The position numbers were made by a program, and so were the translations under genes. This document shows positions 1 to 64,000 of a stretch of 64,000 nt of DNA, in pieces. This stretch comes from an uncultured Clostridia bacterium (GTDB lineage: Bacteria > Bacillota > Clostridia > TANB77 > CAG-508), in assembly GCA_934133005.1 (NCBI GenBank), contig CAKPAI010000001.1, positions 64,478 through 128,477 of the forward strand, in the 5' to 3' direction. Positions within the stretch are counted from its first letter, which is position 1; each line of letters starts with the position of its first letter. Below the pieces are notes generated by a model, which saw only the letters and a program-made list of their open reading frames with translations, was not told the origin of the DNA and ran no database searches.

Positions 1-456
1 TTTCATTATTTCCATTGCACCTTTATCAGATATTGCAAATTTTCTATCAGTATGAGCATCCTGTCCTCTTTTTTCAGTTGCACGCATTAAAGAATAATTT
101 GGATCTTCTTTATTTAGCCAGTAATATTCATCTAATACACTAACACCATCAGTTTCAATAGATGGAATTGAACGGAATAAATCCCACATACACTCAAAAT
201 GGTTATCCATTTCTCTTCCGCCACGCATTACATATCCTAAACCGTCATATAAATATCCATCACATGCGCCACCTGGAATTGGCTCTTTTTCTAAAATATG
301 AATATTTTTTCCTTGCATTTGTCCATCTCTAACTAAAAAGCAAGCTGCAGCTAAAGCAGCTAATCCAGAACCTACAATATATGCTGATTTTTTATCAACA
401 TCTGCTGGTTTCTTTGGTCTTGCAAAAGCTTCATAATTTCCACTACTATAATACAT
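1..456 (-). CDS. oleate hydratase (myosin-cross-reactive antigen family), N-terminal part; gene runs off window start
   Basis: Minus-strand translation from ATG at 454-456 (RBS GGAGGT 464-469) gives [45 protein letters not shown]..., a typical FAD-binding N-terminus of the MCRA/oleate hydratase family. The ORF is absent from the track because it is partial. Confidence 0.7.
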
Positions 457-573
457 AATTTTCTAACCTCCTATATTATTATGTCTGTAATATTATATAT
501 AATGCAAAATTGTTTCAATAAACAAAAATAAAAATGTGTAGAAAATTACTACACATCTTGAATTTTGTATAAA

Positions 574-1128
574 TTAGTTAGACATTTTTTTAACTGCCTC
601 CTCAAAATTTCCAGTTATCATTACATCTAATTTTTTTATTATATTTTCTGGTTTTTCTTTCATACCAGCCACTATCCAGCTTTCTATTATTCCAGCAAAT
701 CCATATTTATAAAAATTTGCAATAAATATTTTGTTTTCTTTGCTTATATTATAGTTTTTAGACACATCATCAATTATTCCTATAAAAAGTTTATTACAAT
801 GTTTAAATAAAAAATTTAGTAAATACTGTCTACTTAAAGAATTATATACATTTATTATAAAAATTTTATTATTAAGCATGTAATTAAAGACATATGCAAA
901 ATTTTCTTGCCAATTTTTTATAGTTGTCTCACTTTCTACTTTTTCAACTACTTCGTTTTCAAAAATCCACTCTAACAAATCATAAACATCTCTAAAATGA
1001 TAATAGAATGTTTGTCTATTTATTCCACAATCATTTGCAATATCTGTTACTGTTATTTTGTCAAGTTCCTTGGTTTGTAACATATTCTTTAAGGACTTTG
1101 CCATTGCTTTTTTTGTAATATTAGACAT
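574..1128 (-). CDS. TetR/AcrR family transcriptional regulator
   Basis: N-terminal HTH reads LDKITVTDIANDCGINRQTFYYHFRDVYDLLEWIF. Lies immediately upstream of the hydratase on the same strand. Confidence 0.8.
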   Translation of the reverse strand: MSNITKKAMAKSLKNMLQTKELDKITVTDIANDCGINRQTFYYHFRDVYDLLEWIFENEVVEKVESETTIKNWQENFAYVFNYMLNNKIFIINVYNSLSRQYLLNFLFKHCNKLFIGIIDDVSKNYNISKENKIFIANFYKYGFAGIIESWIVAGMKEKPENIIKKLDVMITGNFEEAVKKMSN

Positions 1129-1325
1129 TTAATTTCTCCTCTATATCCCCACTTTTATTTTTTCATATTATACTGTAACAATTTATTTTGTTCAATATTT
1201 TTCAATACTTTATTTAAATTTTATATACCGCATACGTATTTCTTTACTTATATGTATCTGTCTTTTTATACCATATAGTGCTATATTATTAACCATGGAA
1301 TATAATTTTATTAAGAGGTGAAATT

Positions 1326-1655
1326 ATGGCATTGGATTATTCAATAATTGGTTCAAGATTAAAACTTGCAAGACAAAAAGCAGGACTTACGCAGCAGGAC
1401 CTCGCGGAAGAAGCTAACCTTTCAGTTGCTTACATTAGCCGTGTCGAGCGTGGTAGTTCACATATAAACTTAAAAAGGCTTAGCGAATTTTGTAAAATTT
1501 TAGGTATTTCTGAAGGTTCAATTTTAAACGGAGTTTCAGACTCAGCCAGTGATTATTTATATGAAGAATTTAACACAATTTTGCAAAATTGTTCTCCAGA
1601 AAAACAAAAATTGATATATAATGTTGCAAAATTAATTGCAGAATCAGAAGATTAA
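1326..1655 (+). CDS. XRE-family HTH transcriptional regulator
   Basis: HTH motif LARQKAGLTQQDLAEEANLSVAYISRVERG. Confidence 0.7.
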   Translation: MALDYSIIGSRLKLARQKAGLTQQDLAEEANLSVAYISRVERGSSHINLKRLSEFCKILGISEGSILNGVSDSASDYLYEEFNTILQNCSPEKQKLIYNVAKLIAESED

Positions 1656-1796
1656 AAGTATTGTTCTTTTCTTTTTTGAAAAGGACAAATTTTTTGCAAT
1701 TTTTTCATTGATAATAATTTGTCATTATGCTAATATTATTAGTAGTTTATTTTTATAAAATTTAAATGAAAATATACTAATTTAAGGAGGTTATTT

Positions 1797-4028
1797 ATGG
1801 ATTTTAAACAATGGGAAGGCTTTGAAAAAGGCGAATGGACTAAAGAAATTGATGTAAGAAATTTTATTCAAAAAAATTACACACCTTACACAGGAAATGA
1901 AGATTTCTTAGCTCCTGCAACTGAAAAAACTTCAAAGTTATGGGATAAAGTACTAAATTTATATGAAAAAGAAAAGGAAAATGGTGTTTTAGATGTTGAT
2001 GTAAAAACTCCATCAGGAATAAATAGATATGAAGCTGGTTATATCGACAAAAACTTAGAAGATATCGTTGGACTTCAAACAGATGCTCCTTTAAAAAGAG
2101 CTATAATGCCAAATGGAGGTATTAGAATAGTTGAAAAATCATGCGAAGCTTATGGATACAAAGTTGATGATGAAGTTGAATATATTTATCACAATTTAAG
2201 AAAAACTCATAACGACGGTGTTTTTGATGCATATACTCCAGATATTAGAGCTGCACGTTCACATCACTTACTTACAGGTCTTCCAGATGGATATGGTCGT
2301 GGTCGTATAATTGGTGATTATAGAAGAGTTGCCCTATATGGTGTTGATGCTTTAATTGCTGAGAAAAAAGATGAACTTGACATTTTAGATGTTGATGAAT
2401 TTACAGAAGATGTAGTTCGTGACAGAGAAGAAATATCTGAACAAATTAGAGCTTTAGAAGATTTAAAGAAAATGGCTTCAAAATATGGATTTGATATTTC
2501 AGTTCCTGCTTCAAACTCAAAAGAAGCTGTTCAGTGGTTATATTTTGCTTACTTAGCAGCTACAAAAGATCAAAATGGTGCTGCAATGTCACTTGGTAGA
2601 ACATCTACTTTCTTAGATATATACTTTGAAAAAGACTTAAAATCAGGATTAATTACAGAATCAGAAGTTCAAGAAATTATGGATCACTTCATAATGAAAT
2701 TAAGAATGATAAGATTTTTAAGAACACCTGAATACAATGACTTATTCTCAGGAGATCCAGTTTGGGTTACTGAAAGTATTGGCGGTATGGGAATTGATGG
2801 AAGAACTTTAGTTACTAAAAACTCATTTAGAGTACTTCATACTCTAGAAACTTTAGGCGCTGCTCCAGAACCAAACTTAACAGTTCTTTGGTCAAAAAAT
2901 TTACCTACTGGATTTAAAAATTATTGTGCAAAAATTTCTATTAACACATCTTCTATTCAATATGAAAATGATGATTTAATGAGAATTACTTTAGGTGATG
3001 ATTATGGAATTGCTTGTTGCGTTTCAGCAATGAAAATTGGAAAACAAATGCAATTCTTTGGTGCAAGAGCTAACCTTGCCAAAGCACTTCTTTATGCTAT
3101 TAATGGTGGTAAAGATGAAAACACAGGAAAACAAGTTACTCCTATGTTTGCCCCTATCACTTCAGAATATCTAGACTATGATGAAGTTATGGCAAAATAT
3201 GACCAAATGCTTGATTATGTTGCAAAAATCTACATGAAATCATTAAATGCTATACACTACATGCATGATAAATATTCTTATGAAGCTTTAGAAATGGCTT
3301 TACATGACAGAAATATTTACAGAACAATGGCTTGTGGAATTGCTGGTCTTTCAGTTGTTGCAGACTCTTTATCAGCTATAAAATATGCAAAAGTTAAAGT
3401 TATTCGTGATGAAAATGGACTTGCTGTTGACTACAGTGTTGAAGGGGACTTTCCTAAATACGGAAATGACGATGACAGAGTTGATGAAATTGCTGTAAAC
3501 TTAGTAAAGAAATTTATGAAAAAATTAGAGGGCCATTATTCTTATCGTGGTTCTACTCCTACTCTTTCTATATTAACAATTACTTCAAATGTTGTTTATG
3601 GAAAAGCTACAGGAAACACACCTGACGGAAGAAGAGCTGGAGCTCCATTTGGACCTGGTGCAAACCCACTTCATGGAAGAGATACACAAGGCGCAATCGC
3701 AGTAATGAACACCATTGCCAAACTTCCTTATGAATATTCTGAAGATGGAATTTCATTCACATTCTCAATAACACCTGGAACACTTGGTCACGAATTAGAT
3801 ACAAGAGTTAGCAACTTAGTAGGAATGCTTGATGGATACTTTATGCAAACAGGACATCATATAAATGTCAATGTATTTGATAGAGCTTTATTACAAGATG
3901 CTATGGATCATCCTGAAAAATATCCTCAACTTACAATTAGAGTTTCTGGATATGCTGTAAACTTTGTAAAACTTACAAGAGAACAACAATTAGATGTTAT
4001 AAACAGAACAATTCATGAAAGAATATAA
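1797..4028 (+). CDS. pflB: pyruvate formate-lyase (formate C-acetyltransferase)
   Basis: 743 aa. C-terminal glycyl-radical motif RVSGYAVNF and an active-site CC region. RBS AAGGAGG. Confidence 0.95.
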
Positions 4029-4082
4029 ATTAATTTAAGGGGGCCTATTTCTAAGCCCCCTACTTTAAAAGGAGAACTTTAT

Positions 4083-4820
4083 ATGAGCACAGCAGAAAAT
4101 TCTACTTTAAAATGTCCCATCCACTCATTCGAATCGATGGGCGCAGTTGATGGTCCTGGTCTTAGATTTGTAGTGTTTACACAAGGTTGCAATCTTCAAT
4201 GCAAGTACTGTCAAAACAGAGATACTTGGACTCACTCTGGTGGAACTTTTTATACAGTAGATGAATTACTTGAAAAAATTTTAAGATATAAAAACTACTT
4301 TACCGCTTCTGGTGGAGGCGTCACAATAAGTGGTGGTGAACCTCTTATTCACATGCAATTTTTGATAGAATTATTTAAAAAGTTAAAAGAGCACAATATT
4401 CATACTGCAATAGACACTTCTGGGGTATTTTATTTGACACCTGGTATGATAGAACTTATCAATTTAACAGATCTATTTTTACTTGATATAAAATGTATAA
4501 ATGATGAAATTTGCAAAGATTTAACTTCTGTTTCAAACCAAAAAGAATTAGAATTTGCAAAATATTTAAGTTCTATTGGCAAGCCTATGTGGATTAGACA
4601 AGTCCTTGTTCCTGGCTATACAGATAAAGAAGAAGATTTGTTAAAATTAAAAGAATTTTTAGCAAGCCTATCATCTGTTCAAAAGGTAGAAATACTTCCA
4701 TACCATGACATGGGAAAACACAAGTGGCTCGAAATGGGCCTAACTTATCCTTTAGAAAGTGTTAGAGTTGCAAATTCAGATGATGTTGATAGAGCTAAAA
4801 AAATATTAGGCTTAAACTAG
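4083..4820 (+). CDS. pflA: pyruvate formate-lyase activating enzyme (radical SAM)
   Basis: CNLQCKYCQN CxxxCxxC motif, immediately downstream of pflB. A stem-loop (GGGGGCC..GCCCCC) lies between the two genes. Confidence 0.9.
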   Translation: MSTAENSTLKCPIHSFESMGAVDGPGLRFVVFTQGCNLQCKYCQNRDTWTHSGGTFYTVDELLEKILRYKNYFTASGGGVTISGGEPLIHMQFLIELFKKLKEHNIHTAIDTSGVFYLTPGMIELINLTDLFLLDIKCINDEICKDLTSVSNQKELEFAKYLSSIGKPMWIRQVLVPGYTDKEEDLLKLKEFLASLSSVQKVEILPYHDMGKHKWLEMGLTYPLESVRVANSDDVDRAKKILGLN

Positions 4821-4902
4821 ATTTGCTAATATTTTTGAAAAAATATCCAAAAAATAAAAGAACCAAAATTGAATTTTTTATCAATTTGAGTTCTTTTTAT
4901 TT

Positions 4903-5757
4903 TTATAAAATTAAATCTATCATTAGTCCAGAAATTACAGATACTACATAAAGAATTCCCAAGATTGTTAAATTTTCTTTTATGTGTTTGTTTGATTTAA
5001 ATAGTACTAACATTCCTACTCCTGAACCTATTAATAGTCCTGCAATCATCGAACCTAGTGAAATTATATTTTGTAAATATAGCTGTGTTAAAATTACAGA
5101 ACTTGCACAGTTTGGAATAATTCCAACCAAAGCTGAAAGCATTACTCCTAGCACTGGCATGTTTACAACAATACTTGCAATTTGTTCTTCACCAATAAAG
5201 TGTACTATTGTATTTATAACAAAGCTTATTACTAAAATAAATAAAAATATATGTATTGTATGTTTTATTGCTGATTTTACAATTCCATGTTCACAATCGC
5301 AATGCTCATGGTCACACATATTTCCTACTGTTTCTTCAACAGTTTCATTCTTTTTTTCTTTATTTTTTAATTTTGATATTCCATCAATTATAAAACCAAC
5401 AACAATTCCTATTACTAATTTTATTGCAAGAATTTTTAAAATTAAGCCTATTGGTGCTGCTTCTGATATTAAAATTGGAAGCATTTCATCTGATGTAGAT
5501 AAAAATACAGCAATTAGTGTTCCCATTGTTATTATTCTTCCACTATATAAATTGGCTGCTGTTGCACTAAATCCACATTGTGGAACAACTCCTAATATTC
5601 CACCAAATAGTGGTCCTAATTTTCCTGATTTTTCTACAATATTTCTTACTTTTCCACTTGTTTTATGCTCTAAATATTCCATTAGCAAATATGCCAAAAA
5701 TAAAAATGGTATTAGTTTAAGGCTATCTACAAGTGTATCCTCTATTACTTCTATCAT
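4903..5757 (-). CDS. polytopic membrane protein, putative metal permease (ArsP/DUF2899-like) with a His/Cys-rich loop
   Basis: Multiple TM segments and a CDHEHCDCEH loop. The antisense ORF 4982-5770 is rejected. Confidence 0.4.
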   Translation of the reverse strand: MIEVIEDTLVDSLKLIPFLFLAYLLMEYLEHKTSGKVRNIVEKSGKLGPLFGGILGVVPQCGFSATAANLYSGRIITMGTLIAVFLSTSDEMLPILISEAAPIGLILKILAIKLVIGIVVGFIIDGISKLKNKEKKNETVEETVGNMCDHEHCDCEHGIVKSAIKHTIHIFLFILVISFVINTIVHFIGEEQIASIVVNMPVLGVMLSALVGIIPNCASSVILTQLYLQNIISLGSMIAGLLIGSGVGMLVLFKSNKHIKENLTILGILYVVSVISGLMIDLIL

Positions 5758-5868
5758 TAATTTCTCCTAAAATATTTTATTATCTTTCTAACTTTATTAT
5801 AATATCACAATTATTTTATTTTTGCAATCTTTTTATGTAAATTATTTATATTCATTATATAAAAAAGA

Positions 5869-5891
5869 AGAGCTCTAAGCTCTCCTTTTTT
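5869..5891 (-). terminator. rho-independent terminator downstream of tRNA-Met
   Basis: AGAGC-TCTAA-GCTCT hairpin flanked by an A-run and a T-run. Confidence 0.5.
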
Positions 5892-5918
5892 CAATGCATA
5901 ATTTTACCACTTACGGTA

Positions 5919-5995
5919 TGGTAGCGAAGAATGGACTTGAACCATCGACCTGCCGGGTATGAACCGGATGCTCTAGCCAACTGAGCTACTTCGCC
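5919..5995 (-). tRNA. tRNA-Met (anticodon CAT)
   Basis: Reverse complement GGCGAAGTAGCTCAGTTGGCTAGAGCATCCGGTTCATACCCGGCAGGTCGATGGTTCAAGTCCATTCTTCGCTACCA folds as a cloverleaf with anticodon loop TTCATAC. Position 1-72 is a G·U pair. Confidence 0.85.
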
Positions 5996-6080
5996 ATGTC
6001 TGCAAGACAAATATTATTATAAACGTAAAAATTATTTTTGTCAAGAAAATTTTTAATATTTGTCTATTTTTTATAAAAAA

Positions 6081-6512
6081 TTATCTTTCTGGTTCGTTAT
6101 TACCTCTTTTTAAAATATCTGTAAATTTATTTAAATCACCATATTCACTGTCTGTTTTTTCTTTTGCTGATTTTTGTTTATCTTCATCATCTATTTTCGG
6201 TTTAATACTTCTACTTGTAGTAGTTTTAGTTTTTTTCTCTTCTTGTGCTTTTACTTTAGCTTTTGATGGTTTCTTCTCTTTTACATCTTCAGATTGAATA
6301 GGCTCGTCAAAAGAAATACCTCCTTTTTGACCTGGCTTATAATGAGATATAATATTTTCTATAAATTTTAAATGTTCCCTTAAATAGGTAGATAAACTAC
6401 TAACAGGAACTTCTTCTATATTGTCTGGTTTAAAAAAATCAGTAATTGAATGCCAAAATTTTGAAACAAAAGAACCAAATCTGGCCCAAATATTTTTTTT
6501 GCTAGATGTCAT
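6081..6512 (-). CDS. hypothetical protein with a Lys/Glu-rich C-terminus
   Basis: ORF only. Tightly packed with the two upstream minus-strand genes. Confidence 0.35.
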   Translation of the reverse strand: MTSSKKNIWARFGSFVSKFWHSITDFFKPDNIEEVPVSSLSTYLREHLKFIENIISHYKPGQKGGISFDEPIQSEDVKEKKPSKAKVKAQEEKKTKTTTSRSIKPKIDDEDKQKSAKEKTDSEYGDLNKFTDILKRGNNEPER

Positions 6513-6578
6513 AACTTTCCTCCTGTGCTAAACTTTATACATTATTAGTTTAGCACAATAAGGATGAAAAAGCAATAA

Positions 6579-6860
6579 TTATTCAATTTTTCTATTTCCA
6601 TCACGAGATGACACTTTTGCAGATAAATTTTCATACTCTTTGCATTTTATTTTGTATTCCATTTGCATAGCAAGATAACGATAGTACATATACGCTTGTT
6701 CATATTGTGCAAATGGGTTTAGCATTGGATTACATTCAAAATTATTATAATTAGAATTTATATTATTAGGATTTTGTGGTTGTTCAAAATTCATATCATA
6801 CATTGAATTTCCATTAAATTGCGGAACTCCATAAAAATTAAAGTCATTATTCTTATCCAT
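6579..6860 (-). CDS. hypothetical Asn/Tyr/Gln-rich small protein
   Basis: ORF only. Low-complexity N/Q/Y-rich composition. Confidence 0.3.
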   Translation of the reverse strand: MDKNNDFNFYGVPQFNGNSMYDMNFEQPQNPNNINSNYNNFECNPMLNPFAQYEQAYMYYRYLAMQMEYKIKCKEYENLSAKVSSRDGNRKIE

Positions 6861-6875
6861 AACAAGAGATTCCTT

Positions 6876-7931
6876 TCATAAATTAAAATTAAGTGTAGGA
6901 ATTAAATTTAAAAAAATATATGTATATCCTGAAGCAATTATGCCTTGTAATATTTTTCCATAAAAATACTTTTTTATACGCAAATCCGATTTCGATGTAA
7001 TACTTAAAACTTGCAATAATACTGAAATTCCTCCAAATCCGAGAAGAAAAGCACAAATAATAGTATTTAATCCAATATTTTTGCAGGCAATGTTACTTAT
7101 TATTGACACTCCGTTAGTAAGCTCTATAACTCCTGATATTAGTCCTAATGAAAATTCATTTGGAATTCCAAGAATATCAAAAATATAAGTAATTGGTATA
7201 GCAATTATATTTAATACATAACTTTTCTTTAAAATTGTTATTAATATTGAAAATATTATAACAAATCCACCTATCATTATAACATTTTTACTTGCATCCA
7301 AAATTGAAGTTGCTAGTATTTCTCCAAGATTAGAAAAAGTACATGTTTTATTGTTTCCGGAAAATATATTTGACTTATATGCAGAAATTTTTGATTTTTT
7401 CATTCTTGAAATTATTCCTAAAATTATTCCTACACTAATTGCTGACAATATATGAGTAATTAATAAAACTATTCCAATTGACGAATTACAAAATAAAGCA
7501 GATCCAACAGTTCCTAAAATGAACAGTGGGCCTGAATTGTTAGTAAAGCAAAGCATCCTTTCTCCTTCATCTTGTGTACATAAATTTGAATTTCTCAGGT
7601 CAGTAACTATCTTCGCGCCAATCGGATACCCCGAAATTAGTCCAATAATAAAAGCAAATGATGCTTCTCCCGGAACATTAAAAATTGGTCTCATAACACC
7701 ATTAAAAAATTTACTAAAATATTTCATTATTGGTGTATGATTTAATAAATTTGTTGCTACAAAAAACGGAAACAAACTTGGCACAACATTTAATGCCCAC
7801 AATTTTAATCCAGATTTTGCCGCAATTAAATTACTACTAGAAAACACCATCAAAAACATTGTAAATATCAAAAAAATTACAGACAATATATTTCTCTTTA
7901 ATGATAAAACATAAATCTTAAAACGTTTCAT
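6876..7931 (-). CDS. nucleoside-recognition (Gate) domain membrane protein, YlbJ-like sporulation integral membrane protein
   Basis: 351 aa polytopic protein. Pattern matches the YlbJ / nucleoside transporter gate family. Confidence 0.5.
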   Translation of the reverse strand: MKRFKIYVLSLKRNILSVIFLIFTMFLMVFSSSNLIAAKSGLKLWALNVVPSLFPFFVATNLLNHTPIMKYFSKFFNGVMRPIFNVPGEASFAFIIGLISGYPIGAKIVTDLRNSNLCTQDEGERMLCFTNNSGPLFILGTVGSALFCNSSIGIVLLITHILSAISVGIILGIISRMKKSKISAYKSNIFSGNNKTCTFSNLGEILATSILDASKNVIMIGGFVIIFSILITILKKSYVLNIIAIPITYIFDILGIPNEFSLGLISGVIELTNGVSIISNIACKNIGLNTIICAFLLGFGGISVLLQVLSITSKSDLRIKKYFYGKILQGIIASGYTYIFLNLIPTLNFNL

Positions 7932-8100
7932 AAAACATCCTTTCTTTATATCTAAAATATATTATTTATTGCATAAAATATGATAAATAGCCAAATAAAA
8001 CACTTGAAAAATATAAATATATAATGTTATAATAATGATTGTGACTGCATATTATACATATGTAGTTAATAATATATTAATAGTAAAGGAATGATTATTT

Positions 8101-8682
8101 ATGAATATTTGCGTATACGGCGCAGCAAGTAGTTTAATTGATCCAAACTACATAGAAGCTGGAAAAGAATTAGGAAGAAAAATGGTTGAGCGTGGCCATG
8201 GTTTAGTATTTGGTGGAGGTTCTCATGGAATGATGGGAGCTCTTGCAGATGGTGTAGCAGAAAAGTCTGGATATATTTTAGGAATAATTCCTGAATTTTT
8301 TAAAGAAGCTAATTCAGAAGTTTCTTTTAACAACTGTTCAGAGTACATCTATACTGATACAATGAGAGAACGTAAACGTCTCTTAGAAGAAAAATCTGAT
8401 GCTTTTATAGTATCTCCTGGTGGAATTGGAACAATGGATGAATTCTTTGAAATACTTACATTAAAGCAATTAGGTAGACACAATAAAGCCATTGTTTTAT
8501 ATAATGTTAACGGATTTTTTGATGAGTTAGAAAATATGATGACAAAATCAATCGAACAACATTTCATAACAGATGACTGTAAAGAACTTTACAAAGTATC
8601 TTCAGATATAAATGAAATACTTGATTATATTGAATCTTATGATCCAACAGATATTGATTTAAGTAAAGTAAAAATTAGATAA
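8101..8682 (+). CDS. LOG family (TIGR00730) cytokinin-riboside-5'-phosphate phosphoribohydrolase-like protein
   Basis: Motifs GGGSHGMMGA and PGGIGTMDEFFE. Confidence 0.8.
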   Translation: MNICVYGAASSLIDPNYIEAGKELGRKMVERGHGLVFGGGSHGMMGALADGVAEKSGYILGIIPEFFKEANSEVSFNNCSEYIYTDTMRERKRLLEEKSDAFIVSPGGIGTMDEFFEILTLKQLGRHNKAIVLYNVNGFFDELENMMTKSIEQHFITDDCKELYKVSSDINEILDYIESYDPTDIDLSKVKIR

Positions 8683-8727
8683 AAGAAAAAGCACATTAAC
8701 TATTTAATAGTTAGCGTGCTTTTTTTA

Positions 8728-9855
8728 TTAGCTCATATAATCTTTTAACTTTTTGCTTCTACTTGGATGACGCAATTTTCTTAATGCTTTTGCTTCTATT
8801 TGTCTTATTCTCTCCCTAGTAACTTGAAACTCTTTTCCAACTTCTTCTAGTGTTCTTGATTTTCCGTCTTCCAATCCAAATCTTAACTTTAAAACTTTTG
8901 CCTCTCTTGGAGTAAGTGTTTTCATAACCTCTTCCAATTGCTCTCTAAGTAAAGTATATGCTGCAGCATCTTGTGGTGCTGGGCTATCATCATCTTGTAT
9001 AAAATCTCCTAAATGACTGTCTTCTTCTTCTCCTATTGGAGTTTCCAAAGATACTGGATCTTGAGCAATTTTTTGTATTTCTGTTACTTTTTCAACACTA
9101 ATTTCCATTTCTTTTGCAATTTCTTCTGGGGTTGGTTCTCTACCTAGCTGTTGTAATAAGTGTCTTGATGTTCTAATTAATTTATTAATTGTTTCAACCA
9201 TATGAACTGGAATTCTTATTGTTCTTGCTTGATCAGCAATAGCTCTTGTAATAGCTTGTCTTATCCACCATGTTGCATAAGTACTAAATTTATATCCTTT
9301 AGTATAATCAAATTTTTCAACAGCTTTTATAAGTCCCATATTTCCTTCTTGAATTAGGTCTAAAAATAACATACCTCTTCCAACATATTTTTTTGCAATA
9401 CTTACTACAAGTCTTAAATTTGATTCGGCAAGTTTTTGTTTTGCTTCTTCATCTCCTGCTAAAACTCTCTTAGCAAGTTCTAGCTCTTCATCATAAGTTA
9501 AAAGTGGAATTCTTCCAATTTCTCTTAAATACATTCTAACAGGATCATCAATGTTTATTCCTTCCATATTAGATATATCTAAATCTTCTACTTTTACCTC
9601 ATCCATTGCTTCAAGGTCTTCAATATCAGGTTCATCTAAGTCAACATCATCATCTTTTAAAACGTCTACGCCTAAATTTTCAAAAGCATCAAAAACCTTA
9701 TCCATTTGATCTGTATTAGCATCATCTAATTCACTTGCAAGCTCAGCATAAGTTATTTTTCCTTTTTCTTTTGCCTTTTTAATTATGTCATGTACTTTAG
9801 CTTCTGCACTATTTTCTTCTTGAACTTCTACTTTTTTTTCTTCTTTATTATTCAT
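8728..9855 (-). CDS. rpoD: RNA polymerase primary sigma factor
   Basis: Sigma-70 regions 2-4 ([29 protein letters not shown]). Lies 16 bp downstream of dnaG. Confidence 0.95.
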
Positions 9856-9871
9856 TCAAACACATTCCTTC

Positions 9872-11689
9872 CTATTTCATCTTTGCAAGCTTAATTATTA
9901 TACTGTTAAGCTCTTCTTCTAAACTTGCCACTTCATTTTCTGCTAAATTTTGCTTCTGTGCTTCTGTAAGTTTATTTAAAATTTCTTTCCTCCTATTTAT
10001 AAGAAATTCTTTCCTATAGGATACAATTACATCTTCTATACATTTATCAACATCTGTTATTTCAAAATCTGATGACATTATTCCTGATAAATAATTTACC
10101 GTTTCATCATCTTCAAACATATCTATAAAGTTGTCAATACTAATATTTCCTTTTTCGGCTTCTTCATACAATTTATTTATTATTTTATTATTTATTTCAA
10201 GTTTTATTAATCCACTTTGCACAATATTTTTCATTTTTTCGAATGCTTTATCAGGATAATTTATGAGTAAATATATTATCAAGCTTTCAAGGCGTTTTGT
10301 TTTTTCATCAACATTTTCTTCTATATTATTTGCTAAATTCATACTAGTACTAGGCTTTATTTGAATAGACTTTTTCTCTAATCGTTGTTCAGCTCGATTA
10401 TTAGCATATAACAGTTTATTTATTTCAGCATATATTGCATCTTTTGAAATTTTGTACTCAAGAGATATTTTATCAACATATACTTCCCTTTCTATACTAT
10501 TTTCAACTTTTGAGAGTATCTTTGCAACTTCATTTAAAAATTTAATTTTATCATTTACTACATCTAAATTTAAATCTTTTTTTAGCATTTTTACTTTAAA
10601 TTCAACAAGAGAAATTGCTTGATCCATACACTTTTGAAATTTTTCTGGTCCATATTTTATGACATACTCATCAGGATCTTTTGCTCCCTGAATTTGAAGT
10701 ATTCTTATATCACATCCTAAATTATATAAAATTTCAAGTCCTCTTAATATTGCTGCTTGTCCTGCACCATCAGCATCATAGCCAATTATTACTTTTTCAC
10801 AACTTCTTCTTAAAAGTCTGCCTTGTGCTTCTGTTAATGCCGTTCCAAGAGAGGCAACCACATTATTTATTCCTCTTTGATGAAGAGAAATTGCATCCAT
10901 ATATCCTTCAACAATTAAAATTGTTTTAGGATTGTTCTTTTTAGCTACATTGTATGCAAATAAGTTTCTTCCCTTGCTATATACTATATTTTCTGGTGAA
11001 TTTATATATTTAGGTTTGCTATCATCTAAAACTCTTCCTCCAAATGCTATTACTCTATCCCTACTATCAAAAATTGGAAACATCAGTCTATTTCTGTATC
11101 TATCAATAAATTTTCCATCATCATTTCTATTTACTAAACCTGTTGCCAAAATTTCTTCATCTGAAAACCCTTGTTTTTTCAGCTCTAAATATAATTCGTT
11201 AAATTTTCCAGAATAGCCTATCTTAAAAGTTTTTAGAGTTCTATTATCTAACTTTCTCTTTTTTACATATTCTTGTCCCATTTTTGCCGTTGGTAAATAT
11301 AAATTTTGATGGTAAAATTCCGCTGCTACTTTATTTACTTCATAAACTCTTCTTTTTAATCTTTCTCTTCTATCATCAGCGTCACTAGTTGAATTAATAG
11401 GTAGTTCTACATTAACACGATTTGCTAATAGTTCTACAGCTTCTTTAAAATCAACATTTTCTATTTTTTGAACAAAACGAAAAACATTTCCACCAACTCC
11501 ACATCCGAAGCAATGGAATATTTGTTTATCTGGAGATACACAAAATGAACCCGATTTTTCCTTATGAAATGGACATAGCCCCATATAATTTCTACCAGAC
11601 CTTTTTAATACGACATACTCTGATACAATATCAATTATGTCGTTCTTACTTTTTATTTCGTCTAATAATTCGTCACTATATCTTATCAT
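9872..11689 (-). CDS. dnaG: DNA primase
   Basis: Zinc ribbon CPFHKEKSGSFCVSPDKQIFHCFGCG and a TOPRIM domain. Start chosen at MIRYSDELL (ATG 11689, RBS AAGGA) rather than the ORF-track start 11728. Confidence 0.9.
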   Translation of the reverse strand: MIRYSDELLDEIKSKNDIIDIVSEYVVLKRSGRNYMGLCPFHKEKSGSFCVSPDKQIFHCFGCGVGGNVFRFVQKIENVDFKEAVELLANRVNVELPINSTSDADDRRERLKRRVYEVNKVAAEFYHQNLYLPTAKMGQEYVKKRKLDNRTLKTFKIGYSGKFNELYLELKKQGFSDEEILATGLVNRNDDGKFIDRYRNRLMFPIFDSRDRVIAFGGRVLDDSKPKYINSPENIVYSKGRNLFAYNVAKKNNPKTILIVEGYMDAISLHQRGINNVVASLGTALTEAQGRLLRRSCEKVIIGYDADGAGQAAILRGLEILYNLGCDIRILQIQGAKDPDEYVIKYGPEKFQKCMDQAISLVEFKVKMLKKDLNLDVVNDKIKFLNEVAKILSKVENSIEREVYVDKISLEYKISKDAIYAEINKLLYANNRAEQRLEKKSIQIKPSTSMNLANNIEENVDEKTKRLESLIIYLLINYPDKAFEKMKNIVQSGLIKLEINNKIINKLYEEAEKGNISIDNFIDMFEDDETVNYLSGIMSSDFEITDVDKCIEDVIVSYRKEFLINRRKEILNKLTEAQKQNLAENEVASLEEELNSIIIKLAKMK

Positions 11690-11837
11690 TATCATTCCTT
11701 CTCTATTATTATATTCGACACAAATCAAAGTTTCCCTTCTTTATTCGCCACAATATGTAAACTATTTTGAACATATGTTAAAAGACTAACAATTTTATTA
11801 GTTAGTCTTTCTCGTTAGTGTTATATCATTTATTTTA

Positions 11838-12422
11838 TTATAAACTTTGATTTCCATCTGTATCATCATTAAACGGAATAAATTTGCTTACTATATTTGT
11901 TGCAGAAATTATACCACCCTCCGCTGAATTTTTATGTTCTTCATATGATAATGTTATCTTATTTTCTATTAAGTTTTCAACTTCATCTTCGCTTGCATGT
12001 TCTGCTAAGACAAGTTCACTCACTAGAATTTGCTTTGCATTATTAAGCATCTTTTTTTCACCTGTTGATAGTCCTTTTTCTTTTTGTTTATAACTCAAAT
12101 TTCTAACAACATCAGCTACTTCATATATATTTCCACTTTTCATCTTTTCCATATTTTCTTTATATCTTTTGTTCCAATTTTGAGACATTTCAGTTTCATC
12201 TGCTGAAAGTACTTGTAGAACTTTTCCTGCCTCTTCTTTATTTATAACATTTCTAACCCCTATCTCTTGTGCTTTAGAAGTTGGAACCATAACCTTTACT
12301 TCTCCTGGCATTTTGATTATATAATAATCTTGTTTCTCACCTAATATATCTTTTTGTTCTATTGCATCTATTGTACCTGCTCCATGCATTGGGTATACTA
12401 TTTTGTCTCCAATATTAAACAT
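11838..12422 (-). CDS. CarD/CdnL-family RNAP-binding transcriptional regulator
   Basis: N-terminus MFNIGDKIVYPMHGAGTIDAIEQKDILGEKQDYYII matches the CarD_CdnL_TRCF domain. Confidence 0.7.
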   Translation of the reverse strand: MFNIGDKIVYPMHGAGTIDAIEQKDILGEKQDYYIIKMPGEVKVMVPTSKAQEIGVRNVINKEEAGKVLQVLSADETEMSQNWNKRYKENMEKMKSGNIYEVADVVRNLSYKQKEKGLSTGEKKMLNNAKQILVSELVLAEHASEDEVENLIENKITLSYEEHKNSAEGGIISATNIVSKFIPFNDDTDGNQSL

Positions 12423-12542
12423 GTTTTACTCTCCTTCCATATTATATAATTTTTTCTATATTATTATAGAAAAATATGTATTTAAGAGGTTCATAAAGGT
12501 TTTATAATCTCTTCAAACTACGTTTCTATTATAACACAAAAA

Positions 12543-12573
12543 ATGGCAAAAGTCAAAGTTTTTGCCATTTTTT
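12543..12573. terminator. rho-independent terminator (bidirectional A/T flanks)
   Basis: ATGGCAAAAG-TCAA-AGTTTTTGCCAT followed by a T-run. Confidence 0.5.
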
Positions 12574-12641
12574 ATGTCGTTCATTTTGCCTGAAATTTGA
12601 GGCTTTTCATGTTTTTACTAAATATTTTTTATATTTTATGT

Positions 12642-13103
12642 CTATTTATTTGTTGAACCAAATCCACCTTTTCTAACTCCTGTTGCATTATCGTTATCAA
12701 CTGTTAGATATTTCATAAATAAGGCTTGCCCTATACAATCGCCTTTTTTTATTTCACTATCACTCTCAGAAAAATTATAAAATGCAAACATAACATGTCC
12801 ATCATTATTTTCATTCCCATAATAATCTGAATCTACAATTCCAACGCTGTTTGCCATTACTAATCCTTTTTTTCCAGGATTAGAGCTTCTATTACATAGC
12901 ATAATATACTCATCATTTTGGCAGTATACTTTTAGTCCAGTTTTTACAAGTGTTGGCTTTTGTCCTGGTTTAAATGCAGGTACTATTGTATCTTCAGCAG
13001 CTTCTATATCATAACCTGCTGAATTCTTTGTTTTTCTTATTGGAAGATTTATTTCTTTATCTTCCCAACCTTTTGCAATTTCAAATCCTCTTAATTTCTC
13101 CAT
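12642..13103 (-). CDS. dut: dUTP diphosphatase
   Basis: dUTPase motifs (AGYDI, GIVDSDYYG, GFGSTNK region). Confidence 0.8.
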   Translation of the reverse strand: MEKLRGFEIAKGWEDKEINLPIRKTKNSAGYDIEAAEDTIVPAFKPGQKPTLVKTGLKVYCQNDEYIMLCNRSSNPGKKGLVMANSVGIVDSDYYGNENNDGHVMFAFYNFSESDSEIKKGDCIGQALFMKYLTVDNDNATGVRKGGFGSTNK

Positions 13104-13156
13104 TTATTTTTCCTTCCTTCAAGTTTTAAAAAGCTTGCCTAAAATTTTATAATATT

Positions 13157-13690
13157 TTAGTAGTTTTCTGCTTTTACTTCAAAGAAAGATTGTGGGTGAT
13201 TACATACTGGGCAAACTTTTGGGGCTTCTGTACTAATTACTATATGACCACAGTTTCTACATTGCCAAATTGTTATACTTCCTTTTTTGAAAACTTCACC
13301 TTCTTCAACATTTTCTAAAAGTTTTCTAAATCTTTCTTCATGAATTTTTTCAATAGCTCCAATTCCTCTGAATTTTGCAGCTATCTCAGTGAATCCTTCT
13401 TCTTCTGCTTCCTTTGCCATTCTGTCATACATGTCTGTCCATTCATAGTTTTCACCAGCAGCTGCCGATGCAAGATTTGCTTTTGTATCACCTATTCCAT
13501 TTAAGTATTTGAAATGAATTTTAGCATGTTCTTTTTCATTTTCAGCTGTTTCTAAGAATAAAGCTGCTATTTGTTCATATCCTTCTTTTTTTGCAACACT
13601 TGCAAAATATGTATATTTATTTCTTGCTTGAGATTCCCCAGCAAAAGCTTCCATTAAATTTTTTTCTGTTTTTGAACCTTTTAATTCCAT
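13157..13690 (-). CDS. rbr: rubrerythrin
   Basis: Ferritin-like di-iron E..EH motifs plus a C-terminal rubredoxin CxxC...CPVC. Confidence 0.9.
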
Positions 13691-13901
13691 ATTATTAACC
13701 TCCTAAAATTTGCAAAATTTTTTGTTAAATTTTGCCCTCTGTTCCTATATTTATATTACATTCTAGTATTAAAGTCAAGCAATTTTTAGCATTCGACAAA
13801 ACTTCTAAAAAAATTTGGTTGTTAGCTTACAGACTTCGACAGACTTTTTAATTTTTGCGTTGTATAATTATGTCATCCTCTATAGAAAGGAGGTGAGCAA
13901 G

Positions 13902-14036
13902 TTGAATAATCAGAATCGAAAGAGAAAAAATACCAAAAAGAAACCTTTCAAATTTTTACATAGTATATTAATTATACTTAAGTATTTTTTGAGGATTTCT
14001 CAGGTATTGAAATCAATTATTGATTTATTTCATTAA
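13902..14036 (+). CDS. small basic/hydrophobic peptide (44 aa), candidate type I toxin
   Basis: TTG start 8 nt after AAAGGAGG, in frame with track ORF 13815-14036. Same promoter/SD/terminator/repeat architecture as the three 22-aa modules. Confidence 0.4.
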   Translation: MNNQNRKRKNTKKKPFKFLHSILIILKYFLRISQVLKSIIDLFH

Positions 14037-14040
14037 TTGA

Positions 14041-14075
14041 AAAAAGCAGGCATTAGCAACATGCCTGCTTTTTTA
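14041..14075. terminator. bidirectional rho-independent terminator
   Basis: GCAGGCATTAGCAACATGCCTGC followed by TTTTTT, with an A-run upstream. Confidence 0.6.
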
Positions 14076-14115
14076 TTTCCTCTAATAGAAATTTGGTTTG
14101 TTGAATAATCACTTC

Positions 14116-14150
14116 AATAATTATTATACTATATTCTAAAATTTTTGCAA
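14116..14150 (-). promoter_or_regulatory. convergent sigma-A-like promoter (TTGCAA-N16-TATAAT) reading antisense into the small-ORF terminator
   Basis: -35 at plus 14145-14150 and -10 at plus 14123-14128. A direct repeat GTTGAATAATCA at 14099-14110 copies the ORF start region 13901-13912. Confidence 0.4.
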
Positions 14151-14191
14151 CACATTTTTCAAAACTTTACTAAAAATCGTTCGACAAAAAT

Positions 14192-16582
14192 CTACTTGCT
14201 TCTTACTTCTCCAATTTTATTTAAGCTTGCAATTACTTTTTCTAGAACTTTATTAATTTCCTCATCTGTTAAAGTTCTGTCATTTGCGCCAAATGATAAT
14301 GAATATGTTAAACTCTTTTTGCCTTCCTCTATTCCCTTACCTTTATACTCATCAAATACTTTGCTTTCTATTAATAGTGAACCTGCAGCTTTCTTTATTT
14401 GTTTTGCAATTTCCATAGATTCTAAATTGTTATCAACAATAACGCTTAAATCTTTATTTACTGTAGGGTATTTTGAAATTTCTTTATATTTCATTTTTCC
14501 TGTTTTTTTGTCTAGTAATTTATCCAAGTTTATTTCCATTACAAAAATATCTTCTTTTGAAACCTTTGGATGTACTTTTCCAATTACTCCAACTATATCA
14601 TTATTTACTGATATTACTGCACTTTGACCCGGATGAAGCATATCTCCTGCTTTATCACTTGTAACAAAGCTATATCTTCCAGCATATCCTAGATAATCTA
14701 AGACTTCTTCTGCAATTCCTTTTATTATAAAGAAGTCTGCCTTTTTCTCTTCATGAATTCCTTGATAAAAATCACCTGTCATTAAGCAAGCAAGTTTATT
14801 TTCTTCATTGTATGTATCATTTTGCTTATAAAAAGTTTTTCCTATTTCAAATATTGAAACAGCCTTGTTGTAATGAGCAACATTGTATTCATAAATTTTA
14901 TATAAAGAAGTGATTATGCTTTGTCTTAAAGTGCTTCTTTCCTCTGTAAGTGGTGAAAGTAATTTTATGCTTTGTACTTCTTCTTTTCTATCATATCCTG
15001 CAAAATTTGAAGCTTCGTTTTCATTCACTAAAACATAAGATAAAGTTTCATTTAATCCTAAATTTACCATTTTGTTTCTTATTTCTCTTGTAACTTTATC
15101 ATAGCTTCCCATTTTAATTGGCATTACTGGAACTTTTGATTCAATATTGTCAACTCCATAAATACGGCCAACTTCTTCAACTAAGTCTTCTTTTATTGAA
15201 ATATCTAGTCTTCTTCTTGGCACGCTTACTGTAATGTTTTTGCCATCTTCTACATATTCAAATCCAAGCCTTGTAAATACATTTAAAACATCTTCATTAG
15301 GAATTACTGTTCCTAGAACTGCATTTATTTTTTCGTATGTTATGTCAATTTTTCTGTCTTGCATATCTTCTGTATTGTATTCTACTGTTCCTTCAAGAAC
15401 TGTTCCTAAAGCTATTTCTTCTAGTAATTTTGCAGCTCTTTCAACAGCCATGTAAGTTCTATTTGGATCTAATCCTTTTTCAAAACGATTGCTTGCTTCG
15501 CTTCTTACTATTTTTTGAGCAGTTTTTCTTACTTTTACAGAATCAAATATTGCAGATTCGATTATTACATTTTTAGTGTTTTCAGTAATTTCAGTGTCTA
15601 ATCCTCCCATAACACCAGCAAGACCAATAGCCTCTTTTCCGCCAGAAATTACTATATCATCAGTTGTTAATGTTCTTTCTATGTTGTCTAGTGTGGTTAA
15701 TTTTTCATTTTCGCTTGCCATTCTTACTTCAATTAAACCATTTAATTTGTCTGCATCATAGAAATGTAGTGGTTGGCCAAGCTCTAGCATTACATAGTTG
15801 CTTATATCTACAACATTATTTATTGGTCTTATTCCACAAGCCATTAATCTATTTTTTATGAAAGCTGGACTTTCTTTTATTTCCACATTTTCGACTTTTT
15901 TTGCTAAAAATACTTTGCAGTTTTCAGTATCAACTTTAACTTTGAAGCAATCTTTTACGCTTTTTTCTGACTCTTTATGAGATAAATCTACATCTTTTAC
16001 CTTTTTGTCATAAATTGCTCCAACTTCATAAGCCATTCCTAAAATGCTTAGTAAATCTCCTCTATTTGCTGTTAGTTCAAAATCAATTACACCATCATCC
16101 ATATTCATGTATTTAATTGGATTTTCTCCAACGGGTGCATCTTCTGGAAGTTCATGAATTCCTTCTTTATCTTCTGGCTTTAAAAACTTGCTATCTAGCC
16201 CTAGTTCTGCCATTGAGCAAAGCATTCCATCAGATTCTACTCCTCTTTTCATACTACTTGTTATAGTAATTCCACCTGGTAGTTTAGCTCCTGGAAGTGC
16301 AACTACAACTTTTAGTCCTTTTCTTACATTTGGTGCACCACATACAATTTGACGAACTTCGCTTCCTGTATCAACTTTGCAAACATGTAAATGGTCAGAA
16401 TCAGGATGCATTTCACACTCTAAAACTTTTCCTATAACTAGATTTGTAGCAGATATGAACTTTCCTTCTGAATCGTACTCGTTTCCTACTTTTGTCATGT
16501 TTTCAGCAAGTTCGTGAATTTTTTCTTCTGTATCAAAATCTATATCTAAATAATCTTTCAAAAAATTAGTACTTAATATCAT
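14192..16582 (-). CDS. pheT: phenylalanine--tRNA ligase beta subunit
   Basis: 796 aa with B3/4, FDX-ACB and tRNA-binding domains. Lies downstream of pheS. Confidence 0.95.
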   Translation of the reverse strand: MILSTNFLKDYLDIDFDTEEKIHELAENMTKVGNEYDSEGKFISATNLVIGKVLECEMHPDSDHLHVCKVDTGSEVRQIVCGAPNVRKGLKVVVALPGAKLPGGITITSSMKRGVESDGMLCSMAELGLDSKFLKPEDKEGIHELPEDAPVGENPIKYMNMDDGVIDFELTANRGDLLSILGMAYEVGAIYDKKVKDVDLSHKESEKSVKDCFKVKVDTENCKVFLAKKVENVEIKESPAFIKNRLMACGIRPINNVVDISNYVMLELGQPLHFYDADKLNGLIEVRMASENEKLTTLDNIERTLTTDDIVISGGKEAIGLAGVMGGLDTEITENTKNVIIESAIFDSVKVRKTAQKIVRSEASNRFEKGLDPNRTYMAVERAAKLLEEIALGTVLEGTVEYNTEDMQDRKIDITYEKINAVLGTVIPNEDVLNVFTRLGFEYVEDGKNITVSVPRRRLDISIKEDLVEEVGRIYGVDNIESKVPVMPIKMGSYDKVTREIRNKMVNLGLNETLSYVLVNENEASNFAGYDRKEEVQSIKLLSPLTEERSTLRQSIITSLYKIYEYNVAHYNKAVSIFEIGKTFYKQNDTYNEENKLACLMTGDFYQGIHEEKKADFFIIKGIAEEVLDYLGYAGRYSFVTSDKAGDMLHPGQSAVISVNNDIVGVIGKVHPKVSKEDIFVMEINLDKLLDKKTGKMKYKEISKYPTVNKDLSVIVDNNLESMEIAKQIKKAAGSLLIESKVFDEYKGKGIEEGKKSLTYSLSFGANDRTLTDEEINKVLEKVIASLNKIGEVRSK

Positions 16583-16593
16583 TATTCTTCCTC

Positions 16594-17631
16594 CTATTTA
16601 TCCATTCTGTCAAATTGTGACAAGAATTTTACATCATTTGCATAAAGAAGTCTCATATCTGTAATTCCATACTTGAACATTGCAAGTCTATCAAGACCTG
16701 TTCCAAATGCAAAACCACTATAAACTTCTGGGTCATATCCATTCATTTTTAAAACATTTGGATGAACCATTCCTGAACCTAAAAGTTCAATCCAACCTGT
16801 TTGTTTACATAGATTACAACCTTTTCCACCGCATTTGAAGCAACTTACATCAACCTCAAATGATGGTTCTGTAAATGGGAAATAACTTGGTCTAAATCTA
16901 AGTTTTGTATTTTCTCCAAGCATCTTTTTCATGAATATTTCAAGAGTTCCTTTTAAATCAGCAAAAGAAATATTTTTATCAATTACTAATCCTTCTACTT
17001 GATTAAATTGATGTGAATGTGTTGCATCATCCTCTTTTCTGTATGTCTTTCCTGGGCATATAACTCTTATTGGAGTTTTTTCTTCATTTGCCATCATAGT
17101 TCTTGCTTGAACTGCAGATGTTTGAGTTCTAAGTAGATATTCAGATGTTATGTAGAAGCTATCTTGCATATCTCTTGCAGGATGGCCCTTTGGAAGATTT
17201 AATCTTTCAAAACAGTATTCGTCTGTTTCAAGTTCTGGACCTGATACAACATCATATCCCATAGACACAAATAAATCTTCAACTTCTTCAATTACTCTAT
17301 TTAGTGGATGTTTGCTTCCTCTTTTTACTTTTGTACCTGGAAGACTTATGTCAATTTTTTCATCTTCTAACTTTTTAGCAAGCTCTTTTTCTTCAATTTC
17401 TTGCTCTTTTTTGTTTATTAAAGTTTCTATTTCAGCTCTAACACTATTTACCAAGCTTCCCATTTTAGGTCTTTCTTCTGGAGATAGACTTCCCATTCCT
17501 CTCAAAATTTCAGTAAGCTCACCTTTTTTTCCTAAAATTTTTACTTTTAAATCATTTAAATCTTGTCTTTCTTGAATTTTACTTACTTTTTCTTCTGCAA
17601 GTTTTTTTATTGATTCTAACTTTTCTTTCAT
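16594..17631 (-). CDS. pheS: phenylalanine--tRNA ligase alpha subunit
   Basis: Class II aaRS motifs ([24 protein letters not shown]). Confidence 0.95.
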
Positions 17632-17639
17632 TTAAAAAC

Positions 17640-17960
17640 TTCCTTTCTATATCAAAAATAGCCGTCACTATAAGCTTTTAGACTTATAGGACGACTATAT
17701 ATTAATCGTGGTACCACCTATATTCGTTATTTCTAACCTCATTATCTTTTAACGCAAGTTTACGGCCTTTTTTACTGCTATTTCAAAAAGACGCCTCCAA
17801 AGTGAAATTATATGCAACTAATATATAAATGAATTTCAGCCTAGTTCATTTTCTCTAAAATATATTTTGCAGTTGCTTTTTTGCTTTTTCTCAGGCTTTA
17901 ACTTTAAGTATTATATACTATTTTAGCAAGGTTTGCAATATGTTTTAGAGAAAATAAAAC
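17640..17960 (-). promoter_or_regulatory. T-box riboswitch leader of the pheST operon
   Basis: Minus strand carries AATATAGGTGGTACCACG (T-box consensus AAnnnGGGTGGnACCGCG) at plus 17703-17722, followed by a terminator hairpin CGTCCTATAAG...CTTATAGTGACG and a T-run. Confidence 0.65.
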
Positions 17961-18012
17961 GACTTTATTAGATGTTTATTTTTATTCATTTGAAATCTTA
18001 AAAGTGCCAAGA

Positions 18013-19884
18013 CTACACAAGCACCGCACGGAACCCGTAGATGCAAGCGGCAGTGCCATCAAGACGGTTGAAACAGAAGAGACCAGCACCGTAGCCAGTG
18101 CCCCACCCACCACCGCGAAGGAAGAACGGACCATCCAGTGAAAGAAAGTACGAGCAATCATTATACCAGCTCGAGTTACCATTTCCTTCTGTTGATGTTT
18201 CAAATATAGCACTACCGTATATTACTCTATTTACTTTGCTACCGTTAGTAGCACTCTGCAAGCCTTTTGCATAATTGTAGTTTAATATACTTGCTGCAGT
18301 GTAATCATCTCCACTATATGTTCCAGCTTTTTCATCTGGACTATATGCATACATAGTTGCATATTTACTACTTGCATTTAATAAATTTCCTTTTTCATCT
18401 GTTACAAATGCTTTTTTATTCTTCGTTGCACTTGTATATGCATTATAACTATTTCCATATGATGTATGGTTAGATGTTGTTTTATTTGTTATATAATCAG
18501 CTGTTCTTTCCCATTCTCCTCCTGACATATCAAATATTCCATACACATTTCCTGTTGTACTTGATTTTCCTCCACCAACTTCATTCCATACTTTTATATT
18601 AGCAGATTTTCTTTTATCTGCATCATTTACTTGATCTATACTTGATATTAATACAGAGCCGTCACTTGCATCTCTACTTGATTCTACTCCTGTTATAGCA
18701 TATACTCCTAAATATGGATTTACATATTTACCATTTCCATCTTTTGTGTCATCTGCAACTGTTCCACTTGCTGTTCCACTATTCATATTTACATTATTTA
18801 TATAAATATCATCTTTATTTAAACCATATTTACTTTTTCCTAAATATGCTGCAGCTCCCCATTCACTATTTTTCATTAAATGACTATCTGTATCACTACT
18901 TAATCCATATACATTATTATTTTCATTTAGAACACTACATAATGCAAATGCTTCTTTATGGTTTACATAGTTCATAGAATATGAAGTTCCTTGAAATGAT
19001 GGATAACTTATTTTTGTTTCTGTGTTTCCATACTCTCCATCAAGCCAGTTTCTTGCTTTTATACTACCATCAAATTTTCCAGTAGTTGTTACATCTTCTC
19101 CCTTATCGTTTTTACTTGTTTGCTCTGTAACTTTACTTTCTGCATATGCAGCCCATACACTACCTTGTGTATATTTTACTGTACTTTTTATATTTGGTGT
19201 AGAATTTCCATTTGATGTTGCAAATCCAGCCTCAAATTTTGCTACCCATATTCCAGTAAGTTCACTATCCCATCCTCCATTTGCAAATCCAATTGAGCTT
19301 TCATTTGTAAATGCTGGATGAACAGTATATTCATTACTTGTGTCTGGTGTATAATCTGTCGTTGCACGAGCTGCCTTTTTTATTTTTCCTTCTGATTCGT
19401 AATAATAATCAGTTTTTCCAATTAGAAATACCACATCAAATGTTTTTGTTTCACTATTTACTTTATATGCAAATCTTGGCACCCATACCCACATACTTCC
19501 ATCTTTAGTCTGCGCATTTGCCCAATGCTTTGCATCATAATCATACCATTTACTATCTCCAATAGTAGTTGTTTTTGCATTATACATTTTTGTAGTGCTA
19601 TTTTCTTCAAAATATATTGGTGTCATTCCTGTTTTTAAACTTGGTTTATTCACCCCATTATCATATTCAGATGATACTTGTGATATTTGAGCTTCAAGTT
19701 CTTCTATTGTGCTATACTCACCCTCTGTTGCATCTTTAGTTGCTTTTGCAGCTTCTTTTGCTCTTGCTATCAATCCATTTTGTCCTACTACCAAATTTAT
19801 TGATACACCTGCTAAAATTAAAAGTACTACTATTGTAACTACCAAAGCAACTAATGTTATTCCTAAATCCCTATTTCTTTTCAT
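18013..19884 (-). CDS. prepilin-like N-terminus / FGE-sulfatase (SUMF1-like) domain surface protein, copy 1
   Basis: N-terminus MKRNRDLG|ITLVALVVTIVVLLILAGV is a short basic leader followed by a hydrophobic helix, with Glu5 replaced by Ala. The C-terminal domain carries MWVWVPRF..., GIFDMSGGEWERT, RGGGW and GFRAVLV, all FGE-sulfatase hallmarks. A long S/T/N/G/Y-rich region sits in between. Confidence 0.6.
   Translation of the reverse strand: MKRNRDLGITLVALVVTIVVLLILAGVSINLVVGQNGLIARAKEAAKATKDATEGEYSTIEELEAQISQVSSEYDNGVNKPSLKTGMTPIYFEENSTTKMYNAKTTTIGDSKWYDYDAKHWANAQTKDGSMWVWVPRFAYKVNSETKTFDVVFLIGKTDYYYESEGKIKKAARATTDYTPDTSNEYTVHPAFTNESSIGFANGGWDSELTGIWVAKFEAGFATSNGNSTPNIKSTVKYTQGSVWAAYAESKVTEQTSKNDKGEDVTTTGKFDGSIKARNWLDGEYGNTETKISYPSFQGTSYSMNYVNHKEAFALCSVLNENNNVYGLSSDTDSHLMKNSEWGAAAYLGKSKYGLNKDDIYINNVNMNSGTASGTVADDTKDGNGKYVNPYLGVYAITGVESSRDASDGSVLISSIDQVNDADKRKSANIKVWNEVGGGKSSTTGNVYGIFDMSGGEWERTADYITNKTTSNHTSYGNSYNAYTSATKNKKAFVTDEKGNLLNASSKYATMYAYSPDEKAGTYSGDDYTAASILNYNYAKGLQSATNGSKVNRVIYGSAIFETSTEGNGNSSWYNDCSYFLSLDGPFFLRGGGWGTGYGAGLFCFNRLDGTAACIYGFRAVLV
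18150..19884. repeat. ~1.7-kb segmental duplication, copy A (pairs with 27010-28737)
   Basis: Positions 18160-19295 are identical to 27021-28155 base for base. About 95% identity extends to roughly 19690 and about 80% further 5'. Confidence 0.9.
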
Positions 19885-20107
19885 AAAAAAATCCTTTCTT
19901 TTGTTTTTTATTATTTTTTTCTATAATTAAATTTTTATACACTTAAATTAATTATTATCTATTATATTTATATCATTTCAAATATTCCAGTGAGTATTAC
20001 TCATGCTCAGGCAGTTATTTTTATTTTTCTTAATTTAATACTTTTCCTTTACTTTTTTTATGCCTTATAGTACAATGAGTAAGAAATTTTTTAGGAGGAA
20101 TTTATTT

Positions 20108-20671
20108 ATGGCAGGATTACCAATCGTTGTAAAATATATAATCGTATTTTTTGTTAGTATGGTTCCAATCGTTGAACTAAGAGGAGCAATACCAATTGCA
20201 GAAGGTCTTGGGTTAAATATATTTTTATATTATCCAATTGCAATAATAGGAAACATGCTTCCTGTACCAATCATATTCTGGTTTGCTAGAAAAGTACTTG
20301 AATGGGGTAAAGATAAAAAAATCATTGGTAAATTTTTCACTTGGTGCTTAGAAAAAGGATCTAAAGGTGGAGAAAAATTAAAGAAAACAGCTGGAAATAC
20401 AGGAACTTTCTGGGCTCTACTTCTATTTGTAGGAATTCCGCTTCCTGGAACAGGAGCTTGGACAGGAACACTTGCAGCATCATTTTTAAATTTAGATTTC
20501 AAGACAAGTATAACAGCTATTTCACTAGGTGTTATTCTAGCAGGAATTATAATGTCACTTGGTAGCAAAATCGTATCTATATTTGGCTGGCCAGGCGTTA
20601 TTGCAATTATAGCTGTACTTGCAGTAATTATTGCACTTTCAATTTTCTTAAAAAAGAGAAAACAAAAATAG
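20108..20671 (+). CDS. small multidrug export-like membrane protein (COG2426)
   Basis: VELRGAIP motif. Start set at ATG 20108 after AGGAGG. Confidence 0.55.
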   Translation: MAGLPIVVKYIIVFFVSMVPIVELRGAIPIAEGLGLNIFLYYPIAIIGNMLPVPIIFWFARKVLEWGKDKKIIGKFFTWCLEKGSKGGEKLKKTAGNTGTFWALLLFVGIPLPGTGAWTGTLAASFLNLDFKTSITAISLGVILAGIIMSLGSKIVSIFGWPGVIAIIAVLAVIIALSIFLKKRKQK

Positions 20672-20714
20672 AAATTTACTAAGTAACTTTTTCTAACTAA
20701 TTACAAATATAAAA

Positions 20715-20755
20715 AGGATATTAAAAGTTTTATACTTCTAATATCCTCTTTTTTA
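20715..20755. terminator. bidirectional terminator
   Basis: AGGATATT...AATATCCT stem followed by a T-run. Confidence 0.45.
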
Positions 20756-20810
20756 TTCGTAAATTTCAGTGCTACTTTTCTTCTTTAATTATTTTCTACT
20801 GAAATTTGTA

Positions 20811-22910
20811 TTATTGTTCTTCAGTTGAATTTTCTTTATTTTCTACAATTTCAAAATCAATATTTCTCAATTGCTTGTCTGCTCCAATTACTCTAATTTT
20901 TACTTTATCTCCGACGCCATAAGTTTTTTTAGTTCTATCTCCGATTAACTTCTTTCTTACATCGTCATAAACAAAGTATTCATCGCCTAAATTATCAAAT
21001 TTTACTAAGCCTTCAACTGTGTTTTCTAGTTCAACAAACATTCCAAATGAAGTTACGCTAGATACAATTCCATCATATTCTTCGCCAATTTTAGACTTCA
21101 TAAACTCAGCCTTTTTGATGTCTTCTGCATCTCGTTCAACTTTTTTTGCAACTTTTTCACATTCAGATGAACTTTCAGCATATTTTACAGCTTCTGTTTC
21201 ATACTTCTTTCTAAGTTCTTCATTTATATTGTAATTATGTTTCAAATAAGAAGATATTACTCTATGAATGAATAAGTCTGGATATCTTCTTATTGGTGAT
21301 GTAAAATGACAATAGTTTTTGCTTGCAATTCCAAAGTGACCATTATTTTCACTCTCATATTTTGCAACTTTTAAAGTTCTTAAAATCAAGTTTGAAATTA
21401 CTTTTTCTTCTGGCTTTCCTTTCACTTCATCAAGAACTTGTGCAAATGCCTTTGGATGTATACTTTCTTTGTCATCCTTTTTCACACCTCTAATTTTGTA
21501 ACCTAAATTAAATAAAAATTTGTTTAATTCTTCTACTTTTTCAGGCTCTGGAATGTCATGAACTCTGTATATGAATGGTGCTTGCAAATAGTAAAAATGC
21601 TTTGCAACTGTTTCGTTTGCAGTTAGCATAAATTGCTCAATTACTTCGTTTGATTCCAAATAATCATATTTTTTTACATCTATTGCAACTCCATTTTCGT
21701 CTAAGATTATTTTGCTTTCTGGTATATCTAGATTTAAGCTTCCATTTTTATCTCTTCTTGCCTTCAAAATATCTTTTAATTTTCTCATTCTTAAAAAGTG
21801 TGGAATATATTCTTTGCAGATTTCTACTGTTTTTTGTATTTCTTTGTTTTCCTCTCCATCTGCATATTTAAAGATATTTTCAACTTCGTGATAGTTCATT
21901 CTTCTAGTAGTCTTAATCACAGATTTAAAAATATTGTAATCTACAACTTTTCCATTTTGATTAATTTTCATCATGCAAGAAATTGTAAATCTATCTTGTG
22001 CTTCGTTTAAACTACAAATTCCATTTGATAATTCTTTTGGAAGCATTGGAATTACTCTGTCCATCATATAGATGCTTGTTCCTCTTTTTATTGCTTCTTT
22101 GTCAAGTTTAGAACCAGATTTTACATAGTAGCTAACATCTGCAATATGCACACCTAAAGTATAAGTTCCGTCCTCATTTTCCTTTACATTTACTGCGTCA
22201 TCTAAGTCTTTTGCATCTTCTCCATCTATTGTAAAAATTTGCTCGCCTCTAAGGTCTACTCTTTGAGCGATATTATTTTCATCAATAGTTTGTGATATTG
22301 CTTGTGCCTCTTTTACTACATTTTCAGGAAACTCATTTGGAAGCTTGTACTCTTTTATTAAAGAAAGCATGTCAACTCCAGCTTCGTCTTTGTAACCTAA
22401 AACTTCAACAATTTCACCTTCAGATTTATTTTCTCCATTAGAATATCTAGTTATTTTAACTACTACTTTTTGATTATTTTTAGCATCCTTTGATTTCTTT
22501 TTTGGAATATAAATATCCTCAGTTTTTCCTCTATTTTCTGGAATTACAAATCCGAAATCTTTGCTTTTTTTGAAAATTCCGACTACTGTATCTAGATTAT
22601 GTTTTGTAATTTTTAAGATTTTTCCTTCTTGCTTTTTATTTGCTAATTTTATATTATCTAATATTTTTATCAAAACTTCATCACCATCTGCTGCATTTAA
22701 AGTAAATTTCGGTGCAATAAATATTTCGTTTTCGTCATCTCCAATATTTACAAATCCAAAACCTCTTTCATTTCTTCTGAAAGTTCCTATTTTGTAGCTT
22801 TCATTTTCAAGTAAGCTATTTAAATCTTCTAAATCTTCCTTTTGCGCTTTTTTAGATTTTTTATAACTCTTTTTATAAAATTCACTATGCTTTTTTTGCT
22901 TTTTCTTCAT
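20811..22910 (-). CDS. rnr: ribonuclease R
   Basis: RNB catalytic domain plus a C-terminal S1 domain. Conserved secG-rnr arrangement. Confidence 0.9.
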   Translation of the reverse strand: MKKKQKKHSEFYKKSYKKSKKAQKEDLEDLNSLLENESYKIGTFRRNERGFGFVNIGDDENEIFIAPKFTLNAADGDEVLIKILDNIKLANKKQEGKILKITKHNLDTVVGIFKKSKDFGFVIPENRGKTEDIYIPKKKSKDAKNNQKVVVKITRYSNGENKSEGEIVEVLGYKDEAGVDMLSLIKEYKLPNEFPENVVKEAQAISQTIDENNIAQRVDLRGEQIFTIDGEDAKDLDDAVNVKENEDGTYTLGVHIADVSYYVKSGSKLDKEAIKRGTSIYMMDRVIPMLPKELSNGICSLNEAQDRFTISCMMKINQNGKVVDYNIFKSVIKTTRRMNYHEVENIFKYADGEENKEIQKTVEICKEYIPHFLRMRKLKDILKARRDKNGSLNLDIPESKIILDENGVAIDVKKYDYLESNEVIEQFMLTANETVAKHFYYLQAPFIYRVHDIPEPEKVEELNKFLFNLGYKIRGVKKDDKESIHPKAFAQVLDEVKGKPEEKVISNLILRTLKVAKYESENNGHFGIASKNYCHFTSPIRRYPDLFIHRVISSYLKHNYNINEELRKKYETEAVKYAESSSECEKVAKKVERDAEDIKKAEFMKSKIGEEYDGIVSSVTSFGMFVELENTVEGLVKFDNLGDEYFVYDDVRKKLIGDRTKKTYGVGDKVKIRVIGADKQLRNIDFEIVENKENSTEEQ

Positions 22911-22978
22911 TTTATCTCACCTCTTTCTTGCAAAAAAACGACAGACTATTCAAAATCTGTCGCCTTATTTTGATTTAT

Positions 22979-23230
22979 CTATGCTGCAACATATACTATT
23001 CCTAAAGCTATTGCTAGTACTACAAATGCAACACCTAATATAATAGTCCATTTCTTCATTTTTCCTTCATGAGTTCTAGTTTTGTTCTTCTCATAGAAAT
23101 TGTTTGTTGATGAACCTACTATTGTTCCAGAAGCTCCATTTGAATCTTTATTTTGCATCATTGTTATTACAATTAAAGCTAAACAGTCAATTACATATAA
23201 AACCATTAAAACATACTTTAATATTTGCAT
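22979..23230 (-). CDS. secG: preprotein translocase subunit SecG
   Basis: Two TM segments with an LQ..K..G loop. Confidence 0.75.
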   Translation of the reverse strand: MQILKYVLMVLYVIDCLALIVITMMQNKDSNGASGTIVGSSTNNFYEKNKTRTHEGKMKKWTIILGVAFVVLAIALGIVYVAA

Positions 23231-23359
23231 TTTATTATCTCCTTTTGTAACATTTATTTAACAAATCATATTGTATCATAAAATTATTGGAATTGCAATT
23301 ATTTTTATGATATATAATATACTTTCCTTTTTCTTAAAGGAGAAAGGGGGTGTTCTCAG

Positions 23360-23428
23360 TTGAGAAAATTTATTAAGATATTAGTTCTTATTATCGTTCT
23401 CATTATTGTAGACGATGATAAAGACTAA
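23360..23428 (+). CDS. 22-aa hydrophobic peptide LRKFIKILVLIIVLIIVDDDKD, Fst/Ibs-like candidate type I toxin
   Basis: AAAGGAGAAAGGGGGTG followed by a TTG start. Paralogous to 24702-24770 and 46149-46217. Missing from the ORF track because it is under 60 aa and TTG-initiated. Confidence 0.45.
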   Translation: MRKFIKILVLIIVLIIVDDDKD

Positions 23429-23468
23429 AAAAAACAAACAGCATAATTGCTACACTGCTTGTTTTATT

Positions 23469-24311
23469 TTAGCTAAATAACTTTGTGAAAGTTTCTTTCC
23501 CTACAATTCCATCTACATTTAAACCATTTTTCTTTTGTAAATCTTTTACTGCATTTAGGGTACTGCTTCCAAAGATTCCATCTGTTTCAATATCATAGCC
23601 TTTGCAAACTAGCATTGCTTGAATTAAATAGGTTATATTTCCAGTTGCTCCTTTTTGTACTGTTGCACAAGCATTTTTTGTTTCATTTCCAAACATCCCG
23701 TCAACGACAATGTTACTTCCAAATTGACTATTTAACTCTACTTGTAATCCTTTTATTAAAGCTTTCCTTGTCTCATTTCCATAAATATTATCTACTTTTA
23801 TGTTAGTATTATACTTTTTATTTACACTTTGTTGGATCTCAGCAATTTTTTTATTATCTATTTCATTTTTAGCTGTTATATTTTGCATTATTTCATCAAA
23901 CGGAAAATTTTTACCTGGACAATTAGTATTATTTACATCTCTATGACATTGCACTACATTTATATTATATTTTGCCATCAAATATTTTATTAATTCCGTA
24001 AAAGCTTTCCTTTGTACCACGGGCATATTTTCTTCCATATATTTGCCCTCTGCGCAAATTCCAATGGAATCATAGTTTGATCCATATGCGTGTGCTCCGA
24101 CAGCATTTTCTTCTCTTCCCCTAAAAATATTCCCTTTTTTATCTATAAAAAAATGGTATCCTATTTTACACCATCCATTTTCCTTATGCCACTTATCTAT
24201 ATCTTCAACACTGCATTTACTGGCATCGGCATGATGCAAAATTATTCTTGTAGTTTTTGTTCTATAATCCATGTTTCCTTTTGTTTCAAAAGTTTTCTCT
24301 ATAATTCTCAT
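23469..24311 (-). CDS. N-acetylmuramoyl-L-alanine amidase (Amidase_2/PGRP) with two C-terminal PG_binding_1 repeats
   Basis: Amidase_2 motifs (IILHHADA, HAYGSN), with duplicated GIFGSSTLNAVKDLQKKNGL / GMFGNETKNA repeats. Confidence 0.8.
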   Translation of the reverse strand: MRIIEKTFETKGNMDYRTKTTRIILHHADASKCSVEDIDKWHKENGWCKIGYHFFIDKKGNIFRGREENAVGAHAYGSNYDSIGICAEGKYMEENMPVVQRKAFTELIKYLMAKYNINVVQCHRDVNNTNCPGKNFPFDEIMQNITAKNEIDNKKIAEIQQSVNKKYNTNIKVDNIYGNETRKALIKGLQVELNSQFGSNIVVDGMFGNETKNACATVQKGATGNITYLIQAMLVCKGYDIETDGIFGSSTLNAVKDLQKKNGLNVDGIVGKETFTKLFS

Positions 24312-24332
24312 ATTTTTTTACTTTACAGGATA

Positions 24333-24548
24333 TTACTTTTTATTTAATCTATCTTCCGAATTTTTATCTGCTTTTCCTTTAGAAAAATAATATGCAAATA
24401 CAGACGAAGTAATAGAACTAAATAAAGTAAAAACTATTTGGAACATTTCCCAGTTTTCTTTAATAGCTACAATAATTAAAAGAGTTATAATTGTTATTGT
24501 AAATGCTATTGTTACAAAACTTTTTAAATCTTTCCATGCCTGTTTCAT
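24333..24548 (-). CDS. holin-like small membrane protein (2 TM, charged C-terminus)
   Basis: 71 aa, lying 21 bp upstream of the amidase on the same strand. Confidence 0.4.
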   Translation of the reverse strand: MKQAWKDLKSFVTIAFTITIITLLIIVAIKENWEMFQIVFTLFSSITSSVFAYYFSKGKADKNSEDRLNKK

Positions 24549-24701
24549 ACTAACCTCCTGCTATATTTTATGCAGACGGCTAATAAATGTTAAAATACCT
24601 AAATTTTTTTTATTTAGACTACACGTTTTGACAAACTTTGCAACATTTTTGTTATATAATATAGTTCCTTTATCCCTAAAGGAGAAAGGGGGTGTTCTCA
24701 A

Positions 24702-24770
24702 TTGAGAAGACTAATAGAGATATTAGCTCTTATTATTGTTTATATTATAATAAACAATGATAAAGACTAA
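24702..24770 (+). CDS. 22-aa hydrophobic peptide (M/L)RRLIEILALIIVYIIINNDKD, Fst/Ibs-like candidate type I toxin
   Basis: Promoter TTGACA 24628-24633 with an extended -10. SD AAAGGAGAAAGGGGGTG and a TTG start. Terminator immediately downstream. Confidence 0.5.
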   Translation: MRRLIEILALIIVYIIINNDKD

Positions 24771-24776
24771 AAAGGT

Positions 24777-24808
24777 AAAACCTAGGAACCGCATTCCTAG
24801 GTTTTTTG
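24777..24808. terminator. bidirectional rho-independent terminator
   Basis: AAAACCTAGGAACCGCATTCCTAGGTTTTTT. Confidence 0.65.
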
Positions 24809-24842
24809 TTCTCATTGAGAAAAACTAATTTTTAGCTTTCGC

Positions 24843-24880
24843 TATAATTATTATATAGCTATTTATATTATATGTCAATT
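24843..24880 (-). promoter_or_regulatory. convergent consensus sigma-A promoter (TTGACA-N17-TATAAT) for a putative ~65-nt antisense RNA
   Basis: -35 at plus 24873-24878 and -10 at plus 24850-24855. The transcript would cover repeat 24803-24836 (a copy of the toxin SD/start region) and end at the shared terminator. Confidence 0.45.
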
Positions 24881-24930
24881 ATTTTTTAATTATTCCTCTT
24901 ATAATGATATACATTTTTTCGACAATTTCC

Positions 24931-24949
24931 GGTACCACCGGTGGGACTC
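24931..24949. repeat. 19-bp direct repeat of the tRNA-Leu 3' end (att-like scar)
   Basis: GGTACCACCGGTGGGACTC is identical to 25029-25047 inside tRNA-Leu. No complete second tRNA folds here. Confidence 0.6.
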
Positions 24950-25027
24950 TACCCGCGGGCTATAAAATGTCCACAGGACATTTTAATTAACGCCCTATTC
25001 TCGTCCCTTTATAGTTTTTCTAATTGT

Positions 25028-25110
25028 TGGTACCACCGGTGGGACTCGAACCCACATGGTTTCCCGCCGGATTTTGAATCCGGTGCGTCTGCCAGTTCCG
25101 CCACGGTGGC
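25028..25110 (-). tRNA. tRNA-Leu (anticodon CAA), type II with long variable arm
   Basis: Reverse complement GCCACCGTGGCGGAACTGGCAGACGCACCGGATTCAAAATCCGG...GGGTTCGAGTCCCACCGGTGGTACCA, with anticodon loop TTCAAAA. Confidence 0.85.
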
Positions 25111-25207
25111 ATATATTATTATAGTATGAAAACTACTTTCATACTATAACATATTTTTAGATTATTGTCTAGAATTTTTTAAATTTTAAATTAAAATATA
25201 TAAACTT

Positions 25208-26149
25208 TTATTCCTTAACTTTGCATTCATTCCCATCACATATAACTACTATCGTTCCTTGCAAATCAGTCCTATAAACTTTGGTATTAAGTTTGTTCAA
25301 TTTGTCTAACGTAGTTTGTTTAGGATGTCCATATGAATTATCTTTTCCAACAGAAATCACAGCAATTTTAGGATGTACTTGCTCTAAAAAATTTTCTGAT
25401 GAACTAGTATCTGAACCATGATGTGCTACTTTTAACACTGTCGTTTCCGGCCAGTTTCGTGCTTGTTCGTTCTCAACTTCCATGTCTCCTGTAAATAAAA
25501 AGCTTTGTGTTCCATATACCATTCTTATTACAATTGAAGATAAATTCAAATTCTTCTTTTCTTTGGTACTTCCTGTACCACAAGCCATTATTTCACATTT
25601 TGCATTTCCAAGTTCAAATACTTCTCCAACATTTGGTGAAGTAATTTTTAAATTTTTCTTAGCCACTGAATCTAAAACAGATTCAAATGTTTTAGTATTT
25701 GTCTGTACTTTTGGCATATAAATCGTTCCAATTTCAAAATTGTCTATCACATCATCTAATCCACCAATATGGTCTTCATGTGGATGCGTTCCAACTAAAT
25801 AGTCAATTTTCAAAATACCTAAATCATTTAAATATTTCACTACAGTTTTACCAGTCTCATTTGTTCCTGCATCAATTAACATATTCTTTCCATCACTCTG
25901 CACTAAAATAGAGTCAGCCTGTCCAACATCTATAAAGTGAACTATTACATTTTCACCTTTTATAACTTCTGTTTGTAAAGTTTGATTTGTATTTTGAACT
26001 TCTCCACTTATATAGTTCTTAGCATCTTCATATAAGTTTTTACTCTGATTCTTTATATCCTCAAAATCTATTCCTAGCAATGCAATTATTACAATAGCTA
26101 CTGCAATTATTATTTTGTAGATGATTTTATTTTTCTTTCTTCTCCCCAT
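25208..26149 (-). CDS. membrane-anchored MBL-fold metallo-hydrolase (ComEC C-terminal-like)
   Basis: HPHEDHIGG motif, an N-terminal TM segment and an AHHGSD region. Confidence 0.75.
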   Translation of the reverse strand: MGRRKKNKIIYKIIIAVAIVIIALLGIDFEDIKNQSKNLYEDAKNYISGEVQNTNQTLQTEVIKGENVIVHFIDVGQADSILVQSDGKNMLIDAGTNETGKTVVKYLNDLGILKIDYLVGTHPHEDHIGGLDDVIDNFEIGTIYMPKVQTNTKTFESVLDSVAKKNLKITSPNVGEVFELGNAKCEIMACGTGSTKEKKNLNLSSIVIRMVYGTQSFLFTGDMEVENEQARNWPETTVLKVAHHGSDTSSSENFLEQVHPKIAVISVGKDNSYGHPKQTTLDKLNKLNTKVYRTDLQGTIVVICDGNECKVKE

Positions 26150-26171
26150 TTTTCTCTATTCCTCATACGTT

Positions 26172-26549
26172 TTAATTCCATAAATCATTCATTTTTTTAG
26201 CAATTCTGTCTTCTATTTCTTCTTGCTTTTCTTTATCTTTTATATACTTTCCATTAACTTCTTTTATTAGATCTCCATCTTGTATATCTTCAGGCAAATT
26301 TTCTTTTTTTAGATTTACAATTTGACCATTTTCTCTATTTTCGCAAACAACAAAATCGCCTTCAATTCTATCAACTGTATATTCTTCATTCATATTTTTT
26401 AATTTATTCTCCAATTCTTTTATAAAACTATTCACAAACTTTTTAAAATCTTGTTGAACTATGTCAAGATTAAATCCTTCTAATTTTATAATATTCTCCT
26501 TCCTCACACATTCCTTAATTATTATATCTTTACAGGTTGTTTTTTGCAA
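26172..26549 (-). CDS. DUF3006-like small protein
   Basis: DRIEGDFVVCE motif, upstream of the MBL hydrolase on the same strand. Confidence 0.4.
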   Translation of the reverse strand: MQKTTCKDIIIKECVRKENIIKLEGFNLDIVQQDFKKFVNSFIKELENKLKNMNEEYTVDRIEGDFVVCENRENGQIVNLKKENLPEDIQDGDLIKEVNGKYIKDKEKQEEIEDRIAKKMNDLWN

Positions 26550-26862
26550 GTAAAAATATAAAACTCCTTCTATTAATAAGAAAGAGTTTATATATTTTCA
26601 TAGCCTCGGACGCTCGCCCTTTTGCTACTAGAACAAGACTACTGTTTATGTGTTTATGATATAAGAACTTAGCCTATACCAAAGGAATTGGGCTTCTTTG
26701 ATACAAATCTAGATGTAATTTTCTTCTTGACTTCTAGGACACTTTTTTCATTTTGTAGAGCCTAGACAGTTCAGCATGTATAAACTCACGGTGTCGTCCG
26801 TAAACGAACACCCTCCTGAGATAGAAGTCTTCTAATCTTCTTTGTGTATCGAAGTGCAGAGA

Positions 26863-28737
26863 CTACACAAGCACCGCACGGAACCCGTTGTTGTAATTGG
26901 CATTGCCATTATTACGGTTGAAATAGAACAGACCAGCACCATTGCCATTATCCCATCTACCACCGCGAATGAAGAACGGATTATTCAGCGAAGGAAAGTA
27001 CGAGCAGTCATTATACCAGCTCGAGTTACCATTTCCTTCTGTTGATGTTTCAAATATAGCACTACCGTATATTACTCTATTTACTTTGCTACCGTTAGTA
27101 GCACTCTGCAAGCCTTTTGCATAATTGTAGTTTAATATACTTGCTGCAGTGTAATCATCTCCACTATATGTTCCAGCTTTTTCATCTGGACTATATGCAT
27201 ACATAGTTGCATATTTACTACTTGCATTTAATAAATTTCCTTTTTCATCTGTTACAAATGCTTTTTTATTCTTCGTTGCACTTGTATATGCATTATAACT
27301 ATTTCCATATGATGTATGGTTAGATGTTGTTTTATTTGTTATATAATCAGCTGTTCTTTCCCATTCTCCTCCTGACATATCAAATATTCCATACACATTT
27401 CCTGTTGTACTTGATTTTCCTCCACCAACTTCATTCCATACTTTTATATTAGCAGATTTTCTTTTATCTGCATCATTTACTTGATCTATACTTGATATTA
27501 ATACAGAGCCGTCACTTGCATCTCTACTTGATTCTACTCCTGTTATAGCATATACTCCTAAATATGGATTTACATATTTACCATTTCCATCTTTTGTGTC
27601 ATCTGCAACTGTTCCACTTGCTGTTCCACTATTCATATTTACATTATTTATATAAATATCATCTTTATTTAAACCATATTTACTTTTTCCTAAATATGCT
27701 GCAGCTCCCCATTCACTATTTTTCATTAAATGACTATCTGTATCACTACTTAATCCATATACATTATTATTTTCATTTAGAACACTACATAATGCAAATG
27801 CTTCTTTATGGTTTACATAGTTCATAGAATATGAAGTTCCTTGAAATGATGGATAACTTATTTTTGTTTCTGTGTTTCCATACTCTCCATCAAGCCAGTT
27901 TCTTGCTTTTATACTACCATCAAATTTTCCAGTAGTTGTTACATCTTCTCCCTTATCGTTTTTACTTGTTTGCTCTGTAACTTTACTTTCTGCATATGCA
28001 GCCCATACACTACCTTGTGTATATTTTACTGTACTTTTTATATTTGGTGTAGAATTTCCATTTGATGTTGCAAATCCAGCCTCAAATTTTGCTACCCATA
28101 TTCCAGTAAGTTCACTATCCCATCCTCCATTTGCAAATCCAATTGAACTTTCATTTGTAAATGCTGGATGAACTGTATATTCATTGCTTGTGTCTGGTGT
28201 ATAATCTGTTGTTGCACGAACTGCCTTTTTTATTTTTCCTTCTGATTCGTAATAATAATCAGTTTTTCCAATTAGAAATACTACATCAAATGTTTTTGTT
28301 GCACTATTTACTTTATATGCAAATCTTGGCACCCACACCCACATACTTCCATCTTTAGTCTGTGCATTTGCCCAATGTTTTGCATCATAATCATACCATT
28401 TACTATCTCCAACAGTAGTTGTTTTTGCATCATACATTTTTGTAGTACTATTTTCCTCAAAATATATTGGTGTCATTCCTGTTTTTAAACTTGGTTTATT
28501 CACTTTATCATACTCTGATGATACTTGTGATATTTGAGCCTCAAGTTCTTCTATTGTACTATACTCACCTGCTGCCGCGTCTTTAGTTGCCTTTGCAGAC
28601 TCCTTTGCTCTTGCAATAATTCCATTATCACCAACAAGTGTGTTAATTGTTACTCCTGCTAAAATTAGCAATACAATTATTGTTACAACTAATGCTACTA
28701 ACGTAATACCTGCATTACTTCTAATTTTCTTTTTCAT
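26863..28737 (-). CDS. prepilin-like N-terminus / FGE-sulfatase domain surface protein, copy 2
   Basis: MKKKIRSNAG|ITLVALVVTIIVLLILAGV. The central ~1.1 kb is identical to copy 1. The C-terminal cassette differs and reads RGGRWDNGNGAGLFYFNRNNGNANYNNGFRAVLV. Confidence 0.6.
   Translation of the reverse strand: MKKKIRSNAGITLVALVVTIIVLLILAGVTINTLVGDNGIIARAKESAKATKDAAAGEYSTIEELEAQISQVSSEYDKVNKPSLKTGMTPIYFEENSTTKMYDAKTTTVGDSKWYDYDAKHWANAQTKDGSMWVWVPRFAYKVNSATKTFDVVFLIGKTDYYYESEGKIKKAVRATTDYTPDTSNEYTVHPAFTNESSIGFANGGWDSELTGIWVAKFEAGFATSNGNSTPNIKSTVKYTQGSVWAAYAESKVTEQTSKNDKGEDVTTTGKFDGSIKARNWLDGEYGNTETKISYPSFQGTSYSMNYVNHKEAFALCSVLNENNNVYGLSSDTDSHLMKNSEWGAAAYLGKSKYGLNKDDIYINNVNMNSGTASGTVADDTKDGNGKYVNPYLGVYAITGVESSRDASDGSVLISSIDQVNDADKRKSANIKVWNEVGGGKSSTTGNVYGIFDMSGGEWERTADYITNKTTSNHTSYGNSYNAYTSATKNKKAFVTDEKGNLLNASSKYATMYAYSPDEKAGTYSGDDYTAASILNYNYAKGLQSATNGSKVNRVIYGSAIFETSTEGNGNSSWYNDCSYFPSLNNPFFIRGGRWDNGNGAGLFYFNRNNGNANYNNGFRAVLV
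27010..28737. repeat. ~1.7-kb segmental duplication, copy B (pairs with 18150-19884)
   Basis: See copy A. The flanks outside the CDS are unrelated. Confidence 0.9.
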
Positions 28738-29046
28738 AAGTGTTCTCCTTTTATAGTTATTGTTTTTTACTTTATCATTGTATATTAACTTTTTGTTTTT
28801 TTCAACAATTTTCCAAAAGTTTTTTCGTTTTTTATGTATTTAAAATACATATATTTATCTTTAGTTCATCATTCTACGTATTTACGCACATTATTACATT
28901 TTTGTTACATTTTATTATTTGCATGCTTAATGCTATTTTTATGTAAATTGTTGACCATTTTAAATAAAAGTGGTATAATAAAAATGGTTGATACATTAAA
29001 TGTATCTTTTAAATTGTTGATAAAATCGTTAAAAGGAGAATTTAAT

Positions 29047-29970
29047 ATGGAAAATAATTTATATGTTTTTGGACATCAAAAACCAGATACAGATACTATC
29101 TGTTCTTCAATTGTCCTAGCTAACTTAGAACAAGCTTTAGGTCATGAAGCAACAGCTTATAAATTAGGAAATGTAAATAAAGAAACAGCTTATGCTTTAA
29201 ATTATTTTGATGTAAAGGAGCCAGAAACATTATCTTCAGTTGATGAAAACTGTGATGTAGCTCTTGTAGACCATAATGAATTTGCACAAAGTGTAAGTGG
29301 AATTGAAAAAGCTAGTATAAAAATGGTAGTTGACCATCATAAAATAAAATTTGAAACAAAGGAACCTTTATACTATATAGCAGAACCTGCTGGTTGTACA
29401 TCATCTATTCTATATAAACTATATAAACAAAATGATGTAGAGATTACAAAAAAATTAGCTGGTTTAATGTTATCTGCTATTATATCTGATACTCTTTTAT
29501 TCAAATCACCAACATGTACAGCTCAAGATAAAGAAATTGCTTTAAAACTTGCCAAAATTGCTGACGTAGATGTTGAAGTTTATGGAAAAGATATGTTAAA
29601 AGCAGGAACAGATATCAGCGAATTTACACCATTTCAAGTTATCAATATAGATTCAAAAGAATTTAGTGACAAAAATGCTAAATTTGAAATTTCACAAGTA
29701 AATGCTGTTGACTTAGATTCTGTATTTAGTAGACAATCAGAATTAGAAGATGCTATTCAAAAAGAAATTAAAGAAAAGAATCTAGATTTCTATATGTTTG
29801 CAGCAACAGATATTTTAAATGCAAACTCAAAAATTATAGCTATTGGAAATAAAGCCAATACAGTTGAAAAAGCTTTTGGCGTTACATTAAATAATAATAC
29901 AGCAATGCTTGATAATGTAGTTTCACGTAAAAAACAAATGTTACCAAACATTTTAAATAACTTAGATTAA
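29047..29970 (+). CDS. ppaC: manganese-dependent inorganic pyrophosphatase (DHH family)
   Basis: MENNLYVFGHQKPDTDTICS and a DHH motif. Start set at ATG 29047 after AAAAGGAGAA. The track ORF starts too early. Confidence 0.9.
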   Translation: MENNLYVFGHQKPDTDTICSSIVLANLEQALGHEATAYKLGNVNKETAYALNYFDVKEPETLSSVDENCDVALVDHNEFAQSVSGIEKASIKMVVDHHKIKFETKEPLYYIAEPAGCTSSILYKLYKQNDVEITKKLAGLMLSAIISDTLLFKSPTCTAQDKEIALKLAKIADVDVEVYGKDMLKAGTDISEFTPFQVINIDSKEFSDKNAKFEISQVNAVDLDSVFSRQSELEDAIQKEIKEKNLDFYMFAATDILNANSKIIAIGNKANTVEKAFGVTLNNNTAMLDNVVSRKKQMLPNILNNLD

Positions 29971-30009
29971 TATGCAAAAACATGGAAAAAAGATTCCATG
30001 TTTTTATTT

Positions 30010-30633
30010 TTATTCTTCTCTATTTTCACATCTACAGTTATTCCAAGTTGCTTGGTTCATGTAAAATCTTTTTTCAGCCATTTTATCTTGAACATTTCTT
30101 AGTGCCTCTCCAAATCTTTGAAAATGCACTATTTCTCTTTGTCTTAAATATTTTAAAACATCAACTACATCTTTATCGTCAGCACAAAGGTCAATTAATT
30201 TTTCGTATGTTGCTCTTGCCTTTTGCTCTGCAGCCAAGTCTTCTTGAAGGTTAGCTATAGCATCCCCTTTGCATGCTAAACAATTTGCAGAAAAAGCCAT
30301 TCCACCAGCAGATTGTGGGTATACATCTATACCATGATCTGTGTAGTATGCTCCAAGTCCTGCTCGTTCTAATTCAGCTGGACATACACCTTGTGTTAAT
30401 TGTCTCACAATTGTTCCTACCATCTCAAGGTGTGAAAGTTCCTCTGTTCCTATATCATTTAAAGTTGCTTTAGCAATCTCATCAGGCATTGCAAATCTTT
30501 GAGATAAATATCTAAGTGAAGCTGCAAGCTCTCCATCAGGTCCTCCATATTGAGATATAATATTTTTTGCCATTCTTGGATTTCTATTTTTTATATTTAT
30601 TGGGTATTGTAAAAGTTTGTTATATGTCCACAT
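30010..30633 (-). CDS. cotJC: spore coat protein CotJC (manganese catalase family)
   Basis: MWTYNKLLQYP...QYGGPDGELAASLRYLSQR is a strong CotJC match. Confidence 0.85.
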   Translation of the reverse strand: MWTYNKLLQYPINIKNRNPRMAKNIISQYGGPDGELAASLRYLSQRFAMPDEIAKATLNDIGTEELSHLEMVGTIVRQLTQGVCPAELERAGLGAYYTDHGIDVYPQSAGGMAFSANCLACKGDAIANLQEDLAAEQKARATYEKLIDLCADDKDVVDVLKYLRQREIVHFQRFGEALRNVQDKMAEKRFYMNQATWNNCRCENREE

Positions 30634-30974
30634 TAGTCTTCATCTCCTTCCCAAGGCCATGGTTCTTCAAGCCATCTCCAACTATTGCATGGGCAATAGA
30701 TTGAAAGTGGACCATAAACTCTTTGATATTTTTCTTTTAGATTTTTAAGCTGGTTACAATATTCTCTATGCAAACACAAAGCTTTTTCATCATCTCTATG
30801 AGTATTCAAATACTCTGCTATGTCTGTTATTGCAAACATAAGACATTGAATTTTTTCTAGCATTTTTTCTCCTGCTTCATCTTTTTTCTTACAATTACAA
30901 GAGTTATCAGCATTGTTTATTGGATTTATTCCAAACGCTGCATTTACTCCTGTTGGTTCATAATTACATTCCAC
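30633..30974 (-). CDS. cotJB: spore coat protein CotJB
   Basis: YLNTHRDDEKALCLHREY...RVYGPLS...WRWLEEPWPWE. The true start may be the internal Met at 30863. Confidence 0.7.
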   Translation of the reverse strand: MECNYEPTGVNAAFGINPINNADNSCNCKKKDEAGEKMLEKIQCLMFAITDIAEYLNTHRDDEKALCLHREYCNQLKNLKEKYQRVYGPLSIYCPCNSWRWLEEPWPWEGDED

Positions 30975-31314
30975 AACTATTGCACCCCTTTCCTATTACA
31001 TTTCTTCTCATTAAATAGTCTATGTCTTCTACGCTTTGACATGGATAATATGGACTTACAAGCTCTGGAAAAATAGTTCCATTTTTTAGTCCACAACAAG
31101 GTGTAAAAGTTTTATCCATATGTTGTATTGGCACATAGCTCTGTCCAAGCATTGGATTTACTGGAAATAAACTTTCTTCTTGCTTAAATCCACAACTGCA
31201 TGAATTCATATTATAGTTTTCATATTCATTACTTACATTATCGCAAATAGACTCTATTGGGCTTTCTTGCTCTTTACAACATGAATTACAATTCTCATTC
31301 ATATTTGTTAACAT
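30964..31314 (-). CDS. cotJA: spore coat-associated protein CotJA
   Basis: SYVPIQHMDKTF...LKNGTIFPELVSPY matches the CotJA signature. Confidence 0.65.
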   Translation of the reverse strand: MLTNMNENCNSCCKEQESPIESICDNVSNEYENYNMNSCSCGFKQEESLFPVNPMLGQSYVPIQHMDKTFTPCCGLKNGTIFPELVSPYYPCQSVEDIDYLMRRNVIGKGCNSCGM

Positions 31315-31401
31315 TCCTTTCTTTAAATAAATATTAGCATGAAAGTATTTTGCCTTCTTGCTTATATTACATCTTATGAGAAAATTCTACTTTTAGTTAC
31401 A

Positions 31402-32094
31402 TTATTTTCTTTCAATATTGTAATATGTATTTGGAATATTCCCAATAATTACAGACTCTGCAATTAGTACTTGATTTTCAATTTTTTGTGTTATTGTATT
31501 ATATGGAGTAAGAATTGTTGCTTCACATTCTATATTAAGATATATTCTATGCATAGTTTGATTTATTCCCTCTGATATAAACTCTGATTCTAATTTTGTT
31601 ACAACATTTCCTACATTTTCTATTTTTATATGAATTTCTGGGCCAAGCGCTGAAAATACTGTATTTCCTAGAACGCTTCCTAAATGAATTGATATATAGC
31701 TTTCACTTTGTTTTTCCATTTCTTCTACTATTTTATTCGGAATATCCGATATAACTTCATTTATATTTTTAGTATTGGTTTGAATTAAAGTTATATCTCC
31801 ATTACTATCTCTTACCACATTTACAAAATCTTCATATTTATACTCATTCATAATTTGAGTCGCTTGTTTATTAGATATAACCGTTGCTAAATTCTTGGCT
31901 TTGTCTATGCAAAGTGCATCAATAATTGGATTAATAGCTCTCAAAATTGCAAATACCGTAATTACTGAAATTATCACTATCAAAAATATGCTATTTCTTA
32001 TTTTTCTATTTTGTGGGCTATTCTTTTTATTAAAGAAAAGAGGAAGATTTATTCTCCCTCCTCTTGTATATATTTTTTCCACTTTTCTATCCAT
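31402..32094 (-). CDS. yunB: sporulation protein YunB
   Basis: N-terminal TM segment. Size and C-terminus IAESVIIGNIPNTY are YunB-like. Confidence 0.5.
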   Translation of the reverse strand: MDRKVEKIYTRGGRINLPLFFNKKNSPQNRKIRNSIFLIVIISVITVFAILRAINPIIDALCIDKAKNLATVISNKQATQIMNEYKYEDFVNVVRDSNGDITLIQTNTKNINEVISDIPNKIVEEMEKQSESYISIHLGSVLGNTVFSALGPEIHIKIENVGNVVTKLESEFISEGINQTMHRIYLNIECEATILTPYNTITQKIENQVLIAESVIIGNIPNTYYNIERK

Positions 32095-32112
32095 AACTAA
32101 AATACTCCTCTA

Positions 32113-33636
32113 CTATCTTGGAATAAATAGTTGATTTCCTTGCATTATTCTACTATTTTCTTCAATATTATTTATCTTTGCAATCTCTTCAACTGTACTG
32201 CCAAACTTCTTAGCTATATTCCATAATGTATCTCCTGCTTTTGTATAATATATTACTATGCTAAATCTTTCTACATTACTATTTTCTTCCTCATTTATAT
32301 TTTCTATTATTTTAACAGTATCTTCTACACATATATTCAAATTAAATTCCATTTCAAGTTTTATATCTACTGTATCATTTGCAGTTATTATTATATCCTT
32401 TTGCAGAATTGCTATTGTGGTTTGAATACTAGCTTTACTTTTTATTTGCTCTGAATTTACAGCAAATTCAAATGGTTCTATTATTTCTTTTACACCAATA
32501 CTACTTGATTCGTTTTGTGCATAAATACAAGTAAGTACCATGTTCCCTTGATAATTTATTTTTCCATTTTCTATATTTGAGCTTAAAATCATTGGCTTTA
32601 CTTCAACATCATACATTTTATTATTTGCAAGGCCATCTATTTTTTCTTGTTTTTTCATAATGTATTTATCTTTCACAAGTTCTTTTGTAGCCATAACACT
32701 AACTGATTTTTGTGTATAATTAAAAGTTTTTGTTCTTCCGTATAAATCTTCAATTATGCTTATTGATTGTTTCTTGTAAACAAACCCTAAAAGCTCATAT
32801 TCAGCTTCAATATATATTGAATGTTCTTGAACATTATTAGGCTTAACCACCAAATTCTTTAACTCATAACTTATATCACAGGTATCATCATCTGACACAT
32901 CTTGCATATCAATAAATCCTATTAACGGAATTATACTTTTAGACATTTCTATTCTTCCATCATCCGTTAAATACATTATTTTAAACACACCATCTGCCTT
33001 TGATAAAATTTTATTATAGCTTACTTTATTTTCGATATTTTCTATACTTATCTCCGCTTTCATTATATCAGCTAAGTTATCTGTACTCTCTATTTGAAGA
33101 GTATCTTTTGCATATACTCTTGTTGTTCCTGTTCCAACTAATGAATTTAGCTCTAATTCCTTTGATAAAGTTTCTATATCACATGCATCTTCTAAATTTT
33201 TGATATACTCAACATTTTCTTTTAAATAAGCTACTGTAGATATGTCTATTACAGCTTTTAAGCTTATCTTTCTTCCATTTAGTATTTTACAGTCCAGACT
33301 TTGTAAAATACTTTTTTCATCAACTATCATTTCAGATGTTAACTCTTTCATTTCAATATTTTTACTAAATGAAAGTGTTGTACTTATCGCCCTAATATTA
33401 GATTTTTCGTCATCTGCAACATATACCACATAGGCATTTATTGCTCCTTCTATTTTTACTTTTCCATCAGATACCTCTTTTTTATATATACATACATTTC
33501 CATTTGTTGATACAACACTTAATATATCAGGCTTTATATCAGGTACTATCTCATCTCCTTCAATTATAAACTTTTCTGTCTTTTGTGCTACAATTCTATT
33601 AACACATAAATTATTCTTTTCAAACTTTATATCCAT
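32113..33636 (-). CDS. SPOCS (DUF3794)/C-terminal LysM sporulation protein, SipL/SpoVID-like
   Basis: C-terminal LysM reads YTKAGDTLWNIAKKFGSTVEEIAKINNI. The N-terminal repeats are SPOCS-like. Confidence 0.5.
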   Translation of the reverse strand: MDIKFEKNNLCVNRIVAQKTEKFIIEGDEIVPDIKPDILSVVSTNGNVCIYKKEVSDGKVKIEGAINAYVVYVADDEKSNIRAISTTLSFSKNIEMKELTSEMIVDEKSILQSLDCKILNGRKISLKAVIDISTVAYLKENVEYIKNLEDACDIETLSKELELNSLVGTGTTRVYAKDTLQIESTDNLADIMKAEISIENIENKVSYNKILSKADGVFKIMYLTDDGRIEMSKSIIPLIGFIDMQDVSDDDTCDISYELKNLVVKPNNVQEHSIYIEAEYELLGFVYKKQSISIIEDLYGRTKTFNYTQKSVSVMATKELVKDKYIMKKQEKIDGLANNKMYDVEVKPMILSSNIENGKINYQGNMVLTCIYAQNESSSIGVKEIIEPFEFAVNSEQIKSKASIQTTIAILQKDIIITANDTVDIKLEMEFNLNICVEDTVKIIENINEEENSNVERFSIVIYYTKAGDTLWNIAKKFGSTVEEIAKINNIEENSRIMQGNQLFIPR

Positions 33637-33757
33637 GTATTCGTCCTTCCTTTAAAAATCAAATTTATTTTGTTAATATATATGCAAGTACTTTTCTAAC
33701 TATTCTAAAATTAACGAAAATAGTATATTTGTCATATTATAATATAAGGTGGTAAAT

Positions 33758-34576
33758 ATGAAATTTAATAGTCTAAAAAAAGGAGATATTGTCGCAAGAA
33801 AGTCCTACGGAATGGATATTGCTTTTTTTATAAACGATATAATCGACCAAGACCATACCCCAATTGCCATTCTTAAAGGAGTTACTGTTAGAATTATTGC
33901 AGATAGTCCATTAGATGACTTAGTAATATTATCTGATACTACTATAAAAAATGTACTTTTAAATTTTGATTCAGAATTGCAAACTTCTAAAATAAATAAA
34001 ATCAAATCAAAAATTCCTATCTTAAAGCGAACCTATGTACAATATGGACGTATTTTACATCTTGATGGGGATAAAAAATATAGTGAAAAATCACAGAAAT
34101 TTTATAAAAATATAGGATTAAATGTTATCGTAAAAAATGTTGCAGAAAAAAAGCAACCTCAAATGATAACTGGCTTACTGAATAGATATACCCCTGATAT
34201 ATTAGTAGTTACAGGGCATGATGGAATGATAAAAAAAGAGCATAACTTTAATGATATATATAACTACAGAAACTCTAGATTTTTCGTTGAAACAGTTATA
34301 AGAGCTCGAATGTGGGAAAATAGAAAAAATAAACTTTCCATATTTGCTGGTGCTTGTCAGAGCTATTACGAAGCTTTAATTAGTGCTGGTGCAAACTTTG
34401 CTTCATCCCCAGCTCGTATTCTGATAGATTTTAAAGATCCTCTAGTTGTAGCTCAAAAAATTGCTATGACTGAAGAAAGTGATTTCATTTCAATAAAAGA
34501 TATTGAATATGATTTACGTGATGGAAAAGACGGTGTTAATGGCATTGGTTCATATGGTAAGAAAATTATTTATTAA
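33758..34576 (+). CDS. yabG: sporulation-specific protease YabG
   Basis: ILHLDGD...LVVTGHD...AGACQS motifs. Start set at ATG 33758 after AAGGTGG. Confidence 0.8.
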   Translation: MKFNSLKKGDIVARKSYGMDIAFFINDIIDQDHTPIAILKGVTVRIIADSPLDDLVILSDTTIKNVLLNFDSELQTSKINKIKSKIPILKRTYVQYGRILHLDGDKKYSEKSQKFYKNIGLNVIVKNVAEKKQPQMITGLLNRYTPDILVVTGHDGMIKKEHNFNDIYNYRNSRFFVETVIRARMWENRKNKLSIFAGACQSYYEALISAGANFASSPARILIDFKDPLVVAQKIAMTEESDFISIKDIEYDLRDGKDGVNGIGSYGKKIIY

Positions 34577-34724
34577 AAATGTAATCAAAATGTAATAAAC
34601 GGTATTTTTTCTATTTTTGCTTACAGTACCATGGTGTTTCAGTTTTCTTCAGTATTTGTAAGCTTTTGACAGATTATGCAGAAAATGGTATAATTAGCTC
34701 ATCTTAAAGGAGTGGTGAAACACT

Positions 34725-35030
34725 ATGATTTATCAAAATGATATTGCAAATCTAAAGATGGATATTGGAGAAAAAATTGGACAAAAGATAATTGTAAAAG
34801 GTTCTTTAGGAAGAAATAGACCATTTGAAAAAGAAGCAACAATCGAAAAAGCCTATCCAAGTATTTTCATAGTAAAATACGATGAAAACCAAAGAAATGT
34901 AACTTACAGTTATACTGATATATTAACAAGAACAGTAGAACTTCAAGTTTTTGATGGTCAAAATTATAGTCCATTAATCCCACCAGAAGTTGAAGGAAAG
35001 AAAAAAAGAAAAGAATACAATATTGGTTAA
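34725..35030 (+). CDS. veg: Veg protein (DUF1021)
   Basis: KAYPSIFIVKYDENQRNVTYSYTDILTRTVELQ matches the Veg family. Confidence 0.75.
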   Translation: MIYQNDIANLKMDIGEKIGQKIIVKGSLGRNRPFEKEATIEKAYPSIFIVKYDENQRNVTYSYTDILTRTVELQVFDGQNYSPLIPPEVEGKKKRKEYNIG

Positions 35031-35103
35031 TTATTAGCCAATATTTTTTTGTTTTTATAACGATATAAGCGGATACTTCCAAATAATATCCGCTTCTTTA
35101 TTA

Positions 35104-36855
35104 TTATTTTTTTATATCCAATTTAATATGAACATCTCTTAATTGATCCTTGGTTACATTGCCAGGTGCTCCCATCATTAAATCTTCTGCTTTACTATTT
35201 AAAGGGAAGGCTATTACTTCTCTTATGGTTTCAGCACCTGTAAGTAACATTAACATTCTATCTATTCCAGGTGCAATACCAGCATGTGGTGGTGCTCCAA
35301 ATTGAAATGCATTAAATAAGGCACCAAATTTTTCTTCAACTTGTTCTTTCGTATATCCTGCTATTTCAAATGCTTTAAGCATTATACCAATATCATGGTT
35401 TCTCACAGCACCAGAAGAAAGTTCTATTCCGTTGCAAACAATATCATACTGATATGCAAGTATATCTAATGGTTCTTTATTCTCTAACGCTTCCATTCCA
35501 CCTTGTGGCATTGAAAATGGATTGTGACTAAAAGCAATTTTTCCTCTTTCATCTAATTCAAACATAGGAAAATCAACTATCCAACAAAAGCTAAATTTCT
35601 TATCATCTATTAAATCTAGTCTTTTTCCTAGTTCTTCTCTTATTTGACCAGCGAGTTCTGTCGCTCTCTTTTTACTATCTGCTATAAAGAAAATAGTATC
35701 ATCTTTTTTTAAATCTGCAATTTCCATAAGCTCTTTTTTCATCTCATCTGGTATAAATTTATCAATTGGTCCTTTATATGATAAATCATCTTGAACTTCT
35801 AAGTAGCCTAGTCCTCCCATTCCAATAGACATTGCAAATTCAAGCATTTTTTCATGAAAGCCTTTCGACATTTTTTGGCTTACCTTTATTGCTCTTACTG
35901 TTCTATTTATGAATGGTTTAAATGTACACTTTTGAAAGAAATCTGTAACATCAATTATAAATAATGGATTTCTTAAATCTGGTTTATCCGAGCCATATTT
36001 TAACATTGCATCTTTATAAGTAATCCTTGGAAATGGATATTCTGAAATTTCCTTGTCAGAAAATTCTTTAAAAGTGTTATATATAATTGGCTCCATTTCC
36101 GCAAATACATCTTCTTGAGAAGCATAAGCCATTTCCATATCTAGTTGATAAAATTCTCCTGGTGCTCTATCAGCTCTTGCATCTTCATCTCTGAAACATG
36201 GTGCAATTTGAAAATATTTATCTATTCCAGAAACCATCAACAATTGCTTGAATTGTTGTGGAGCCTGTGGAAGTGCATAAAACTTTCCCGGATGCAATCT
36301 GCTTGGTACTAAATAGTCTCTTGCTCCTTCTGGTGAAGAGCTAGTAAGTATCGGTGTTTGTACTTCTAAAAATCCACGTTCAACCATTTGATTTCTTAAA
36401 TATTGTAATACTTTTGCTCTTAATATTAGATTTTCTTTTAATTTATCACTTCTTAAATCTAAAAATCTATATTGAAGTCGTAAATCTTCTCTTACTACTT
36501 GGTTTGAATTTACTTCAAATGGTAAATTTTTTGTTCTTCTACCTAAAACTTTAATTTCTTTAATAAATACTTCTACTTCACCAGTTTTAATTTTTAAATT
36601 TACTGTATCTTCACTCCTTTTTCTAACAGTTCCTAATACAGTTACCGAAGATTCAACTGGTATATGTGAAGCAAATTCCACATCATCTTCTCTTCCAGAT
36701 GTTACAGCCTGAGTGATTCCAAACATATCTCTTATGTCTAAAAATACAACTCCTCCATGATTACGAATTGTCTGCACAAATCCCGCAATCCTTACTTCTT
36801 TTCCTATGTCTGCTAAACTTATTTCATCGCAGTCATGTGTCTTGTACTTTCTCAT
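35104..36855 (-). CDS. aspS: aspartate--tRNA ligase
   Basis: Class II aaRS with PGEFYQLDMEM and an OB fold. Start set at ATG 36855 (MRKYKTHDCDE) after AGGAGGT. Confidence 0.9.
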   Translation of the reverse strand: MRKYKTHDCDEISLADIGKEVRIAGFVQTIRNHGGVVFLDIRDMFGITQAVTSGREDDVEFASHIPVESSVTVLGTVRKRSEDTVNLKIKTGEVEVFIKEIKVLGRRTKNLPFEVNSNQVVREDLRLQYRFLDLRSDKLKENLILRAKVLQYLRNQMVERGFLEVQTPILTSSSPEGARDYLVPSRLHPGKFYALPQAPQQFKQLLMVSGIDKYFQIAPCFRDEDARADRAPGEFYQLDMEMAYASQEDVFAEMEPIIYNTFKEFSDKEISEYPFPRITYKDAMLKYGSDKPDLRNPLFIIDVTDFFQKCTFKPFINRTVRAIKVSQKMSKGFHEKMLEFAMSIGMGGLGYLEVQDDLSYKGPIDKFIPDEMKKELMEIADLKKDDTIFFIADSKKRATELAGQIREELGKRLDLIDDKKFSFCWIVDFPMFELDERGKIAFSHNPFSMPQGGMEALENKEPLDILAYQYDIVCNGIELSSGAVRNHDIGIMLKAFEIAGYTKEQVEEKFGALFNAFQFGAPPHAGIAPGIDRMLMLLTGAETIREVIAFPLNSKAEDLMMGAPGNVTKDQLRDVHIKLDIKK

Positions 36856-36889
36856 AAAATACCTCCTATTTTCAGATTTTAAGCAGAAA

Positions 36890-37078
36890 CTTTCATAAGA
36901 CACAAAAAAACCCCTGCAAAATGCAGGGACGAAATATTTCCGCGGTGCCACCCAGCTTGAAAGAAAATACTTTTCTTTCCTCTTTATTTATATATGCTCC
37001 AAAGTGTTTCATATTTTAGTTTAACTAAAAGGGCTTTCAGCCGGTGACCCTCATTCTCTTTCTAGCAGTGCCTAAATA
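36890..37078 (-). promoter_or_regulatory. T-box riboswitch leader of aspS
   Basis: Minus strand carries AGCTGGGTGGCACCGCGG followed by terminator GTCCCTGCATTTTGCAGGGGTTTTTTT. Confidence 0.7.
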
Positions 37079-37165
37079 CTTTGCTTTGTACAAACGCTTC
37101 ATTATTAACTATATATAATTTTATAAACTTTTTACCAATTTGTCAAGTTTTATTAACTGATTTCC

Positions 37166-37399
37166 TCAAATTCCTTCATTTTTTCTTGTACTATTACAAA
37201 TTTCATAATCTAAAATATCTCCTGGTTTACAATTTAAAACTTTGCAAATTTTTTCTAAAGTTGAAAATCTTATTGCTTTTGCCTTATTTGTTTTTAATAT
37301 AGAAAGATTTGCTGGAGTTATTCCTACTTTTTCTGCAAGTTCTTGTGATGACATTTTCCTTTTAGCTAGCATAACATCTACATTTACTATTATTGGCAT
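37166..37399 (-). CDS. XRE/Cro-type HTH transcriptional regulator (YozG-like)
   Basis: MSSQELAEKVGITPANLSILK motif. Confidence 0.75.
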   Translation of the reverse strand: MPIIVNVDVMLAKRKMSSQELAEKVGITPANLSILKTNKAKAIRFSTLEKICKVLNCKPGDILDYEICNSTRKNEGI

Positions 37400-37417
37400 A
37401 TATATTTTTCCTCCATT

Positions 37418-37957
37418 TTATACAGTTAACTCATTCTCTTCTTTATATTTTATTGCTTTTTTATAAATTTCATTTAATATCTTTATTCCTATTCCAAAAA
37501 TTAAGAATACACCTGAAAGAATTAATATTACCATTTTTATTAAAGTATTGCTTAAAAAACCAAATTCCGAAAAGTTATTTAGTACAATAGATACTCCCAC
37601 TAAAATTATGAAATACAATGTTCCAATTATCATTGATAACTTCGATATTTTCTCTAAATATGTTAAATTTTCCTTTTCAAACACTTTATTCTCTTTTAAA
37701 TTCTTAAATATTTTTATAAACTGATATATTATGAATAAAGCAACTATTCCGGTAATTATTACAACCGCACTTATTATAGTAAGTAGTATAAGTCTAGTAA
37801 GATATTGTGATCTAACATCAGAACTTGAAAAATCTAAAAATAGTACTGCTGAGCAAAATAGAAATCCACCAATTGTTACAAGCGCTATTACTAAAAATAA
37901 TATTTCTAATCCCAATTCAACTTTTGACGATAAACTTTTTTCTCCTAAAATCTTCAT
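37418..37957 (-). CDS. DUF2975-like membrane protein partnered with the HTH regulator
   Basis: 4-TM protein immediately upstream of the Cro-like gene, a typical pairing. Confidence 0.45.
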   Translation of the reverse strand: MKILGEKSLSSKVELGLEILFLVIALVTIGGFLFCSAVLFLDFSSSDVRSQYLTRLILLTIISAVVIITGIVALFIIYQFIKIFKNLKENKVFEKENLTYLEKISKLSMIIGTLYFIILVGVSIVLNNFSEFGFLSNTLIKMVILILSGVFLIFGIGIKILNEIYKKAIKYKEENELTV

Positions 37958-38093
37958 ATTCTCAATATCCTTTCTTGTTTGTATTATATAGTATATCCTT
38001 TTGTTTTTTGTATGTCAATATTTTATTATCGTTTTTCGATAATTATGCAGTGTAAAAAGAGTGGTCACTTTTAAAAGTAACCACTTTTATATT

Positions 38094-38654
38094 CTATTTC
38101 AAATATTTCTTAAGGTCAATTTTCATATACTTATTTGAATTTGTTTTTAAACTTTCAATTAACTTGCTTTTTACAGTTTGTGCTAAGTTAAATTCTTTAG
38201 TAGTAATTACTTTTTCTTCTAAAGCTTCTTTTAATTCATTTTCGTCTAACACACTTATCATATTATTTTTTAGAATAACATCTATAAATAAATCCTCATA
38301 ATATGGTGAATTTACTTTAAAATCAAAACCATTTCTTAACGTAACATCAAAATAGTATAATATCACATTTTTTTCATTATCTACAAAAGCTCTAATACAA
38401 TAATTTTCATTTACTGGGACTATTTCTACTATAGTATAATTATTATCAATTAAACATCCACTGCTTGGTGTACAAAATGGTTCCTTAATAGTTATTATTT
38501 TTTTAATTGAAATATAGCAATTATTCTCTTTGTCTTCATAAAAATTGTACTCATATTCATCTACATTTTTTAAATATGTTGATGAAATATATTTTTTCTT
38601 AACGGTCATAATCGCTTCTTTTGTCATTTTCTCTTTCTTCTCTATATCTATCAT
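38094..38654 (-). CDS. DUF402 (Ntdp-like nucleoside tri/diphosphatase) family protein
   Basis: YYEDLFIDVIL motif. Start uncertain (ATG 38654 or 38627). Overlaps the NUDIX 3' end. Confidence 0.45.
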   Translation of the reverse strand: MIDIEKKEKMTKEAIMTVKKKYISSTYLKNVDEYEYNFYEDKENNCYISIKKIITIKEPFCTPSSGCLIDNNYTIVEIVPVNENYCIRAFVDNEKNVILYYFDVTLRNGFDFKVNSPYYEDLFIDVILKNNMISVLDENELKEALEEKVITTKEFNLAQTVKSKLIESLKTNSNKYMKIDLKKYLK

Positions 38655-39159
38655 ATTTATCAAGAACTCCTAGCATTTCATTAATTATGAATTCTCTTTT
38701 TTCAGCTTTAGCAACATCTCTATTGTTTTCTAAGGCTTCTCTTAATTCTTGATATGGAACATATTCAAGAGTAAAAACTTGTTTTGATTCATTTTCGTCT
38801 AATTGACGCTTATCTAAATCAATTGGTGCATCTGTCTTTCCATCAAGAAATTGTATTGTTGTAAAATAATTTAATCCTAAATTATAATAATTCTTTTCAA
38901 AACATTGTAATTTATAAAATGGAGCATTAAAGTTTCCTAATCTAACCGTTATTCCAGTTTCTTCTCTAACTTCTCTTTGTGCACAATCTAAAGCTCCTTC
39001 TCCTTCTTCAATATGTCCTCCTATAAAATTATAGACACCGTTTCTTTTGCATAATAAGACTTCATCTTTAGAATTCAATAAAATAACCTTTACTCTGTGT
39101 TGTTGTTTTTGAATATCAGCCATGGTTAAATTATGTAAGTTCACTGTTTCTACTTTCAT
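38599..39159 (-). CDS. NUDIX hydrolase
   Basis: Nudix box GGHIEEGEGALDCAQREVREETGI. Confidence 0.8.
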   Translation of the reverse strand: MKVETVNLHNLTMADIQKQQHRVKVILLNSKDEVLLCKRNGVYNFIGGHIEEGEGALDCAQREVREETGITVRLGNFNAPFYKLQCFEKNYYNLGLNYFTTIQFLDGKTDAPIDLDKRQLDENESKQVFTLEYVPYQELREALENNRDVAKAEKREFIINEMLGVLDKYDRYREERENDKRSDYDR

Positions 39160-39310
39160 TTCTGTCTCCTTTTTTCTAAAATTACATATTTTAGTATATC
39201 ACGCAAAAAGTTTTATGTCAATATGCTATAATTTATTGATTTATTCATAAAAGAGTGTTATAATATAGTCTCCGTACGTAACACACACATTTAGTAAAAG
39301 GAGATTGCAT

Positions 39311-40129
39311 ATGATCAAAATTCCTACTCATTCTCGGGAAAGGCATGATTTGCAAGAGTTCTTCTGTTTGCTTACAAAACGTTGCAACTCGAACTGCACA
39401 TTTTGCATCGAAAAGGAGGTTCATTCTGGCGGATTCATTACTTGGAGCAACTTTAAAAAGTCTGTTTCCTTCGCAAAAGAAAATGGTTTGAACAACTTCT
39501 TTCTTCACGGCGGAGAGCCCACGTTGCATCCGGATATCGTAAAATTTGCAGAATATGCAAAAGAACAAGGTCTCTGTGTAAAAATGTTTACTAACGGTCT
39601 TCGTTATGACGTTTTGAAGTCCCTCGACGGCATTGTCGATGAAATCAAAGTATCTTATCGGAGTGAAGCCGTTTCTTTCCGTTTTAAGCAGAGCGAATGG
39701 AAAACTAAGCTTTATCTTGGCATTCTTGCCACGGAAGATGAGTTTCCTACAGAACAGTGCTTGTTGAACTTTGTTCACTACGCACATGACAAAACCGGCA
39801 TGGAGGTTTACGTAAATACCATGAATCCTGTAAATCAGGGGTCCTACGCAAACCAGTATGTTTCCTATCTTGAGGATAAGTTCCTCTCTCTTCCCCTTGA
39901 TGAGATTTTCTCTTCCTATCACAAGGCAGGTTTCTACCTTAGTGATGGAACAAGGGTTCGGATGGGCAACAAATCCATGAATCCCGGTCATCCCAAGTAC
40001 AGCATGGACCCTGATGGTCAAATTCACGACCACTTTGATCACGCTACCGCGTCTATCAAGCACGACGAGAAGCTTGATCTGCTCTTGGCCCCCGGTAAGG
40101 CACGCTTAGAGATTTTGAGATCTCTGTAA
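39311..40129 (+). CDS. radical SAM protein (single CxxxCxxC cluster, GGEP motif), GC-anomalous
   Basis: RCNSNCTFC and FLHGGEPTLHPD motifs. Start set at ATG 39311 after AAGGAG. Local GC is clearly higher than the surroundings. The antisense ORF 39245-40063 is rejected. Confidence 0.7.
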   Translation: MIKIPTHSRERHDLQEFFCLLTKRCNSNCTFCIEKEVHSGGFITWSNFKKSVSFAKENGLNNFFLHGGEPTLHPDIVKFAEYAKEQGLCVKMFTNGLRYDVLKSLDGIVDEIKVSYRSEAVSFRFKQSEWKTKLYLGILATEDEFPTEQCLLNFVHYAHDKTGMEVYVNTMNPVNQGSYANQYVSYLEDKFLSLPLDEIFSSYHKAGFYLSDGTRVRMGNKSMNPGHPKYSMDPDGQIHDHFDHATASIKHDEKLDLLLAPGKARLEILRSL

Positions 40130-40137
40130 TATCTTTT

Positions 40138-40171
40138 GCAGGTTGGTGAGCACTTCACCAACCTGCTTTTT
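40138..40171 (+). terminator. rho-independent terminator of the radical SAM gene
   Basis: GCAGGTTGGTGAGCACTTCACCAACCTGC followed by TTTTT. Confidence 0.7.
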
Positions 40172-40175
40172 ATTT

Positions 40176-40670
40176 TTATATTAATACAGAAGTGACATGT
40201 ATTGGAATTATATTATTTTTTCCAAGTTTCTGAACTTTTAGCAAATTTCTAACATCATCATCAATAAAAATAATTATATTTGAATTTACACTTACATTTG
40301 ACAAATATTCTGCCTTTACAATATCGCTATTTTCATTGCAATACTCACCATTTTCTTTTGAAAAAATAATTCTATCTTCATTACATATATATGGAATATA
40401 TTTATCAATCCATTCATTTTTTTCTTTTTTCATCTGATTTGTACCAGCACAACTTAATATCTTAAATTTAATTAGTGGATACTTTCCCTTTATTTTTTTC
40501 ATAATGTCAAGTATTGGTCTAATAGGCTTTTTCTTTAAGTATTCTCCGTCTTTCAAAAAATTATTGTCATTATCTAATAAAAATTCAACAATAGTTCCAT
40601 CCATATCTAAATAAATTTCAATATTCTTGTTTTTTTGATATATGCTATTTATTTTACTGCAAAAATCCAT
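40176..40670 (-). CDS. HAD-family 5'(3')-deoxyribonucleotidase-like protein (NT5C)
   Basis: DMDGTIV (DxDGT) motif and FIDDD. Confidence 0.55.
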   Translation of the reverse strand: MDFCSKINSIYQKNKNIEIYLDMDGTIVEFLLDNDNNFLKDGEYLKKKPIRPILDIMKKIKGKYPLIKFKILSCAGTNQMKKEKNEWIDKYIPYICNEDRIIFSKENGEYCNENSDIVKAEYLSNVSVNSNIIIFIDDDVRNLLKVQKLGKNNIIPIHVTSVLI

Positions 40671-40831
40671 GTTTATTTCTCCTAGTCAAAAATTATATAT
40701 TTCTATAATATCAAATAATTTCCTATGATTCAATGCTTCTATTTAATTGGTGTATAAAAAAATGTTCTATAATTATATTTTACTGAATACTATTAAACAA
40801 CAAATCAATTCAAATGGGGGCTTAATTACAT

Positions 40832-41068
40832 ATGTATGGAATTTCAATAGAAGAAAGAGCTATTTTACTTGCTCATTATATTATAGATTCAAAAGACACC
40901 GTGCGAGGCACGGCAAAAAAATACGGTATTTCAAAATCAACAGTACATAAAGATGTAAGTGAACGATTATCAAAAATAAATCCTTCGCTTGCTCATGCTG
41001 TAAGATTAGTTCTAGATGAAAATAAAGCAGAACGACATATTAGACGGCGGTCTAGCTACAAAACTTAA
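40832..41068 (+). CDS. spoIIID: sporulation transcriptional regulator SpoIIID
   Basis: GISKSTVHKDVSERLSKINPSLAHAV matches the SpoIIID HTH. Confidence 0.85.
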   Translation: MYGISIEERAILLAHYIIDSKDTVRGTAKKYGISKSTVHKDVSERLSKINPSLAHAVRLVLDENKAERHIRRRSSYKT

Positions 41069-41147
41069 ATATGATAAAAAAAGAGGAGCATAAATTTTAA
41101 GGTAACTTTGTTTACCTTAAAATTTAATGCTTCTTTCTGTAATTTTA

Positions 41148-42305
41148 TTAACCAAACAATCCCTTTTTCTTGACTGGTGGTTGTTCGTTCATTGTTTTTG
41201 CAAGTTGTGTAAGTAAATCTCTTTGTTCTTTACTTAACCTTTTTGGTACTTGTACTTGAACTGTAAATATTAAATTTCCTCTATATCCAGAATTTATATG
41301 TACAAATCCCTTATCTTTTATTGTAAATTTGGTACCTGTTTGAGTTCCTTCTGGAATTCTATATGTAACTTTTCCTCCATCTACTAATGGAATCTCAAGG
41401 TCTGCACCTAAAGTTGCTTGTGTAAATGTTATTGGAATATCACAATAAACATTATCATCTTTTCTTGTAAATATTGAATTTCTCTTCAAATTTACTGTTA
41501 TGTATATGTCACCATTTGGTCCACCATTTTTACCTGGTTCGCCTTCACCTCTCAATACTACAGTTTGGCCATCATCAATTCCTGCAGGTATCTTTACATT
41601 TATTTTGTTTTGTTTTCTAACAGTTCCTTTGCCTCCACATGTAGTACAAGGTTCTTTTATTACTTTACCAGTTCCATGGCAACGAGAACATGTTGTTTGA
41701 ACTCTCATTTGGCCAAGTAAAGTTGTTTGCATTTGTGTAACTGTTCCTGTTCCGCCACATACACTACATGTTTCTGGCTTAGTTCCTGGTTTTGCACCAG
41801 TTCCAGAACAAGTCTCACATTTTTCATTTCTTGTTATGTTTATTTCTTTGCTAACTCCTGTATATGACTCTTCATAAGTTAAATCAATATTATACTTTAA
41901 ATTAGCACCTTTAGATGGAGCATTAGGATTAGAATTGCTTTTTCTTCCACCACCAAAACCAAATAAATCTCCTAAGTCTCCAAATATATCTCCAAATCCA
42001 CCAAAGTCAGAAGTTGTATATGTATATGTTCCACCATTAAAACCTCCAGCTCCTCCACCAAAGCCATTAAAGCCTTGTGGGCCATCTGGTCCAAACTGGT
42101 CATACATTTTTCTTTTTTGACTATCTGATAGTGTCTCATAAGCTTCATTTACTTCTTTAAATTTAGCTTCTGCTTCTTCTTTATTATCAGGGTTTGCATC
42201 TGGGTGATATTTTTTAGCAAGTTTTCTATATGCTTTTTTTAATTCGTCATCAGTAGCATTTTTGCTTACTCCTAAAACCTCATAATAATCTCTTTTTGTA
42301 GCCAT
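41148..42305 (-). CDS. dnaJ: molecular chaperone DnaJ
   Basis: J-domain HPD, a G/F region and four CxxCxGxG repeats. Confidence 0.95.
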
Positions 42306-42382
42306 CTTTTAACTACCTTTCTTAATAGCATTTTCGCCCAATAGGGACCGTCCCTTGTTGGGCGAATATATTTTATTATAAA

Positions 42383-44257
<1,875 letters not shown>

Positions 44258-44334
44258 TTAATTCCTGTCATTGGATATTTTACCCAATTTTTTCTTATCT
44301 TATGAATTATAATTTATTTTTATATTAGTTTTAT

Positions 44335-44877
44335 TTAATTTGCAACCACAACCATCGAATGGCGAATTACTTTATTTCCTATCATATAACCTTTTCTATA
44401 TTCTGAAGCTACTATTTTTTCTCCAAGATTTTCGTCTTGAATAGAACTTACAGCCTCATGAATACTTGGGTCAAATGGCTTTCCAACTGCCTCTATTTCT
44501 TTTACATTTTGTGAAGCAAGTATGTCTTTAAATTGTTTTAACACAAGCTCAATTCCTTTTTTATATTCTTCATCTGTTGTGCTTTGTGCTACTGCATGTT
44601 CTAAGTTGTCAACTACTGGTAAAAGAGGAGTAACTATATCACATATTATTGAATTGTATAAGTTTTCTCTTTCTTTTGCACTTCGTTTTTTTAGGTTATC
44701 AAACTCTGCAATTAGTCTTGTATGTCTGTCTTTTATATCATCTAGCTCACTTGTTAATTTAGATATTTTTTCATTAAGTATTTTTTCTTTGTTTACTTCT
44801 TCTTTTTTTGTATCTTCTTTAACTTCTTCAATAGTAGCATTTTCTTTTTGCTCTATATCTTCTTTTTCTTTACTCAT
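44335..44877 (-). CDS. grpE: nucleotide exchange factor GrpE
   Basis: GrpE C-terminal domain, sitting between hrcA and dnaK. Confidence 0.9.
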   Translation of the reverse strand: MSKEKEDIEQKENATIEEVKEDTKKEEVNKEKILNEKISKLTSELDDIKDRHTRLIAEFDNLKKRSAKERENLYNSIICDIVTPLLPVVDNLEHAVAQSTTDEEYKKGIELVLKQFKDILASQNVKEIEAVGKPFDPSIHEAVSSIQDENLGEKIVASEYRKGYMIGNKVIRHSMVVVAN

Positions 44878-45925
44878 CTTCTGTCTCCTTTCCCTTATCT
44901 AATATATTTTTACTTTTTTCATTAAGCTTTTTGCTAATAAATTTCATTGCTGATATTACTTTTGAATAGTCCATTCTAGTTGGTCCTATTATTGCAATAG
45001 TTCCTAAATCTTGACCATTTTCTTTATGTTTAAATGTAATTACACTAAAGTCTTTTAAGGCTTCATTTATGTTTTCATCACCAATGTAAACTTTTATTTC
45101 ATCTTCGTCATTATCATTATTTAATATACCTATTAATTTTTTTGTTTTTTCTGTATCTAATATATTTACAAAATTTCTTGCAACCTCTAGGTCCTTAAAT
45201 TCTGGAAATTCAAATGATTTATTAGCGCCTTCTGTGTATACTTGAATATCTTCATCAATAGATTTTTTAATTTGTTCCAAAACTGGCTTTACAACCTTTA
45301 GCATGTTATTCATTTCTTCATGCATAAAATCTTCAAATGGTCCTTCAATATCAGTTAATGGCCTTCCTCTTAATCTATTGTTGAATAAATATGTTAATGT
45401 TTCAACTTGTTCGTTTGTAATATCTTCATCAAACTTTATGATAGTTTCCTTTATCATTCCATTTTGTGTTAGTATTACTGCCATAAGCAACCTTGAACCT
45501 AATAAAACAAATTTGATTTCTTGAATTTCTTTTTCATTTACACTAGGACTTACACCAACCGATGTATAATGAGTTACTTCTGAAAGTGTTGATGTAGTAA
45601 TCTTTGTCAAATCTTCTATTTGATTTATCTTTGATTCTAATTGCTCTTGAATATATTTTACTTCTTGCCTATTTATATTATTGTAATTCATTAGTTCGTC
45701 TACATAGTATCTATAACCTTTGCTTGAAGGAATTCTTCCACTTGATGTGTGTGTTTTATCAAGTAATCCAATTTTTTCAAGCTCTGCCATATCATTCCTT
45801 ATAGTAGCTGAACTAAAGTCAATTTCGCCTTTTTCAACTATATCTTTAGAGCTTACAGGTTCTGCTGTTTCTATATATTCTTCTACAATTGCTTGTAATA
45901 TTTTTTTCTTTCTATCATCTAACAT
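44870..45925 (-). CDS. hrcA: heat-inducible transcription repressor HrcA
   Basis: N-terminal winged HTH, first gene of the dnaK operon. Confidence 0.9.
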   Translation of the reverse strand: MLDDRKKKILQAIVEEYIETAEPVSSKDIVEKGEIDFSSATIRNDMAELEKIGLLDKTHTSSGRIPSSKGYRYYVDELMNYNNINRQEVKYIQEQLESKINQIEDLTKITTSTLSEVTHYTSVGVSPSVNEKEIQEIKFVLLGSRLLMAVILTQNGMIKETIIKFDEDITNEQVETLTYLFNNRLRGRPLTDIEGPFEDFMHEEMNNMLKVVKPVLEQIKKSIDEDIQVYTEGANKSFEFPEFKDLEVARNFVNILDTEKTKKLIGILNNDNDEDEIKVYIGDENINEALKDFSVITFKHKENGQDLGTIAIIGPTRMDYSKVISAMKFISKKLNEKSKNILDKGKETEDE

Positions 45926-45936
45926 ATTCCACCTCT

Positions 45937-45963
45937 ATTAGCACTCTAGATATATTCTTGCTA
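45937..45963. promoter_or_regulatory. CIRCE-like operator (degenerate) upstream of hrcA
   Basis: TTAGCACTC-N9-TCTTGCTAA versus consensus TTAGCACTC-N9-GAGTGCTAA. A TTGACA-N17-TATTAT promoter lies on the minus strand at about 45970-46000. Confidence 0.45.
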
Positions 45964-46148
45964 ATCTTTGTATATAATATAACTAAAATTAGCAATTGTC
46001 AAGTACAATTGCTAATTTTTTTATAGTTTTTTATTCATCTAATATTTTTAATTTTTTCACTTCTCCTACACGCTTCGACAGACTTTGCAATTTTTATGTT
46101 ATATAATTATATTTCCTTTATCCTAAAGGAGAAAGGAGGTGCTTTTCG

Positions 46149-46217
46149 TTTGAAAAAGCTTATAAAAGTTCTAGTACTTATCATCCTTTATATGATTATA
46201 AACGATGACAAAGACTA
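46149..46217 (+). CDS. 22-aa hydrophobic peptide (M/L)KKLIKVLVLIILYMIINDDKD, Fst/Ibs-like candidate type I toxin
   Basis: AAAGGAGAAAGGAGGTG followed by a TTG start. Third paralog of this module. Confidence 0.5.
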
Positions 46218-46219
46218 AA

Positions 46220-46254
46220 GTAAAATACTAGGGATGGCAGTCCCTAGTATTTTT
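46220..46254. terminator. bidirectional rho-independent terminator
   Basis: ACTAGGGATGGCAGTCCCTAGT followed by TTTTTT, with an A-run upstream. Confidence 0.65.
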
Positions 46255-46291
46255 TGTGCATTTTCGTTGAAAAAGCTTTTAACTATATTTA

Positions 46292-46320
46292 GTATATAGC
46301 TATTTATAGTATATGTCAAT
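46292..46320 (-). promoter_or_regulatory. convergent sigma-A promoter (TTGACA-N17-TATACT) for a putative antisense RNA
   Basis: -35 at plus 46315-46320 and -10 at plus 46292-46297. The transcript would cover repeat 46255-46283 (a copy of the toxin SD/TTG region) and end at the shared terminator. Confidence 0.45.
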
Positions 46321-46374
46321 AAGAATTTCTTATTCATTTAAAAATCTTTCGACAAAATTATGCAAAAACTATTT

Positions 46375-46614
46375 TTACTTGATTGAATATGAACTTCCAT
46401 CTTCACTTAATTTTAGTTCAACATTCGATTTTAAACATATTACTGGGCGAATTCCTCCATAATAGAAATCAATGTCAGCAAAGCTTATATTTGAACTATT
46501 ACTATTCACACAACTTACTCTTGTAGTTAAATTTGCATTAGGACTTGCCAACCAATACATGTATCCATGATTAAATATGGCAGTATTGAAAATTATCCAA
46601 AGACAAATACACAT
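46375..46614 (-). pseudogene. C-terminal fragment of a pilin-like protein (…GIRPVICL…SEDGSSYSIK), lacking the N-terminal signal
   Basis: C-terminus is homologous to 50930-51238. No prepilin-like N-terminus upstream. Confidence 0.35.
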
Positions 46615-46995
46615 ATACTGAACGATATGCAGTTTATTTGCTAAAAATAATAGAAAAATTGCATATATATTATAAAAATGACTTTGTTATAGTTATTCAA
46701 ATAAATATTAAGAATTTTATAACAAAAATGAATATTACATACTAAAATCTTTACATACTAAAAATATGTTTCTTTCAATGAGTGATACTCCTAAAAGTAA
46801 CGATTTATCAAGTATTTGTTATGCTATACTTAATGAACTTTCTAATGATTTTGAAATTTTGAAAAAACAGGCTAAAAAAAATTAATCTTATAAAAAAAGC
46901 AAACTTACTGAAGATGAATTTTATGAGTGGATTTTGAAAAATAAATAAACAAATAAAAAATCACTAAAATTAGTGATTTTTTATTTGCTGGAAGA

Positions 46996-48979
46996 TTACC
47001 ACGAACCTCCTCCACCTCCTCCAGAGCCACCTCCAGATGAACCACCTCCAGAACTGCTTCCGCTATCACTTGATGGACTAGATGACATAGCACTTTGTGC
47101 TGATCTCATTGTATCATTCATAAAATGATTAAATTCATGAATACTAAATGCACTATAGCCTACATACCAATCTGGAGCTTGTATTGCTATTGTTTCAAAT
47201 TGACTCATCCAAACCTCAGATACTCCTAAAGCATAAGTATAAGGAAGAATATTGTAAAAATACTCTGGATTTTCATTCACTAGCGCCTCTAGTTGAAGTT
47301 TTTCTGCTGTTTCTAAAAACCTTTTAAATCCACTTAGTTTTCCCAACATTTCATTTCCAAATGGTGTCCTTTTAGGCATTATCTTAACAAATAATATCAA
47401 TACTGCAATACTAATTATACCAATAATATAAGTTATTAAATACATTACATCTTGAGTTAATGTTGGTAATACCATAAAAGCCCAAGGCATTCCTCCAAAC
47501 ATTCCACCCCATATTATTGCAAATAATTTAGGCATTTTTATTGCACCTATAAGGCTTCCTATCAATATGGTAAATCCTATTCCGTGGAAATAATAATGCA
47601 AATAGCAATGTTCCAACTTCTCCATATTCAATAACAGGTTTTACTGTTATTAAAATAAATACCGCAATAATCATTAGTATTAAATATTTTCCTTTACCGC
47701 TTGCTGATGATTCAAATATTTCATTCTTATTCTCTTTTGAATTCATTTTTGTTTTTATTCTATTTAATGTTGTATAGAAATTATCATATAAATCAGATGA
47801 AGTAACAGATATTTTAGCATTAGAATTATCCATTGACATTTCCATAGCATCTTGGAAACTAATTTTTTCTCCTCGTATTTTAGATTCTTTAATAATTTTT
47901 TGTGCTTTTACCATATTTACAGAACCAGTTATTCTACCTTTAAAAAGTCCATTAAAAAATAACCTTTCACATTCATTATTTCCATCATATTCTTTTATTT
48001 TTGTAATTCTAAAACCTTTAGATTTCTTGAATATTCCTCGTTCTTCTGTTTCTTCAATTTTCAAGTAACCTTGATTAGCTAAATAAATAAGTAATGATAT
48101 AATTCCTTTTGTATCTGCTGATCCATTATATAAAAATCCTACTTCTGCTGAGTTATATCCCTCTGGCGGATAAAATTCTACTGTTTCAACTACTTGTTCA
48201 TCTTTTCCATATTTTGCCCATAATCTATCTGCAATTAAAACAAATATCGCACACAAAATTATAACAAATATAGAAAATATATCAATATTACTACTTGCTC
48301 CAACGAAATACCCTTCTGGTAGAGTAAGTCTCACAGTTAATGCTTGTCCAGCATTTAGTGTATTTATAATATTTCCTGTAATAATATTTCCATTTACACT
48401 ATATATTACATTAGAACTATTAGTAGAACCTACATTTCCACTTGAAAAACCTAAAAGTGATTTATCAAAAGATTTAGGCATTGTTATAGAAAAAGATACA
48501 TTACTTATACTTGTATCCCATTGTTCGCCAATTAAGTTAAAATATAATTCATCTGCATTTTTCAAAGGATCTTTTCCTATATTATACTTATATTTAATTG
48601 TATAACTATGTTTTCCTGTGAATGTTTGATTGGTATTTCCAATTTTTATCACTTTATACCCATTTTCATTAGTAGTAGTATAATCTTCGCTTACATTAAT
48701 ATCTATTATTTGGGCTCTATTATTTGATTTAGTTCCATCAGTTCTAGTGATTGAATTTTTTAAAGGAATTTTTCTATAGATTCCGTGCTTTGCCATATTA
48801 AAATATGCGGTGATATTTTCTGTTATGTCAAAAGTGTTATCTTCATTTACAATCATATTTATGTTATATGATTGTATGGTATATTCGCTTGTTGATATTA
48901 CTCCTAATGATTGATTCGGTATTAGCAATATAAAACACATAATTATAACGAATATTCCACTCAAACTCTTTTGTTTCAT
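46996..48979 (-). pseudogene. DUF2207 family membrane protein split by a frameshift (ORFs 47528-48979 and 46996-47631)
   Basis: Two overlapping ORFs in different frames together cover the DUF2207 architecture: signal, extracellular domain, TM, cytoplasmic region, TMs and a Gly-rich tail. The frameshift maps to about 47600-47631. Confidence 0.5.
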
Positions 48980-48980
48980 A

Positions 48981-49523
48981 TTATAAATCCACCTTTACAT
49001 TATTTTTTTCATTTGTGTTTACCTTAAACATATTGGCAGAATGAAATCCAAACAGATTAGCTACAATATTACTAGGAAACATTTGAATTTTATCATTAAA
49101 ATTTCTTACAGTTCCATTGTAATATTTTCTACTATTTGCTATTTCATCTTCTATTTTAGTTAAATCATGACTTAATTCAATAAAGTTTTGATTAGCTTTT
49201 AAATCTGGATAATTTTCAGAAATAGCCATAATTCTTGATAAGCCTTGAGTTAACTGTTCATTCATATTAATTTTCTTGTCCATTGACATAGTTTCATAAG
49301 CATTCGTTCTTAAAGCTGTAATTTTTTCAATCGTTTCTTTTTCATGTTTTGCATATCCTTTTACAACCTCAACTAGATTAGGGATTAAGTCCCATCTTTT
49401 TTTCAGATATACATCCATTGTTGAAAATGCTTCTTTTACAAGATTGTTCGACTTTATTAATCCATTATATGTTACAAGAACATATAATAATATTATTAAT
49501 CCAATAATTATATATAATGTCAT
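48981..49523 (-). CDS. lemA: LemA family protein
   Basis: N-terminal TM segment plus a LemA domain. The LemA/DUF2207 pairing is conserved. Confidence 0.85.
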   Translation of the reverse strand: MTLYIIIGLIILLYVLVTYNGLIKSNNLVKEAFSTMDVYLKKRWDLIPNLVEVVKGYAKHEKETIEKITALRTNAYETMSMDKKINMNEQLTQGLSRIMAISENYPDLKANQNFIELSHDLTKIEDEIANSRKYYNGTVRNFNDKIQMFPSNIVANLFGFHSANMFKVNTNEKNNVKVDL

Positions 49524-49534
49524 TGTAAATTCTC

Positions 49535-50797
49535 CTATTTAATATCTTTATATTTTTTCATCTTTATTCCAAATATTACCAATAAGATAAAATTAAATGT
49601 CATTATTATATAGATAGCATTACTTACACCTGTTTTAGGTAAAGTACTTTTTGAAATTGTGTTATCTTTAGATGTGCTACTAGTTTGTTGTGCTGTCTGT
49701 GGTTTTTGTGTTTGTTCTTGCTGTTGCCCAGCTGAATCATTTTCACTAGGCTTATTATTTGTAGTTGTAGTATTTATTTTTAATGTTATTGTATCTAAAG
49801 TCTTATTTTCTGTATTTTCTTCTACAGTAATATAAAACGATTTTTTTGTTTCTCCCACATAAATATATCCATTAGCTTTTCCAACTCTTGTTCCAGTAAT
49901 TTCCACACAATTTTCATTTACCTCTTTATAATCATAGCCAGAACCAGAAATTTCGTGACCTGTAATTTTCTCTGTTGCTTCAAATCTACATTTTTGCCCA
50001 ACTTTTAATTCAATTGAATAATCAGCATTATCCTTTGTAATATCCTTATTTAAAAAAGATTCACCTATTTGGTTAGCATATCCTTTTATTTTTGAAAAGT
50101 CTGCATCAACATTTACAGTTAATGATGATACTAATTTGCAAGAAGTCTCAGTTACATCTTTTCTTTCAGTAACCAATTCATAAGAATTAATACCACTTGT
50201 CGTATCTGCTATTGTTTGTTTATCTTTGTATGTAGCATTTACATATTCCATTACTTTTTCGCCAAACTCAGAAGCATATATAGTTTTTGTATCACTTTCA
50301 TCTCTATCTATTGTAACACCATCTGACATATTAGTATCATCAATAATTACATATGAATTTTCACTTGACCAAGAGCCATTAAAAGCATTTCCTAAATATG
50401 ACATAAAAAAATATGCATTTGCATCTTCAAACTCTACACCTTGAATTTTTGCCACCGCAATATAACCAATCATAGGTAAAATTAAATTATCTGTTTGAGC
50501 TTTAAAATCTTTATAGCTCATACCTTTCTCAATAGGAATTTCTAAAGTAAATTTTGGTTTTTCTGCTAAGTTATAATTTAGAGTATAACTTTTTCCATCA
50601 ACTGCTATTGTGATGATATTATCAGATACAGTAATTTTATAATTATTTTCATTTGCACCTGACGAAACAAATTCTTGTAAAGACGCATTAAGATTTTCTT
50701 TTGTTACAGTTATAGCCGTAGCATAACAATTAATAAACAAACTATTCAATAATAAAATATTTAATATTAATAGTGTTATTTTTCTTATTTTTTGCAT
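49535..50797 (-). CDS. LPXTG-anchored cell-wall surface protein
   Basis: Signal peptide. C-terminus reads LPKTG, then a hydrophobic stretch, then KKYKDIK. A Q/T-rich stalk is present. Confidence 0.75.
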   Translation of the reverse strand: MQKIRKITLLILNILLLNSLFINCYATAITVTKENLNASLQEFVSSGANENNYKITVSDNIITIAVDGKSYTLNYNLAEKPKFTLEIPIEKGMSYKDFKAQTDNLILPMIGYIAVAKIQGVEFEDANAYFFMSYLGNAFNGSWSSENSYVIIDDTNMSDGVTIDRDESDTKTIYASEFGEKVMEYVNATYKDKQTIADTTSGINSYELVTERKDVTETSCKLVSSLTVNVDADFSKIKGYANQIGESFLNKDITKDNADYSIELKVGQKCRFEATEKITGHEISGSGYDYKEVNENCVEITGTRVGKANGYIYVGETKKSFYITVEENTENKTLDTITLKINTTTTNNKPSENDSAGQQQEQTQKPQTAQQTSSTSKDNTISKSTLPKTGVSNAIYIIMTFNFILLVIFGIKMKKYKDIK

Positions 50798-50929
50798 CTT
50801 TACACCCCCTCTCTTTTGTTTGAATAATTATTATATTTTTTATAATAACATATTTCGATTTTTTTATCAATAATTTTTAAAATTATTTAGATCAAACTTA
50901 ATAAGACAAAATTATGCAAAAACTACTTT

Positions 50930-51420
50930 TTACTTGATTGAATATGAACTTCCATCTTCACTTAAAATTAATGTTACTGATGAGTTTAAACAAACAACCG
51001 GTCGAATACCAACGCTATTATATATTCCACTCGTATATAAATCTTCTCTTTCTCCTGATACATATTTGTTAAAATTTTTACTATCACTCGGAGCTGCAAC
51101 CCAATAACTTACTCCATTATTATATATAGAATTCTTAACCAGTTTCATTTCATTATACATTTTATAACCAGTATCACTTTGTGATATTTCAATATTTTTA
51201 TCGTAATATTTATTATATGATTTTATAATCATTTCCAATGTAGGTGCCCCAATTACCCAAGCAGCTCTTTTGCCCTATTTATTCCATTTTGTCCTACTAC
51301 TAAGTTTATTGATGCTCTTGCTAAAATTAAAAGTACTACTAAGTCAACTAATGTTATACCGTGATTTTCTTTAATATGTCAGTGTGTACAGCCTCAAGGC
51401 TTTCATAGTATTTCATTATT
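50930..51420 (-). pseudogene. decayed pilin-like gene: degenerate leader MKALRLYTLTY*, out-of-frame G|ITLVDLVVLLILA… segment, plus the 102-aa ORF 50930-51238
   Basis: Leader is homologous to the upstream region of 51447-52770. The (GT)n tract is collapsed to about (GT)3. Internal stops are present. Confidence 0.4.
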
Positions 51421-51446
51421 ATTTTTCTTCTTTGCTTTTTTATCAT

Positions 51447-52770
51447 TTATTTTAAAAATAATGTTGCTCGAAAACCAGTATCATTATTTATTATTTGAAT
51501 ATATGTTGCATCCCATCTATTTCCTGCTGCTCCCAAAAATAAGCCAGAACTTCCTCCTCTAAATATTACATTATCATCAACTCCAATATTTAGTTCAGTT
51601 GTATATTCTACTACATTTCCTCCCATATCAAATATATTACTTTTAGCTCCTGTTTGCCCTGTGAGTAATTTCTTTCCTACTCCAGCTTCCTTTATTACAT
51701 ATCCATTACTATCCACCACTTGTTGATTAATCCAATTTTCATTGAATCCATTTATTGACGTTGCATAATTTGTCGCCCCATTGTTCATTATAAAATTTAT
51801 TGCTGTATCCCATGCATAACTTGAGCAAAGATATGTTGTTGCACTAGTTCCGTCTCCGATTTCTTTTGACAAGGAATATGCAGAAGACCATGTTTGCTTG
51901 CTACATACTTCTTTATTACTCTTAATAACTACTTTTTCATCTTCAACACCAACTTCATATCTTCCTATATAGTAACCTCCATATTTCTTTACACTTGCAA
52001 ACTCGCTGTTTATTTGTTTTACTATCTCTTTTGATACTTCTTCATTTATTCCATTATCTGTATCTGTTTTTAAATATGTTACATTACTATCTGTTAGTGT
52101 TAATTCGTCCTTCCACGCTTCTGTTTCATTATCGTTTTCAACATTCCATCTTGTTCTTTGATACTGTAATTTATCACTTCCATCCATTGCACATGGTATC
52201 CATACATATTCATTTCCAGTCGAATCTTCTTTTATTACTAGTCCCTTATCTACTAAGTTTTCTCCTTCTACTGTTGATACTGTAAAGCCTGTTGGTATTG
52301 GTGCTTTTTTACCATTTACATCTGTATAAACTGTACAATCTGTTGTTTCATTTTCACTAAAATCTTGACTACATATTTCTGATAATTTTATTTCATAATT
52401 TCCATACTCGGCTTTTGTTTTCAAAACTGTATCTGATTTCAAGTAATAACTTTCTGGCACATTTTCAAAATATCTATCTAATACATCCTTTAAGTTTGTA
52501 TTTAGGAATTCCATAGTTTTTACTTTCGTTTGCTCTGCTACAATTTCTGTTTGTACTTCATCTATTAAACTTGCTAACGTTGTATTCTTCGCTGCCTCTT
52601 TCGCTCTATTTATTAGTCCATTTTGTCCTACTACCAAATTTATTGTTACTCCTGCTAAAATTAAAAGCACTACTATCGTTACCACTAAAGCAACTAACGT
52701 TATACCGTGATTTTCTTTAAGATATCGGTGTGTGTGTGTGTGTGTGTGTGTACAGCCTCAAGGCTTTCAT
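51447..52770 (-). CDS. prepilin-like/FGE-domain paralog, currently out of frame with both upstream ATGs (track ORF 51447-52685 begins with GTG inside the hydrophobic helix)
   Basis: Body frame reads ...(TH)4 RYLKENHG|ITLVALVVTIVVLLILAGV... with FGE motifs NIFDMGGNVVEYT, RGGSSG and GFRATLFLK. ATG 52768-52770 (MKALRLY-) is at +1 relative to the body and ATG 52778-52780 (MKNYESLEAV-) at -1. The two are separated from the body by (GT)12. Confidence 0.5.
52728..52751. repeat. (GT)12 / (AC)12 dinucleotide microsatellite in the 5' region of the pilin-like gene
   Basis: Read directly from the sequence. It is the only long dinucleotide SSR in the window. Confidence 0.95.
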
Positions 52771-52894
52771 AATTTTTCATTTTATTTTTCTCCTTTGCTT
52801 TTTATCATTTATTTTAGAAATAATGTTACTCGGAAGCCATAACGAGTACCATTATCACTAGTACCACCATCGCAACGATATCCGGGCAGGACCT

Positions 52895-54142
52895 TTATTT
52901 CCATAGTATCCTCCGACGTAATACAATTGGATCTAATATCCCTGGATTTATCTCTGTTGTAAATTCTATTATATTTCCACCCATATCAAAAATATTGCTT
53001 TTAGCTGTCGTTTTTCCTGTTAGTAACCTTTCATTGTCTTCTTCTGATTTAATTATAATTCCATTATTGTTCGTTATACTCTTATTGCTCCAATTTTCAT
53101 TAAATCCATCTATTGACTTTGCGTAATTCTTTGTTCCATTATTCATTATAAAGTTTACTGCTGTATCCCACGCATAGCTTGAACATAAATACGTTGTTGC
53201 ACCGGTTCCTGCTCCTATTCCTTTTGCTAAATTATAAGCTTCTGTCCACCTTGTTGTATTTCCATTTACTGTTCCTGCATATGGTTCTTTATTTGCTTGC
53301 ACTACTGCCTTGTAATTTTCTCCTATACCTGTTTCATATCTTCCTATATAGTAACCTCCATATTTCTTTACACTTGTAAACTCGCTGTTTATTTGATTTA
53401 CTATCTCTTTTGATACTTCTTCATTTATTCCATTATCTGTTTCTGTTTTTAAATATGTTACATTGCTATCTGTTAGTGTTAATTCATCTTTCCATGATTC
53501 TGTTCCATTATCCGTTTCAACACCCCATCTTGTTCTTTGATACTGTAATTTATCGCTTCCATCCATTGAGCATGGTATCCATACATATTCATTTCCAGTC
53601 GAATCTTCTCTTATTACTAGACCTTTATCAACTAAGTTCTCTCCTTCTACTGTTGACACGGTAAAGCCTGTTGGCACTGGTGCTTTATTTCCATTTCTAT
53701 CTGTATATGTTGTACAATCTGTTGTTTCATTTTCACTAAAATCTTGACTACATATTTCTGATAATTTTATTTCATAATTTCCATACTCGGCTTTTGTTTT
53801 CAAAACTGTATCTGATTTCAAGTAATAACTTTCTGGCACATTTTCAAAATATCTATCTAATACATCCTTTAAGTTTGTATTTAGGAATTCCATAGTTTTT
53901 ACTTTCGTTTGCTCTGCTACAATTTCTGTTTGTACTTCATCTATTAAACTTGCTAACGTTGTATTCTTCGCTGCTTCTTTCGCTCTATTTATTAGTCCAT
54001 TTTGTCCTACCACTAAATTTATTGATACTCCTGCTAAAATTAAAAGTACAACAATTGTTACAACAAGCGCAACTAACGTTATACCTGAATTTTTCTTATT
54101 CATCTCACTATATATAGTTTTTATTCTATTTGCTTCTCTCAT
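52895..54142 (-). CDS. prepilin-like/FGE-domain paralog with a frameshifted, GC-rich C-terminal end
   Basis: MREANRIKTIYSEMNKKNSG|ITLVALVV… About 85% identical to 51447-52685. The ORF ends at …ILDPIVLRRRILWK*, but the other two frames over 52815-52900 encode …VGGYYGNKGPAR… and …RYGFRVTLFLK*, the expected FGE C-terminus. Confidence 0.55.
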   Translation of the reverse strand: MREANRIKTIYSEMNKKNSGITLVALVVTIVVLLILAGVSINLVVGQNGLINRAKEAAKNTTLASLIDEVQTEIVAEQTKVKTMEFLNTNLKDVLDRYFENVPESYYLKSDTVLKTKAEYGNYEIKLSEICSQDFSENETTDCTTYTDRNGNKAPVPTGFTVSTVEGENLVDKGLVIREDSTGNEYVWIPCSMDGSDKLQYQRTRWGVETDNGTESWKDELTLTDSNVTYLKTETDNGINEEVSKEIVNQINSEFTSVKKYGGYYIGRYETGIGENYKAVVQANKEPYAGTVNGNTTRWTEAYNLAKGIGAGTGATTYLCSSYAWDTAVNFIMNNGTKNYAKSIDGFNENWSNKSITNNNGIIIKSEEDNERLLTGKTTAKSNIFDMGGNIIEFTTEINPGILDPIVLRRRILWK

Positions 54143-54334
54143 TTTTTTCTCCTTTTCTTTTGCTATTTATTATTTATCGCTACGTATCTTTTTATAACTA
54201 TTTTTACAAAAATATTTTATCATAACAAATTTATTTTTGCAATACATTTTATCTTGCATTTTTATAATATATTATTTTTAATAATACTACTGTATAATTT
54301 TACCAAAAGAACAAAAAAGAAGGAGGAGACCATT

Positions 54335-54532
54335 ATGGGATTCCATGTAAAGCCACAATCAAGTAAATCAGAACCAAGTCTAAATAAAACACTTCGTTTA
54401 AAAGAATCTATGATAAATGAATTGCAAGATTTAGCCAATAAAAAAGATGTTTCATTTAATTATTTAGTAAGTCAAATGCTACAATACTGCTTAGATAATC
54501 TAGATGATGACTCTACAGGAAATGCTTCATAA
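54335..54532 (+). CDS. ribbon-helix-helix (Arc/CopG-like) small DNA-binding protein
   Basis: Start set at ATG 54335 after AGGAGG. KTLRLKESMINELQDLANKKDVSFNYLV is RHH-like. Confidence 0.4.
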   Translation: MGFHVKPQSSKSEPSLNKTLRLKESMINELQDLANKKDVSFNYLVSQMLQYCLDNLDDDSTGNAS

Positions 54533-54541
54533 GAGGCATTT

Positions 54542-54832
54542 TTATTTTCTTGTATTTACTATTTCTAATATATCCGCAATATATTTACTAATTACAGGAA
54601 TATTTAACGTTATTATTCTTTGTGCTGTATATATTAAAATTGCAGTAATTATTGAAATTCCTATGCCAATTCCAATACCTTTTATTAAACCAGATGCAAA
54701 ATTTCTCACTAATAATTTTTTAGGATTTCCTAAAAGTTCCATAGCTTCTATCAATTGATTATTTTCTAATTTCTTATTTAAGTTTCTTACCTCTTTAAAA
54801 ATTTTCTTTTCTATTTCTAATTTTTTATGCAC
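54542..54832 (-). CDS. small membrane protein, hypothetical
   Basis: ORF only. GIGIGIG plus a TM segment. Confidence 0.3.
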   Translation of the reverse strand: MHKKLEIEKKIFKEVRNLNKKLENNQLIEAMELLGNPKKLLVRNFASGLIKGIGIGIGISIITAILIYTAQRIITLNIPVISKYIADILEIVNTRK

Positions 54833-54891
54833 AAAAAAACGACCTCACTATTTTTAATTAGTTTAGCCGTTTTTTATTTATTTTATTCTAT

Positions 54892-57762
54892 TTACAATGT
54901 TTCATTTGCAATTTCATTTTTTTCCAAATTTTGAACTACTTCATTATTTCCAATTTTGTTCTCTTCAGCTTTTTGGTCCTTCTCCTTTTTTAGTTCTTCT
55001 AATCTTCTGATTAGATTTTGTAACTTCGTAATGTCTTTTCCTGTTTGCTCCCAATCTCCAGTTTTCATTGAAGCATCCAAATTTCCATTTGCTTTTATTA
55101 CTTGGTCCATAAGCTCATTTAAGTCATCTGTATTTTCAACTTCAATATTTACAGCATACTGTGATACTAAATTGCTCAAGGCTTCACTATAAGTATTTCC
55201 TATTGCTACTTTTGAACCAGAAGCAACAACCACTTTTTTAAGGACTGGCAAAGAATCTTTCTCATTAACATATTGCTGATATATTGGCTCCACATATAAT
55301 AAAGTATTATCTATTGGAACTATTATTATACCCTTAGTAATCTTTGTTCCAGTAACATTTAAACTCTCTAATTCTTTTGAAATAGTTTCATCTTGTTCTA
55401 ACTGTGTATCTAATTGCATTGGTCCTAAAACATTACTATTTTCCGCATAGTTATATAATTTTAGCACATTTTCGCCATTATCACTAACAGTTCCAACTAA
55501 ATAACTCTTAATGTTCTGTTTACCATATGGTGTATATGGTAATACTAGACTGAACTTACTCTCATCTGAGTCAACAGTTTTTGTCATTGTATAGTATGGC
55601 TCTATTGTAGTTCCTTTACTTGATGTTATTTTTCTACTTGAGCTATGTGTTGCAACAGCCCATACATCATCATTTCTGTATAGTACATCTGGTTGAACAT
55701 TATGGTATCTTTCTAATACTTCTGCTTGAATTTTATATAAATACTTAGGATAAGTAAAATGACTAGATATATCTTCTGGTATCTCCTCATCTGTAAATAA
55801 ATCTGGATAAATCTTTTTATATACCATAGCAATTGGATCTGCTTTATCTGTTATATAGAATTTGATTTCTCCGCTATAAGCATTTACAGTAACTTTTACA
55901 GAATTTCTTATATAGTTGATTTCATCTTTGCTTATTCCATTATCTTTTAATGTTGTTTTTTGTGAATATGGATAATTATTGCTTGTAGTATATGCATCAA
56001 GTACCCATATAAGCTCTCCTTCTGAATCAATTACCATATAAGGTTCTGTGTCATAAGTTAAATATGGCATTAAAGTTTTAGCTCTTTGAACTACATTTCT
56101 ATTGATTAATATCTTACTTTCATTTGTAACATTTCCTGAAAATACTAATTTTATATCCTTTTCTTTTATAGCAAGAACTAATCTATCTATAAAATTAGCT
56201 GTAATTCCGGCTTCTCCATCATAAGAGTTTTCTGTATTTTGTGTAGCATCTTGAGTTGGATAGTCAAATTCCTTCTTTCCATTACTATTTGTTACTATTG
56301 TATTATTAGTAGTTAACCCAAAATAAATTCTTGGTTCAGATATATTTATAATTTCATCACTTTTCTCAAAATCTTTTTGACTATGTATTACATTTCCATT
56401 TTCAGATACCTTTGTTGCTTGAGATATTATTGCTCCAAAGCCATGTGTATACTCATAAGTTTTTGTATTGTATGCAGATTGCTTACTTGTTATCTCTCTT
56501 GGAGAAACATAAACTAATTTTTCCTTGCCATCAATATTATATACTGCAAGTGATGTTGTTCCAAATTCATAATATCCCTTGCTTGTATTTGAACTTGATA
56601 AATCTTTCAAAAGCATATCACTTGTTACTATTGGTACATTTTCAATTGTATCTTGATTATTATTTATTGCCTCTTGTGTAATTGTACCTTCATCACTTAC
56701 TTCTATTTCATCAATATCTATTCCATATGCTTCTTTTGTATTTTTTATATTATATCCAATATATACTTTTTCTTTATCTAGCTCATTTGAATTTACATAT
56801 ATTAAGTTATATCCTACCATAACTAATAGAAGTGTAACTAGATAGCCCGGTATTACTAATATTGAAGTTATAACATTTTTAGTATTCTTCTTTTTAAAGC
56901 TTGAAATAGCTTTGAATGCTGCAATTAACATTACAGGGACAAAAATGATATATCCTATAAACTTAACTTTTACTTCTGTTATACCTGCACCATATAGCGA
57001 ATAATTTATTGTTTCTTCATTATTTAATACTAAAAACTTTTGTAATCCTATATTTTGAGTCTCCAATAGCAATAGTACTGCAATTATTACTACAAAAATC
57101 TTTAAATTAGTTAATGCTTGATTTACAAGTCCGCTTCTTTTTACACTCTCTCTTGTAATTCCATCAAAACATATATTGAAAACTAAAATGTAATATATTG
57201 CTGCATATATAGTTGAGGCAATTATTGCATACATTGCATACATTACAACTAGCTCTAGGAATGGCCATACAAATACAAAATAGCCTACATCAAGCCCTAG
57301 TATTGGATCGTTTTCTACAAATTGAGTATTATAAAAACACAACTGTGCTTTTTCTAATATAAAGCTTGATGTCGCAATTGTCACTATTGTTGCAATTATA
57401 AAAGCCATTGATTTATGTGGGAGTTTCGGCATTGGCTTTTTTTCATCTTCAAAAAAGATTTTTAATCCACTTTTTACTCTCTTTGTTGTTATATACACAA
57501 CAGAAAATACTATTGCAAAATTTATTATTGCTGTTATGCTTATATTTTTCATATTCTGATGAAATATTGAGCTATAATTTTCTCCAATTTCTTTTATTTC
57601 TAAGAATTCACCTCTAGCATAAACAAATATTGCAAGCATAGCAATTATTGCAACAATTACTACCAAAATTTTTCTAACTTTCTTTTGTTTTACTATTTCC
57701 TTCTCGTTTTGTTCTACTTTATTATTTTCTACTACTTCAGTGTTTTTTTCATTATCTTCCAC
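54892..57762 (-). CDS. UPF0182 family polytopic membrane protein
   Basis: 956 aa with multiple N-terminal TM segments and a large extracytoplasmic region (COG1615 pattern). Confidence 0.75.
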   Translation of the reverse strand: MEDNEKNTEVVENNKVEQNEKEIVKQKKVRKILVVIVAIIAMLAIFVYARGEFLEIKEIGENYSSIFHQNMKNISITAIINFAIVFSVVYITTKRVKSGLKIFFEDEKKPMPKLPHKSMAFIIATIVTIATSSFILEKAQLCFYNTQFVENDPILGLDVGYFVFVWPFLELVVMYAMYAIIASTIYAAIYYILVFNICFDGITRESVKRSGLVNQALTNLKIFVVIIAVLLLLETQNIGLQKFLVLNNEETINYSLYGAGITEVKVKFIGYIIFVPVMLIAAFKAISSFKKKNTKNVITSILVIPGYLVTLLLVMVGYNLIYVNSNELDKEKVYIGYNIKNTKEAYGIDIDEIEVSDEGTITQEAINNNQDTIENVPIVTSDMLLKDLSSSNTSKGYYEFGTTSLAVYNIDGKEKLVYVSPREITSKQSAYNTKTYEYTHGFGAIISQATKVSENGNVIHSQKDFEKSDEIINISEPRIYFGLTTNNTIVTNSNGKKEFDYPTQDATQNTENSYDGEAGITANFIDRLVLAIKEKDIKLVFSGNVTNESKILINRNVVQRAKTLMPYLTYDTEPYMVIDSEGELIWVLDAYTTSNNYPYSQKTTLKDNGISKDEINYIRNSVKVTVNAYSGEIKFYITDKADPIAMVYKKIYPDLFTDEEIPEDISSHFTYPKYLYKIQAEVLERYHNVQPDVLYRNDDVWAVATHSSSRKITSSKGTTIEPYYTMTKTVDSDESKFSLVLPYTPYGKQNIKSYLVGTVSDNGENVLKLYNYAENSNVLGPMQLDTQLEQDETISKELESLNVTGTKITKGIIIVPIDNTLLYVEPIYQQYVNEKDSLPVLKKVVVASGSKVAIGNTYSEALSNLVSQYAVNIEVENTDDLNELMDQVIKANGNLDASMKTGDWEQTGKDITKLQNLIRRLEELKKEKDQKAEENKIGNNEVVQNLEKNEIANETL

Positions 57763-57777
57763 TTATTTTAGTCCTCC

Positions 57778-58683
57778 TTATATTAAAGCCTTTACAAAAT
57801 CCCCACTATTAAATATTTCCATATCGTCAATTTGTTCTCCAACACCTATAAATTTAATAGGTACTTTATTTTCGTTTACTATACCAATTACTGCTCCACC
57901 TTTTGCACTACCATCAAGTTTTGTTAAAACTATTCCTGTTATGTTTACTGCTTCTTTAAAAGCTTGTACTTGGGAAATTGCATTTTGACCAGTTGTAGCA
58001 TCTAATACCATTAATACTTCTTGAGATGCCTCTGGAAGTTCTTTATCTATTACCCTCTTTATTTTTACAAGTTCGTCCATCAAGTATTTTTTATTATGTA
58101 ATCTTCCTGCAGTATCACATATTAGCACATCTGCTTGTTTTTCTTTGCAAACTTTAATTGCATCATATACAACAGATGCAGGGTCAATCCCTTCTTCTCT
58201 TTTTACAATTTCACATCCACTTCTTTGTGCCCATATTTCGAGTTGTTCAACTGCAGCAGCTCTAAAAGTATCTGCAGCAGCTACTACTACTTTTTTGCCA
58301 TCTTTTCTTAAATTATTTGCAATTTTCCCAATAGATGTAGTTTTTCCAACTCCATTTACTCCAACTACAAGTATAACAGATGGTTTTGTTTCTAATTTTA
58401 AAGAACTATCAGTTTCATCTAAAATTTCTTTTATTTCTTCTCTTAAAGCTCCTCTTACACCATCTTCATCTTGTATATTTTGCTTTTTTACTTTTTCTCT
58501 TAAATTTTTTATGATTATACTTGCAGTTTCTGCTCCTACATCAGATAGAATCAAAGCTTCTTCTAATTCTTCTAAAAGCTCTTCATCAACTTTTCTAAAA
58601 TTACTAAAAACATTATTCATTTTTTCATCAAATGATGTTTTAGTTTTATTTAATCCATTTTTTAATTTTTCAAAAAATCCCAT
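57778..58683 (-). CDS. ftsY: signal recognition particle receptor FtsY
   Basis: SRP GTPase motifs GVNGVGKTTS, DTAGR and TKLDG. Start set at ATG 58683 (MGFFEKLK) after GGAAAGGA. Confidence 0.9.
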   Translation of the reverse strand: MGFFEKLKNGLNKTKTSFDEKMNNVFSNFRKVDEELLEELEEALILSDVGAETASIIIKNLREKVKKQNIQDEDGVRGALREEIKEILDETDSSLKLETKPSVILVVGVNGVGKTTSIGKIANNLRKDGKKVVVAAADTFRAAAVEQLEIWAQRSGCEIVKREEGIDPASVVYDAIKVCKEKQADVLICDTAGRLHNKKYLMDELVKIKRVIDKELPEASQEVLMVLDATTGQNAISQVQAFKEAVNITGIVLTKLDGSAKGGAVIGIVNENKVPIKFIGVGEQIDDMEIFNSGDFVKALI

Positions 58684-58801
58684 AATAATCCTTTCCATCA
58701 AATAATTACCATAATTATTATAACATGCTTTTTTCAATAGTAAAAGCTTTTTAGTAAAAAATATAGTGAATGCCCAATCTTTATAGGCATTCACCAAAAG
58801 T

Positions 58802-59629
58802 TTATTTACATTCTTCTTTTATTAAATTTCCTAATTTATCATAATCTGCATCTATTTGAATTACGCCAGAAGCACCTGCTGATACAGAATACTTTGGTAA
58901 TACAATTTGTAGTTTATCAGTAAGTAATCCATAATTTCCACACTCTGTAATTATGTCTTTTAGTTTATCTTTCCAGTTATCGACAGTTCCTAATTTTTCA
59001 GTTTCAAGATAATTTTCGGCTATATTATATAATTTGTCTACCAATTGTTCATAGTCTGATGTTATATCTTTTAGTTCTACCATTTCTCCACTTTTTAGGT
59101 CATACATATAATACTTTATATCATTCCAAGAAACGCCACCAAATCCACCTGATTGTGTAAATTTAAATGTTATATAATTATCAGTTCTATTCTCCATAGT
59201 TGTAAGATATATAACGCCTAAAGTTTCACTTGATTCCACATTTTTATATTCGTCTGATGCTTTTTTTACTTCTTCCCAATTTTCGTCTGATAACTTTATT
59301 AAAGACTCTTGTATTTTGGCAGCAGCCTCTTTGTTTGATGCATTTTCAATTGTTGGTACATTTCTTACATTCTTTGATACAAGCTTTTCTCCATTATATG
59401 TATTGTACTCTTCATTTGAAAAAAAAATATTCCATTCGTCTACACCTTTTGCACTTCCTTTTACAAAAATCTCTTCACCATTTTGACTTTCTAAAACTGC
59501 TTCATTATTGTTAGTATTTTCCACTTTATTTGAATTATTTTTATAAAAAAGCATTGCTGCTATTCCTGCAAGTATTACTACAATTATTACTATCCATACT
59601 ATTATTTTTCCTGATTTATTTTTTAACAT
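58802..59629 (-). CDS. membrane-anchored DUF4163/DUF3298-like (RsiV-like) protein
   Basis: N-terminal TM segment. Composition and size are RsiV C-terminal-like. Confidence 0.35.
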   Translation of the reverse strand: MLKNKSGKIIVWIVIIVVILAGIAAMLFYKNNSNKVENTNNNEAVLESQNGEEIFVKGSAKGVDEWNIFFSNEEYNTYNGEKLVSKNVRNVPTIENASNKEAAAKIQESLIKLSDENWEEVKKASDEYKNVESSETLGVIYLTTMENRTDNYITFKFTQSGGFGGVSWNDIKYYMYDLKSGEMVELKDITSDYEQLVDKLYNIAENYLETEKLGTVDNWKDKLKDIITECGNYGLLTDKLQIVLPKYSVSAGASGVIQIDADYDKLGNLIKEECK

Positions 59630-59654
59630 ATTTTCCTCCTCATATGTAAGTTAT

Positions 59655-59730
59655 TGGAGCCACCGGCAAGAATTGAACTTGTGACCTCCGGGTTACGAAT
59701 CCGGTGCTCTACCTACTAAGCTACGGTGGC
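59655..59730 (-). tRNA. tRNA-Thr (anticodon CGT)
   Basis: Reverse complement GCCACCGTAGCTTAGTAGGTAGAGCACCGGATTCGTAACCCGGAGGTCACAAGTTCAATTCTTGCCGGTGGCTCCA, with a perfect acceptor stem and anticodon loop TTCGTAA. Confidence 0.8.
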
Positions 59731-59828
59731 ATTACATTGATATTATAATATAAGCACTTGTAAAAAGCAATAAAAAATTAAGAATATAGCAAAACACTTG
59801 CGCTATATTCTTCAATGTATTTATTTAA

Positions 59829-60011
59829 TTAGAATCCAAAGCCTCCACAGCATCCGTTGTTATTAAATAATAGTAAAAATATTATTAAGAAAAATAATAT
59901 TCCACTATTTCCATTGCAACCACAACCGCAGTTTCTTTCCATTGGTCCACATCCAGGTCCTTCTCCACAACCTCCGCAGTTTCCTCTATTTTCGTCTTGC
60001 ATATTTTTCAC
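59829..60011 (-). CDS. 60-aa Cys/Gly-rich membrane-anchored peptide
   Basis: MKNMQDENRGNCGGCGEGPGCGPMERNCGCGCNGNSG-TM-GCCGGFGF carries 11 Cys. Local GC is above background. The antisense ORF 59857-60054 is rejected. Confidence 0.35.
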   Translation of the reverse strand: MKNMQDENRGNCGGCGEGPGCGPMERNCGCGCNGNSGILFFLIIFLLLFNNNGCCGGFGF

Positions 60012-60109
60012 TTTCCTTTCCTATAGATTTATGTTATATAGTATGAATTTTTGAAAAAATGTGTTACAATGAGTATAGTTTATTGAAAGGAGTACTTTTA
60101 TAAAAACAT

Positions 60110-62557
60110 ATGGAAACTAATATACTAAAACCAGAACTTTTAGTTCCAGCTGGTGACTTTGATTGTGTCAGAGCTGGCGTTCAAAATGGTGCAGATTGTA
60201 TTTACTTTGGTGCAAATCTTTTTAGTGCTAGAGCTAGTGCTAAAAATTTTGACGATACTGAACTAAAAGAAGCTATCAAATATTGTAAAATTAGAAACGT
60301 AAAAACCAATCTTACATTAAATACACTTTTAACTGATGATGAATTTTCTGAAGCAATAGAGCTTGCAAGAAAAGCTTATGAATTTGGAATTGATGCCATA
60401 ATTGTTCAAGACTTAGGCCTTGCCAAATTTTTAATTAAAAATTTTCCAAACTTAGAAATTCATGCAAGTACTCAAATGTCAGTTCATAATTTAGAGGGAG
60501 TTCTTGAACTTGAAAAACTTGGATTTTCAAGAGTAGTTCTTTCTCGCGAGGTTTCTTTAAGTGAAATCGAATATATAAGAAATAATTGCAAAGTAGATTT
60601 AGAAATTTTTATCCATGGGGCACTTTGCATTTCATATTCTGGTCAATGTCTATTCTCTAGCTTAGTTGGTGGACGTTCTGGAAATCGTGGAAAATGTGCT
60701 CAGCCTTGTAGACTTCCTTATGAGCTAATCGAAAAAAATGGAACTTCTGAAAACAAACTTGACAATGGATATATTCTAAGTCCTAGGGATTTATCTTCAT
60801 TAGAGCTTTTACCACAACTTGTAAGACTCGGAATAAATTCATTTAAAATTGAAGGTAGAATGAAAACCCCTGACTATGTTGCTACAGTAACTAAAATATA
60901 TAGAAAATATATTGATTTAGCTTTATCAGACAAGCCTTATATTATTGACGAACAAGATAAAAAAGACTTAATGCAAGTATTTAATAGAGGAGCCTTTTCT
61001 TCAGGCCATTTAAAAACTGAACCTAATAAAGATTTAATCTTTTCAAAAAAATCAAATAATATGGGATTATATTTAGGAAATATTTCAAATTACAACGCTT
61101 CAAAAGGTCATATTACCTTAAAATTAAATGAAAAATTAGCAATCGGAGATACCATTTCTATTGAAGGTGAAACCGGAAGTTATACAATTTCAGAACTTAT
61201 GATTGGAAATTCTAATTTCAAAGAATGTCCTTGTGGAAAAATTGTTAAAATCGGTAGAATGAAAGGCAATATAAAAGTTGGTAAAAAAATTTATAAAATG
61301 TCAAGTAAATCTCTTACTGATTCATGTAAAATAACTTATAAAGAAAAATCTGAAAATAAAAAGATTCCACTTGAAGGTACTATTACAGTTAAAGAAAATG
61401 AACCAATTACATTAAATTTAAAATGTAATGTTCCACCTTTCTACAATAATATTGATTTGACAGTATGCTCAGATATTATTCCCGAGCAAGCCACAAACTC
61501 ACCTATTACCTCTGATAGAATATCTGCTCAAATTGCAAAACTTGGTTCCACACCTTATATATTATCAAAACTTAATATTAAATTAGATGAAAATTTACAC
61601 ATTTTCTCTATTTCAGAATTAAATAATCTTAGAAGAACAGCAATACAAAACTTAGAGGAAACTGTATTACAACAATTTTTAAGTACTAGACAATCTGTAA
61701 ATATCGGAACTGTGACTTTACCAAAAAACTCTCACATAGATATTAGAGATAGAACGATTAGCGTTTTACTAGAATTAATAGACTTAAATTTTGATTATTC
61801 AAAACTTGAAGGAATAGATAGAATTTATGTGCCACTAAGATATATGATAAATAAAAAATATGAAAGTATTTTAGATTTACTTTCAAAAAAATTTAATTTA
61901 TATGTATATATGCCGACTATTTTAAAACCTAATTTTAAAAACTTATTATTAAATAATTTAGATAATATTATTTCTAAATTTGACATTAAAGGTTTTGTAA
62001 TTAGTAATATTTCAAACTTTATCTTGCTGAAAAATTATCTTGGAGAAAACTTTGAGTTTGTTTCAAATTACACCATGAATATTTTTAATACCCATACAAT
62101 AAATGAGCTTGCAAATCTCGGCATAAGTACAATAACACCTTCGGTAGAATTAAATAAAGAAGTTCTTACAAATTTATGTAATAATTCATCTTTAAAATGT
62201 GAACTAATCGCTTATGGAAAAAATGTTTTAATGAATACTTCTTACTGTCTACTTGGAAAAAGTAATAAATGTTATCCAGAGTGTATGACAAAATGTAAAA
62301 GTAATTCTAAATTTTATCTAAAAGATCGTTTAGGCTTATACTTTAGAATAATACCAGATAATCTTCAAACAGTAACCTCAATTTATAATAGTAAAATTAC
62401 ATCTTTTGATACTACTGATTTTAATGCCTACTCTATTAGAATTAATATTTTGGATGAAAGCATTGATGAAATAAATAATATAGTAAAAACATTAAAAACT
62501 GGCAAAAAACTTGAAGGTAAAGATTTTACTAATGGAAACTTAAATAGAAACATATAA
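60110..62557 (+). CDS. peptidase U32 family protein (collagenase-like, long form with C-terminal extension)
   Basis: U32 signature E..HGALCISYSGQCLFSS and a downstream Cys-rich region. Confidence 0.85.
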   Translation: METNILKPELLVPAGDFDCVRAGVQNGADCIYFGANLFSARASAKNFDDTELKEAIKYCKIRNVKTNLTLNTLLTDDEFSEAIELARKAYEFGIDAIIVQDLGLAKFLIKNFPNLEIHASTQMSVHNLEGVLELEKLGFSRVVLSREVSLSEIEYIRNNCKVDLEIFIHGALCISYSGQCLFSSLVGGRSGNRGKCAQPCRLPYELIEKNGTSENKLDNGYILSPRDLSSLELLPQLVRLGINSFKIEGRMKTPDYVATVTKIYRKYIDLALSDKPYIIDEQDKKDLMQVFNRGAFSSGHLKTEPNKDLIFSKKSNNMGLYLGNISNYNASKGHITLKLNEKLAIGDTISIEGETGSYTISELMIGNSNFKECPCGKIVKIGRMKGNIKVGKKIYKMSSKSLTDSCKITYKEKSENKKIPLEGTITVKENEPITLNLKCNVPPFYNNIDLTVCSDIIPEQATNSPITSDRISAQIAKLGSTPYILSKLNIKLDENLHIFSISELNNLRRTAIQNLEETVLQQFLSTRQSVNIGTVTLPKNSHIDIRDRTISVLLELIDLNFDYSKLEGIDRIYVPLRYMINKKYESILDLLSKKFNLYVYMPTILKPNFKNLLLNNLDNIISKFDIKGFVISNISNFILLKNYLGENFEFVSNYTMNIFNTHTINELANLGISTITPSVELNKEVLTNLCNNSSLKCELIAYGKNVLMNTSYCLLGKSNKCYPECMTKCKSNSKFYLKDRLGLYFRIIPDNLQTVTSIYNSKITSFDTTDFNAYSIRINILDESIDEINNIVKTLKTGKKLEGKDFTNGNLNRNI

Positions 62558-62597
62558 AAAATAAACCTAGAAAGAATAAAAAATCTCTTTCTAGGTT

Positions 62598-62912
62598 TTA
62601 GTAATTATGCTCTGCTGAAAGTTTTATGATAAGGTCCATGTTATCGTCTTTTGCAGCTTTATTTTTTCTTATTTTTCCACATTTTTCACATTTAAAAATA
62701 ATCACATACCCTTTTTTACTATCAATCTCTACACCAACTGGCCTTAGCTTACCATGACATTCTTCTTGCCTGTCTCCCGGCATGTTATCTACATGCTTAG
62801 AATACAAACAATATGGACAATGATTTCTGCATGAATATCCTAATTTTTTTACTTTTCGTCCACAGTTTTCACACGTAAAATCTTCATCTATTTTAGTAAA
62901 ATTTCCTGCCAT
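62598..62912 (-). CDS. RNHCP domain protein
   Basis: Literal RNHCP motif plus multiple CxxC zinc ribbons. Confidence 0.7.
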   Translation of the reverse strand: MAGNFTKIDEDFTCENCGRKVKKLGYSCRNHCPYCLYSKHVDNMPGDRQEECHGKLRPVGVEIDSKKGYVIIFKCEKCGKIRKNKAAKDDNMDLIIKLSAEHNY

Positions 62913-62993
62913 TTTCTCTCCTTCTTCAAGTATAATTTTTTCCAGTCTTGGATATAATTATATAAAAATATTTTAGATTGGAAGTGTTTTAAT

Positions 62994-63167
62994 ATGACTA
63001 ATACCCGTATTTCTGAAATTCTGCGTAACAAACAATTAAATGAAATCTATTACAATGAGCAACCTGTTTGGGTTCAAGAAATTCATGGTGATAAAGCTAC
63101 CGTAGGCTTTATAGACTCTAATTCTTCACAAGATGTTTTCATTAAAGATTTATATGAAGATTCTTAG
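62994..63167 (+). CDS. sspH: small acid-soluble spore protein, H-type
   Basis: 57 aa MTNTRISEILRNKQLNEIYYNEQPVWVQEIHGDKATVGF… matches the SspH pattern (RAKEI..S…VTYNG.PV.I..V). Below the track cutoff. Confidence 0.55.
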   Translation: MTNTRISEILRNKQLNEIYYNEQPVWVQEIHGDKATVGFIDSNSSQDVFIKDLYEDS

Positions 63168-63190
63168 AAATAGTCTATCTATATGATAGA

Positions 63191-63568
63191 CTATTTACTT
63201 AAATATTCGTTTACTCTATCTATTATAAATTTTTTAGTTTGCTTTTCTAATTCCTTTTCACTTATGCTTGCATTTTCTTCTTTTGATAACAAGTACTTCG
63301 CTACTGTTCTAACATTACTAGTCATTCTATTTTCTAGTAACAATAAATCTTTATCTTTAAATTTCTTTTTATGAAATATTCTTGAAAATATTCCTAATTT
63401 TTTATATTCTGTTCTTTCAAGTTCTTCACTGCAAATATCGCTTATTCTTTCGCCTCTTTTACAAAATTTTCTACCATTTGCCAAGGCTTTAAACTCTTCT
63501 GCATCGTTTTTTGAAATTATAATTAATATATCTTTTTCATTTATTTCTTCTGTTTCTTTCATTATCAT
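63191..63568 (-). CDS. hypothetical protein
   Basis: ORF only. Confidence 0.3.
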   Translation of the reverse strand: MIMKETEEINEKDILIIISKNDAEEFKALANGRKFCKRGERISDICSEELERTEYKKLGIFSRIFHKKKFKDKDLLLLENRMTSNVRTVAKYLLSKEENASISEKELEKQTKKFIIDRVNEYLSK

Positions 63569-63625
63569 TCCACCTTTAGTTTTTATCTAATAGTAGTTTA
63601 CTAAAAAAAACTAAAATTATCAATA

Positions 63626-64000
63626 TTATTTTAACATATTTTTCTTATTTAACCATACTGTTACAATTATTGTCGTTATAATGGCAAATCCAATCATGAT
63701 TGGAAATCCATATGCACTGTTCTGAAATGGCAAATTAACATTCATTCCCCAGAAACTTGATATCATAGTTGGTACAGCTAATATTATTGTTATTGATGTT
63801 AGTGTTTTCATAACACCATTTAGATTATTTGATATAATTGATGCATACGCCTCCATTGTACCATTTAAAATATTATTATATATTTGTGCCATTTCTATTG
63901 CTTGTTTATTTTCTGTTATTGCATCTTCTAGTATATCTTCATCTTCATCATATAATTTTATTATTTTTCCTCTTAAAGTTTTCTCCATTACAATTTCATT
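63626..64000 (-). CDS. corA: magnesium/cobalt transporter CorA, C-terminal part (gene continues beyond window end)
   Basis: C-terminal two TM segments with FWGMN (GMN motif). Confidence 0.8.
   Translation of the reverse strand, partial: NEIVMEKTLRGKIIKLYDEDEDILEDAITENKQAIEMAQIYNNILNGTMEAYASIISNNLNGVMKTLTSITIILAVPTMISSFWGMNVNLPFQNSAYGFPIMIGFAIITTIIVTVWLNKKNMLK

Follow-up and report, generated by a model that had tools for sequence, protein, structure and literature searches.

The window, the 64,000-nucleotide stretch of DNA analyzed here, comes from an uncultured, spore-forming Clostridium of the human gut and carries four minus-strand ORFs, A1, A2, B1, and B2 (Table 1), which sit where an earlier sequence-only reading of this DNA had put them. 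All four encode the leader ...G-ITLVALVVTIVVLLILAGV-INLVVGQNGLI.RAKEA, and the motifs WVWVPRF / YVWIPC, IFDM(S/G)G..E.T, RGG, and GFRA(V/T)L are likewise seen in the window ORFs. The earlier reading had treated the four loci as one family; there are two, family A (A1 and A2, 94% identical) and family B (B1 and B2, 80% identical), and BLASTP of A against B aligns only the first ~50 residues. The C-terminal modules of A and B are related at the profile level only (hhalign probability 97%, E 3.5e-11), with the family A module containing about 250 residues of insertions. The A1 protein begins with a pilin-like leader and a hydrophobic helix; a helical stalk then leads to a C-lectin (FGE-sulfatase-like) module rich in insertions, and at the C terminus lies a putative variable region (VR) of a diversity-generating retroelement (DGR). 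The leader-coding DNA is itself a repeat family, with copies in A1, A2, B1, B2, and fragment 2. Family A has at least 6974 homologues at 90% clustering, none of which bears a precomputed Pfam domain, and the B module has 4,127 representatives at 50% clustering. Window genes of both families are surrounded by housekeeping and sporulation genes, and the A2 locus is syntenic with that of a related species (locus L027), in which a 57%-identical orthologue lies beside DHH and CotJ genes. Among the GTDB representatives covered by the search for related loci, the best match is 45% identical, and the species itself is absent.

Table 1. Family A and B genes, their leader, variable and repeat tracts, and related remnants (positions in the window)
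Feature	Positions	Strand	Basis or remark
A1, 623 aa, family A	18013..19884	-	ORF; 94% identical to A2
A2, 624 aa, family A paralogue	26863..28737	-	ORF; synteny with related species
B1, family B, putatively phase-OFF in this strain	51447..52780	-	Open part 51447-52685; true start ATG at 52780
B2, family B paralogue	52809..54142	-	415-aa ORF 52895-54142; ancestral stop near 52809
A1 leader, MKRNRDLG then ITLVALVVTIVVLLILAGVSI	19798..19884	-	Class-III-like signal, Ile +1, Ala +5
A1 candidate VR, diversified state (...LDGPFFLRGGGWGTGYGAGLFCFNRLDGTAACIYGFRAVLV)	18037..18135	-	Mismatches to A2; 55% GC
A2 candidate VR, template-like, AAY Asn codons (...LNNPFFIRGGRWDNGNGAGLFYFNRNNGNANYNNGFRAVLV)	26887..26985	-	16/18 strain-variable codons with adenine
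(CA)11 dinucleotide tract, between B1 start codon and leader	52729..52750	-	Length-polymorphic among strains
Fragment 2, pseudogene: same leader, (CA)2 remnant, several frameshifts, DUF6273-type C terminus	50930..51416	-	
Fragment 1, remnant of the C terminus of a DUF6273-type domain	46375..46614	-	Pfam match

The B1 gene places a compact C-lectin module on the leader common to the A genes. The microsatellite that had been claimed is located there as a (CA)11 tract (Table 1), which in this strain leads to a stop after 26 codons; the tract is (CA)10 and in frame in strain L002, and (CA)12 and out of frame in strain L003. Judged by these lengths, it probably acts as a slipped-strand phase-variation switch that turns B1 on and off. 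The C-terminal region of B2 is disrupted by two frameshifts, and the resulting 415 + 31 aa split is also present in strains L002 and L003. Among the three strains, there is no variation in the C termini of B1 and B2, and their GC content is normal; these invariant tails and normal GC rule out DGR activity on B1 and B2, and this 412/415-aa pair shares its fold with A but is not hypervariable. Two decayed fragments had been credited with the same design, which is true of the leader for fragment 2 only, none being seen upstream of fragment 1, and is not true of the FGE-type domain, since their C termini match DUF6273 (PF19789) instead, a C-lectin-like domain different from the FGE type. Fragment 1 matches with 23.9 bits (E 4e-5), the cut-off being 23.5, and positions 50930-51238 in fragment 2 match with 16.4 bits (E 8e-3), which is below that cut-off. 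The last 36 nt of fragment 1 are identical to those of the fragment 2 pseudogene.

The leader had been described as class-III-like with Ala in place of Glu5, and it has that shape: a basic segment ending in Gly precedes ~20 hydrophobic residues, with Ala at +5 in the window copies, and in an alignment with solved pilins, where the hydrophobic stretch is counted at ~21 residues, T2, L3, L6, and I15-L16-A17 correspond. The N_methyl model (PF07963) named with that description falls short in the window, with copies scoring 14.0, 10.7, and 18.2 bits (14 bits for A1) against a gathering score of 21.2, the truncated B1 ORF giving no match, and none of the NCBIfam pilin models passing for the window proteins. 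Among family members, N_methyl matches 36/41 and 27/50 (best E 2.7e-4), and the A-family profile gives weak pilin matches only, at the N terminus, against PDB sequences. Gly at -1 is nearly invariant after a median leader of 9-10 residues, the +1 residue is Ile or Val, and Ala occupies +5 in 117/119 A-family and 89/113 B-family members, with Glu in 1/113. An NG(I/L)I..A motif following the helix is also near-invariant over thousands of proteins with differing cargo, and the leader is nearly unchanged on proteins with different ectodomains, a constancy that suggests recognition by dedicated machinery. In one homologue (locus L010) the leader is canonical, G|FTLAE. Genes for a peptidase A24/prepilin peptidase, a PilB/PilT-type ATPase, or a PilC-type platform protein were found neither in the window nor in its 10-kb flanks, and no pilin head domain was confidently predicted. 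The leader is a conserved, pilin-derived variant that is carried by thousands of proteins.

When the window proteins themselves were scanned against Pfam and NCBIfam, neither the module nor the leader drew a significant match, and the FGE-sulfatase model PF03781, by which the C-terminal domain was to be recognized, has no match in the window proteins at E ≤ 1. Since these direct scans were uninformative, scans were made at the family level, where PF03781 matches 35/50 B homologues (best 8.7e-10) and 1/41 A homologues. The module has a fold in common with FGE, EgtB, OvoA, and PvdO, and structurally it is matched best by DGR variable proteins that are not enzymes. Because the AlphaFold model of A1 is poor, with pLDDT < 50 from residue 447 (41 fairly close sequences), it was left out of the fold assignment, and the fold of family A comes from profile homology. 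The A and B modules are homologous and belong to the FGE-sulfatase subtype of the C-type-lectin fold. The label "SUMF1-like" does not extend to function, because FGE catalysis requires a Cys pair, located between RGG and GFR, and the alignments of both families lack any Cys column that is invariant or nearly so; the RGG-to-GFR segment is hypervariable in A and is without Cys in B1.

What had been called the mosaic ends of A1 and A2 is a discrete block of adenine-specific hypervariation, which the sequence-only reading missed. Over their last 148 nt the two genes mismatch at 25 positions, compared with 13 over the 1440 nt upstream, and 19/25 of the tail mismatches are A in A2 and non-A in A1, with the remaining 6/25 falling outside adenines. 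Across 23 unique near-identical A-family strain variants there are 13 VR haplotypes, and variable positions make up 18/50 tail codons versus 14/574 body positions; adenine stands at position 1 or 2 in A2 in 16/18 of the variable codons (Fisher p = 1.2e-7). The 9 unique strain proteins of the A2-type locus show 8 VR haplotypes, and in some pairs only 1 body residue differs, yet 9-12 tail residues do. The A1-type locus has a single VR haplotype across 7 strain proteins and may therefore be inactive. An all-Asn (AAY) state of the VR recurs at both A loci in independent strains, and one strain protein, P0413, joins an A2-type N terminus to the A1 VR haplotype. The VR has a GC content of 46-55% (55% for the A1 VR) versus 29% for the window and genome, and its 3' end is an adenine-free, GC-rich 24-mer and candidate IMH-like element, GGGTTCCGTGCGGTGCTTGTGTAG (18013-18036), which is identical in A1 and A2 and has exactly two occurrences in the window. 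No strong hairpin common to A1 and A2 is present downstream of the VR. The short, C-terminal, adenine-specific variation characteristic of DGRs is found in A1 and A2 only, and the variable residues are borne by a C-type-lectin fold, the ligand-binding fold of DGR targets. The A1/A2 pair is hypervariable at adenines at the level of strains, and the ends of these 623/624-aa proteins are in all likelihood DGR variable regions. Diversification had earlier been put down to duplication, mosaic ends, frameshifts, and a microsatellite; its main mechanism at A1/A2 would instead be DGR mutagenic retrohoming.

Homologues of the window proteins are found with DGR cassettes. At L010, in another MAG, a homologue lies inside a cassette that has all its parts, namely, target/VR, TR, Avd (E 6e-22), and RT (E 2e-98), with 16/17 substitutions between TR and VR on TR adenines and a perfect 10-bp hairpin after the VR. 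A chromosomal Avd-RT cassette at L030 is without an adjacent target, and its TR encodes an Asn-rich ...RGGNYNNGSNAGVFNFNRNNGG... architecture as in the A VR. In a tandem array of seven paralogues at L024, hypervariation affects the same positions, and a scan of JGI metagenomes with masked VR patterns yielded one further VR (L021). For A1 and A2 themselves, no cognate TR was found in the window by repeat analysis or short-word BLAST, or in the 10 kb on either side, and no RVT_1 is present among the annotated genes of the window and flanks, nor is there an RT motif in the window; scanning all the other loci for RT motifs did not reveal the cognate RT either. An exact 22-mer was sought in GTDB genomes and IMG/VR and led to no cognate TR, masked VR patterns retrieved none from JGI metagenomes and IMG/VR, and neither a cognate TR nor a cognate RT was present at the loci of P0009 and P0010, the next-closest paralogues. 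The prevalent RT homologue P0282 was considered as well, and its locus was rejected as the source, being a real DGR whose TR fits a different target subfamily. A phage origin was ruled out by the lack of any tblastn match in 50,697 phage records and of any PHROG match, and the A1/A2 system appears from these comparisons to be cellular, not phage. We infer that this genome has its own cognate TR and RT.

Our preferred explanation, to which we give a probability of roughly 80%, is that these loci form a repertoire of cell-surface ligand-binding proteins in which the C termini of A1 and A2 are diversified by a DGR and the B copies are not hypervariable. The pilin-derived leader and the hydrophobic helix would either hold the protein in the membrane or pass it through, and a ~50-residue helical stalk would be followed by the C-terminal lectin domain of the FGE-sulfatase subtype, presenting a binding surface. 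The last ~100 nt of A1 and of A2 would be the VR of the retroelement, and an Asn-rich TR elsewhere in the genome would be transcribed and then reverse-transcribed with errors at adenines, so that the mutated cDNA, on replacing the VR, would re-randomize about 16 binding-surface codons and leave the scaffold fixed. With B2 frameshifted and B1 toggled by the (CA)n tract in the 5' part of its coding sequence, the loci together would supply surface adhesins or receptors that can be both altered and switched. A lectin-fold domain whose tip is rewritten in two copies by RT-based hypermutation suggests that these proteins are probably variable adhesins and not sulfatase-maturing enzymes, and we infer for them surface exposure and a role as adhesin or receptor.

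An explanation without a retroelement would attribute the variation in the A1/A2 tails to ordinary diversifying selection and gene conversion among paralogues, which would accord with the failure to find a TR or RT in the window, the 10-kb flanks, or the public collections scanned, with the six tail mismatches that are not at adenines, and with the P0413 chimera, which points to recombination between loci. It is nevertheless very improbable, as the adenine specificity (19/25 and 16/18, p = 1e-7) is a DGR signature that would be unexpected from selection, the all-Asn state recurs at both loci in independent strains, a GC-rich block is embedded in an AT-rich gene, and homologues possess complete cassettes. 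The hardest to credit of the alternatives is a membrane-tethered active formylglycine-generating enzyme or related oxidase; the fold shared with FGE, EgtB, OvoA, and PvdO and the PF03781 matches of homologues are what such an enzyme would show, but neither alignment has an invariant or nearly invariant Cys, the segment that holds the catalytic Cys pair in FGE is here the hypervariable block, and the top structural matches are non-enzymatic DGR variable proteins.

How the N terminus of these variable surface proteins is used is a separate consideration. As an extension of the preferred explanation, they may be genuine type IV pilins, that is, modular minor or tip subunits cleaved by a prepilin peptidase after the Gly, with the helix packed in a filament and the DGR lectin displayed distally. 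The leader shape and the residues aligned to solved pilins, the near-invariance of Gly -1, the N_methyl matches across homologues, the canonical leader at L010, and the conservation of the leader over varied ectodomains all argue for it, and the missing Glu5 would fit a tip-capping subunit, since the T2SS tip pseudopilin GspK also has no Glu5 and modular pilins bearing adhesin or lectin modules occur in Streptococcus sanguinis. We regard this extension as doubtful, given the replacement of Glu5 by Ala in most members of both families, the sub-threshold N_methyl scores of every window copy and the failure of the NCBIfam pilin models, the absence of pilus assembly genes from the window and 10-kb flanks, the lack of a confidently predicted pilin head domain, and a paralogue number, four or more in 64 kb and at another locus seven in a tandem array, that is unusual for tip pilins. 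A reading we hold at somewhat under even odds is that the N terminus is a Sec-dependent signal anchor only, the relic of a pilin helix, in which case these would be type II membrane proteins whose stalk pushes the lectin through the wall and no filament would be formed. The absent Glu5, the sub-threshold pilin-model scores, and the lack of pilus genes in the window and flanks would then be expected, and in published surveys most cellular DGR targets simply carry a TM segment or a signal peptide at the N terminus (PMC8144416); on the other hand, the near-invariance of the whole leader (Gly -1, NG(I/L)I..A) exceeds what a plain anchor needs. It is also conceivable, if rather unlikely, that the Gly-(Ile/Val)-Thr-Leu-(Ile/Val)-Ala leader is a distinct, Glu5-less, pilin-like sorting signal of uncultured gut Clostridia and Bacilli that delivers large cargo modules to a type IV filament tip or to a dedicated surface assembly, with the DGR members being hypervariable, phase-switchable pilus-tip lectins.

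DGRs are densest in the human gut, and to our knowledge work on cellular DGR targets has so far dealt chiefly with lipoproteins, with phage tail fibres, and, of late, with Bacteroides type V pilus adhesins. The proteins described here represent a very large, unannotated family in uncultured low-GC gut Firmicutes that merits proper family annotation, and a single chromosome region combines what would be three layers of surface variation: retroelement hypermutation, duplication into arrays, and a dinucleotide-repeat on/off switch. Were the leader a true pilin signal, type IV filaments of Gram-positive bacteria would be linked to diversification by DGRs and Glu5-less leaders would form a widespread class, and if the tip-lectin reading is also true, Gram-positive gut bacteria would have an antibody-like adhesin repertoire at the end of a retractable fibre. 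The A1 and A2 variable regions could also be used as natural strain-level markers.

The combination of domains had been thought to be undescribed, but it is not so in kind, because the usual DGR variable protein already has this overall design, with an N-terminal membrane or signal segment and a C-terminal C-lectin variable region (PMC8144416). Relatives of the window proteins include the DGR variable proteins with an FGE-sulfatase-type C-lectin fold, namely, Thermus aquaticus TaqVP (PDB 5vf4) and Treponema denticola TvpA (PDB 2y3c). Compared with these, the window proteins use as their anchor a pilin-derived leader whose +5 residue is Ala, insertions of about 250 residues enlarge the fold in family A, and the targets are multi-copy and lie beside non-diversified and phase-variable paralogues, with no TR or RT in the 84 kb covered here. 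TvpA is a lipoprotein, and we know of no pilin-like leader in TaqVP. The prototype DGR target, Mtd of Bordetella phage BPP-1, is at the tip of a phage tail fibre, whereas the window proteins have no phage homologues and lie amid housekeeping and sporulation genes. Relative to FGE and pFGE (SUMF1 and SUMF2; PF03781), the window modules lack the conserved Cys pair, have the hypervariable block in place of the active-site segment, and are not enzymes.

The window proteins resemble type IV pilins and pseudopilins (N_methyl PF07963; GspK, S. sanguinis PilB/PilC) in their short basic leader up to a Gly, in the pilin-like residues that occupy positions 2, 3, 6, and 15-21 of a hydrophobic alpha1-N helix, and in bearing a large added module that is not a pilin domain. 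They differ from them in having Ala at +5 and Ile or Val at +1 instead of Phe or Met, in their sub-threshold matches, and in that assembly genes are not nearby and a pilin head domain is not evident. "Pilin-like" proteins with one N-terminal TM helix, including the 621-aa "pilin 938", have been reported from TANB77 in a Tad/CpaF-type pilus cluster (PMC11680825). By their description, on which the comparison is based, these are similar to the window proteins in belonging to uncultured low-GC gut Clostridia and in having a single N-terminal TM helix, although the window genes are not beside a cluster of this type. Finally, Bacteroides type V pili are reported to be a case in which gut-bacterial DGRs diversify pilus-associated adhesive components (bioRxiv 10.1101/2024.11.15.621889). 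The two systems are of different phyla, the Bacteroides pili being type V, of Bacteroidota, and built from lipoprotein-type precursors, and the link to pili is here the type-IV-pilin-like leader only; what they would share is the concept of DGR-diversified adhesive components associated with pili.

The last 148 nt of A1 and A2, the two family-A genes, carry 25 mismatches, compared with 13 in the 1,440 nt upstream, and at 19 of these 25 positions A2 has an adenine and A1 another base, the other six being non-adenine sites. The A2 tail, ...LNNPFFIRGGRWDNGNGAGLFYFNRNNGNANYNNGFRAVLV, is AAY-rich, which is the state that would be expected of an unmutated template copy, and the variable block has a GC content of 46-55% against 29% for the genome. 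Among 23 unique strain variants of A1/A2 there are 13 C-terminal haplotypes, and variable positions make up 18 of the last 50 codons as against 14 of 574 body positions, and in A2 the first or second base of 16 of the 18 variable codons is adenine (Fisher p = 1.2e-7). Since some strain-protein pairs differ at one body residue and at 9-12 tail residues, the diversification is recent; the A2-type locus has 8 variable-region (VR) haplotypes among 9 unique proteins, and the A1-type locus has mostly one. No strong hairpin downstream of the VR is common to A1 and A2. The tails, described in the sequence-only reading as mosaic ends, do diverge, but the block has the adenine bias of hypervariation by a diversity-generating retroelement (DGR), and the sequence bears out their assignment as putative DGR variable regions. 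One of the orthologous strain proteins (P0407-P0420), P0413, has an N-terminus of the A2 type but the VR haplotype of A1, suggesting recombination between the A1-type and A2-type loci.

Neither a template repeat (TR) nor a reverse transcriptase (RT) for A1/A2 was found in the window or within 10 kb beyond each of its ends, and pattern scans of GTDB genomes, IMG/VR and JGI metagenomes likewise returned none, the sole match being a further VR (L021). In this genome, then, the DGR assignment is based on the mutational signature and the homologues, not on a complete cassette. In an uncultured Bacilli MAG (L010), a complete DGR cassette lies after the gene for a 551-aa homologue. At a second, chromosomal locus (L030), a related RT and the accessory protein bAvd lie amid housekeeping genes, together with a MutS_I-like ORF and a TR duplicated in tandem with a repeat unit of ~400 nt. 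This TR encodes ...NSWFIRGGNYNNGSNAGVFNFNRNNGGTNSNNSARAVL, the architecture of which matches the A2 tail, and no target gene adjoins the cassette, which argues that DGRs of this clade act on remote family targets. Another Clostridia MAG (L024; also L025 and L026) has seven tandem family-A paralogues of 576-577 aa inserted in the dcw (cell-division) cluster, where a PBP/PASTA gene flanks them on one side and a Mur ligase gene on the other; their bodies are 87-95% identical, and their tails are hypervariable at the same positions as those of A1/A2.

Coordinates and properties of the genes, cassettes and associated features
Feature	Position	Strand	Description
A1	18013-19884	minus	ORF, 623 aa
A2	26863-28737	minus	ORF, 624 aa
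B1	start codon 52780; open part 51447-52685	minus	ORF
B2	52895-54142	minus	ORF, 415 aa
B2 frameshifted tail	52809-52960	minus	
Decayed fragment 2	50930-51416		leader kept, (CA)2 remnant, several frameshifts
B1 tract, window strain			(CA)11, stop after 26 codons
B1 tract, L002			(CA)10, in frame, 443 aa
B1 tract, L003			(CA)12, out of frame
T-box leader	17684-17901	minus	Rfam RF00230, 94.7 bits
~180-nt cassettes	23304-23431; 24594-24773; 46041-46221	plus	
LPKTG protein	49535-50797	minus	420 aa
LemA and split DUF2207 gene	48981-49523; 46996-48979		
L010 VR	8664-8815		perfect 10-bp hairpin immediately downstream
L010 TR	9263-9417		16/17 substitutions at TR adenines
L010 Avd gene			PHROG "Avd protein of DGR", E 6e-22
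L010 RT			E 2e-98; PF00078 on 99%-identical protein
L030 TR copies	4440-4590; 4840-4990		
L024 array	1890-15792		

All four genes proposed from sequence are real minus-strand ORFs, and they have a leader in common, but they form two families and not one design. A1 and A2 are 94% identical and B1 and B2 80%, whereas BLASTP similarity between A and B is restricted to the N-terminal ~50 residues, a short basic leader with Gly as its last residue and then ITLVALVVTIVVLLILAGV-INLVVGQNGLI.RAKEA. The leader coding DNA is a repeat family (D4), with copies in these genes and in a fifth, decayed gene. The window (29% GC) is ordinary chromosome of an uncultured, spore-forming human-gut Clostridia MAG and includes pheST with a T-box leader, RNase R, secG, hrcA-grpE-dnaK-dnaJ, SipL, YunB, CotJ, SpoVA and Spo0A; genes identical to its own are carried on metagenome contigs of 200-570 kb, and the proteins are cellular, not phage-derived. 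The T-box leader, upstream of pheS, lies directly downstream of the A1 stop codon. For family A, a database clustered at 90% contains at least 6,974 relatives; none of them has a recorded Pfam domain, and almost all lack a name or are called "hypothetical protein [Clostridia bacterium]". Representatives of the B module number 4,127 at 50% clustering, and the module is found within giant multidomain proteins too.

The C-terminal module had been assigned to the FGE-sulfatase (SUMF1-like) domain, and this assignment holds for the fold. Taken literally, the Pfam check fails, with no PF03781 match at E <= 1 in any of the four window proteins, and an NCBIfam scan of them gave nothing useful; at the family level, however, PF03781 is matched by 35 of 50 diverse B relatives (best E 8.7e-10), the B profile matches the solved structures of SUMF2 (7e-6), CarF, PorK/GldK, TvpA (9e-4), PvdO and FGE, and the B1 AlphaFold model is confident (mean pLDDT 86.5; residues 117-412 above 90), that of A1 being too poor for use. 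When the ectodomains of A and B are aligned profile to profile, the match is significant (probability 97%, E 3.5e-11) and spans WVWVPRF to GFRAVLV, with ~250 residues of insertions in A. For catalysis, FGE requires a pair of Cys residues in precisely the RGG...GFR segment, and because no cysteine is conserved in either family alignment, the implied function is wrong. The two best structural matches of the module are DGR variable proteins.

In the window proteins, N_methyl scores 10.7-18.2 bits, under the 21.2-bit cut-off, so that the class III-like signal proposed for them falls short by this measure. The N_methyl model is matched, though, by 27 of 50 diverse B relatives, solved pilins are weakly matched by the family profiles, and the leader of the L010 homologue is canonical (KKG|FTLAE); from these comparisons the leader is clearly pilin-derived. 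The Gly at -1 hardly varies, +1 is occupied by Ile or Val, and Ala stands at +5 in 117 of 119 A members and 89 of 113 B members; the leader is a distinct, strongly conserved variant of the pilin leader. That it is so strongly conserved while the cargo differs suggests a sorting signal that is recognised, which would favor display of the proteins on a pilus. The ~84 kb examined, however, contained neither a prepilin peptidase nor a gene for a pilus ATPase or platform, and we consider such display rather unlikely. That the leader is a plain membrane anchor is somewhat more probable, if still doubtful, as the degree of its conservation points to a sorting signal.

The B1 and B2 tails have normal GC and do not vary among three strains. 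The microsatellite reported earlier is indeed present, as a (CA)n tract between the B1 start codon and the leader, and the strain differences in its length and frame would make it a classical slipped-strand phase switch. The B2 tail has two frameshifts that are kept in other strains, and the like split of 415 + 31 aa in two of these indicates that the disruption is old or tolerated; another frame of the tail still encodes ...GTRYGFRVTLFLK. The two decayed fragments are not FGE-type as had been supposed, both C-termini being a DUF6273 domain, a C-lectin-like module that is also DGR-targeted (PMC10743442). Elsewhere in the window, a ~180-nt cassette occurs in three copies. Each contains a 22-codon ORF that encodes a hydrophobic peptide (consensus RKLIKILVLIIVYIIINDDKD following the start codon), together with a TTGACA/TATAAT-like promoter, an AGGAG ribosome-binding site and a palindrome resembling a terminator; the cassettes may encode small membrane peptides or be type I toxin-like genes. 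A protein without a Pfam match has the C-terminus of a sortase-type substrate, with LPKTG, then a hydrophobic stretch and a basic tail, and is followed by LemA and a DUF2207 gene split in two overlapping ORFs.

The proteins thus appear to represent a family of C-lectin surface proteins of the DGR type in gut Firmicutes that is very large and unannotated and has a pilin-like leader lacking Glu5, with this genome probably holding remote hypermutated targets alongside phase-variable and decayed paralogues. The combination had been thought undescribed, and in the literature searched no paper joins DGRs with prepilin or N-methylation leaders; the broader arrangement is known, however, as cellular DGR targets usually consist, according to surveys, of an N-terminal transmembrane or signal segment and a C-lectin VR (PMC8144416). 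A "GspG-type pilin" domain is listed in one survey among the rare domains holding a VR (PMC11661182), and in Bacteroides, according to a preprint, adhesins of type V pili are diversified by DGRs (bioRxiv 10.1101/2024.11.15.621889).

Follow-up and report, generated by a model that had tools for sequence, protein, structure and literature searches.

Loci of the par type are defined by convergent promoters, a shared bidirectional terminator, opposite-direction repeats at the toxin start and a 5′ stem-loop that sequesters the Shine–Dalgarno (SD) sequence (PMC7472228). Among type I toxin–antitoxin loci, only Fst/RNAII and SprA1 interact outside the region of overlap (PMC8594479). The signature of Fst/Ldr peptides has two elements, a P/D/S/TxxxG motif and a conserved Trp located where the transmembrane helix gives way to the charged tail (PMC7472228). 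Type I loci are often housed in prophage regions, and large homology searches have recovered essentially none of such small toxin–antitoxin genes (PMC6563280). We attribute the latter to the genes being too small and too divergent for annotation.

The window, the whole 64,000-nucleotide stretch of DNA analysed here, contains three complete modules (13.8–14.2 kb, 24.6–24.9 kb and 46.05–46.36 kb) and one truncated copy (23.3–23.47 kb). A complete module consists of an invariant TATAAT, a 5′ hairpin masking the SD, a small ORF, a bidirectional terminator, a direct repeat of the start region and a convergent near-consensus promoter. The ORF encodes either 22 residues, hydrophobic with an acidic tail, or 44 residues, basic and amphipathic. 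Three exact copies of the SD block AAAGGAGRAAGGRGGTG are present at 23336, 24678 and 46125, all on the + strand (0.05 expected from shuffles). The antisense promoters of the window modules match the consensus at 10–12 of 12 positions. An intrinsic terminator common to both RNAs follows each ORF and was called on both strands at 24 kb and on one strand each at 46 and 13.9 kb. On the sense side, the TATAAT is preceded by a TTGACA/TCGACA-like hexamer 21 nt upstream; the distance is 19 nt from an alternative TATATA. A simple promoter scan of the modules made no call for the sense promoters. TTGCAA-17-TATATT was also considered as the real sense promoter and rejected, being conserved neither in the homologous locus L002 nor in the 13.9 kb module.

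A first-pass annotation of this DNA had described the architecture as recurring four times. All parts are indeed found at three loci, where the terminator directly after the ORF, the repeats of the ORF start region and the convergent promoters were recovered, but the 23 kb copy retains only the −10 element, SD and ORF. The strong SD followed by a TTG-started 22-aa ORF is present at the 23, 24 and 46 kb positions with the peptides as quoted, and so is the 44-aa variant at 13.9 kb. At 23 kb the terminator proved not to be a module part, the module's own having been deleted and the one present being that of the amidase gene. The sense promoter had been called sigma-A-like; the TATAAT is invariant, but the 21-nt hexamer spacing is not canonical.

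In the 24 kb module the toxin promoter block (24627–24660, + strand), located by pattern matching and module alignment, comprises TTTGACA (24627–24633), a 21-nt spacer and TATAAT (24655–24660). The TTTGACA can be read as a −35-like hexamer or as a 0A-like box with one mismatch. The predicted toxin mRNA (24664–24810, + strand, from a predicted 5′ end) has a fold of −47.2 kcal/mol (z = −5.3) and a consensus structure with five homologues; it contains the 5′ anti-SD hairpin, a double SD (24678–24694), a start-codon hairpin, the ORF and the terminator. The ORF (24702–24770, + strand, TTG start), taken from the ORF list, encodes (M)RRLIEILALIIVYIIINNDKD in 22 residues and shows coding-type substitutions over five homologues. 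Copy 1 of the direct repeat (24693–24715, + strand) covers the SD end, the start codon and the first codons and is the predicted antisense target. The shared bidirectional terminator sits at 24777–24805. Copy 2 (24807–24829, + strand), when read from the minus strand, forms the 5′ tail of the putative antisense (antitoxin) RNA. This RNA of about 75 nt (24769–24843, minus strand, both ends predicted) has a fold z of −3.9, and its predicted duplex with its own mRNA has an energy of −27.4 kcal/mol (z = −6.3). The antisense promoter, TTGACA-17-TATAAT (24850–24878, minus strand), is a 12/12 match. Beyond it, motif matching located a right-hand TTCGACA box, the reverse complement of the 0A box TGTCGAA, at 24918–24924 (+ strand).

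The 46 kb module has the same layout. A left TTCGACA box (46074–46080) and TATAAT (46102–46107), both pattern matches on the + strand, are followed by the SD (46125–46141) and a 22-aa ORF encoding (M)KKLIKVLVLIILYMIINDDKD (46150–46218, + strand). A repeat search placed the two copies of the start region at 46139–46165 and 46256–46282, on either side of the terminator shared by both RNAs (46222–46253). Copy 2 lies within the predicted antisense RNA of about 68 nt (46218–46284, minus strand), for which the predicted cognate duplex is −27.3 kcal/mol (z = −6.4). The antisense promoter called is TTGACA-17-TATACT (46291–46319, minus strand), and the right-hand TTCGACA box matches at 46348–46354 (+ strand).

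The 13.9 kb module represents the 44-aa class. Two TTCGACA boxes (13792–13798 and 13835–13841) and TATAAT (13863–13868) were found by pattern matching on the + strand. The SD (13886–13895) precedes the ORF for (M)NNQNRKRKNTKKKPFKFLHSILIILKYFLRISQVLKSIIDLFH (13902–14036, + strand), to which five homologous peptides of about 43 aa correspond elsewhere. Two pairs of direct repeats were found by repeat search, at 13901–13912/14100–14111 and at 13877–13888/14079–14091, and the second copies of both are carried by the predicted antisense RNA of about 81 nt (14036–14116, minus strand). The predicted cognate duplex is −32.3 kcal/mol with z about −7. The shared terminator is at 14040–14074, the antisense promoter call TTGCAA-16-TATAAT at 14123–14150 (minus strand) and the right-hand TTCGACA box at 14180–14186 (+ strand), in a context, AATCGTTCGACAAAA, that is kept in homologous loci.

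The start-region sequence differs at every locus, and the downstream repeat has changed alongside it. Examples of such co-varying pairs are TGTTCTCAATTGAGAAGACTAAT, GTGCTTTTCGTTTGAAAAAGCTT, TCATTTT..GAAATCATTACTT, GTTGAATAATCA, TAATGTATTCTCCA and ATGAGCCTTC. Because the repeat pairs co-vary between loci, the predicted duplexes are specific to cognate partners. For the 22-aa type, tail–mRNA energies are −27 to −28 kcal/mol for cognate and mostly −9 to −17 kcal/mol for non-cognate combinations, the cognate duplexes having z = −6.3 to −7.2 against shuffles. In the 44-aa type the corresponding ranges are −32 to −37 and −9 to −24 kcal/mol, with z = −4.5 to −6.9. Taken over both types, the prediction of antisense–mRNA pairing that had been suggested as a check gave cognate duplexes of −27 to −37 kcal/mol with z = −4.5 to −7.2. 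Full-length cofolding shows the 5′ and 3′ interactions only singly; the two cross topologically. The mRNA folds themselves have z = −5.3 and −5.7. A 5′ stem-loop sequestering the SD is predicted in six of six mRNAs of the 22-aa type and is kept in the consensus fold, which, over five homologues, also retains the start-codon hairpin with compensatory changes. A U-turn (YUNR) in the terminator loops, as in par, was looked for by eye and dropped, as only some loops have it.

The mechanism that we propose is as follows. Transcription of the + strand would give an mRNA of about 150–200 nt for a very small membrane-active peptide, either 21–22 aa long, hydrophobic in the core and ending in an acidic DKD tail, or 43–44 aa long, rich in Lys/Arg at the N-terminus and with an amphipathic helix. 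In this mRNA a CCUUU-type anti-SD in the 5′ hairpin would pair with the ribosome-binding site, and since the hairpin holds that site the message is predicted to be translationally closed. The consensus sigma-A promoter on the opposite strand would produce an antitoxin RNA of about 70–80 nt, stopping at the common terminator and ending in a 3′ hairpin that would be fully complementary to the mRNA terminator. As its 5′ tail is encoded by the start-region repeat, the antitoxin would also be able to base-pair in trans with the start codon, the codons that open the ORF and the 3′ end of the SD, and the tail of the 44-aa class would cover part of the 5′ UTR too. Pairing would block initiation and/or trigger degradation. 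The transcript ends, the toxicity of the peptides, the relative stabilities of the RNAs and the biological role of the cassettes are what we infer here from sequence.

The 22-aa peptides have GRAVY values of 0.86–1.16 (2.8–3.6 for the core) and the DKD tail, and their hydrophobic core is only about 14 residues long. The 43–44-aa peptides are basic (Lys/Arg-rich) at the N-terminus and amphipathic in the C-terminal part. Both classes have the general form of type I toxins, which are peptides of under 60 aa, hydrophobic or active at the membrane, and charged at one end. Differences between the 22-aa-type ORFs of five homologues fall 53/29/70 by codon position, the replacements are all conservative (I/L/V/M, K/R, D/N) and the sole indel is one whole codon. 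There are 15 invariant columns among the 43–44-aa peptides, which are conserved down to 49% identity, and the SD is conserved at the correct spacing to the ORF. These comparisons of sequence show that the predicted ORFs are under coding constraint. The 21–22-aa class is among the shortest of candidate type I toxins; the Ibs toxins of E. coli are 18–19 aa long. The occurrence of two unrelated predicted peptide families on one regulatory scaffold is new.

Compared with the par locus of E. faecalis pAD1 (Fst mRNA RNA I / RNA II) and its chromosomal homologues (PMC7472228), the modules share convergent promoters, a common bidirectional terminator yielding complementary 3′ hairpins, opposite-direction repeats (DRa/DRb in par) through which the small RNA would meet the toxin initiation region outside the overlap, an SD-sequestering 5′ stem-loop and a small hydrophobic peptide with a charged C-terminus. 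The short module peptide has 21–22 aa, however, and Fst 33 aa. It lacks the conserved Trp and P/D/S/TxxxG; Trp, Pro and an internal Gly motif are absent from all five 21–22-aa peptides. The modules further differ in having no Pfam Fst_toxin, NCBIfam or Rfam match, in adding the unrelated 43–44-aa basic amphipathic peptide on the same scaffold, in the 21-nt spacer of the toxin promoter, in the TTCGACA boxes at both ends and in their host, an uncultured spore-forming member of the Clostridia. The likeness of the peptides to Fst that had been noted from the sequence does not, therefore, extend to membership of the family, with neither a Pfam/NCBIfam match nor the signature. The RNA I/RNA II logic that had been noted with it fared better: all four regulatory features that define par are present, the repeats co-vary and the predicted duplexes are cognate-specific. 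Read together with the coding constraint and the conserved SD hairpin, these features lead us to regard the cassettes as probably type I toxin–antitoxin-like and working by par logic. The island setting of the 23 and 24 kb copies, given the prophage habit of type I loci, was counted towards this toxin–antitoxin reading.

SprA1/SprA1AS (PepA1) of S. aureus is alike in that overlap between the antisense RNA and the toxin mRNA is confined to the 3′ end of the latter, and the antisense RNA acts in trans on the toxin start region via a non-overlapping 5′ domain (PMC8594479), as predicted for the modules. PepA1 belongs to the Fst family, whereas the module peptides do not, and the modules have no Rfam match. 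The C. difficile type I modules (CD0956.2-RCd10, CD2517.1-RCd8 and others) also come from the class Clostridia, encode antisense-controlled small membrane peptides and are frequently found in prophage or prophage-like locations (PMC6563280). Their toxins are 34–59 aa long with a hydrophobic N-terminus and a Lys-rich C-terminus, differing from the 22-aa peptides in length and charge pattern. The C. difficile promoters depend on sigma-A/sigma-B, the sequences bear no similarity to those of the modules, and trans pairing through repeats has not been described for them. Ibs/Sib of E. coli resembles the modules in its very short, extremely hydrophobic toxins and several copies per genome. Sib RNAs, however, are antisense to the whole ibs ORF (PMC8594479), an overlap that the module antisense lacks because the predicted 24 kb RNA reaches its end at the stop codon or just beyond it (24769; the ORF ends at 24770).

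Related modules were found in other gut metagenomes. Those of the 22-aa type are L002 (an uncultured Clostridia MAG), L038 and L040, and loci of the 44-aa type with the same parts are L113–L123. The shared terminator is also seen in L002, L038, L114, L118 and L121. Independent homologues are few, at least five of the 22-aa type and at least five to six of the 44-aa type. A scan of genome representatives gave at least three matches, of which L002 is a real homologue and L001 and L003 are chance; the metagenome scan gave at least 60, and among those listed the true homologues are L038 and L040 only. Searching with the 44-aa peptide returned at least five homologous peptides of about 43 aa by HMMER and no match by a word-index protein search. 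As to membership of the C. difficile toxin families, the word-index search gave no homologue and HMMER nothing beyond the new 43-aa family. All peptides were scanned against Pfam and NCBIfam, with no match at E ≤ 10, including Fst_toxin and type I toxins. No Rfam family matched the window at the gathering score, and E-value searches with the three modules gave only sub-threshold terminator-like chance matches, with no antitoxin family near threshold. No match came from the phage and plasmid collections searched by blastn with the 24 kb module, or from IMG/VR scans with SD+TTG, antisense-promoter and SD...DKD-stop patterns. In all sampled strains of the source species, fetched via the amidase, HrcA and rubrerythrin proteins, the module loci are 100% identical, so there is no within-species variation for testing selection.

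The 0A box core is TGTCGAA (PMC3485338), of which TTCGACA is the reverse complement. Exact TTCGACA occurs eight times in the window against 2.7 expected, always on the + strand, and six of the eight fall within some 50 nt of one of the three full modules. L113–L115, L118, L120 and L121 have exact right-hand boxes, a second box lies 3 bp away in L002 (TGCGACA-TTT-TTTGACA) and L114 (TTCGACA-TTT-TTCTACA), and the homologue L038 has no 0A-like box. The modules resemble Spo0A-controlled promoters (abrB, spoIIG, spo0A, sigH and those of phages phi29/Nf) in the exact core and, at several loci, in the second imperfect box 3 bp off (PMC3485338, PMC2731898). A further likeness is that one module box covers part of the −35 region, with another placed upstream of the promoter that faces it. 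By sequence, the modules have the arrangement of Spo0A promoters, a core box near the promoter and often a second imperfect box 3 bp away. That TTCGACA might be the target-site duplication left by a mobile element was considered and rejected, since homology between copies runs about 25 nt past the left box. Whether the exact boxes at both module ends are Spo0A binding sites we judge to be evenly balanced; if they are, one or both RNAs would be tied to the level of Spo0A~P, and so to entry into stationary phase or sporulation. The host carries the sporulation gene yabG. A wider model, which we offer tentatively and hold to be possible but doubtful, is a par-like scaffold bracketed by Spo0A boxes and carrying interchangeable, unrelated mini-toxins, in which Spo0A~P would set the ratio of toxin to antitoxin RNA. 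The left box would overlap the −35 of a toxin promoter with a spoIIG-like over-long spacer, and the right box would act from upstream of the antitoxin promoter. No link of a 0A box to a type I toxin–antitoxin locus is described in the literature searched.

The same motifs bear on a different reading, in which the cassettes encode antisense-controlled small membrane peptides with a physiological rather than self-poisoning role, for example a membrane factor of sporulation or stationary phase made when Spo0A~P rises. TTCGACA flanking the modules and yabG in the host would suit such a role, as would peptides unrelated to known toxins and modules that are fixed and identical in all sampled strains, mostly amid housekeeping genes. 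Yet an antisense promoter of consensus strength and a start site doubly occluded, by the 5′ hairpin and by the antisense, are hallmarks of products that must stay off, and two unrelated peptides on one scaffold in multiple, tandem or decaying copies fit selfish or toxic cassettes better. We think a physiological role rather unlikely. Another reading is that a non-coding element is repeated here, for instance a miniature mobile repeat or an insulator of promoter and terminator, and that the ORFs are incidental. The homology unit does have defined ends, one some 25 nt outside the left box and the other at the right box, its presence varies among related genomes at the secG–tRNA-Leu island, and it is arranged in tandem in L113/L115. 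This is nevertheless very unlikely, as the codon-position bias, conservative replacements, maintained frame and single-codon indel argue for translation; the 43–44-aa peptide persists at 49% identity, the SD stays at its correct spacing, and neither a recombinase nor target-site duplications or terminal inverted repeats came to light.

That the convergent promoter and terminator form a leader or attenuator of the downstream minus-strand gene (holin/amidase, hrcA or rubrerythrin) is suggested by the antisense promoter facing such a gene in three of three window modules. A strong terminator and the entire toxin gene intervene, however, and what the tail complements is the start site of the toxin rather than a leader further downstream. 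Neither in the window nor at homologous loci (recG, rpmE, DUF1980) are the genes that follow related to one another, and hrcA is provided, downstream of the module, with a TTGACA-17-TATTAT promoter of its own. We regard this arrangement as highly improbable. Nor is the block a 5′ leader of adjacent genes, the outcome that the first-pass annotation had named as fatal to its proposal, because the neighbours differ between copies (rubrerythrin, holin/amidase, hrcA, recG, rpmE and others).

On the toxin–antitoxin reading, the cassettes add two new candidate toxin peptide families, and the range of the par/SprA1 design, here with repeat-based trans pairing as a prediction, comes to include uncultured spore-forming gut Clostridia. 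Provided that the predicted specificity holds, the matched changes in start region and repeat would make the loci a natural collection of candidate orthogonal pairs of RNA regulators. Were the TTCGACA boxes real Spo0A sites, a toxin–antitoxin switch would be linked directly to the master regulator of sporulation. The wider model would, if true, wire a type I family directly into the sporulation decision of gut Clostridia. The toxin might, for example, halt or kill cells that enter sporulation without finishing it, or be silenced in the spore-forming cell.

The truncated copy (23302–23465, + strand) has no repeat and no antisense promoter. It begins at a deletion junction, TTTTTATG (23302–23309, + strand), recognised by comparison with L002, and continues on the + strand with TATAAT (23313–23318), the SD (23336–23352) and a TTG-started 22-aa ORF from the ORF list, (M)RKFIKILVLIIVLIIVDDDKD (23360–23428). 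The terminator now serving this ORF (23431–23465) is that of the amidase gene. Relative to the syntenic L002, two deletions have taken the −35/box region and the module's own terminator, repeat and antisense promoter. The 24 kb antisense tail has a predicted pairing energy of −25.4 kcal/mol with the 23 kb mRNA, and the full-length cofold gain is −13.5 kcal/mol. The 24 kb antisense RNA could thus pair with an mRNA whose own antitoxin arm was deleted. Both copies sit in an island with the amidase, a holin-like gene and a duplicated tRNA-Leu 3′ end.

On reading the sequence, the four sites described in the first-pass annotation were found to match that description nearly base for base. The purine-rich SD block AAAGGAGRAAGGRGGTG occurs at 23336, 24678 and 46125, each time on the + strand; three copies in 64 kb compare with 0.05 expected from shuffles. 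A TTG start lies 7 or 8 bases past each block and opens a 22-codon ORF (23360-23428, 24702-24770 and 46150-46218 in the ORF listing, all +), as had been claimed for the 23 kb, 24 kb and 46 kb sites. The 44-aa variant claimed at 13.9 kb is also present: AAAGGAGGTG is followed by a TTG-initiated 44-codon ORF (13902-14036, +). The proposed terminators are hairpins directly 3′ of the stop codons, that of the 23 kb copy itself being deleted. Direct repeats of the start regions follow the terminators at 13.9, 24 and 46 kb; at 23 kb the repeat too is deleted. All three convergent promoters were located on the - strand: TTGACA-17-TATAAT (24878-24850) in the 24 kb module, TTGACA-17-TATACT (46319-46291) in the 46 kb module and TTGCAA-16-TATAAT (14150-14123) in the 13.9 kb module. 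The sense promoters had been called sigma-A-like, which holds for the invariant TATAAT; the TTGACA/TCGACA-like hexamer lies 21 nt upstream of it, and a consensus promoter scan does not pick up these sense promoters. Whereas nearly all long ORFs of the window are on the - strand, the four modules lie on the + strand, so the toxin genes would oppose bulk transcription and the antisense RNAs run along with it.

Three modules are therefore complete, but the 23 kb copy, counted as a fourth of the same architecture, is on comparison with a syntenic locus a remnant of a complete module. L002, from a MAG of a related uncultured Clostridia species, is syntenic with window positions 21724-26530 and carries a complete module at exactly the site of the 23 kb copy. 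Relative to L002, the 23 kb copy has lost the -35/box part of its toxin promoter (the box being a TTCGACA-like heptamer) through deletion between two TTTTTATG repeats. It has also lost the stretch from just past the stop codon to the amidase terminator, a second deletion that took the module's own terminator, repeat and antisense promoter. The 24 kb antisense tail forms a predicted duplex of -25.4 kcal/mol with the 23 kb mRNA, with a net gain of -13.5 kcal/mol in full-length cofolding; the orphan 23 kb toxin could thus be covered in trans by the neighbouring 24 kb antisense RNA.

The start region varies in sequence by locus, and the downstream repeat invariably varies with it. Duplexes were computed between the predicted antisense 5′ tails and the toxin mRNAs with the terminator left out, z being taken against shuffled tails. 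For the 22-aa modules, cognate pairs (tail and mRNA from one module) gave -27 to -28 kcal/mol (z -6.3 to -7.2) and non-cognate pairs mostly -9 to -17 kcal/mol; for the 44-aa modules the values were -32 to -37 (z -4.5 to -6.9) and -9 to -24 kcal/mol. The first-pass annotation had held the antisense RNA to be complementary in trans to the toxin RBS/start and had proposed pairing prediction as a check; the predicted duplexes are indeed strong and cognate-specific. Cross-reaction is confined to the 24 kb, 23 kb and L002 group, which has a start region in common. Pairing begins at the 3′ end of the SD, spans the start codon and extends over the first 5-7 codons. Modules of the 44-aa type add pairing over the 5′ UTR in two or three separate blocks, resembling the DRa/DRb repeat pair of par. 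The toxin mRNAs fold much better than shuffles (z = -5.3 and -5.7). In the predicted folds of all six toxin mRNAs the AAAGG of the SD is paired with a CCUUU-type stretch, and a small hairpin that shows compensatory changes (CG to UA twice, UA to AU once) holds the start codon. When the 24, 46 and 13.9 kb modules, L002 and L038 (a 22-aa-type locus elsewhere) were compared, the downstream repeat lacked 1 nt at or just upstream of the start codon in four of five; the repeat pairs concerned are 24807-24829/24693-24715, 46256-46282/46139-46165 and those of L002 and L038, 4 nt being missing instead in L038, where the ATG is gone. A bulge at the start codon is therefore expected in the predicted mRNA:antisense duplex.

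The ORFs are under coding constraint. Among five 21-22-aa homologues, differences by codon position 1/2/3 are 53/29/70, all replacements are conservative (I/L/V/M, K/R/S, D/N/G) and the sole indel is exactly one codon. Pattern scans gave few relatives of this type, namely L002 (LRKLIKMLALIIVLIIIGDDKD) and L038/L040 (MKSLLKMLALLIVYIIINDKD, ATG start), while IMG/VR and the annotated phage and plasmid collections yielded none. With the 44-aa peptide as query, a full HMMER search recovered five homologues of ~43 aa; this family keeps its frame and 15 invariant columns at 49-74% identity to the window peptide. The chromosomal settings of its loci (L113-L123) are unrelated (rimP/recG, rpmE, DUF1980). 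Among the loci read (L113-L115, L117, L118, L120 and L121), the complete scaffold was found in every one that spans the whole module, L117 running to the contig edge just past the repeat. In L113-L115, L118, L120 and L121 it comprises a box, 15 nt, TATAAT (TATACT in L121), SD and ORF; past a bidirectional terminator come the repeated start region of that locus, a convergent promoter (TTGCAT/TTGAAA-16/17-TATAAT) and a right-hand AATCGTTCGACA box. By this comparison, one regulatory scaffold serves two unrelated peptide families. Directly upstream of the 43-aa module in L113 and L115 (~1342-1400) lies the right arm of another module, with antisense promoter and AATCGTTCGACA box, an indication that this genome has cassettes in tandem or nested.

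The mechanism we propose is modelled on par (PMC7472228). The toxin mRNA would be produced translationally closed; the consensus promoter would yield an abundant small RNA that docks via the complementary terminator hairpins, and its repeat-encoded tail would next cover the toxin initiation region. We infer the transcript ends and RNA half-lives that this entails, as well as the toxicity of the peptides and their biological role. The claimed RNA I/RNA II logic is supported in silico, all four regulatory hallmarks of par-type loci being present; the observation behind it is real. In T1TAdb, interaction outside the overlap region is confined to the Fst/RNAII and SprA1 families (PMC8594479), and the predicted pairing of the modules likewise extends outside it. 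Unlike Fst toxins, however, the peptides have neither the conserved Trp nor a PxxxG-type motif, so that on residue content Fst family membership fails on the toxin side. The peptides matched no Pfam or NCBIfam entry and the modules no Rfam antitoxin family. Type I toxins of C. difficile, of 34-59 aa with Lys-rich tails (PMC6563280), are unrelated to them, and a review notes that hardly any Clostridia have yielded known type I toxins in homology searches (PMC6563280). The cassettes would be par-like in their working, with new candidate toxins. An analogous toxin-antitoxin locus of another lineage may be present in the higher-GC metagenome contigs L066 (10167-10626) and L090. In these a 26-aa hydrophobic ORF, MLEILLAIGFVLICWSIILHQTRDKD, is preceded by a TTGACA..TATAAT sense promoter and a leader that includes an anti-SD stretch, and is followed by a convergent TTGACA-17-TATAAT promoter; a clear intrinsic terminator was not seen there.

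TTCGACA, the reverse complement of the Spo0A core site TGTCGAA, occurs eight times in the window (2.7 expected), always on the + strand. Six copies lie within ~50 nt of the three complete modules (13792-13798, 13835-13841, 14180-14186, 24918-24924, 46074-46080 and 46348-46354); the others are at 11714 and 35864. TGTCGAA is recognised by Bacillus and C. difficile Spo0A alike (PMC3485338), and Spo0A sites often pair a consensus box with an imperfect one 3 bp off (PMC2731898). A second box at exactly this 3-bp distance is present in L002 and L114, and the right-hand box, in the window 28-42 nt beyond the antisense -35, is exact in the six complete ~43-aa loci. The 21-nt spacer of the modules recalls the Spo0A-activated spoIIG promoter, in which the -35-like and -10 elements are ~22 bp apart. 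Spo0A~P activates spoIIG via weak 0A boxes. The left box, on the other hand, overlaps the toxin promoter's -35-like hexamer and may simply be a misplaced -35 hexamer; L038, with no box and an ordinary TTGATT-17-TATAAT promoter, counts against Spo0A. On these sequence grounds we hold binding of the putative boxes by Spo0A, in either direction of effect, to be evenly balanced. The literature searched yielded no account of 0A-box control of a type I toxin-antitoxin locus. In support of the Spo0A reading, the same promoter block occurs in clostridial phage contigs of IMG/VR (L005, L006, L010, L013, L016, L018, L025, L026, L029, L030 and L034). There it has box-like 7-mers in tandem, separated by 3 bp, of which the downstream copy is exact TTCGACA and the upstream copy exact or with one mismatch, and TATAAT 15 nt further on. 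In these contigs the block precedes a ~51-aa Spo0E-like gene (PF09388, 23.7 bits), which suggests that phage genes are wired to Spo0A and could in turn act on it.

The window is chromosomal DNA (rnr, secG, pheST with a T-box upstream, hrcA-grpE-dnaK-dnaJ, aspS, ftsY), and the sporulation protease gene yabG within it makes the host probably an endospore-former. Its proteins have exact copies in >100 assembly-index blocks, from assemblies labelled Hadza, Nepal and MERR22, and the module loci compared are identical in all sampled strains of the source species. The 13.9 kb and 46 kb modules occupy ordinary intergenic DNA, the former at rubrerythrin/pheT and the latter upstream of hrcA. The 23 kb and 24 kb copies sit between secG and tRNA-Leu, an interval (23231-24954) that looks like a decayed prophage lysis region or island at a tRNA attachment site. 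Also encoded in it are an N-acetylmuramoyl-L-alanine amidase (23469-24311, -) and a possible holin, a membrane protein of 71 aa (24333-24548, -); the 3′ end of tRNA-Leu is duplicated (24924-24954 and 25022-25052, 84% identical). The content of this interval differs in L002, where a ~540-bp unit is tandemly duplicated (5060-6130) at the place of the 24 kb module; each unit has a TTGACA..TATAAT promoter, then a GC-richer, apparently non-coding transcript and terminator.

Two further ORFs of the window, 623 and 624 aa (18013-19884 and 26863-28737, both -), are 94% identical, have a prepilin-like N-terminus (GITLVALVVTIVVLLILAGV) and matched nothing in Pfam; nor did three consecutive ORFs of ~412-420 aa (49535-50797, 51447-52685 and 52895-54142, all -). 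In L002 a 571-aa relative of the 623/624-aa ORFs (1988-3703) directly adjoins the module, and a short stretch near 53991-54103 of the window resembles L002 3522-3637, inside this pilin-like ORF family.

Follow-up and report, generated by a model that had tools for sequence, protein, structure and literature searches.

Two Genes with One Core and Different Ends

How did two genes within one 64,000-nt stretch of DNA (the window) come to share a perfectly matching core and yet carry different C-terminal ends? An initial annotation, made from the letters alone, described the ends as swapped cassettes and the genes as a duplicated pair undergoing recombination. Both genes lie on the minus strand, with the two ORFs 8850 nt apart:

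18013..19884, minus strand: copy 1 ORF, 623 amino acids, read as a variable-protein paralog of a diversity-generating retroelement (DGR) from the ORF and its translation
26863..28737, minus strand: copy 2 ORF, a 624-amino-acid paralog that ends in 48 codons supplied by the template repeat
18158..19296, minus strand: exact core of copy 1, 1139 nt, partner of 27008..28146
27008..28146, minus strand: exact core of copy 2, 1139 nt, with its 3' edge at position 1 of the variable or template repeat

The existence of two near-identical genes was confirmed by self-alignment, which gave 95.3% identity across 1863 nt with one gap (blastn) and an exact stretch of 1139 nt. The first of the identical intervals originally given (18160-19295) was right, and the second (27021-28155) was about 10 nt off. 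Counted in blocks of 150 alignment columns (138-150 bases compared), the mismatches toward the 5' end numbered 42, 11, 7, 5, and 1, then 0, which agrees with the earlier estimate of about 80% identity over the N-terminal ~85 codons. At the 3' end, the abrupt loss of identity that had been remarked on was placed 146 nt (about 48 codons) ahead of the stop codon, and the two C-terminal peptides had been read correctly against the ORF translations. The flanks are unrelated, as stated, with different housekeeping genes bordering each copy (pheST with a T-box leader, RNase R, secG, an amidase, an MBL protein, DUF3006, and DHH). No third copy of the repeat was found within the 64-kb window.

The Ends Are a Variable Repeat and a Template Repeat

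A DGR uses a reverse transcriptase to rewrite the tip of a surface protein, and the ends correspond to its variable repeat (VR) in copy 1 and its template repeat (TR) in copy 2:

18002..18158, minus strand: VR of copy 1, a mutagenized template copy with 27 mismatches over 157 nt relative to the TR
26852..27008, minus strand: TR fused in frame to copy 2, 157 nt, with 32 adenines and AAT/AAC codons
26986..27008, minus strand: 23-nt stretch common to the VR and TR 5' ends and deletion junction, ACTGCTCGTACTTTCCTTCGCTG

Comparing the copy 1 VR with the TR of the window shows changes at 19 of the 32 template adenines and at 8 of the 125 other bases (Fisher p = 2.6e-10). VR and TR are alike through ...GTGTAGTCTCTGCACTT and then part, reading TGAAAATTCC versus CGATACACAAAG. 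At the fused-form junction, copy 2 reads ...GGTATAATG up to the join and ACTGCTCG...CTGAATAAT after it. What had been taken for swapped C-terminal cassettes is therefore better described as a DGR VR facing a TR, with the differences concentrated on template adenines. We consider it very likely that the two copies are paralogous DGR targets, copy 1 with a mutagenized VR and copy 2 ending in an unmutated TR. A tandem gene pair at 51447-54142 was also checked as a second TR/VR case, and no signature was seen there.

Conspecific Strains Carry the Two Repeats Separately

The species of the window is not among the GTDB representatives, and the intact arrangement was found in conspecific strains. In strains L016, L021, and L020, the TR sits 309 nt downstream of a diversified VR; in L016, the copy 2 VR is followed by a 152-nt spacer and then the 157-nt TR. 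The window TR matches the free-standing TR of L016 and L021 with 100% identity and departs from the L020 allele at 2 positions. Aligned with L016, the window contig (L001) has a gap of exactly 309 nt, and both sides are 100% identical. This deletion joins the gene in frame to the TR, so the Asn-rich end of copy 2 is the template itself. Among the loci examined, all three intact alleles have a diversified VR; of the two fused loci, the window is naive, and L017 departs from the template by one adenine, close to the 5' end.

Compared with each strain's own TR, every VR mismatch falls at a TR adenine (17/17 in L016, 17/17 in L021, and 11/11 in L020). The same pattern appears in the proteins. A set of 37 proteins sharing at least 89% identity has 21 distinct tails. 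In these, 19 codons carry A at position 1 or 2 (16 of them variable) and average 5.3 residue types, and the other 30 codons average 1.2. The target carries the VR at its 3' end, and hypervariation across strains is confined to A-containing codons. Strains that are 0 to 3 SNPs per 10 kb apart show 11 to 17 adenine-site differences and 0 non-adenine differences in the copy 2 VR, so diversification there far outpaces background mutation. A search for the A-to-N DNA pattern of VR/TR returned nothing in viral or GTDB genome contigs and one 1.7-kb contig in JGI metagenomes.

These data bear on the model first proposed, in which ongoing gene conversion swaps N- and C-terminal cassettes in the manner of pilE/pilS-type antigenic variation and so makes the different ends. 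Paralog exchange does happen in the gene body, SNP clusters in the core differ among strains, and one protein (P0126) joins the copy 2 N terminus to the VR of copy 1. However, the C-terminal differences fall only on template adenines in four TR-VR pairs (the three above and a sister species, L005, with 16/16), the 21 different tails come with no reservoir of alternative cassettes and only two copies in the window, and the copy 2 end is collinear with a noncoding TR and its flank. The adenine specificity refutes the cassette model for the C-terminal ends, and as a whole we regard it as very improbable.

One of the non-A differences in the copy 1 VR, the C at position 59, equals the TR allele of L020, and this VR is probably old or was written from another TR allele. 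Its VR-type 3' flank is retained for only about 25 nt, and the strong hairpin that intact alleles have about 115 nt past the VR is missing downstream of copy 1. The VR peptide recurs unchanged in several assemblies. With 8 non-adenine differences and an identical sequence in many assemblies, the copy 1 VR may no longer be an active target.

A Structured RNA Follows the Template, and a Reverse Transcriptase Is Encoded beside It in Related Loci

Two further features lie downstream of the TR:

26599..26737, minus strand: conserved structured RNA 3' of the TR, RT-14-like, matching Rfam RT-14 (RF02921)
26561..26589, minus strand: terminator-like hairpin, from a consensus scan of the identical L016 sequence (12458-12486), mapped through L001

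The window RNA matches RF02921 over the full model (1-144) with 35.9 bits (E = 0.0035), which is below the gathering score of 48.1; its homolog in L009 scores 52.8 bits. Ten loci retain the RNA, and compensatory changes occur at 13 of its 29 predicted pairs. This RNA is a candidate DGR RNA "spacer" or priming element, a role that for such motifs in DGRs Weinberg et al. offered only as speculation. The hairpin at 26561..26589 is predicted to end a putative TR-RNA transcript, just ahead of the DUF3006 promoter. A consensus scan of the spacer between VR and TR gave no clear indication of a TR promoter.

Seven related GTDB loci have both repeats entire, and in all of them a 157-nt TR lies 150 to 200 nt past the target stop codon, and all TR-VR mismatches except one fall on TR adenines. 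An ORF of ~375 amino acids with a YxDD motif comes next, on the opposite strand, in 8 of 9 related loci. It was verified as RVT_1 in L003/L006 and L008, with a bAvd gene after each, and an ORF with a MutS_I domain lies near the TR in L003. Neither a reverse transcriptase (RT) nor an Avd gene, whole or as a remnant, turned up in the 64-kb window, and the same holds for 10 kb past its left end and ~8.5 kb past its right end; the window has no accessory protein at all, of the Avd or the MSL/HRDC type. Likewise, no YxDD ORF or tblastn match to the family RTs was present in the window, L016, or L005, and no RT stands beside the RT-14-like RNA in the window or L005. A homolog search for the cognate RT gave >7000 RTs, with no contig tied to the window species.

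The sister species is informative here. The copy 2 locus is syntenic with the L005 target gene, and the window TR and flank are 87% identical to those of L005 over 425 nt (the TR plus 260 nt of flank). No RT was found within 10 kb of the L005 locus, and together with its adenine-only mismatches this makes action in trans plausible in the clade. We infer that the DGR reverse transcriptase acts in trans from elsewhere in the genome; published cases include DGR components that work in trans and targets at remote sites (PMC5758913).

The missing RT could also mean that the element is a relic, its RT lost, its TR, RNA, and VRs decaying, and the strain differences in the VR historical. This would fit the lack of RT or Avd in about 82 kb examined, the 8 non-adenine changes fixed in the copy 1 VR across assemblies, a VR-TR fusion of the type expected of a dead element, and the high share of degenerate elements, more than half, among surveyed DGR candidates (PMC5758913). 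It does not fit the nearly identical strains whose copy 2 VRs differ at many adenine sites and nowhere else. It is also at odds with the conservation between sister species, where TR plus RNA are 87% conserved, against 80 to 96% for neighboring genes and about 55 to 86% for the gene at the same position (paralog replacement included). We therefore think a relic improbable, and favor a DGR served in trans.

The Targets Form a Large Family with Sub-Threshold Likeness to Known Folds

Copy 1 combines a hydrophobic, pilin-like N-terminal anchor with a C-terminal RGG...GFRAVLV scaffold. It has >6190 homologs in uncultured Clostridia, 0 of them with a precomputed Pfam domain, and the copy 2 protein is identical to P0135, from another assembly. 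The "pilin/FGE" label given at first reflects a likeness below threshold. N_methyl (PF07963) scored 14 bits against a cutoff of 21.2 (E = 0.039), FGE-sulfatase (Pfam) scored 20.8 bits against 23.3, and PDB pilins matched at E = 0.036 to 0.35 over the N-terminal helix only. The methylation motif of type IV pilins and pseudopilins, with Glu5 after the cleaved Gly, is absent: the sequence reads G-ITLVA, with Ala in place of the Glu5 expected of pilins. NCBIfam gave no match for the target protein. The TANB77 "pilin-like proteins" (PMC11680825), considered as relatives, are small pilins of 143 to 236 amino acids and belong to an unrelated family.

Like the CLec-fold (FGE-subtype) variable proteins TaqVP (5VF4), TvpA, and Mtd, the targets have a C-terminal VR. 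They share three collinear motifs with these proteins (hLMkNsEWgavaYL, GtiYGiyDlsGG.WE, and RGG.w..g..AGlf), the last of which aligns with the TaqVP VR. However, the likeness is not significant (E = 0.68 versus TaqVP, and the FGE-sulfatase score above), and there are large insertions. Structure models gave no fold match.

The Copy 2 Body Was Replaced by Copy-1-Type Sequence

The exact core requires a separate explanation. With 84 mismatches in 1863 nt, the chance of a 1139-nt mismatch-free run under a uniform rate is about e^-52. The core has 0 differences in 1139 nt, compared with 5 to 29% divergence on its 5' side and 6.4% at VR sites other than adenines. The sister species' own genes at the two positions share only about 55 to 86% identity. 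The window copy 2 body has 90 to 100% identity to the sister's copy 1 and 55 to 86% to the sister's copy 2, and downstream it is flanked by sequence orthologous to the copy 2 locus of the sister. Copy-1-type sequence has thus replaced the copy 2 body by gene conversion between paralogs. The original suggestion of a core homogenized by paralog recombination is borne out by this comparison, the body being of copy 1 type and the flank of copy 2 type.

The Fusion May Be Real or Assembled

The window contig is a SPAdes short-read metagenome assembly from the Hadza gut (NODE_8_length_305844). All sequences compared are short-read metagenome assemblies, so the assembler may account for the fusion as well as for the exact identity of the core. 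An early warning about assembly collapse at this site was apt, given the 23 nt shared by the VR and TR 5' ends and the same 3 SNPs found in both paralogs. Under this explanation, the true copy 2 would have a VR, spacer, and TR; a heterogeneous or near-naive VR would have made the assembler jump via shared sequence, and the core would be a collapsed consensus. We give it slightly less than an even chance.

The contigs come from SPAdes or MEGAHIT short reads, the intact and fused forms both come from the same pipelines, and the VR and TR have at least 36 nt in common at the 3' end besides the 23 nt at the 5' end. The lone adenine change near the 5' end of the fused L017 form is what a sparsely mutated VR merged with the TR should give. 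Between two Hadza strains, 21.5 kb contains 6 SNPs in all, which are the same 3 SNPs in each paralog (near gene positions 1072, 1074, and 1116), a pattern compatible with concerted change or with a collapsed repeat. L017 has 14 differences from the window, 13 of them clustered in the core.

Against an artifact, the identical naive protein occurs in at least 3 assemblies from different studies. Heavily diversified VRs have no 55-mer in common with the TR, so collapse needs special circumstances. The flank order on one contig is the sole Eulerian path for a two-copy direct repeat, and both copies therefore exist. Replacement of the copy 2 body is shown by divergence of 25% versus 5% relative to the sister species, a contrast that bubble-popping cannot create. 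We infer that the fusion arose by VR-TR recombination, with assembly collapse possible instead. The DGR reading of the "cassette" holds whether or not the fusion is an artifact.

Proposed Mechanism and Comparison with Known Systems

The mechanism we propose has two DGR target paralogs in an uncultured, spore-forming gut Clostridia bacterium. Each target is predicted to be a membrane-anchored protein whose last roughly 33 residues would form a variable ligand-binding tip. In the three conspecific strains, the intact locus runs from the copy 2 gene with its VR, through the hairpin and spacer, to the 157-nt TR and the RT-14-like RNA. The DGR reverse transcriptase would copy TR RNA and misread adenines, and the cDNA would overwrite the VR. 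In the window, the 309 nt from VR start to TR start are absent, so that copy 2 runs straight into the TR and encodes an unmutated, Asn-rich "naive" tip; copy 1 retains its mutagenized VR, and the two "cassettes" are thereby explained. Fused copy 2 probably cannot receive cDNA any more, because it now has a TR-type 3' flank. The core records a separate event, the replacement of the copy 2 body, with a tract that stops exactly where the heavily mismatched VR starts.

More tentatively, the TR and RT-14 RNA may in this clade form a module uncoupled from its RT, located beside a target and served in trans. In the strain of the window, the module would have become a coding 3' end that yields a "naive" protein from the template, and the RNA made from it might go on supplying cDNA to the second paralog. 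We offer this as a rather unlikely possibility.

The closest parallels are the Treponema denticola DGR (TvpA and remote targets) and other cellular DGRs with nonadjacent targets (Wu et al. 2018, PMC5758913). There, as here, one template serves several scattered chromosomal paralogous targets that are membrane anchored and have the VR at the extreme C terminus, with components that act in trans, presumably so here as well. In those systems the TR adjoins the RT, whereas here the TR and RNA adjoin a target and RT/Avd are not nearby; moreover, one paralog here is fused to the TR and the VR of the second has non-adenine drift. The Bordetella phage BPP-1 DGR (Mtd, avd-TR-brt) has the same adenine-specific flow from TR to VR, with AAY codons in the TR. 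It also has a structured RNA directly 3' of the TR (RT-10, between TR and brt, where the RNA here is RT-14-like; PMC5737381), and the VR and TR 3' flanks here, which diverge right after the repeat, may correspond to its IMH and IMH*, elements that together with a hairpin past the VR set directionality in DGRs. Unlike BPP-1, this system has a cellular host, an RT gene convergent with the TR in related loci and none at the window locus, and, in place of a tail fiber, a 620-amino-acid target that carries a membrane helix at its N terminus.

The DGRs of Bacteroides that diversify type V pilus tip adhesins (bioRxiv 10.1101/2024.11.15.621889) are likewise chromosomal in gut commensals, act on surface adhesin-like proteins, and show strain VR differences in human metagenomes. 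They differ in phylum, protein family, and anchoring, which here involves a type IV-pilin-like N-terminal helix without the conserved Glu5. In Neisseria pilE/pilS, paralog recombination homogenizes or replaces part of a surface-protein gene, much as the copy 2 body here became copy-1-type, but tip variation here comes from reverse transcription with adenine mutagenesis and not from silent cassettes.

DGR hypermutation is an already known type of system. For this locus, a precise mechanism, DGR mutagenic retrohoming, supplants the recombination account of the ends. The window also provides a concrete case of a DGR locus that seems to be without a VR, through real VR-TR recombination or assembler collapse, and such apparent VR loss matters for calling DGR activity from metagenome assemblies. 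Beyond this locus, the targets belong to a very large unannotated DGR target family in uncultured gut Clostridia, which comprises >6000 proteins, lacks a Pfam domain, and has tandem arrays that reach at least 8 paralogs.

Two paralogs with a diversified C-terminal end

Two near-identical genes lie 8850 nt apart in this stretch, which comes from a 305,844-nt SPAdes contig of a Hadza gut metagenome. The host is an uncultured, spore-forming Clostridia bacterium with 29% G+C.

Paralogs and variable repeat.
18013..19884, minus strand, copy 1, ORF of 623 aa
26863..28737, minus strand, copy 2, ORF of 624 aa
18002-18158, minus strand, variable repeat (VR) of copy 1, placed by comparison with the template repeat (TR)

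The two copies are 95.3% identical across 1863 aligned nt, including an exact match of 1139 nt (18158-19296 = 27008-28146), the longest they share. On the 5' side, mismatches per 150 alignment columns number 42, 11, 7, 5, 1, and then 0; on the 3' side, identity stops sharply 146 nt ahead of the stop codon. The initial annotation described this duplication correctly, with one interval off by about 10 nt based on the alignment and exact-match coordinates. Both copies sit among unrelated housekeeping genes (pheST with a T-box leader, RNase R, secG, an amidase, an MBL protein, DUF3006, and DHH).

In the last 170 nt compared, read on the coding strand, 19 of 29 differences pair an A in copy 2 with another base (G, C, or T) in copy 1, and the copy 2 end is rich in AAT/AAC codons. 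This combination is the signature of a diversity-generating retroelement (DGR). Homologs of the window genes gave >6190 matches, all from uncultured Clostridia and none with a precomputed Pfam domain. We compared 37 proteins with 89% or higher identity to the window genes and found 21 different C-terminal tails, which vary only at codons whose first or second base in copy 2 is A. These 19 codons average 5.3 residue types, versus 1.2 at the other 30.

The protein starts with a hydrophobic helix resembling a prepilin leader, but it lacks Glu5 and scores below threshold. Its C-terminal region has three collinear motifs in common with FGE-type CLec variable proteins. Among PDB profiles, TaqVP (5VF4) matched best, aligned VR on VR at E = 0.68, and Pfam FGE-sulfatase scored 20.8 bits, below the 23.3 cut-off. 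Structure models of the protein yielded no match to a fold. Cellular DGR targets with a membrane anchor and a C-terminal VR have been reported (PMC8144416), the same architecture as that of the window proteins.

A second tandem paralog pair (51447-52685 and 52895-54142, minus strand; 412 and 415 aa) shares the pilin-like helix at the N terminus and carries an FGE-like scaffold at the C terminus (SNIFDMGGN...RGGSS...GFRATL), with 5' halves 94% identical. A premature stop cuts short its second gene (…LRRRILWK*), perhaps because of a frameshift, and the pair showed no TR/VR signature.

The copy 2 end is the template repeat

We compared the window with the same locus in a conspecific strain from a different Hadza individual (L016), which differs by only six SNPs over 21.5 kb. 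Copy 2 of L016 runs from a diversified VR through a VR-type flank with a hairpin to a free-standing TR, which starts 309 nt downstream of the VR start; all 17 TR-VR mismatches fall at TR adenines. At copy 2 the window aligns identically except for an exact 309-nt gap, so that the gene body runs into the TR via a 23-nt stretch common to the 5' ends of VR and TR. Thus, the Asn-rich end of copy 2 (26852-27008) is the template repeat itself. The TR of a sister species at the copy-2 position (L005), with 260 nt of downstream flank, is 87% identical over 425 nt to window 27008-26588, which independently supports the TR identity of this end. Copy 1 carries a VR-type flank, unlike the TR-type flank of copy 2. 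The swapped C-terminal cassettes of the initial annotation are not supported: the differences concentrate on template adenines, and the copy 2 end is collinear with the free-standing TR and its flank.

Two further conspecific assemblies (L020 and L021) have the intact arrangement with adenine-only mismatches (11/11 and 17/17), and a third (L017) is fused, with one A-to-T change. Among these few assemblies, diversified ends go with intact loci and naive ends, carrying the unmutated TR-encoded sequence, with fused ones. The fusion in copy 2 could stem from real VR-TR recombination or from assembly collapse, which yield the same sequence, and we put the odds near even. Recombination is favored by the naive protein occurring in three or more assemblies that come from different studies, and by the lack of any long k-mer common to diversified VRs and the TR. 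For collapse, short reads underlie all data, an active DGR produces heterogeneous VR populations, and the L017 pattern is as expected from a merged, sparsely mutated VR. Under deletion or collapse alike, the copy 2 "cassette" is the template.

Of the 32 TR adenines, 19 are changed in the VR of copy 1, as are 8 of the 125 remaining bases (Fisher p = 2.6e-10). This VR is therefore a mutagenised copy of the TR type, though not a clean one. One non-adenine difference agrees with the TR allele of L020; the remainder suggest a VR that may be old and no longer refreshed. Its peptide is repeated unchanged in many assemblies. About 25 nt of VR-type flank are kept, with no hairpin after the VR. A T-box leader upstream of pheS (17684-17901, minus strand; Rfam 94.7 bits) begins about 110 nt past the copy 1 stop codon, leaving no room for a hairpin/spacer/TR module of the copy 2 type. 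A homologous protein from another assembly (P0126; NCBI+ENA, contig 440895) combines a copy-2 N terminus with the exact VR of copy 1, and is either a paralog recombinant or a chimeric assembly via the identical core.

Replacement of the copy 2 body

The sister-species genes at the copy-1 (L013) and copy-2 (L005) positions share only about 55-86% identity. In the window, the body of copy 2 (about nt 166-1732) matches sister copy 1 at 90-100% identity and sister copy 2 at 55-86%, and its downstream flank is copy-2-type despite this copy-1-like body. The copy 2 body has thus been replaced by copy-1-type sequence. The 3' limit of the replaced tract is exactly VR/TR position 1, where mismatch density would block further heteroduplex and end the conversion tract.

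Gene conversion between the paralogs, as initially annotated, therefore holds for the body by the sister-species comparison, but the base-for-base identity is less secure given the shared SNP pattern. Between the window and L016, the only SNPs over 21.5 kb are the same three in both paralogs (27620-27670 and 18770-18820, gene positions ~1072-1116). In L017, the shared core holds 13 of the 14 positions that differ from the window, in a cluster (gene positions 967-1314). Both patterns fit either concerted change or an assembler collapsing the repeat onto one paralog's alleles. Strain differences thus concentrate inside this core, with identical flanks over tens of kb; such clusters could come from mosaicism with further paralogs or from the two copies being mixed in assembly.

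Between its amidase and secG genes, the sister species carries a third paralog of 589 aa, which is more divergent (L013 3851-5620; L005 ~16846-18600). At this site the window has only 238 nt (23231-23468), holding one of three mini-peptide elements.

Mini-peptide element, three copies of 130-300 nt.
~23350-23420, plus strand
~24692-24760, plus strand
~46150-46220, plus strand

Each has a promoter-like TTGCAA...TATAAT, a strong Shine-Dalgarno (AAAGGAGAAAGGGGGTG), and a TTG-start hydrophobic 22-aa peptide (LRKFIKILVLIIVLIIVDDDKD, LRRLIEILALIIVYIIINNDKD, and LKKLIKVLVLIILYMIINDDKD, the last by eye from the alignment), with a clear terminator hairpin after two of the three. The predicted layout resembles a type I toxin mini-gene.

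Reverse transcriptase and related loci

Neither the window, L016, nor the syntenic sister-species locus holds an intact or degraded reverse transcriptase (RT) or Avd accessory gene, and none occurs about 10 kb past either window end. More than 7000 homologous RTs exist, none of which could be linked to the window's species. Because L005 has 16/16 adenine-only mismatches with no RT nearby, and nearly identical conspecific strains differ at 11-17 adenine sites, we infer that the RT acts in trans in this genome, as known for other DGRs (PMC5758913).

A 46%-identical relative (L003) has a 157-nt template repeat after its target gene, with 12 of 13 mismatches at TR adenines, followed on the opposite strand by RVT_1, bAvd, and a MutS_I-domain gene. 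The latter (144 aa, 13796-14230) immediately follows Avd in this canonical DGR of the family and fits the "MSL" accessory class of Wu et al. 2018. The naive peptide, used to scan GTDB genomes, found nine loci. Seven of them include both complete repeats, and all seven have the same layout with essentially adenine-only mismatches; eight of the nine have a YxDD ORF of roughly 375 aa, with RVT_1 confirmed in L003/L006 and L008. A related Clostridia genome (L002; ENA ERZ28616472 scaffold_118, 7977-21734) carries at least eight head-to-tail paralogs of this family, 576-577 aa each, with spacers of about 295 nt, and no RT within the 21.7 kb fetched.

A conserved RNA 3' of the template

The 310 nt separating the TR from the DUF3006 gene hold an element 75-88% conserved across ten loci, in species that share only about 45-60% identity in their target proteins. 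RNAalifold predicted 29 pairs, and compensatory changes occur at 13 of these. The element matches Rfam RT-14 (RF02921) over the full model, the window scoring 35.9 bits, below the gathering score, and a terminator-like hairpin follows. In the sister species (L005 11129-12142; L013 3-548), a PD-(D/E)XK (PDDEXK_2) transposase gene separates the TR/RT-14 module from DUF3006; this insertion is absent from the window's species. Weinberg et al. located RT-10 between TR and brt in phage BPP-1 and speculated on a DGR role for other RT motifs (PMC5737381). These loci show the DGR link for RT-14, previously speculative for other RT motifs.

The system is of a known kind, a DGR with several paralogous targets, and its target family is unannotated. 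Less usual are the TR-RNA module lying apart from the RT, the one allele with the template fused to its target, and the recent conversion between paralogs.

Follow-up and report, generated by a model that had tools for sequence, protein, structure and literature searches.

Locus and gene products

The window analysed here, a 64,000-nucleotide stretch of DNA from an uncultured Clostridia bacterium, contains a gene for a radical SAM (rSAM) enzyme set among three genes that are read from the other strand (Table 1). The genes for a NUDIX hydrolase and a DUF402 protein run away from it as a divergent operon, the two arms starting from back-to-back promoter-like sites, and a gene for a HAD-superfamily phosphatase-like protein faces its 3' end. 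The surroundings are housekeeping and sporulation genes, with no defence island. A preliminary description had placed the rSAM gene on the strand opposite to its flanks and given it a private Shine-Dalgarno sequence and terminator; the strands are as described, both signals are found, and a promoter-like site can be added.

Table 1. Genes and expression signals of the rSAM locus (positions within the window).
Feature	Position	Strand	Remarks
DUF402 (Ntdp/FomD-type) protein, predicted nucleoside di/triphosphate hydrolase	38094..38654	-	PF04167, 38 bits (cutoff 23.9)
NUDIX hydrolase	38599..39159	-	PF00293, 66.2 bits (cutoff 21.1); first gene of the divergent hydrolase operon
Promoter-like site of the NUDIX-DUF402 operon	39193..39221	-	TTGACA-17-TATACT with TG
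Promoter-like site of the rSAM gene	39236..39264	+	TTGATT-17-TATAAT with TG (extended -10)
Antisense ORF, spurious	39245..40063	-	272 aa; overlaps the rSAM gene
Shine-Dalgarno sequence AAGGAG	39298..39303	+	7 nt 5' of the rSAM ATG; read in the sequence
rSAM enzyme gene	39311..40129	+	819 bp with stop codon; 272 aa; ATG start
Intrinsic terminator of the rSAM gene	40138..40176	+	13-bp stem (40138-40166), 3-nt loop, T tract
HAD-superfamily phosphatase-like protein	40176..40670	-	motifs DMDGT, ILSC and IDDD; convergent on the rSAM gene

These signals are conserved among relatives. In an alignment of six of them the TATAAT and TTGA elements of the rSAM promoter-like site are kept, and the -35 element of the opposing site, TTATGTCAA when read on the plus strand, is invariant. 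The terminator hairpin is conserved with compensating changes in three related loci (L019, L001 and L015). Apart from this terminator, a search for long inverted repeats in the rSAM gene returned none, and a search for known RNA families in and around it gave only two sub-threshold chance matches. The program-made ORF list also offers an alternative TTG start upstream, at 39305.

The protein is a member of Pfam Radical_SAM (PF04055; 49.8 bits, cutoff 29.5), the match covering residues 23-108 only, and its AF2 model has a pLDDT of 95.5. The CX3CX2C cluster (C25, C29 and C32) and the SAM motif HGGEP (H66-G67-G68-E69-P70) are invariant in 45 sequences, the family consensus at the cluster being F-(C/V)-L-L-T-(K/Y)-(R/Q)-C-N-x-x-C-x-(F/Y)-C-I-E. 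Family sequences hold four to seven cysteines, with three invariant; a fourth, present in 86% of the members, is Ser201 in the window. The auxiliary-cluster cysteines of SPASM or twitch domains, sought across the family, are absent, which agrees with the earlier reading of a single-cluster enzyme with no obvious SPASM cysteines. This small, unnamed family comprises about 156 sequence clusters, found almost solely in metagenome-assembled genomes of low-GC (24-31% GC) gut Clostridia. The exact protein of the window is encoded on 116 contigs, which reach 567 kb in length, with an identical context in every one that was read.

Among the partners, the NUDIX translation contains a complete Nudix box, GHIEEGEGALDCAQREVREETGI (pattern GX5EX7REUXEEXGU), although no specific NCBIfam equivalog is reached; it also weakly matches the PADLOC candidate PDC-S07. 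The DUF402 gene begins within the end of the NUDIX gene, at a start that is uncertain; the mechanical ORF extends to 38663, and the gene called in identical contigs (L012-14) encodes 186 residues. Besides nucleotidases, the DUF402 family includes an RNase, the archaeal RNase W, and the partners come from families that hydrolyse NDP/NTP or NDP-X (PMC11602121). The third neighbour had been described as an NT5C-type HAD 5'-deoxynucleotidase. Its score against the NT5C model of 5'(3')-deoxynucleotidases (PF06941) is 12.3 bits (E 0.15), below the gathering threshold of 24.8, and that identity was rejected; judged from its motifs, it is plausibly a HAD-superfamily member and is named here at that level only. 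The DUF402 and NUDIX assignments of the preliminary description stand, both above their Pfam cutoffs.

A co-inherited cassette

At the core of a four-gene, co-inherited nucleotide-processing cassette of low-GC gut Clostridia stands the rSAM gene. Of about 37 distinct lineages, 30 have DUF402 next to it, in one of three arrangements, and 12 lineages of clade A have NUDIX beside it in divergent orientation. At least seven lineages have a HAD-like phosphatase beside it (homologues are found in the window, L019, the L021/L046 group, L024, L051, L061, L066-68, L031 and L033), and eight lineages of another clade have a PHP phosphoesterase. The functional tie between the rSAM enzyme and nucleotide hydrolases that had been proposed from the single locus is thereby supported. 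In the sister family, rSAM members are fused to an NTP_transferase or stand divergent from a HisPhos-NUDIX fusion. The chromosomal context of the cassette varies, in some lineages IS or integrase elements stand beside it, and in L001 ToxN genes are found near it.

The genes have diverged together. The identity matrix of the rSAM proteins correlates with that of DUF402 (r 0.94) and of NUDIX (r 0.93; Mantel p<=0.0005), and between L046 and L051 nucleotide divergence is even over the whole cassette. In the window, L019, L001 and L015, the sequences around the rSAM gene (promoter region, terminator and HAD 3' end) are AT-rich and homologous. The window lineage and its relatives inherited the rSAM gene in its current position from their common ancestor.

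GC-rich codons in one gene of the cassette

The rSAM gene has a GC content of 0.433, against 0.294 for the window as a whole. Over all 819-bp windows of the 64 kb the mean is 0.294 (sd 0.031), which gives the gene a z of 4.55; only 0.11% of such windows reach its value, and every one of them overlaps it. Codon usage shows the excess too, with a GC3 of 0.48 against 0.11-0.23 (mean 0.16) in the 45 other ORFs of the window. Codons preferred by the host are nearly absent (ATA 0, TTA 1, CCA 0, TCA 0, AGA 1), and the gene is rich in the host's rarest ones: CGG (three), CCC (five), TCC (six) and CTC (four), each of which makes up at most 1% of its amino acid's codons in host background genes. ATC, with a 5% share there, is used five times. 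The elevated GC that had been noticed by eye is therefore borne out by windowed and codon-level statistics. The antisense ORF is open because TTA, CTA and TCA are avoided in the sense gene; its frame contains 10-25 stops in relatives with lower GC3, so that it is spurious, as had been supposed, and was rejected as a real gene.

The same excess recurs across the family. In 27 of 32 lineages, spread over three clades, the rSAM gene has the highest GC3 of its surroundings, while its partners are host-like; its GC3 ranges among lineages from 0.16 to 0.62, with a background of 0.155 (sd 0.046, 279 ORFs). In seven loci the GC step matches the rSAM transcription unit within about 50 bp. GC is raised evenly up to both ends of the coding sequence, with no mosaic. 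In clades B and C, where the DUF402 genes are co-transcribed with the rSAM gene, they show little or no GC3 elevation.

The preliminary description had read the gene as a horizontally acquired single-gene island, and had named syntenic conservation in all relatives as something that would speak against it. In its general form, this explanation holds that the rSAM gene alone came recently from a GC-richer donor, either as a new gene or as a foreign allele displacing the old one, and that its composition has not yet ameliorated. Codons foreign to the host and a GC3 of three times the surrounding mean are what it predicts, and GC1, GC2 and amino-acid composition shift along with GC3 (rho 0.64, 0.48 and -0.64). 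It can also draw on the varied chromosomal contexts with their IS and integrase neighbours, and on a synonymous divergence 2-2.5 times that of the partners, which is compatible with a partly separate history. In the wider family, the clear mismatch in composition of one sister-family gene (L071) is suggestive of transfer. Yet relatives carry the gene at the same position between homologous AT-rich flanks, it has diverged in step with NUDIX and DUF402, and an anomaly in 27 lineages of three clades would need many precise independent replacements. The evenness of GC to both ends of the coding sequence also counts against it, as does the distribution of the family, all of whose members found are in low-GC hosts and none in phages. 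Searches for a viral reservoir of GC-rich copies gave one weak IMG/VR match, 32% identical across 68 residues, and none in phages; among plasmids there were only 30%-identical Vibrio megaplasmid genes with unannotated neighbours, and a reservoir of either kind was rejected. Recent gene transfer does not explain the near-universal GC3 excess. The island reading gives way to syntenic conservation, and we consider any form of the transfer explanation unlikely.

A second possibility is a local neutral rise in GC, caused either by a hot spot of recombination with GC-biased gene conversion or by a mutational bias specific to the gene. Mutational or gene-conversion pressure would also predict that GC1, GC2 and amino-acid usage track GC3, and the third-position shift is symmetric, with slopes of -0.56 for A, -0.44 for T, +0.48 for C and +0.52 for G; the raised synonymous rate fits as well. 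An apparent avoidance of A was rejected as the main signal: it is mostly a strand effect, the rSAM gene lying opposite to most genes, since the other plus-strand genes of the window likewise have T3 above A3 and the residual shift of the rSAM gene is symmetric. Against the neutral account, a GC step that coincides with a transcription unit in seven loci is unexpected for conversion tracts, and the co-transcribed DUF402 genes of clades B and C are barely affected or not at all. Patchy GC3, as left by conversion tracts, was sought along the rSAM gene and rejected, there being neither autocorrelation nor any positional pattern. Even in comparison with the 89%-identical relative L019, third positions differ at 48% of the codons whose residue and first two bases match (58% at four-fold sites), and a neutral GC3 excess should therefore have decayed. 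Parsimony counts of AT-to-GC and GC-to-AT changes on terminal branches were discarded, because the NUDIX control shows an equal AT-to-GC excess and the method is therefore biased by composition; at strain level, the near-identical loci at hand contain no cassette SNPs from which a direction could be read. Neither process accounts for the folding excess over dinucleotide-preserving shuffles described below. A neutral origin appears slightly less probable still than transfer.

We infer that the high GC of the rSAM gene is no scar of transfer and that a pressure confined to the synonymous sites of this one gene maintains it in place. The pressure is probably selection for a stable, strongly folded mRNA. 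Most members of the family are more stably folded than their synonymous shuffles: the mean folding z is -4.0 in 18 rSAM lineages and -0.43 in 18 controls (MWU p 4e-6), figures that come from a small control set and from MFE predictions that are rough for RNAs of 800 nt. The signal of the family persists under block shuffles and dinucleotide-preserving shuffles, and the rSAM genes reach an MFE density of -0.21 to -0.36 kcal/nt, where other genes have -0.12 to -0.21. The window copy itself shows a weak folding excess, with a z of -2.0 under global shuffling, -1.0 under dinucleotide-preserving shuffling and -0.5 for summed local windows. A conserved RNA structure was rejected: RNAalifold on 11 clade-C genes yields a weak consensus of -35.7 kcal/mol, to which covariation contributes -3.4. 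Since no base-pair pattern is conserved, the target of selection would be generic foldedness, which is unusual.

Selection could instead favour GC-ending codons for their rarity, throttling or conditioning the translation of a potentially toxic enzyme, with RNA structure as a secondary effect. Control of translation by a rare codon is known from TTA and bldA in Streptomyces. The window gene does make heavy use of the host's rarest codons, and its strong promoter-like site and Shine-Dalgarno sequence suggest that control may sit at translation. However, a constraint of this kind sits badly with a GC3 that varies so widely among lineages and shows no positional pattern along the gene, and it does not predict a codon order that stabilises folding. 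Rarity as the selected property is thus a doubtful explanation, though by a hair the least improbable of the three alternatives to selection for folding.

A possible nucleotide chemistry

By profile or fold, the closest solved relatives of the enzyme are rSAM proteins that act on nucleosides or nucleotides, namely AbmM, BlsE, viperins and MoaA; sequence similarity to characterised enzymes is limited to the generic N-terminal 100 residues or so. Among solved structures, the strongest matches by profile and fold are AbmM of albomycin (8wm2, 4e-10 by profile) and BlsE of blasticidin S (7vob, 1e-8 by profile and 1.6e-7 by fold), both of which act on cytosine nucleoside or nucleotide substrates. 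Identity to them is 14-17%, the sequence match is confined to roughly the first 100 residues, the C-terminal half of the family is unmatched, and their gene clusters are different. The GTP 3',8-cyclase MoaA, whose substrate is also an NTP, shares the N-terminal core, but the protein is not a member of its families (TIGR02666 and TIGR02668, 36.5 and 42.7 bits, cutoffs 284 and 325), and the second [4Fe-4S] cluster of MoaA, which needs a C-terminal cysteine triad, is impossible in a family with three invariant cysteines.

The preliminary description had raised viperin-like enzymes as one possibility, which would make the protein a prokaryotic viperin-type (pVip) ddhNTP synthase and the cassette an anti-phage defence. 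Viperins are rSAM enzymes of comparable size that likewise have a single cluster and a partial TIM barrel; they act on NTPs and are among the fold matches (TM ~0.6). Two PADLOC pVip models score 55 and 44 bits; the weak NUDIX match to PDC-S07 and the ToxN genes near the L001 cassette could be counted on the same side. These alignments are nevertheless confined to the generic N-terminal core: the NCBIfam viperin model NF038283 scores 39 bits, over residues 21-118 only and against a cutoff of 180, so that the protein is not a member, and its fold is no closer to viperin than to BlsE or MoaA, with BlsE, MoaA and AbmM matching as well or better. Viperins carry the motif N-hydrophobic-H-X4-CX3CX2CF, with N-x-H four residues before the first cluster cysteine, and the present family has neither N nor H at those positions. 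pVips are accompanied by nucleotide kinases, whereas the partners here are hydrolases that destroy NTPs, in a window whose cassette lies among housekeeping and sporulation genes. Membership is not supported, and an antiviral synthase seems about as improbable as gene transfer.

Two biosynthetic systems offer parallels in gene content. In Photorhabdus, the ThmABC cluster for 4'-thiothymidine consists of an rSAM enzyme, a kinase and an NTPase for self-resistance (PMC12691670). Like the cassette, this minimal cluster combines a small rSAM enzyme with nucleotide-handling enzymes. In that system the nucleoside triphosphatase ThmC guards the producer against the activated nucleotide, and the pathway ends in a free modified nucleoside. 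It differs in its nucleoside kinase, ThmB, which is absent here, where DUF402, NUDIX and HAD proteins are found instead; its hosts are Enterobacterales rather than Clostridia, and no composition anomaly is reported for it. In fosfomycin biosynthesis, the rSAM enzyme Fom3 acts on a CMP-linked substrate (PMC9088020), and the DUF402 hydrolase FomD then removes the nucleotide handle (cited in PMC11602121). Fom3 is, however, a large cobalamin-dependent methyltransferase, and the rSAM protein of the window has 272 residues and no B12 domain; the cassette also lacks phosphonate genes and a cytidylyltransferase, the NTP_transferase fusion being confined to the sister family.

We propose that the substrate of the rSAM enzyme is a nucleotide or a nucleotide-linked compound, that the hydrolases dephosphorylate or detoxify its product, and that the GC-rich codons are kept in place, probably for a stable, folded mRNA; to this combined reading we give an even chance. 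The enzyme would apply SAM-derived radical chemistry to a nucleotide, be it an NTP, NDP or nucleotide-linked small molecule. Pyrophosphate bonds in the product would then be cleaved by DUF402 and NUDIX, and the HAD phosphatase (PHP in another clade) would take off the last phosphate to leave a modified nucleoside. The hydrolases might also, or instead, stop an active triphosphate form from poisoning the producer, as ThmC does.

A more speculative arrangement, which we hold to be the least probable of all those considered here, is a toxin/antidote-like switch acting through mRNA stability. The rSAM enzyme would make a toxic nucleotide (a chain terminator or antimetabolite) that the hydrolases normally destroy. 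Its GC-rich, tightly folded mRNA would be long-lived, and the AU-rich, nearly unstructured mRNAs of NUDIX, DUF402 and HAD short-lived. When transcription is shut off, for instance by phage infection, the antidote mRNAs would vanish first and the toxic nucleotide would accumulate. The gene-specific GC island would then be part of the mechanism and no mark of foreign origin.

A strong anomaly of GC and codon usage confined to one gene is a classic signature of horizontal transfer, yet here it is found in a gene co-inherited with AT-rich partners, and in nearly all lineages. If selection at synonymous sites, on mRNA folding for instance, can lift GC3 from 0.15 to 0.5-0.6 in a single gene of a genome with 29% GC, island callers that go by composition will misjudge genes of this kind. 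The family itself is uncharacterised and belongs to abundant, uncultured Clostridia of the human gut. To judge by its conserved partners, its product is probably a modified nucleotide or nucleoside, a class of compounds that includes antivirals (ddhCTP) and antibiotics (4'-thiothymidine and albomycin).

The radical SAM gene and its signals

The radical SAM (rSAM) gene of the window starts with ATG, 7 nt downstream from its own Shine-Dalgarno sequence (AAGGAG), and ends at a strong terminator, as the preliminary description had it. Its promoter-like site lies back to back with a NUDIX-directed promoter (TTGACA-17-TATACT). Pfam matches confirm Radical_SAM, DUF402 and NUDIX, so the proposed identities of the latter two neighbours stand; the gene 3' of rSAM is HAD-like by its motifs, but its supposed NT5C identity is matched only below threshold. 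The antisense ORF, already suspected of being spurious, is a real open frame in the window because the rSAM gene lacks TTA, CTA and TCA codons; in relatives, 10-25 stops do interrupt it.

Between the rSAM -10 and the Shine-Dalgarno sequence there is a near-palindromic motif, TGTGTGTTACACACA, which is clear in three related loci (L019, L001 and L015), is partly retained in the window, and may act as an operator or form a 5'-UTR hairpin. As called, the NUDIX and DUF402 frames share up to 56 nt in the window, where the DUF402 start is uncertain, and 4-14 nt in relatives L004 and L001, which suggests translational coupling.

Features of the window and of related loci
Feature	Location	Details
rSAM gene	window 39311-40129(+)	272 aa
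rSAM promoter-like site	window 39236-39264	near-consensus, extended -10
Near-palindromic motif	window 39266-39290	A2 columns ~143-160
rSAM residue 201	window about 39911-39913	Ser (IFSSYHK)
rSAM terminator hairpin	window 40138-40176	perfect 12/13-pair stem, T tract
NUDIX	window 38599-39159(-)	
DUF402	window 38094-38654(-)	
NUDIX/DUF402 overlap	window 38599-38654	as called
HAD-like phosphatase	window 40176-40670(-)	
Pyruvate formate-lyase-like gene and activase-like rSAM	window 1797-4820	
ToxN toxin genes	L001 7687-8256, 13585-14121	
Integrase/Fic/RepA_N element	L015 1028-4645	
DDE transposase fragments	L016 8849-10353	
ORF without Pfam match	L034 893-1498(+)	201 aa, GC3 0.45
Long DUF402 ORFs, clade C	L039 806-1906; L033 793-1758; L035 4913-5875	320-366 aa
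Vibrio parahaemolyticus plasmid rSAM	L070, NZ_CP062152.1 786419-787153	244 aa
NTP_transferase-rSAM fusion	L071 281-1690	GC 0.35
Sister rSAM cluster	L072 1168-8522	

Base composition and folding of the message

The higher GC reported for the rSAM gene is confirmed by windowed statistics and by codon usage. Its GC is 0.433 against a mean of 0.294 (sd 0.031) for all 819-bp windows (z = 4.55), and the value is attained exclusively by windows overlapping the gene. GC3 reaches 0.48, against 0.11-0.23 in the 45 other ORFs, while GC1 and GC2 are ordinary: the anomaly is one of synonymous sites, and the host-favoured codons ATA, TTA, CCA, TCA and AGA are nearly absent. Part of the gene's T3 > A3 bias is due to its minority-strand location, since + strand genes in the window mostly have T3 > A3 and - strand genes A3 > T3. 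The top background GC3 (0.23) belongs to a second, activase-like rSAM adjoining a pyruvate formate-lyase-like gene, both judged from N-terminal sequences only.

This composition had been taken as the mark of a single-gene horizontal island. That reading fails because the gene is syntenically conserved in relatives, the finding which the preliminary description had itself named as refuting it; taken as a whole, its interpretation is partly supported. In 27 of 32 distinct loci, the rSAM gene exceeds every other local ORF in GC3, with peaks of 0.62 (L023), 0.54 (L033) and 0.53 (L022); background GC3 is 0.155 (sd 0.046, 279 ORFs) and partner genes range from 0.07 to 0.26. The GC step coincides with the rSAM transcription unit to ~50 bp, and the shift left after the strand effect is a symmetric AT->GC one, tracked by GC1, GC2 and amino-acid usage. 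The only other credible outlier among the background ORFs is a 201-aa frame located just 5' of a dUTPase gene in L034, a further genome that carries the rSAM gene.

Close relatives differ in rSAM GC3, from 0.48 in the window to 0.35 in L019 (89% amino-acid identity) and 0.27 in L001 (82%). Between the window and L019, 58% of four-fold sites differ, and third positions, compared where the residue and the first two codon bases are the same, differ at 48% in rSAM vs 18% in NUDIX; the synonymous sites of rSAM have thus largely turned over. We infer that a neutral GC excess under AT-biased mutation relaxes several-fold faster than equilibrium synonymous divergence builds, so a relic of transfer should have decayed. 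A search for a GC-rich or viral reservoir of the family found none, and sister families have no comparable GC elevation.

In 18 lineages, the native rSAM coding sequence is more stable than its synonymous-codon shuffles (z -0.6 to -8.6, mean -4.0), the mean being -0.43 in 18 control genes that include NUDIX and DUF402 (MWU p 4e-6). The excess persists when shuffling is kept inside 25-codon blocks, and with dinucleotide-preserving third-base shuffles (mean ~-3.4 vs -0.65 in controls). Clustered GC3 is ruled out as its cause, as GC3 is not clustered. In 6 of 9 genes the sense strand has an equal or greater excess. The effect extends over the length of the gene, z summed over 120-nt windows being negative in 27 of 30 lineages; a search of 11 clade-C rSAM genes gave no conserved base-pair pattern. 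The arrangement effect is weak in the window copy (z -2.0, -1.0 and -0.5), which folds at about -0.28 kcal/nt vs -0.14 to -0.21 in neighbouring genes, mostly because of GC itself. On our reading, the folding excess reflects selection that keeps the message stable and folded, a correlative link. Such selection on mRNA structure is the leading candidate explanation for the recurrent GC3 and folding excess; rare-codon throttling, repeated allelic replacement and biased conversion rank below it.

The cassette across lineages

The family is compact and unnamed, with 56 clusters in a single-sequence search, 156 in a profile search, and 6 representatives at 50% identity. The sole source name in its listing is “radical SAM protein”, and our literature search found no paper describing it. 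Genome and metagenome look-ups place the gene in ~37 distinct lineages, nearly all low-GC uncultured gut Clostridia, one of them a closed HiFi chromosome; the exact window protein occurs on 116 contigs, in identical context wherever read. DUF402 adjoins rSAM in 30 of the ~37 lineages, in three arrangements: divergent in clade A (DUF402 <- NUDIX <- / -> rSAM), rSAM -> DUF402 -> PHP in clade B, and DUF402 -> rSAM in clade C. NUDIX is a partner in 12 lineages, a PHP phosphoesterase in 8, and the HAD-like gene in at least 7, across two clades. The pairwise identities of rSAM are congruent with those of DUF402 (Mantel r 0.94) and NUDIX (0.93; p<=0.0005), and nucleotide divergence between the two sub-lineages compared is uniform across the cassette. 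The promoter region, terminator and HAD 3' end can be aligned among the window, L019, L001 and L015, and all are AT-rich.

Mobile or conflict genes adjoin the cassette in some lineages: two ToxN toxin genes in L001, an integrase/Fic/RepA_N element in L015 (whose DUF402 is shortened to 36 aa), and DDE transposase fragments in L016. The long DUF402 ORFs of clade C are either fusions or over-extended ORF calls; that of L039 has an N-terminal match to a GNAT acetyltransferase.

Enzyme function and comparison systems

The AF2 model of the protein is confident (pLDDT 95.5), and its fold and profile matches (BlsE, AbmM, viperins, MoaA and QueE) are nucleoside or nucleotide rSAM enzymes, at 14-17% identity and with sequence matches limited to the first ~100 residues. 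Membership of the viperins, raised earlier as a possibility, is not borne out: the curated viperin model scores far under its cutoff, as do those of MoaA and all other named rSAM families. The invariant Cys number just three, which leaves none for an auxiliary cluster. A fourth Cys, within the motif IFCASNK, occurs in 86% of family members; the window protein has Ser at that position. Many invariant basic residues in the C-terminal half (K205, R217, K221, H227 and K229) would fit phosphate binding, though this is not proof.

NUDIX enzymes hydrolyse NDP-X, and HAD and PHP enzymes take off phosphate. Among DUF402 enzymes, Ntdp, FomD and SC4828 hydrolyse NDP, NTP or CMP conjugates, though the DUF402 domain of archaeal RNase W is an RNase (PMC11602121). 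The suspected nucleotide link is upheld by the adjacency of DUF402 and by the recurrence of NUDIX, HAD and PHP; on genomic context, the partner genes point to a nucleotide substrate.

More distant rSAM genes have other settings. In an NDP-sugar-like cluster, members of a sister family carry an NTP_transferase fusion; in L071, GC is 0.35 in the fusion and 0.50-0.54 in the surrounding NDP-sugar-type genes, and this mismatch, opposite in direction to that of the window rSAM, probably reflects transfer. In L072, a sister rSAM is divergent from a HisPhos-NUDIX fusion, in a cluster that also holds a dCMP-deaminase-like gene, a methyltransferase, an AAA_33 kinase-like gene, DUF362 and two further rSAM genes, and that looks like a larger nucleotide-modification pathway. 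The Vibrio protein (L070; 30% identity over 81% of the query) is of a kind found on replicons of ~880-940 kb annotated as plasmids; the small hypothetical genes around it have no Pfam matches.

The nearest described logic is that of the 4'-thiothymidine cluster, which combines an rSAM, a kinase and an NTPase conferring self-resistance (PMC12691670); fosfomycin biosynthesis offers a similar case in its Fom3/FomD pair (PMC9088020). The rSAM family is uncharacterised, and its cassette is a fresh variant of the small rSAM nucleotide/nucleoside pathways.
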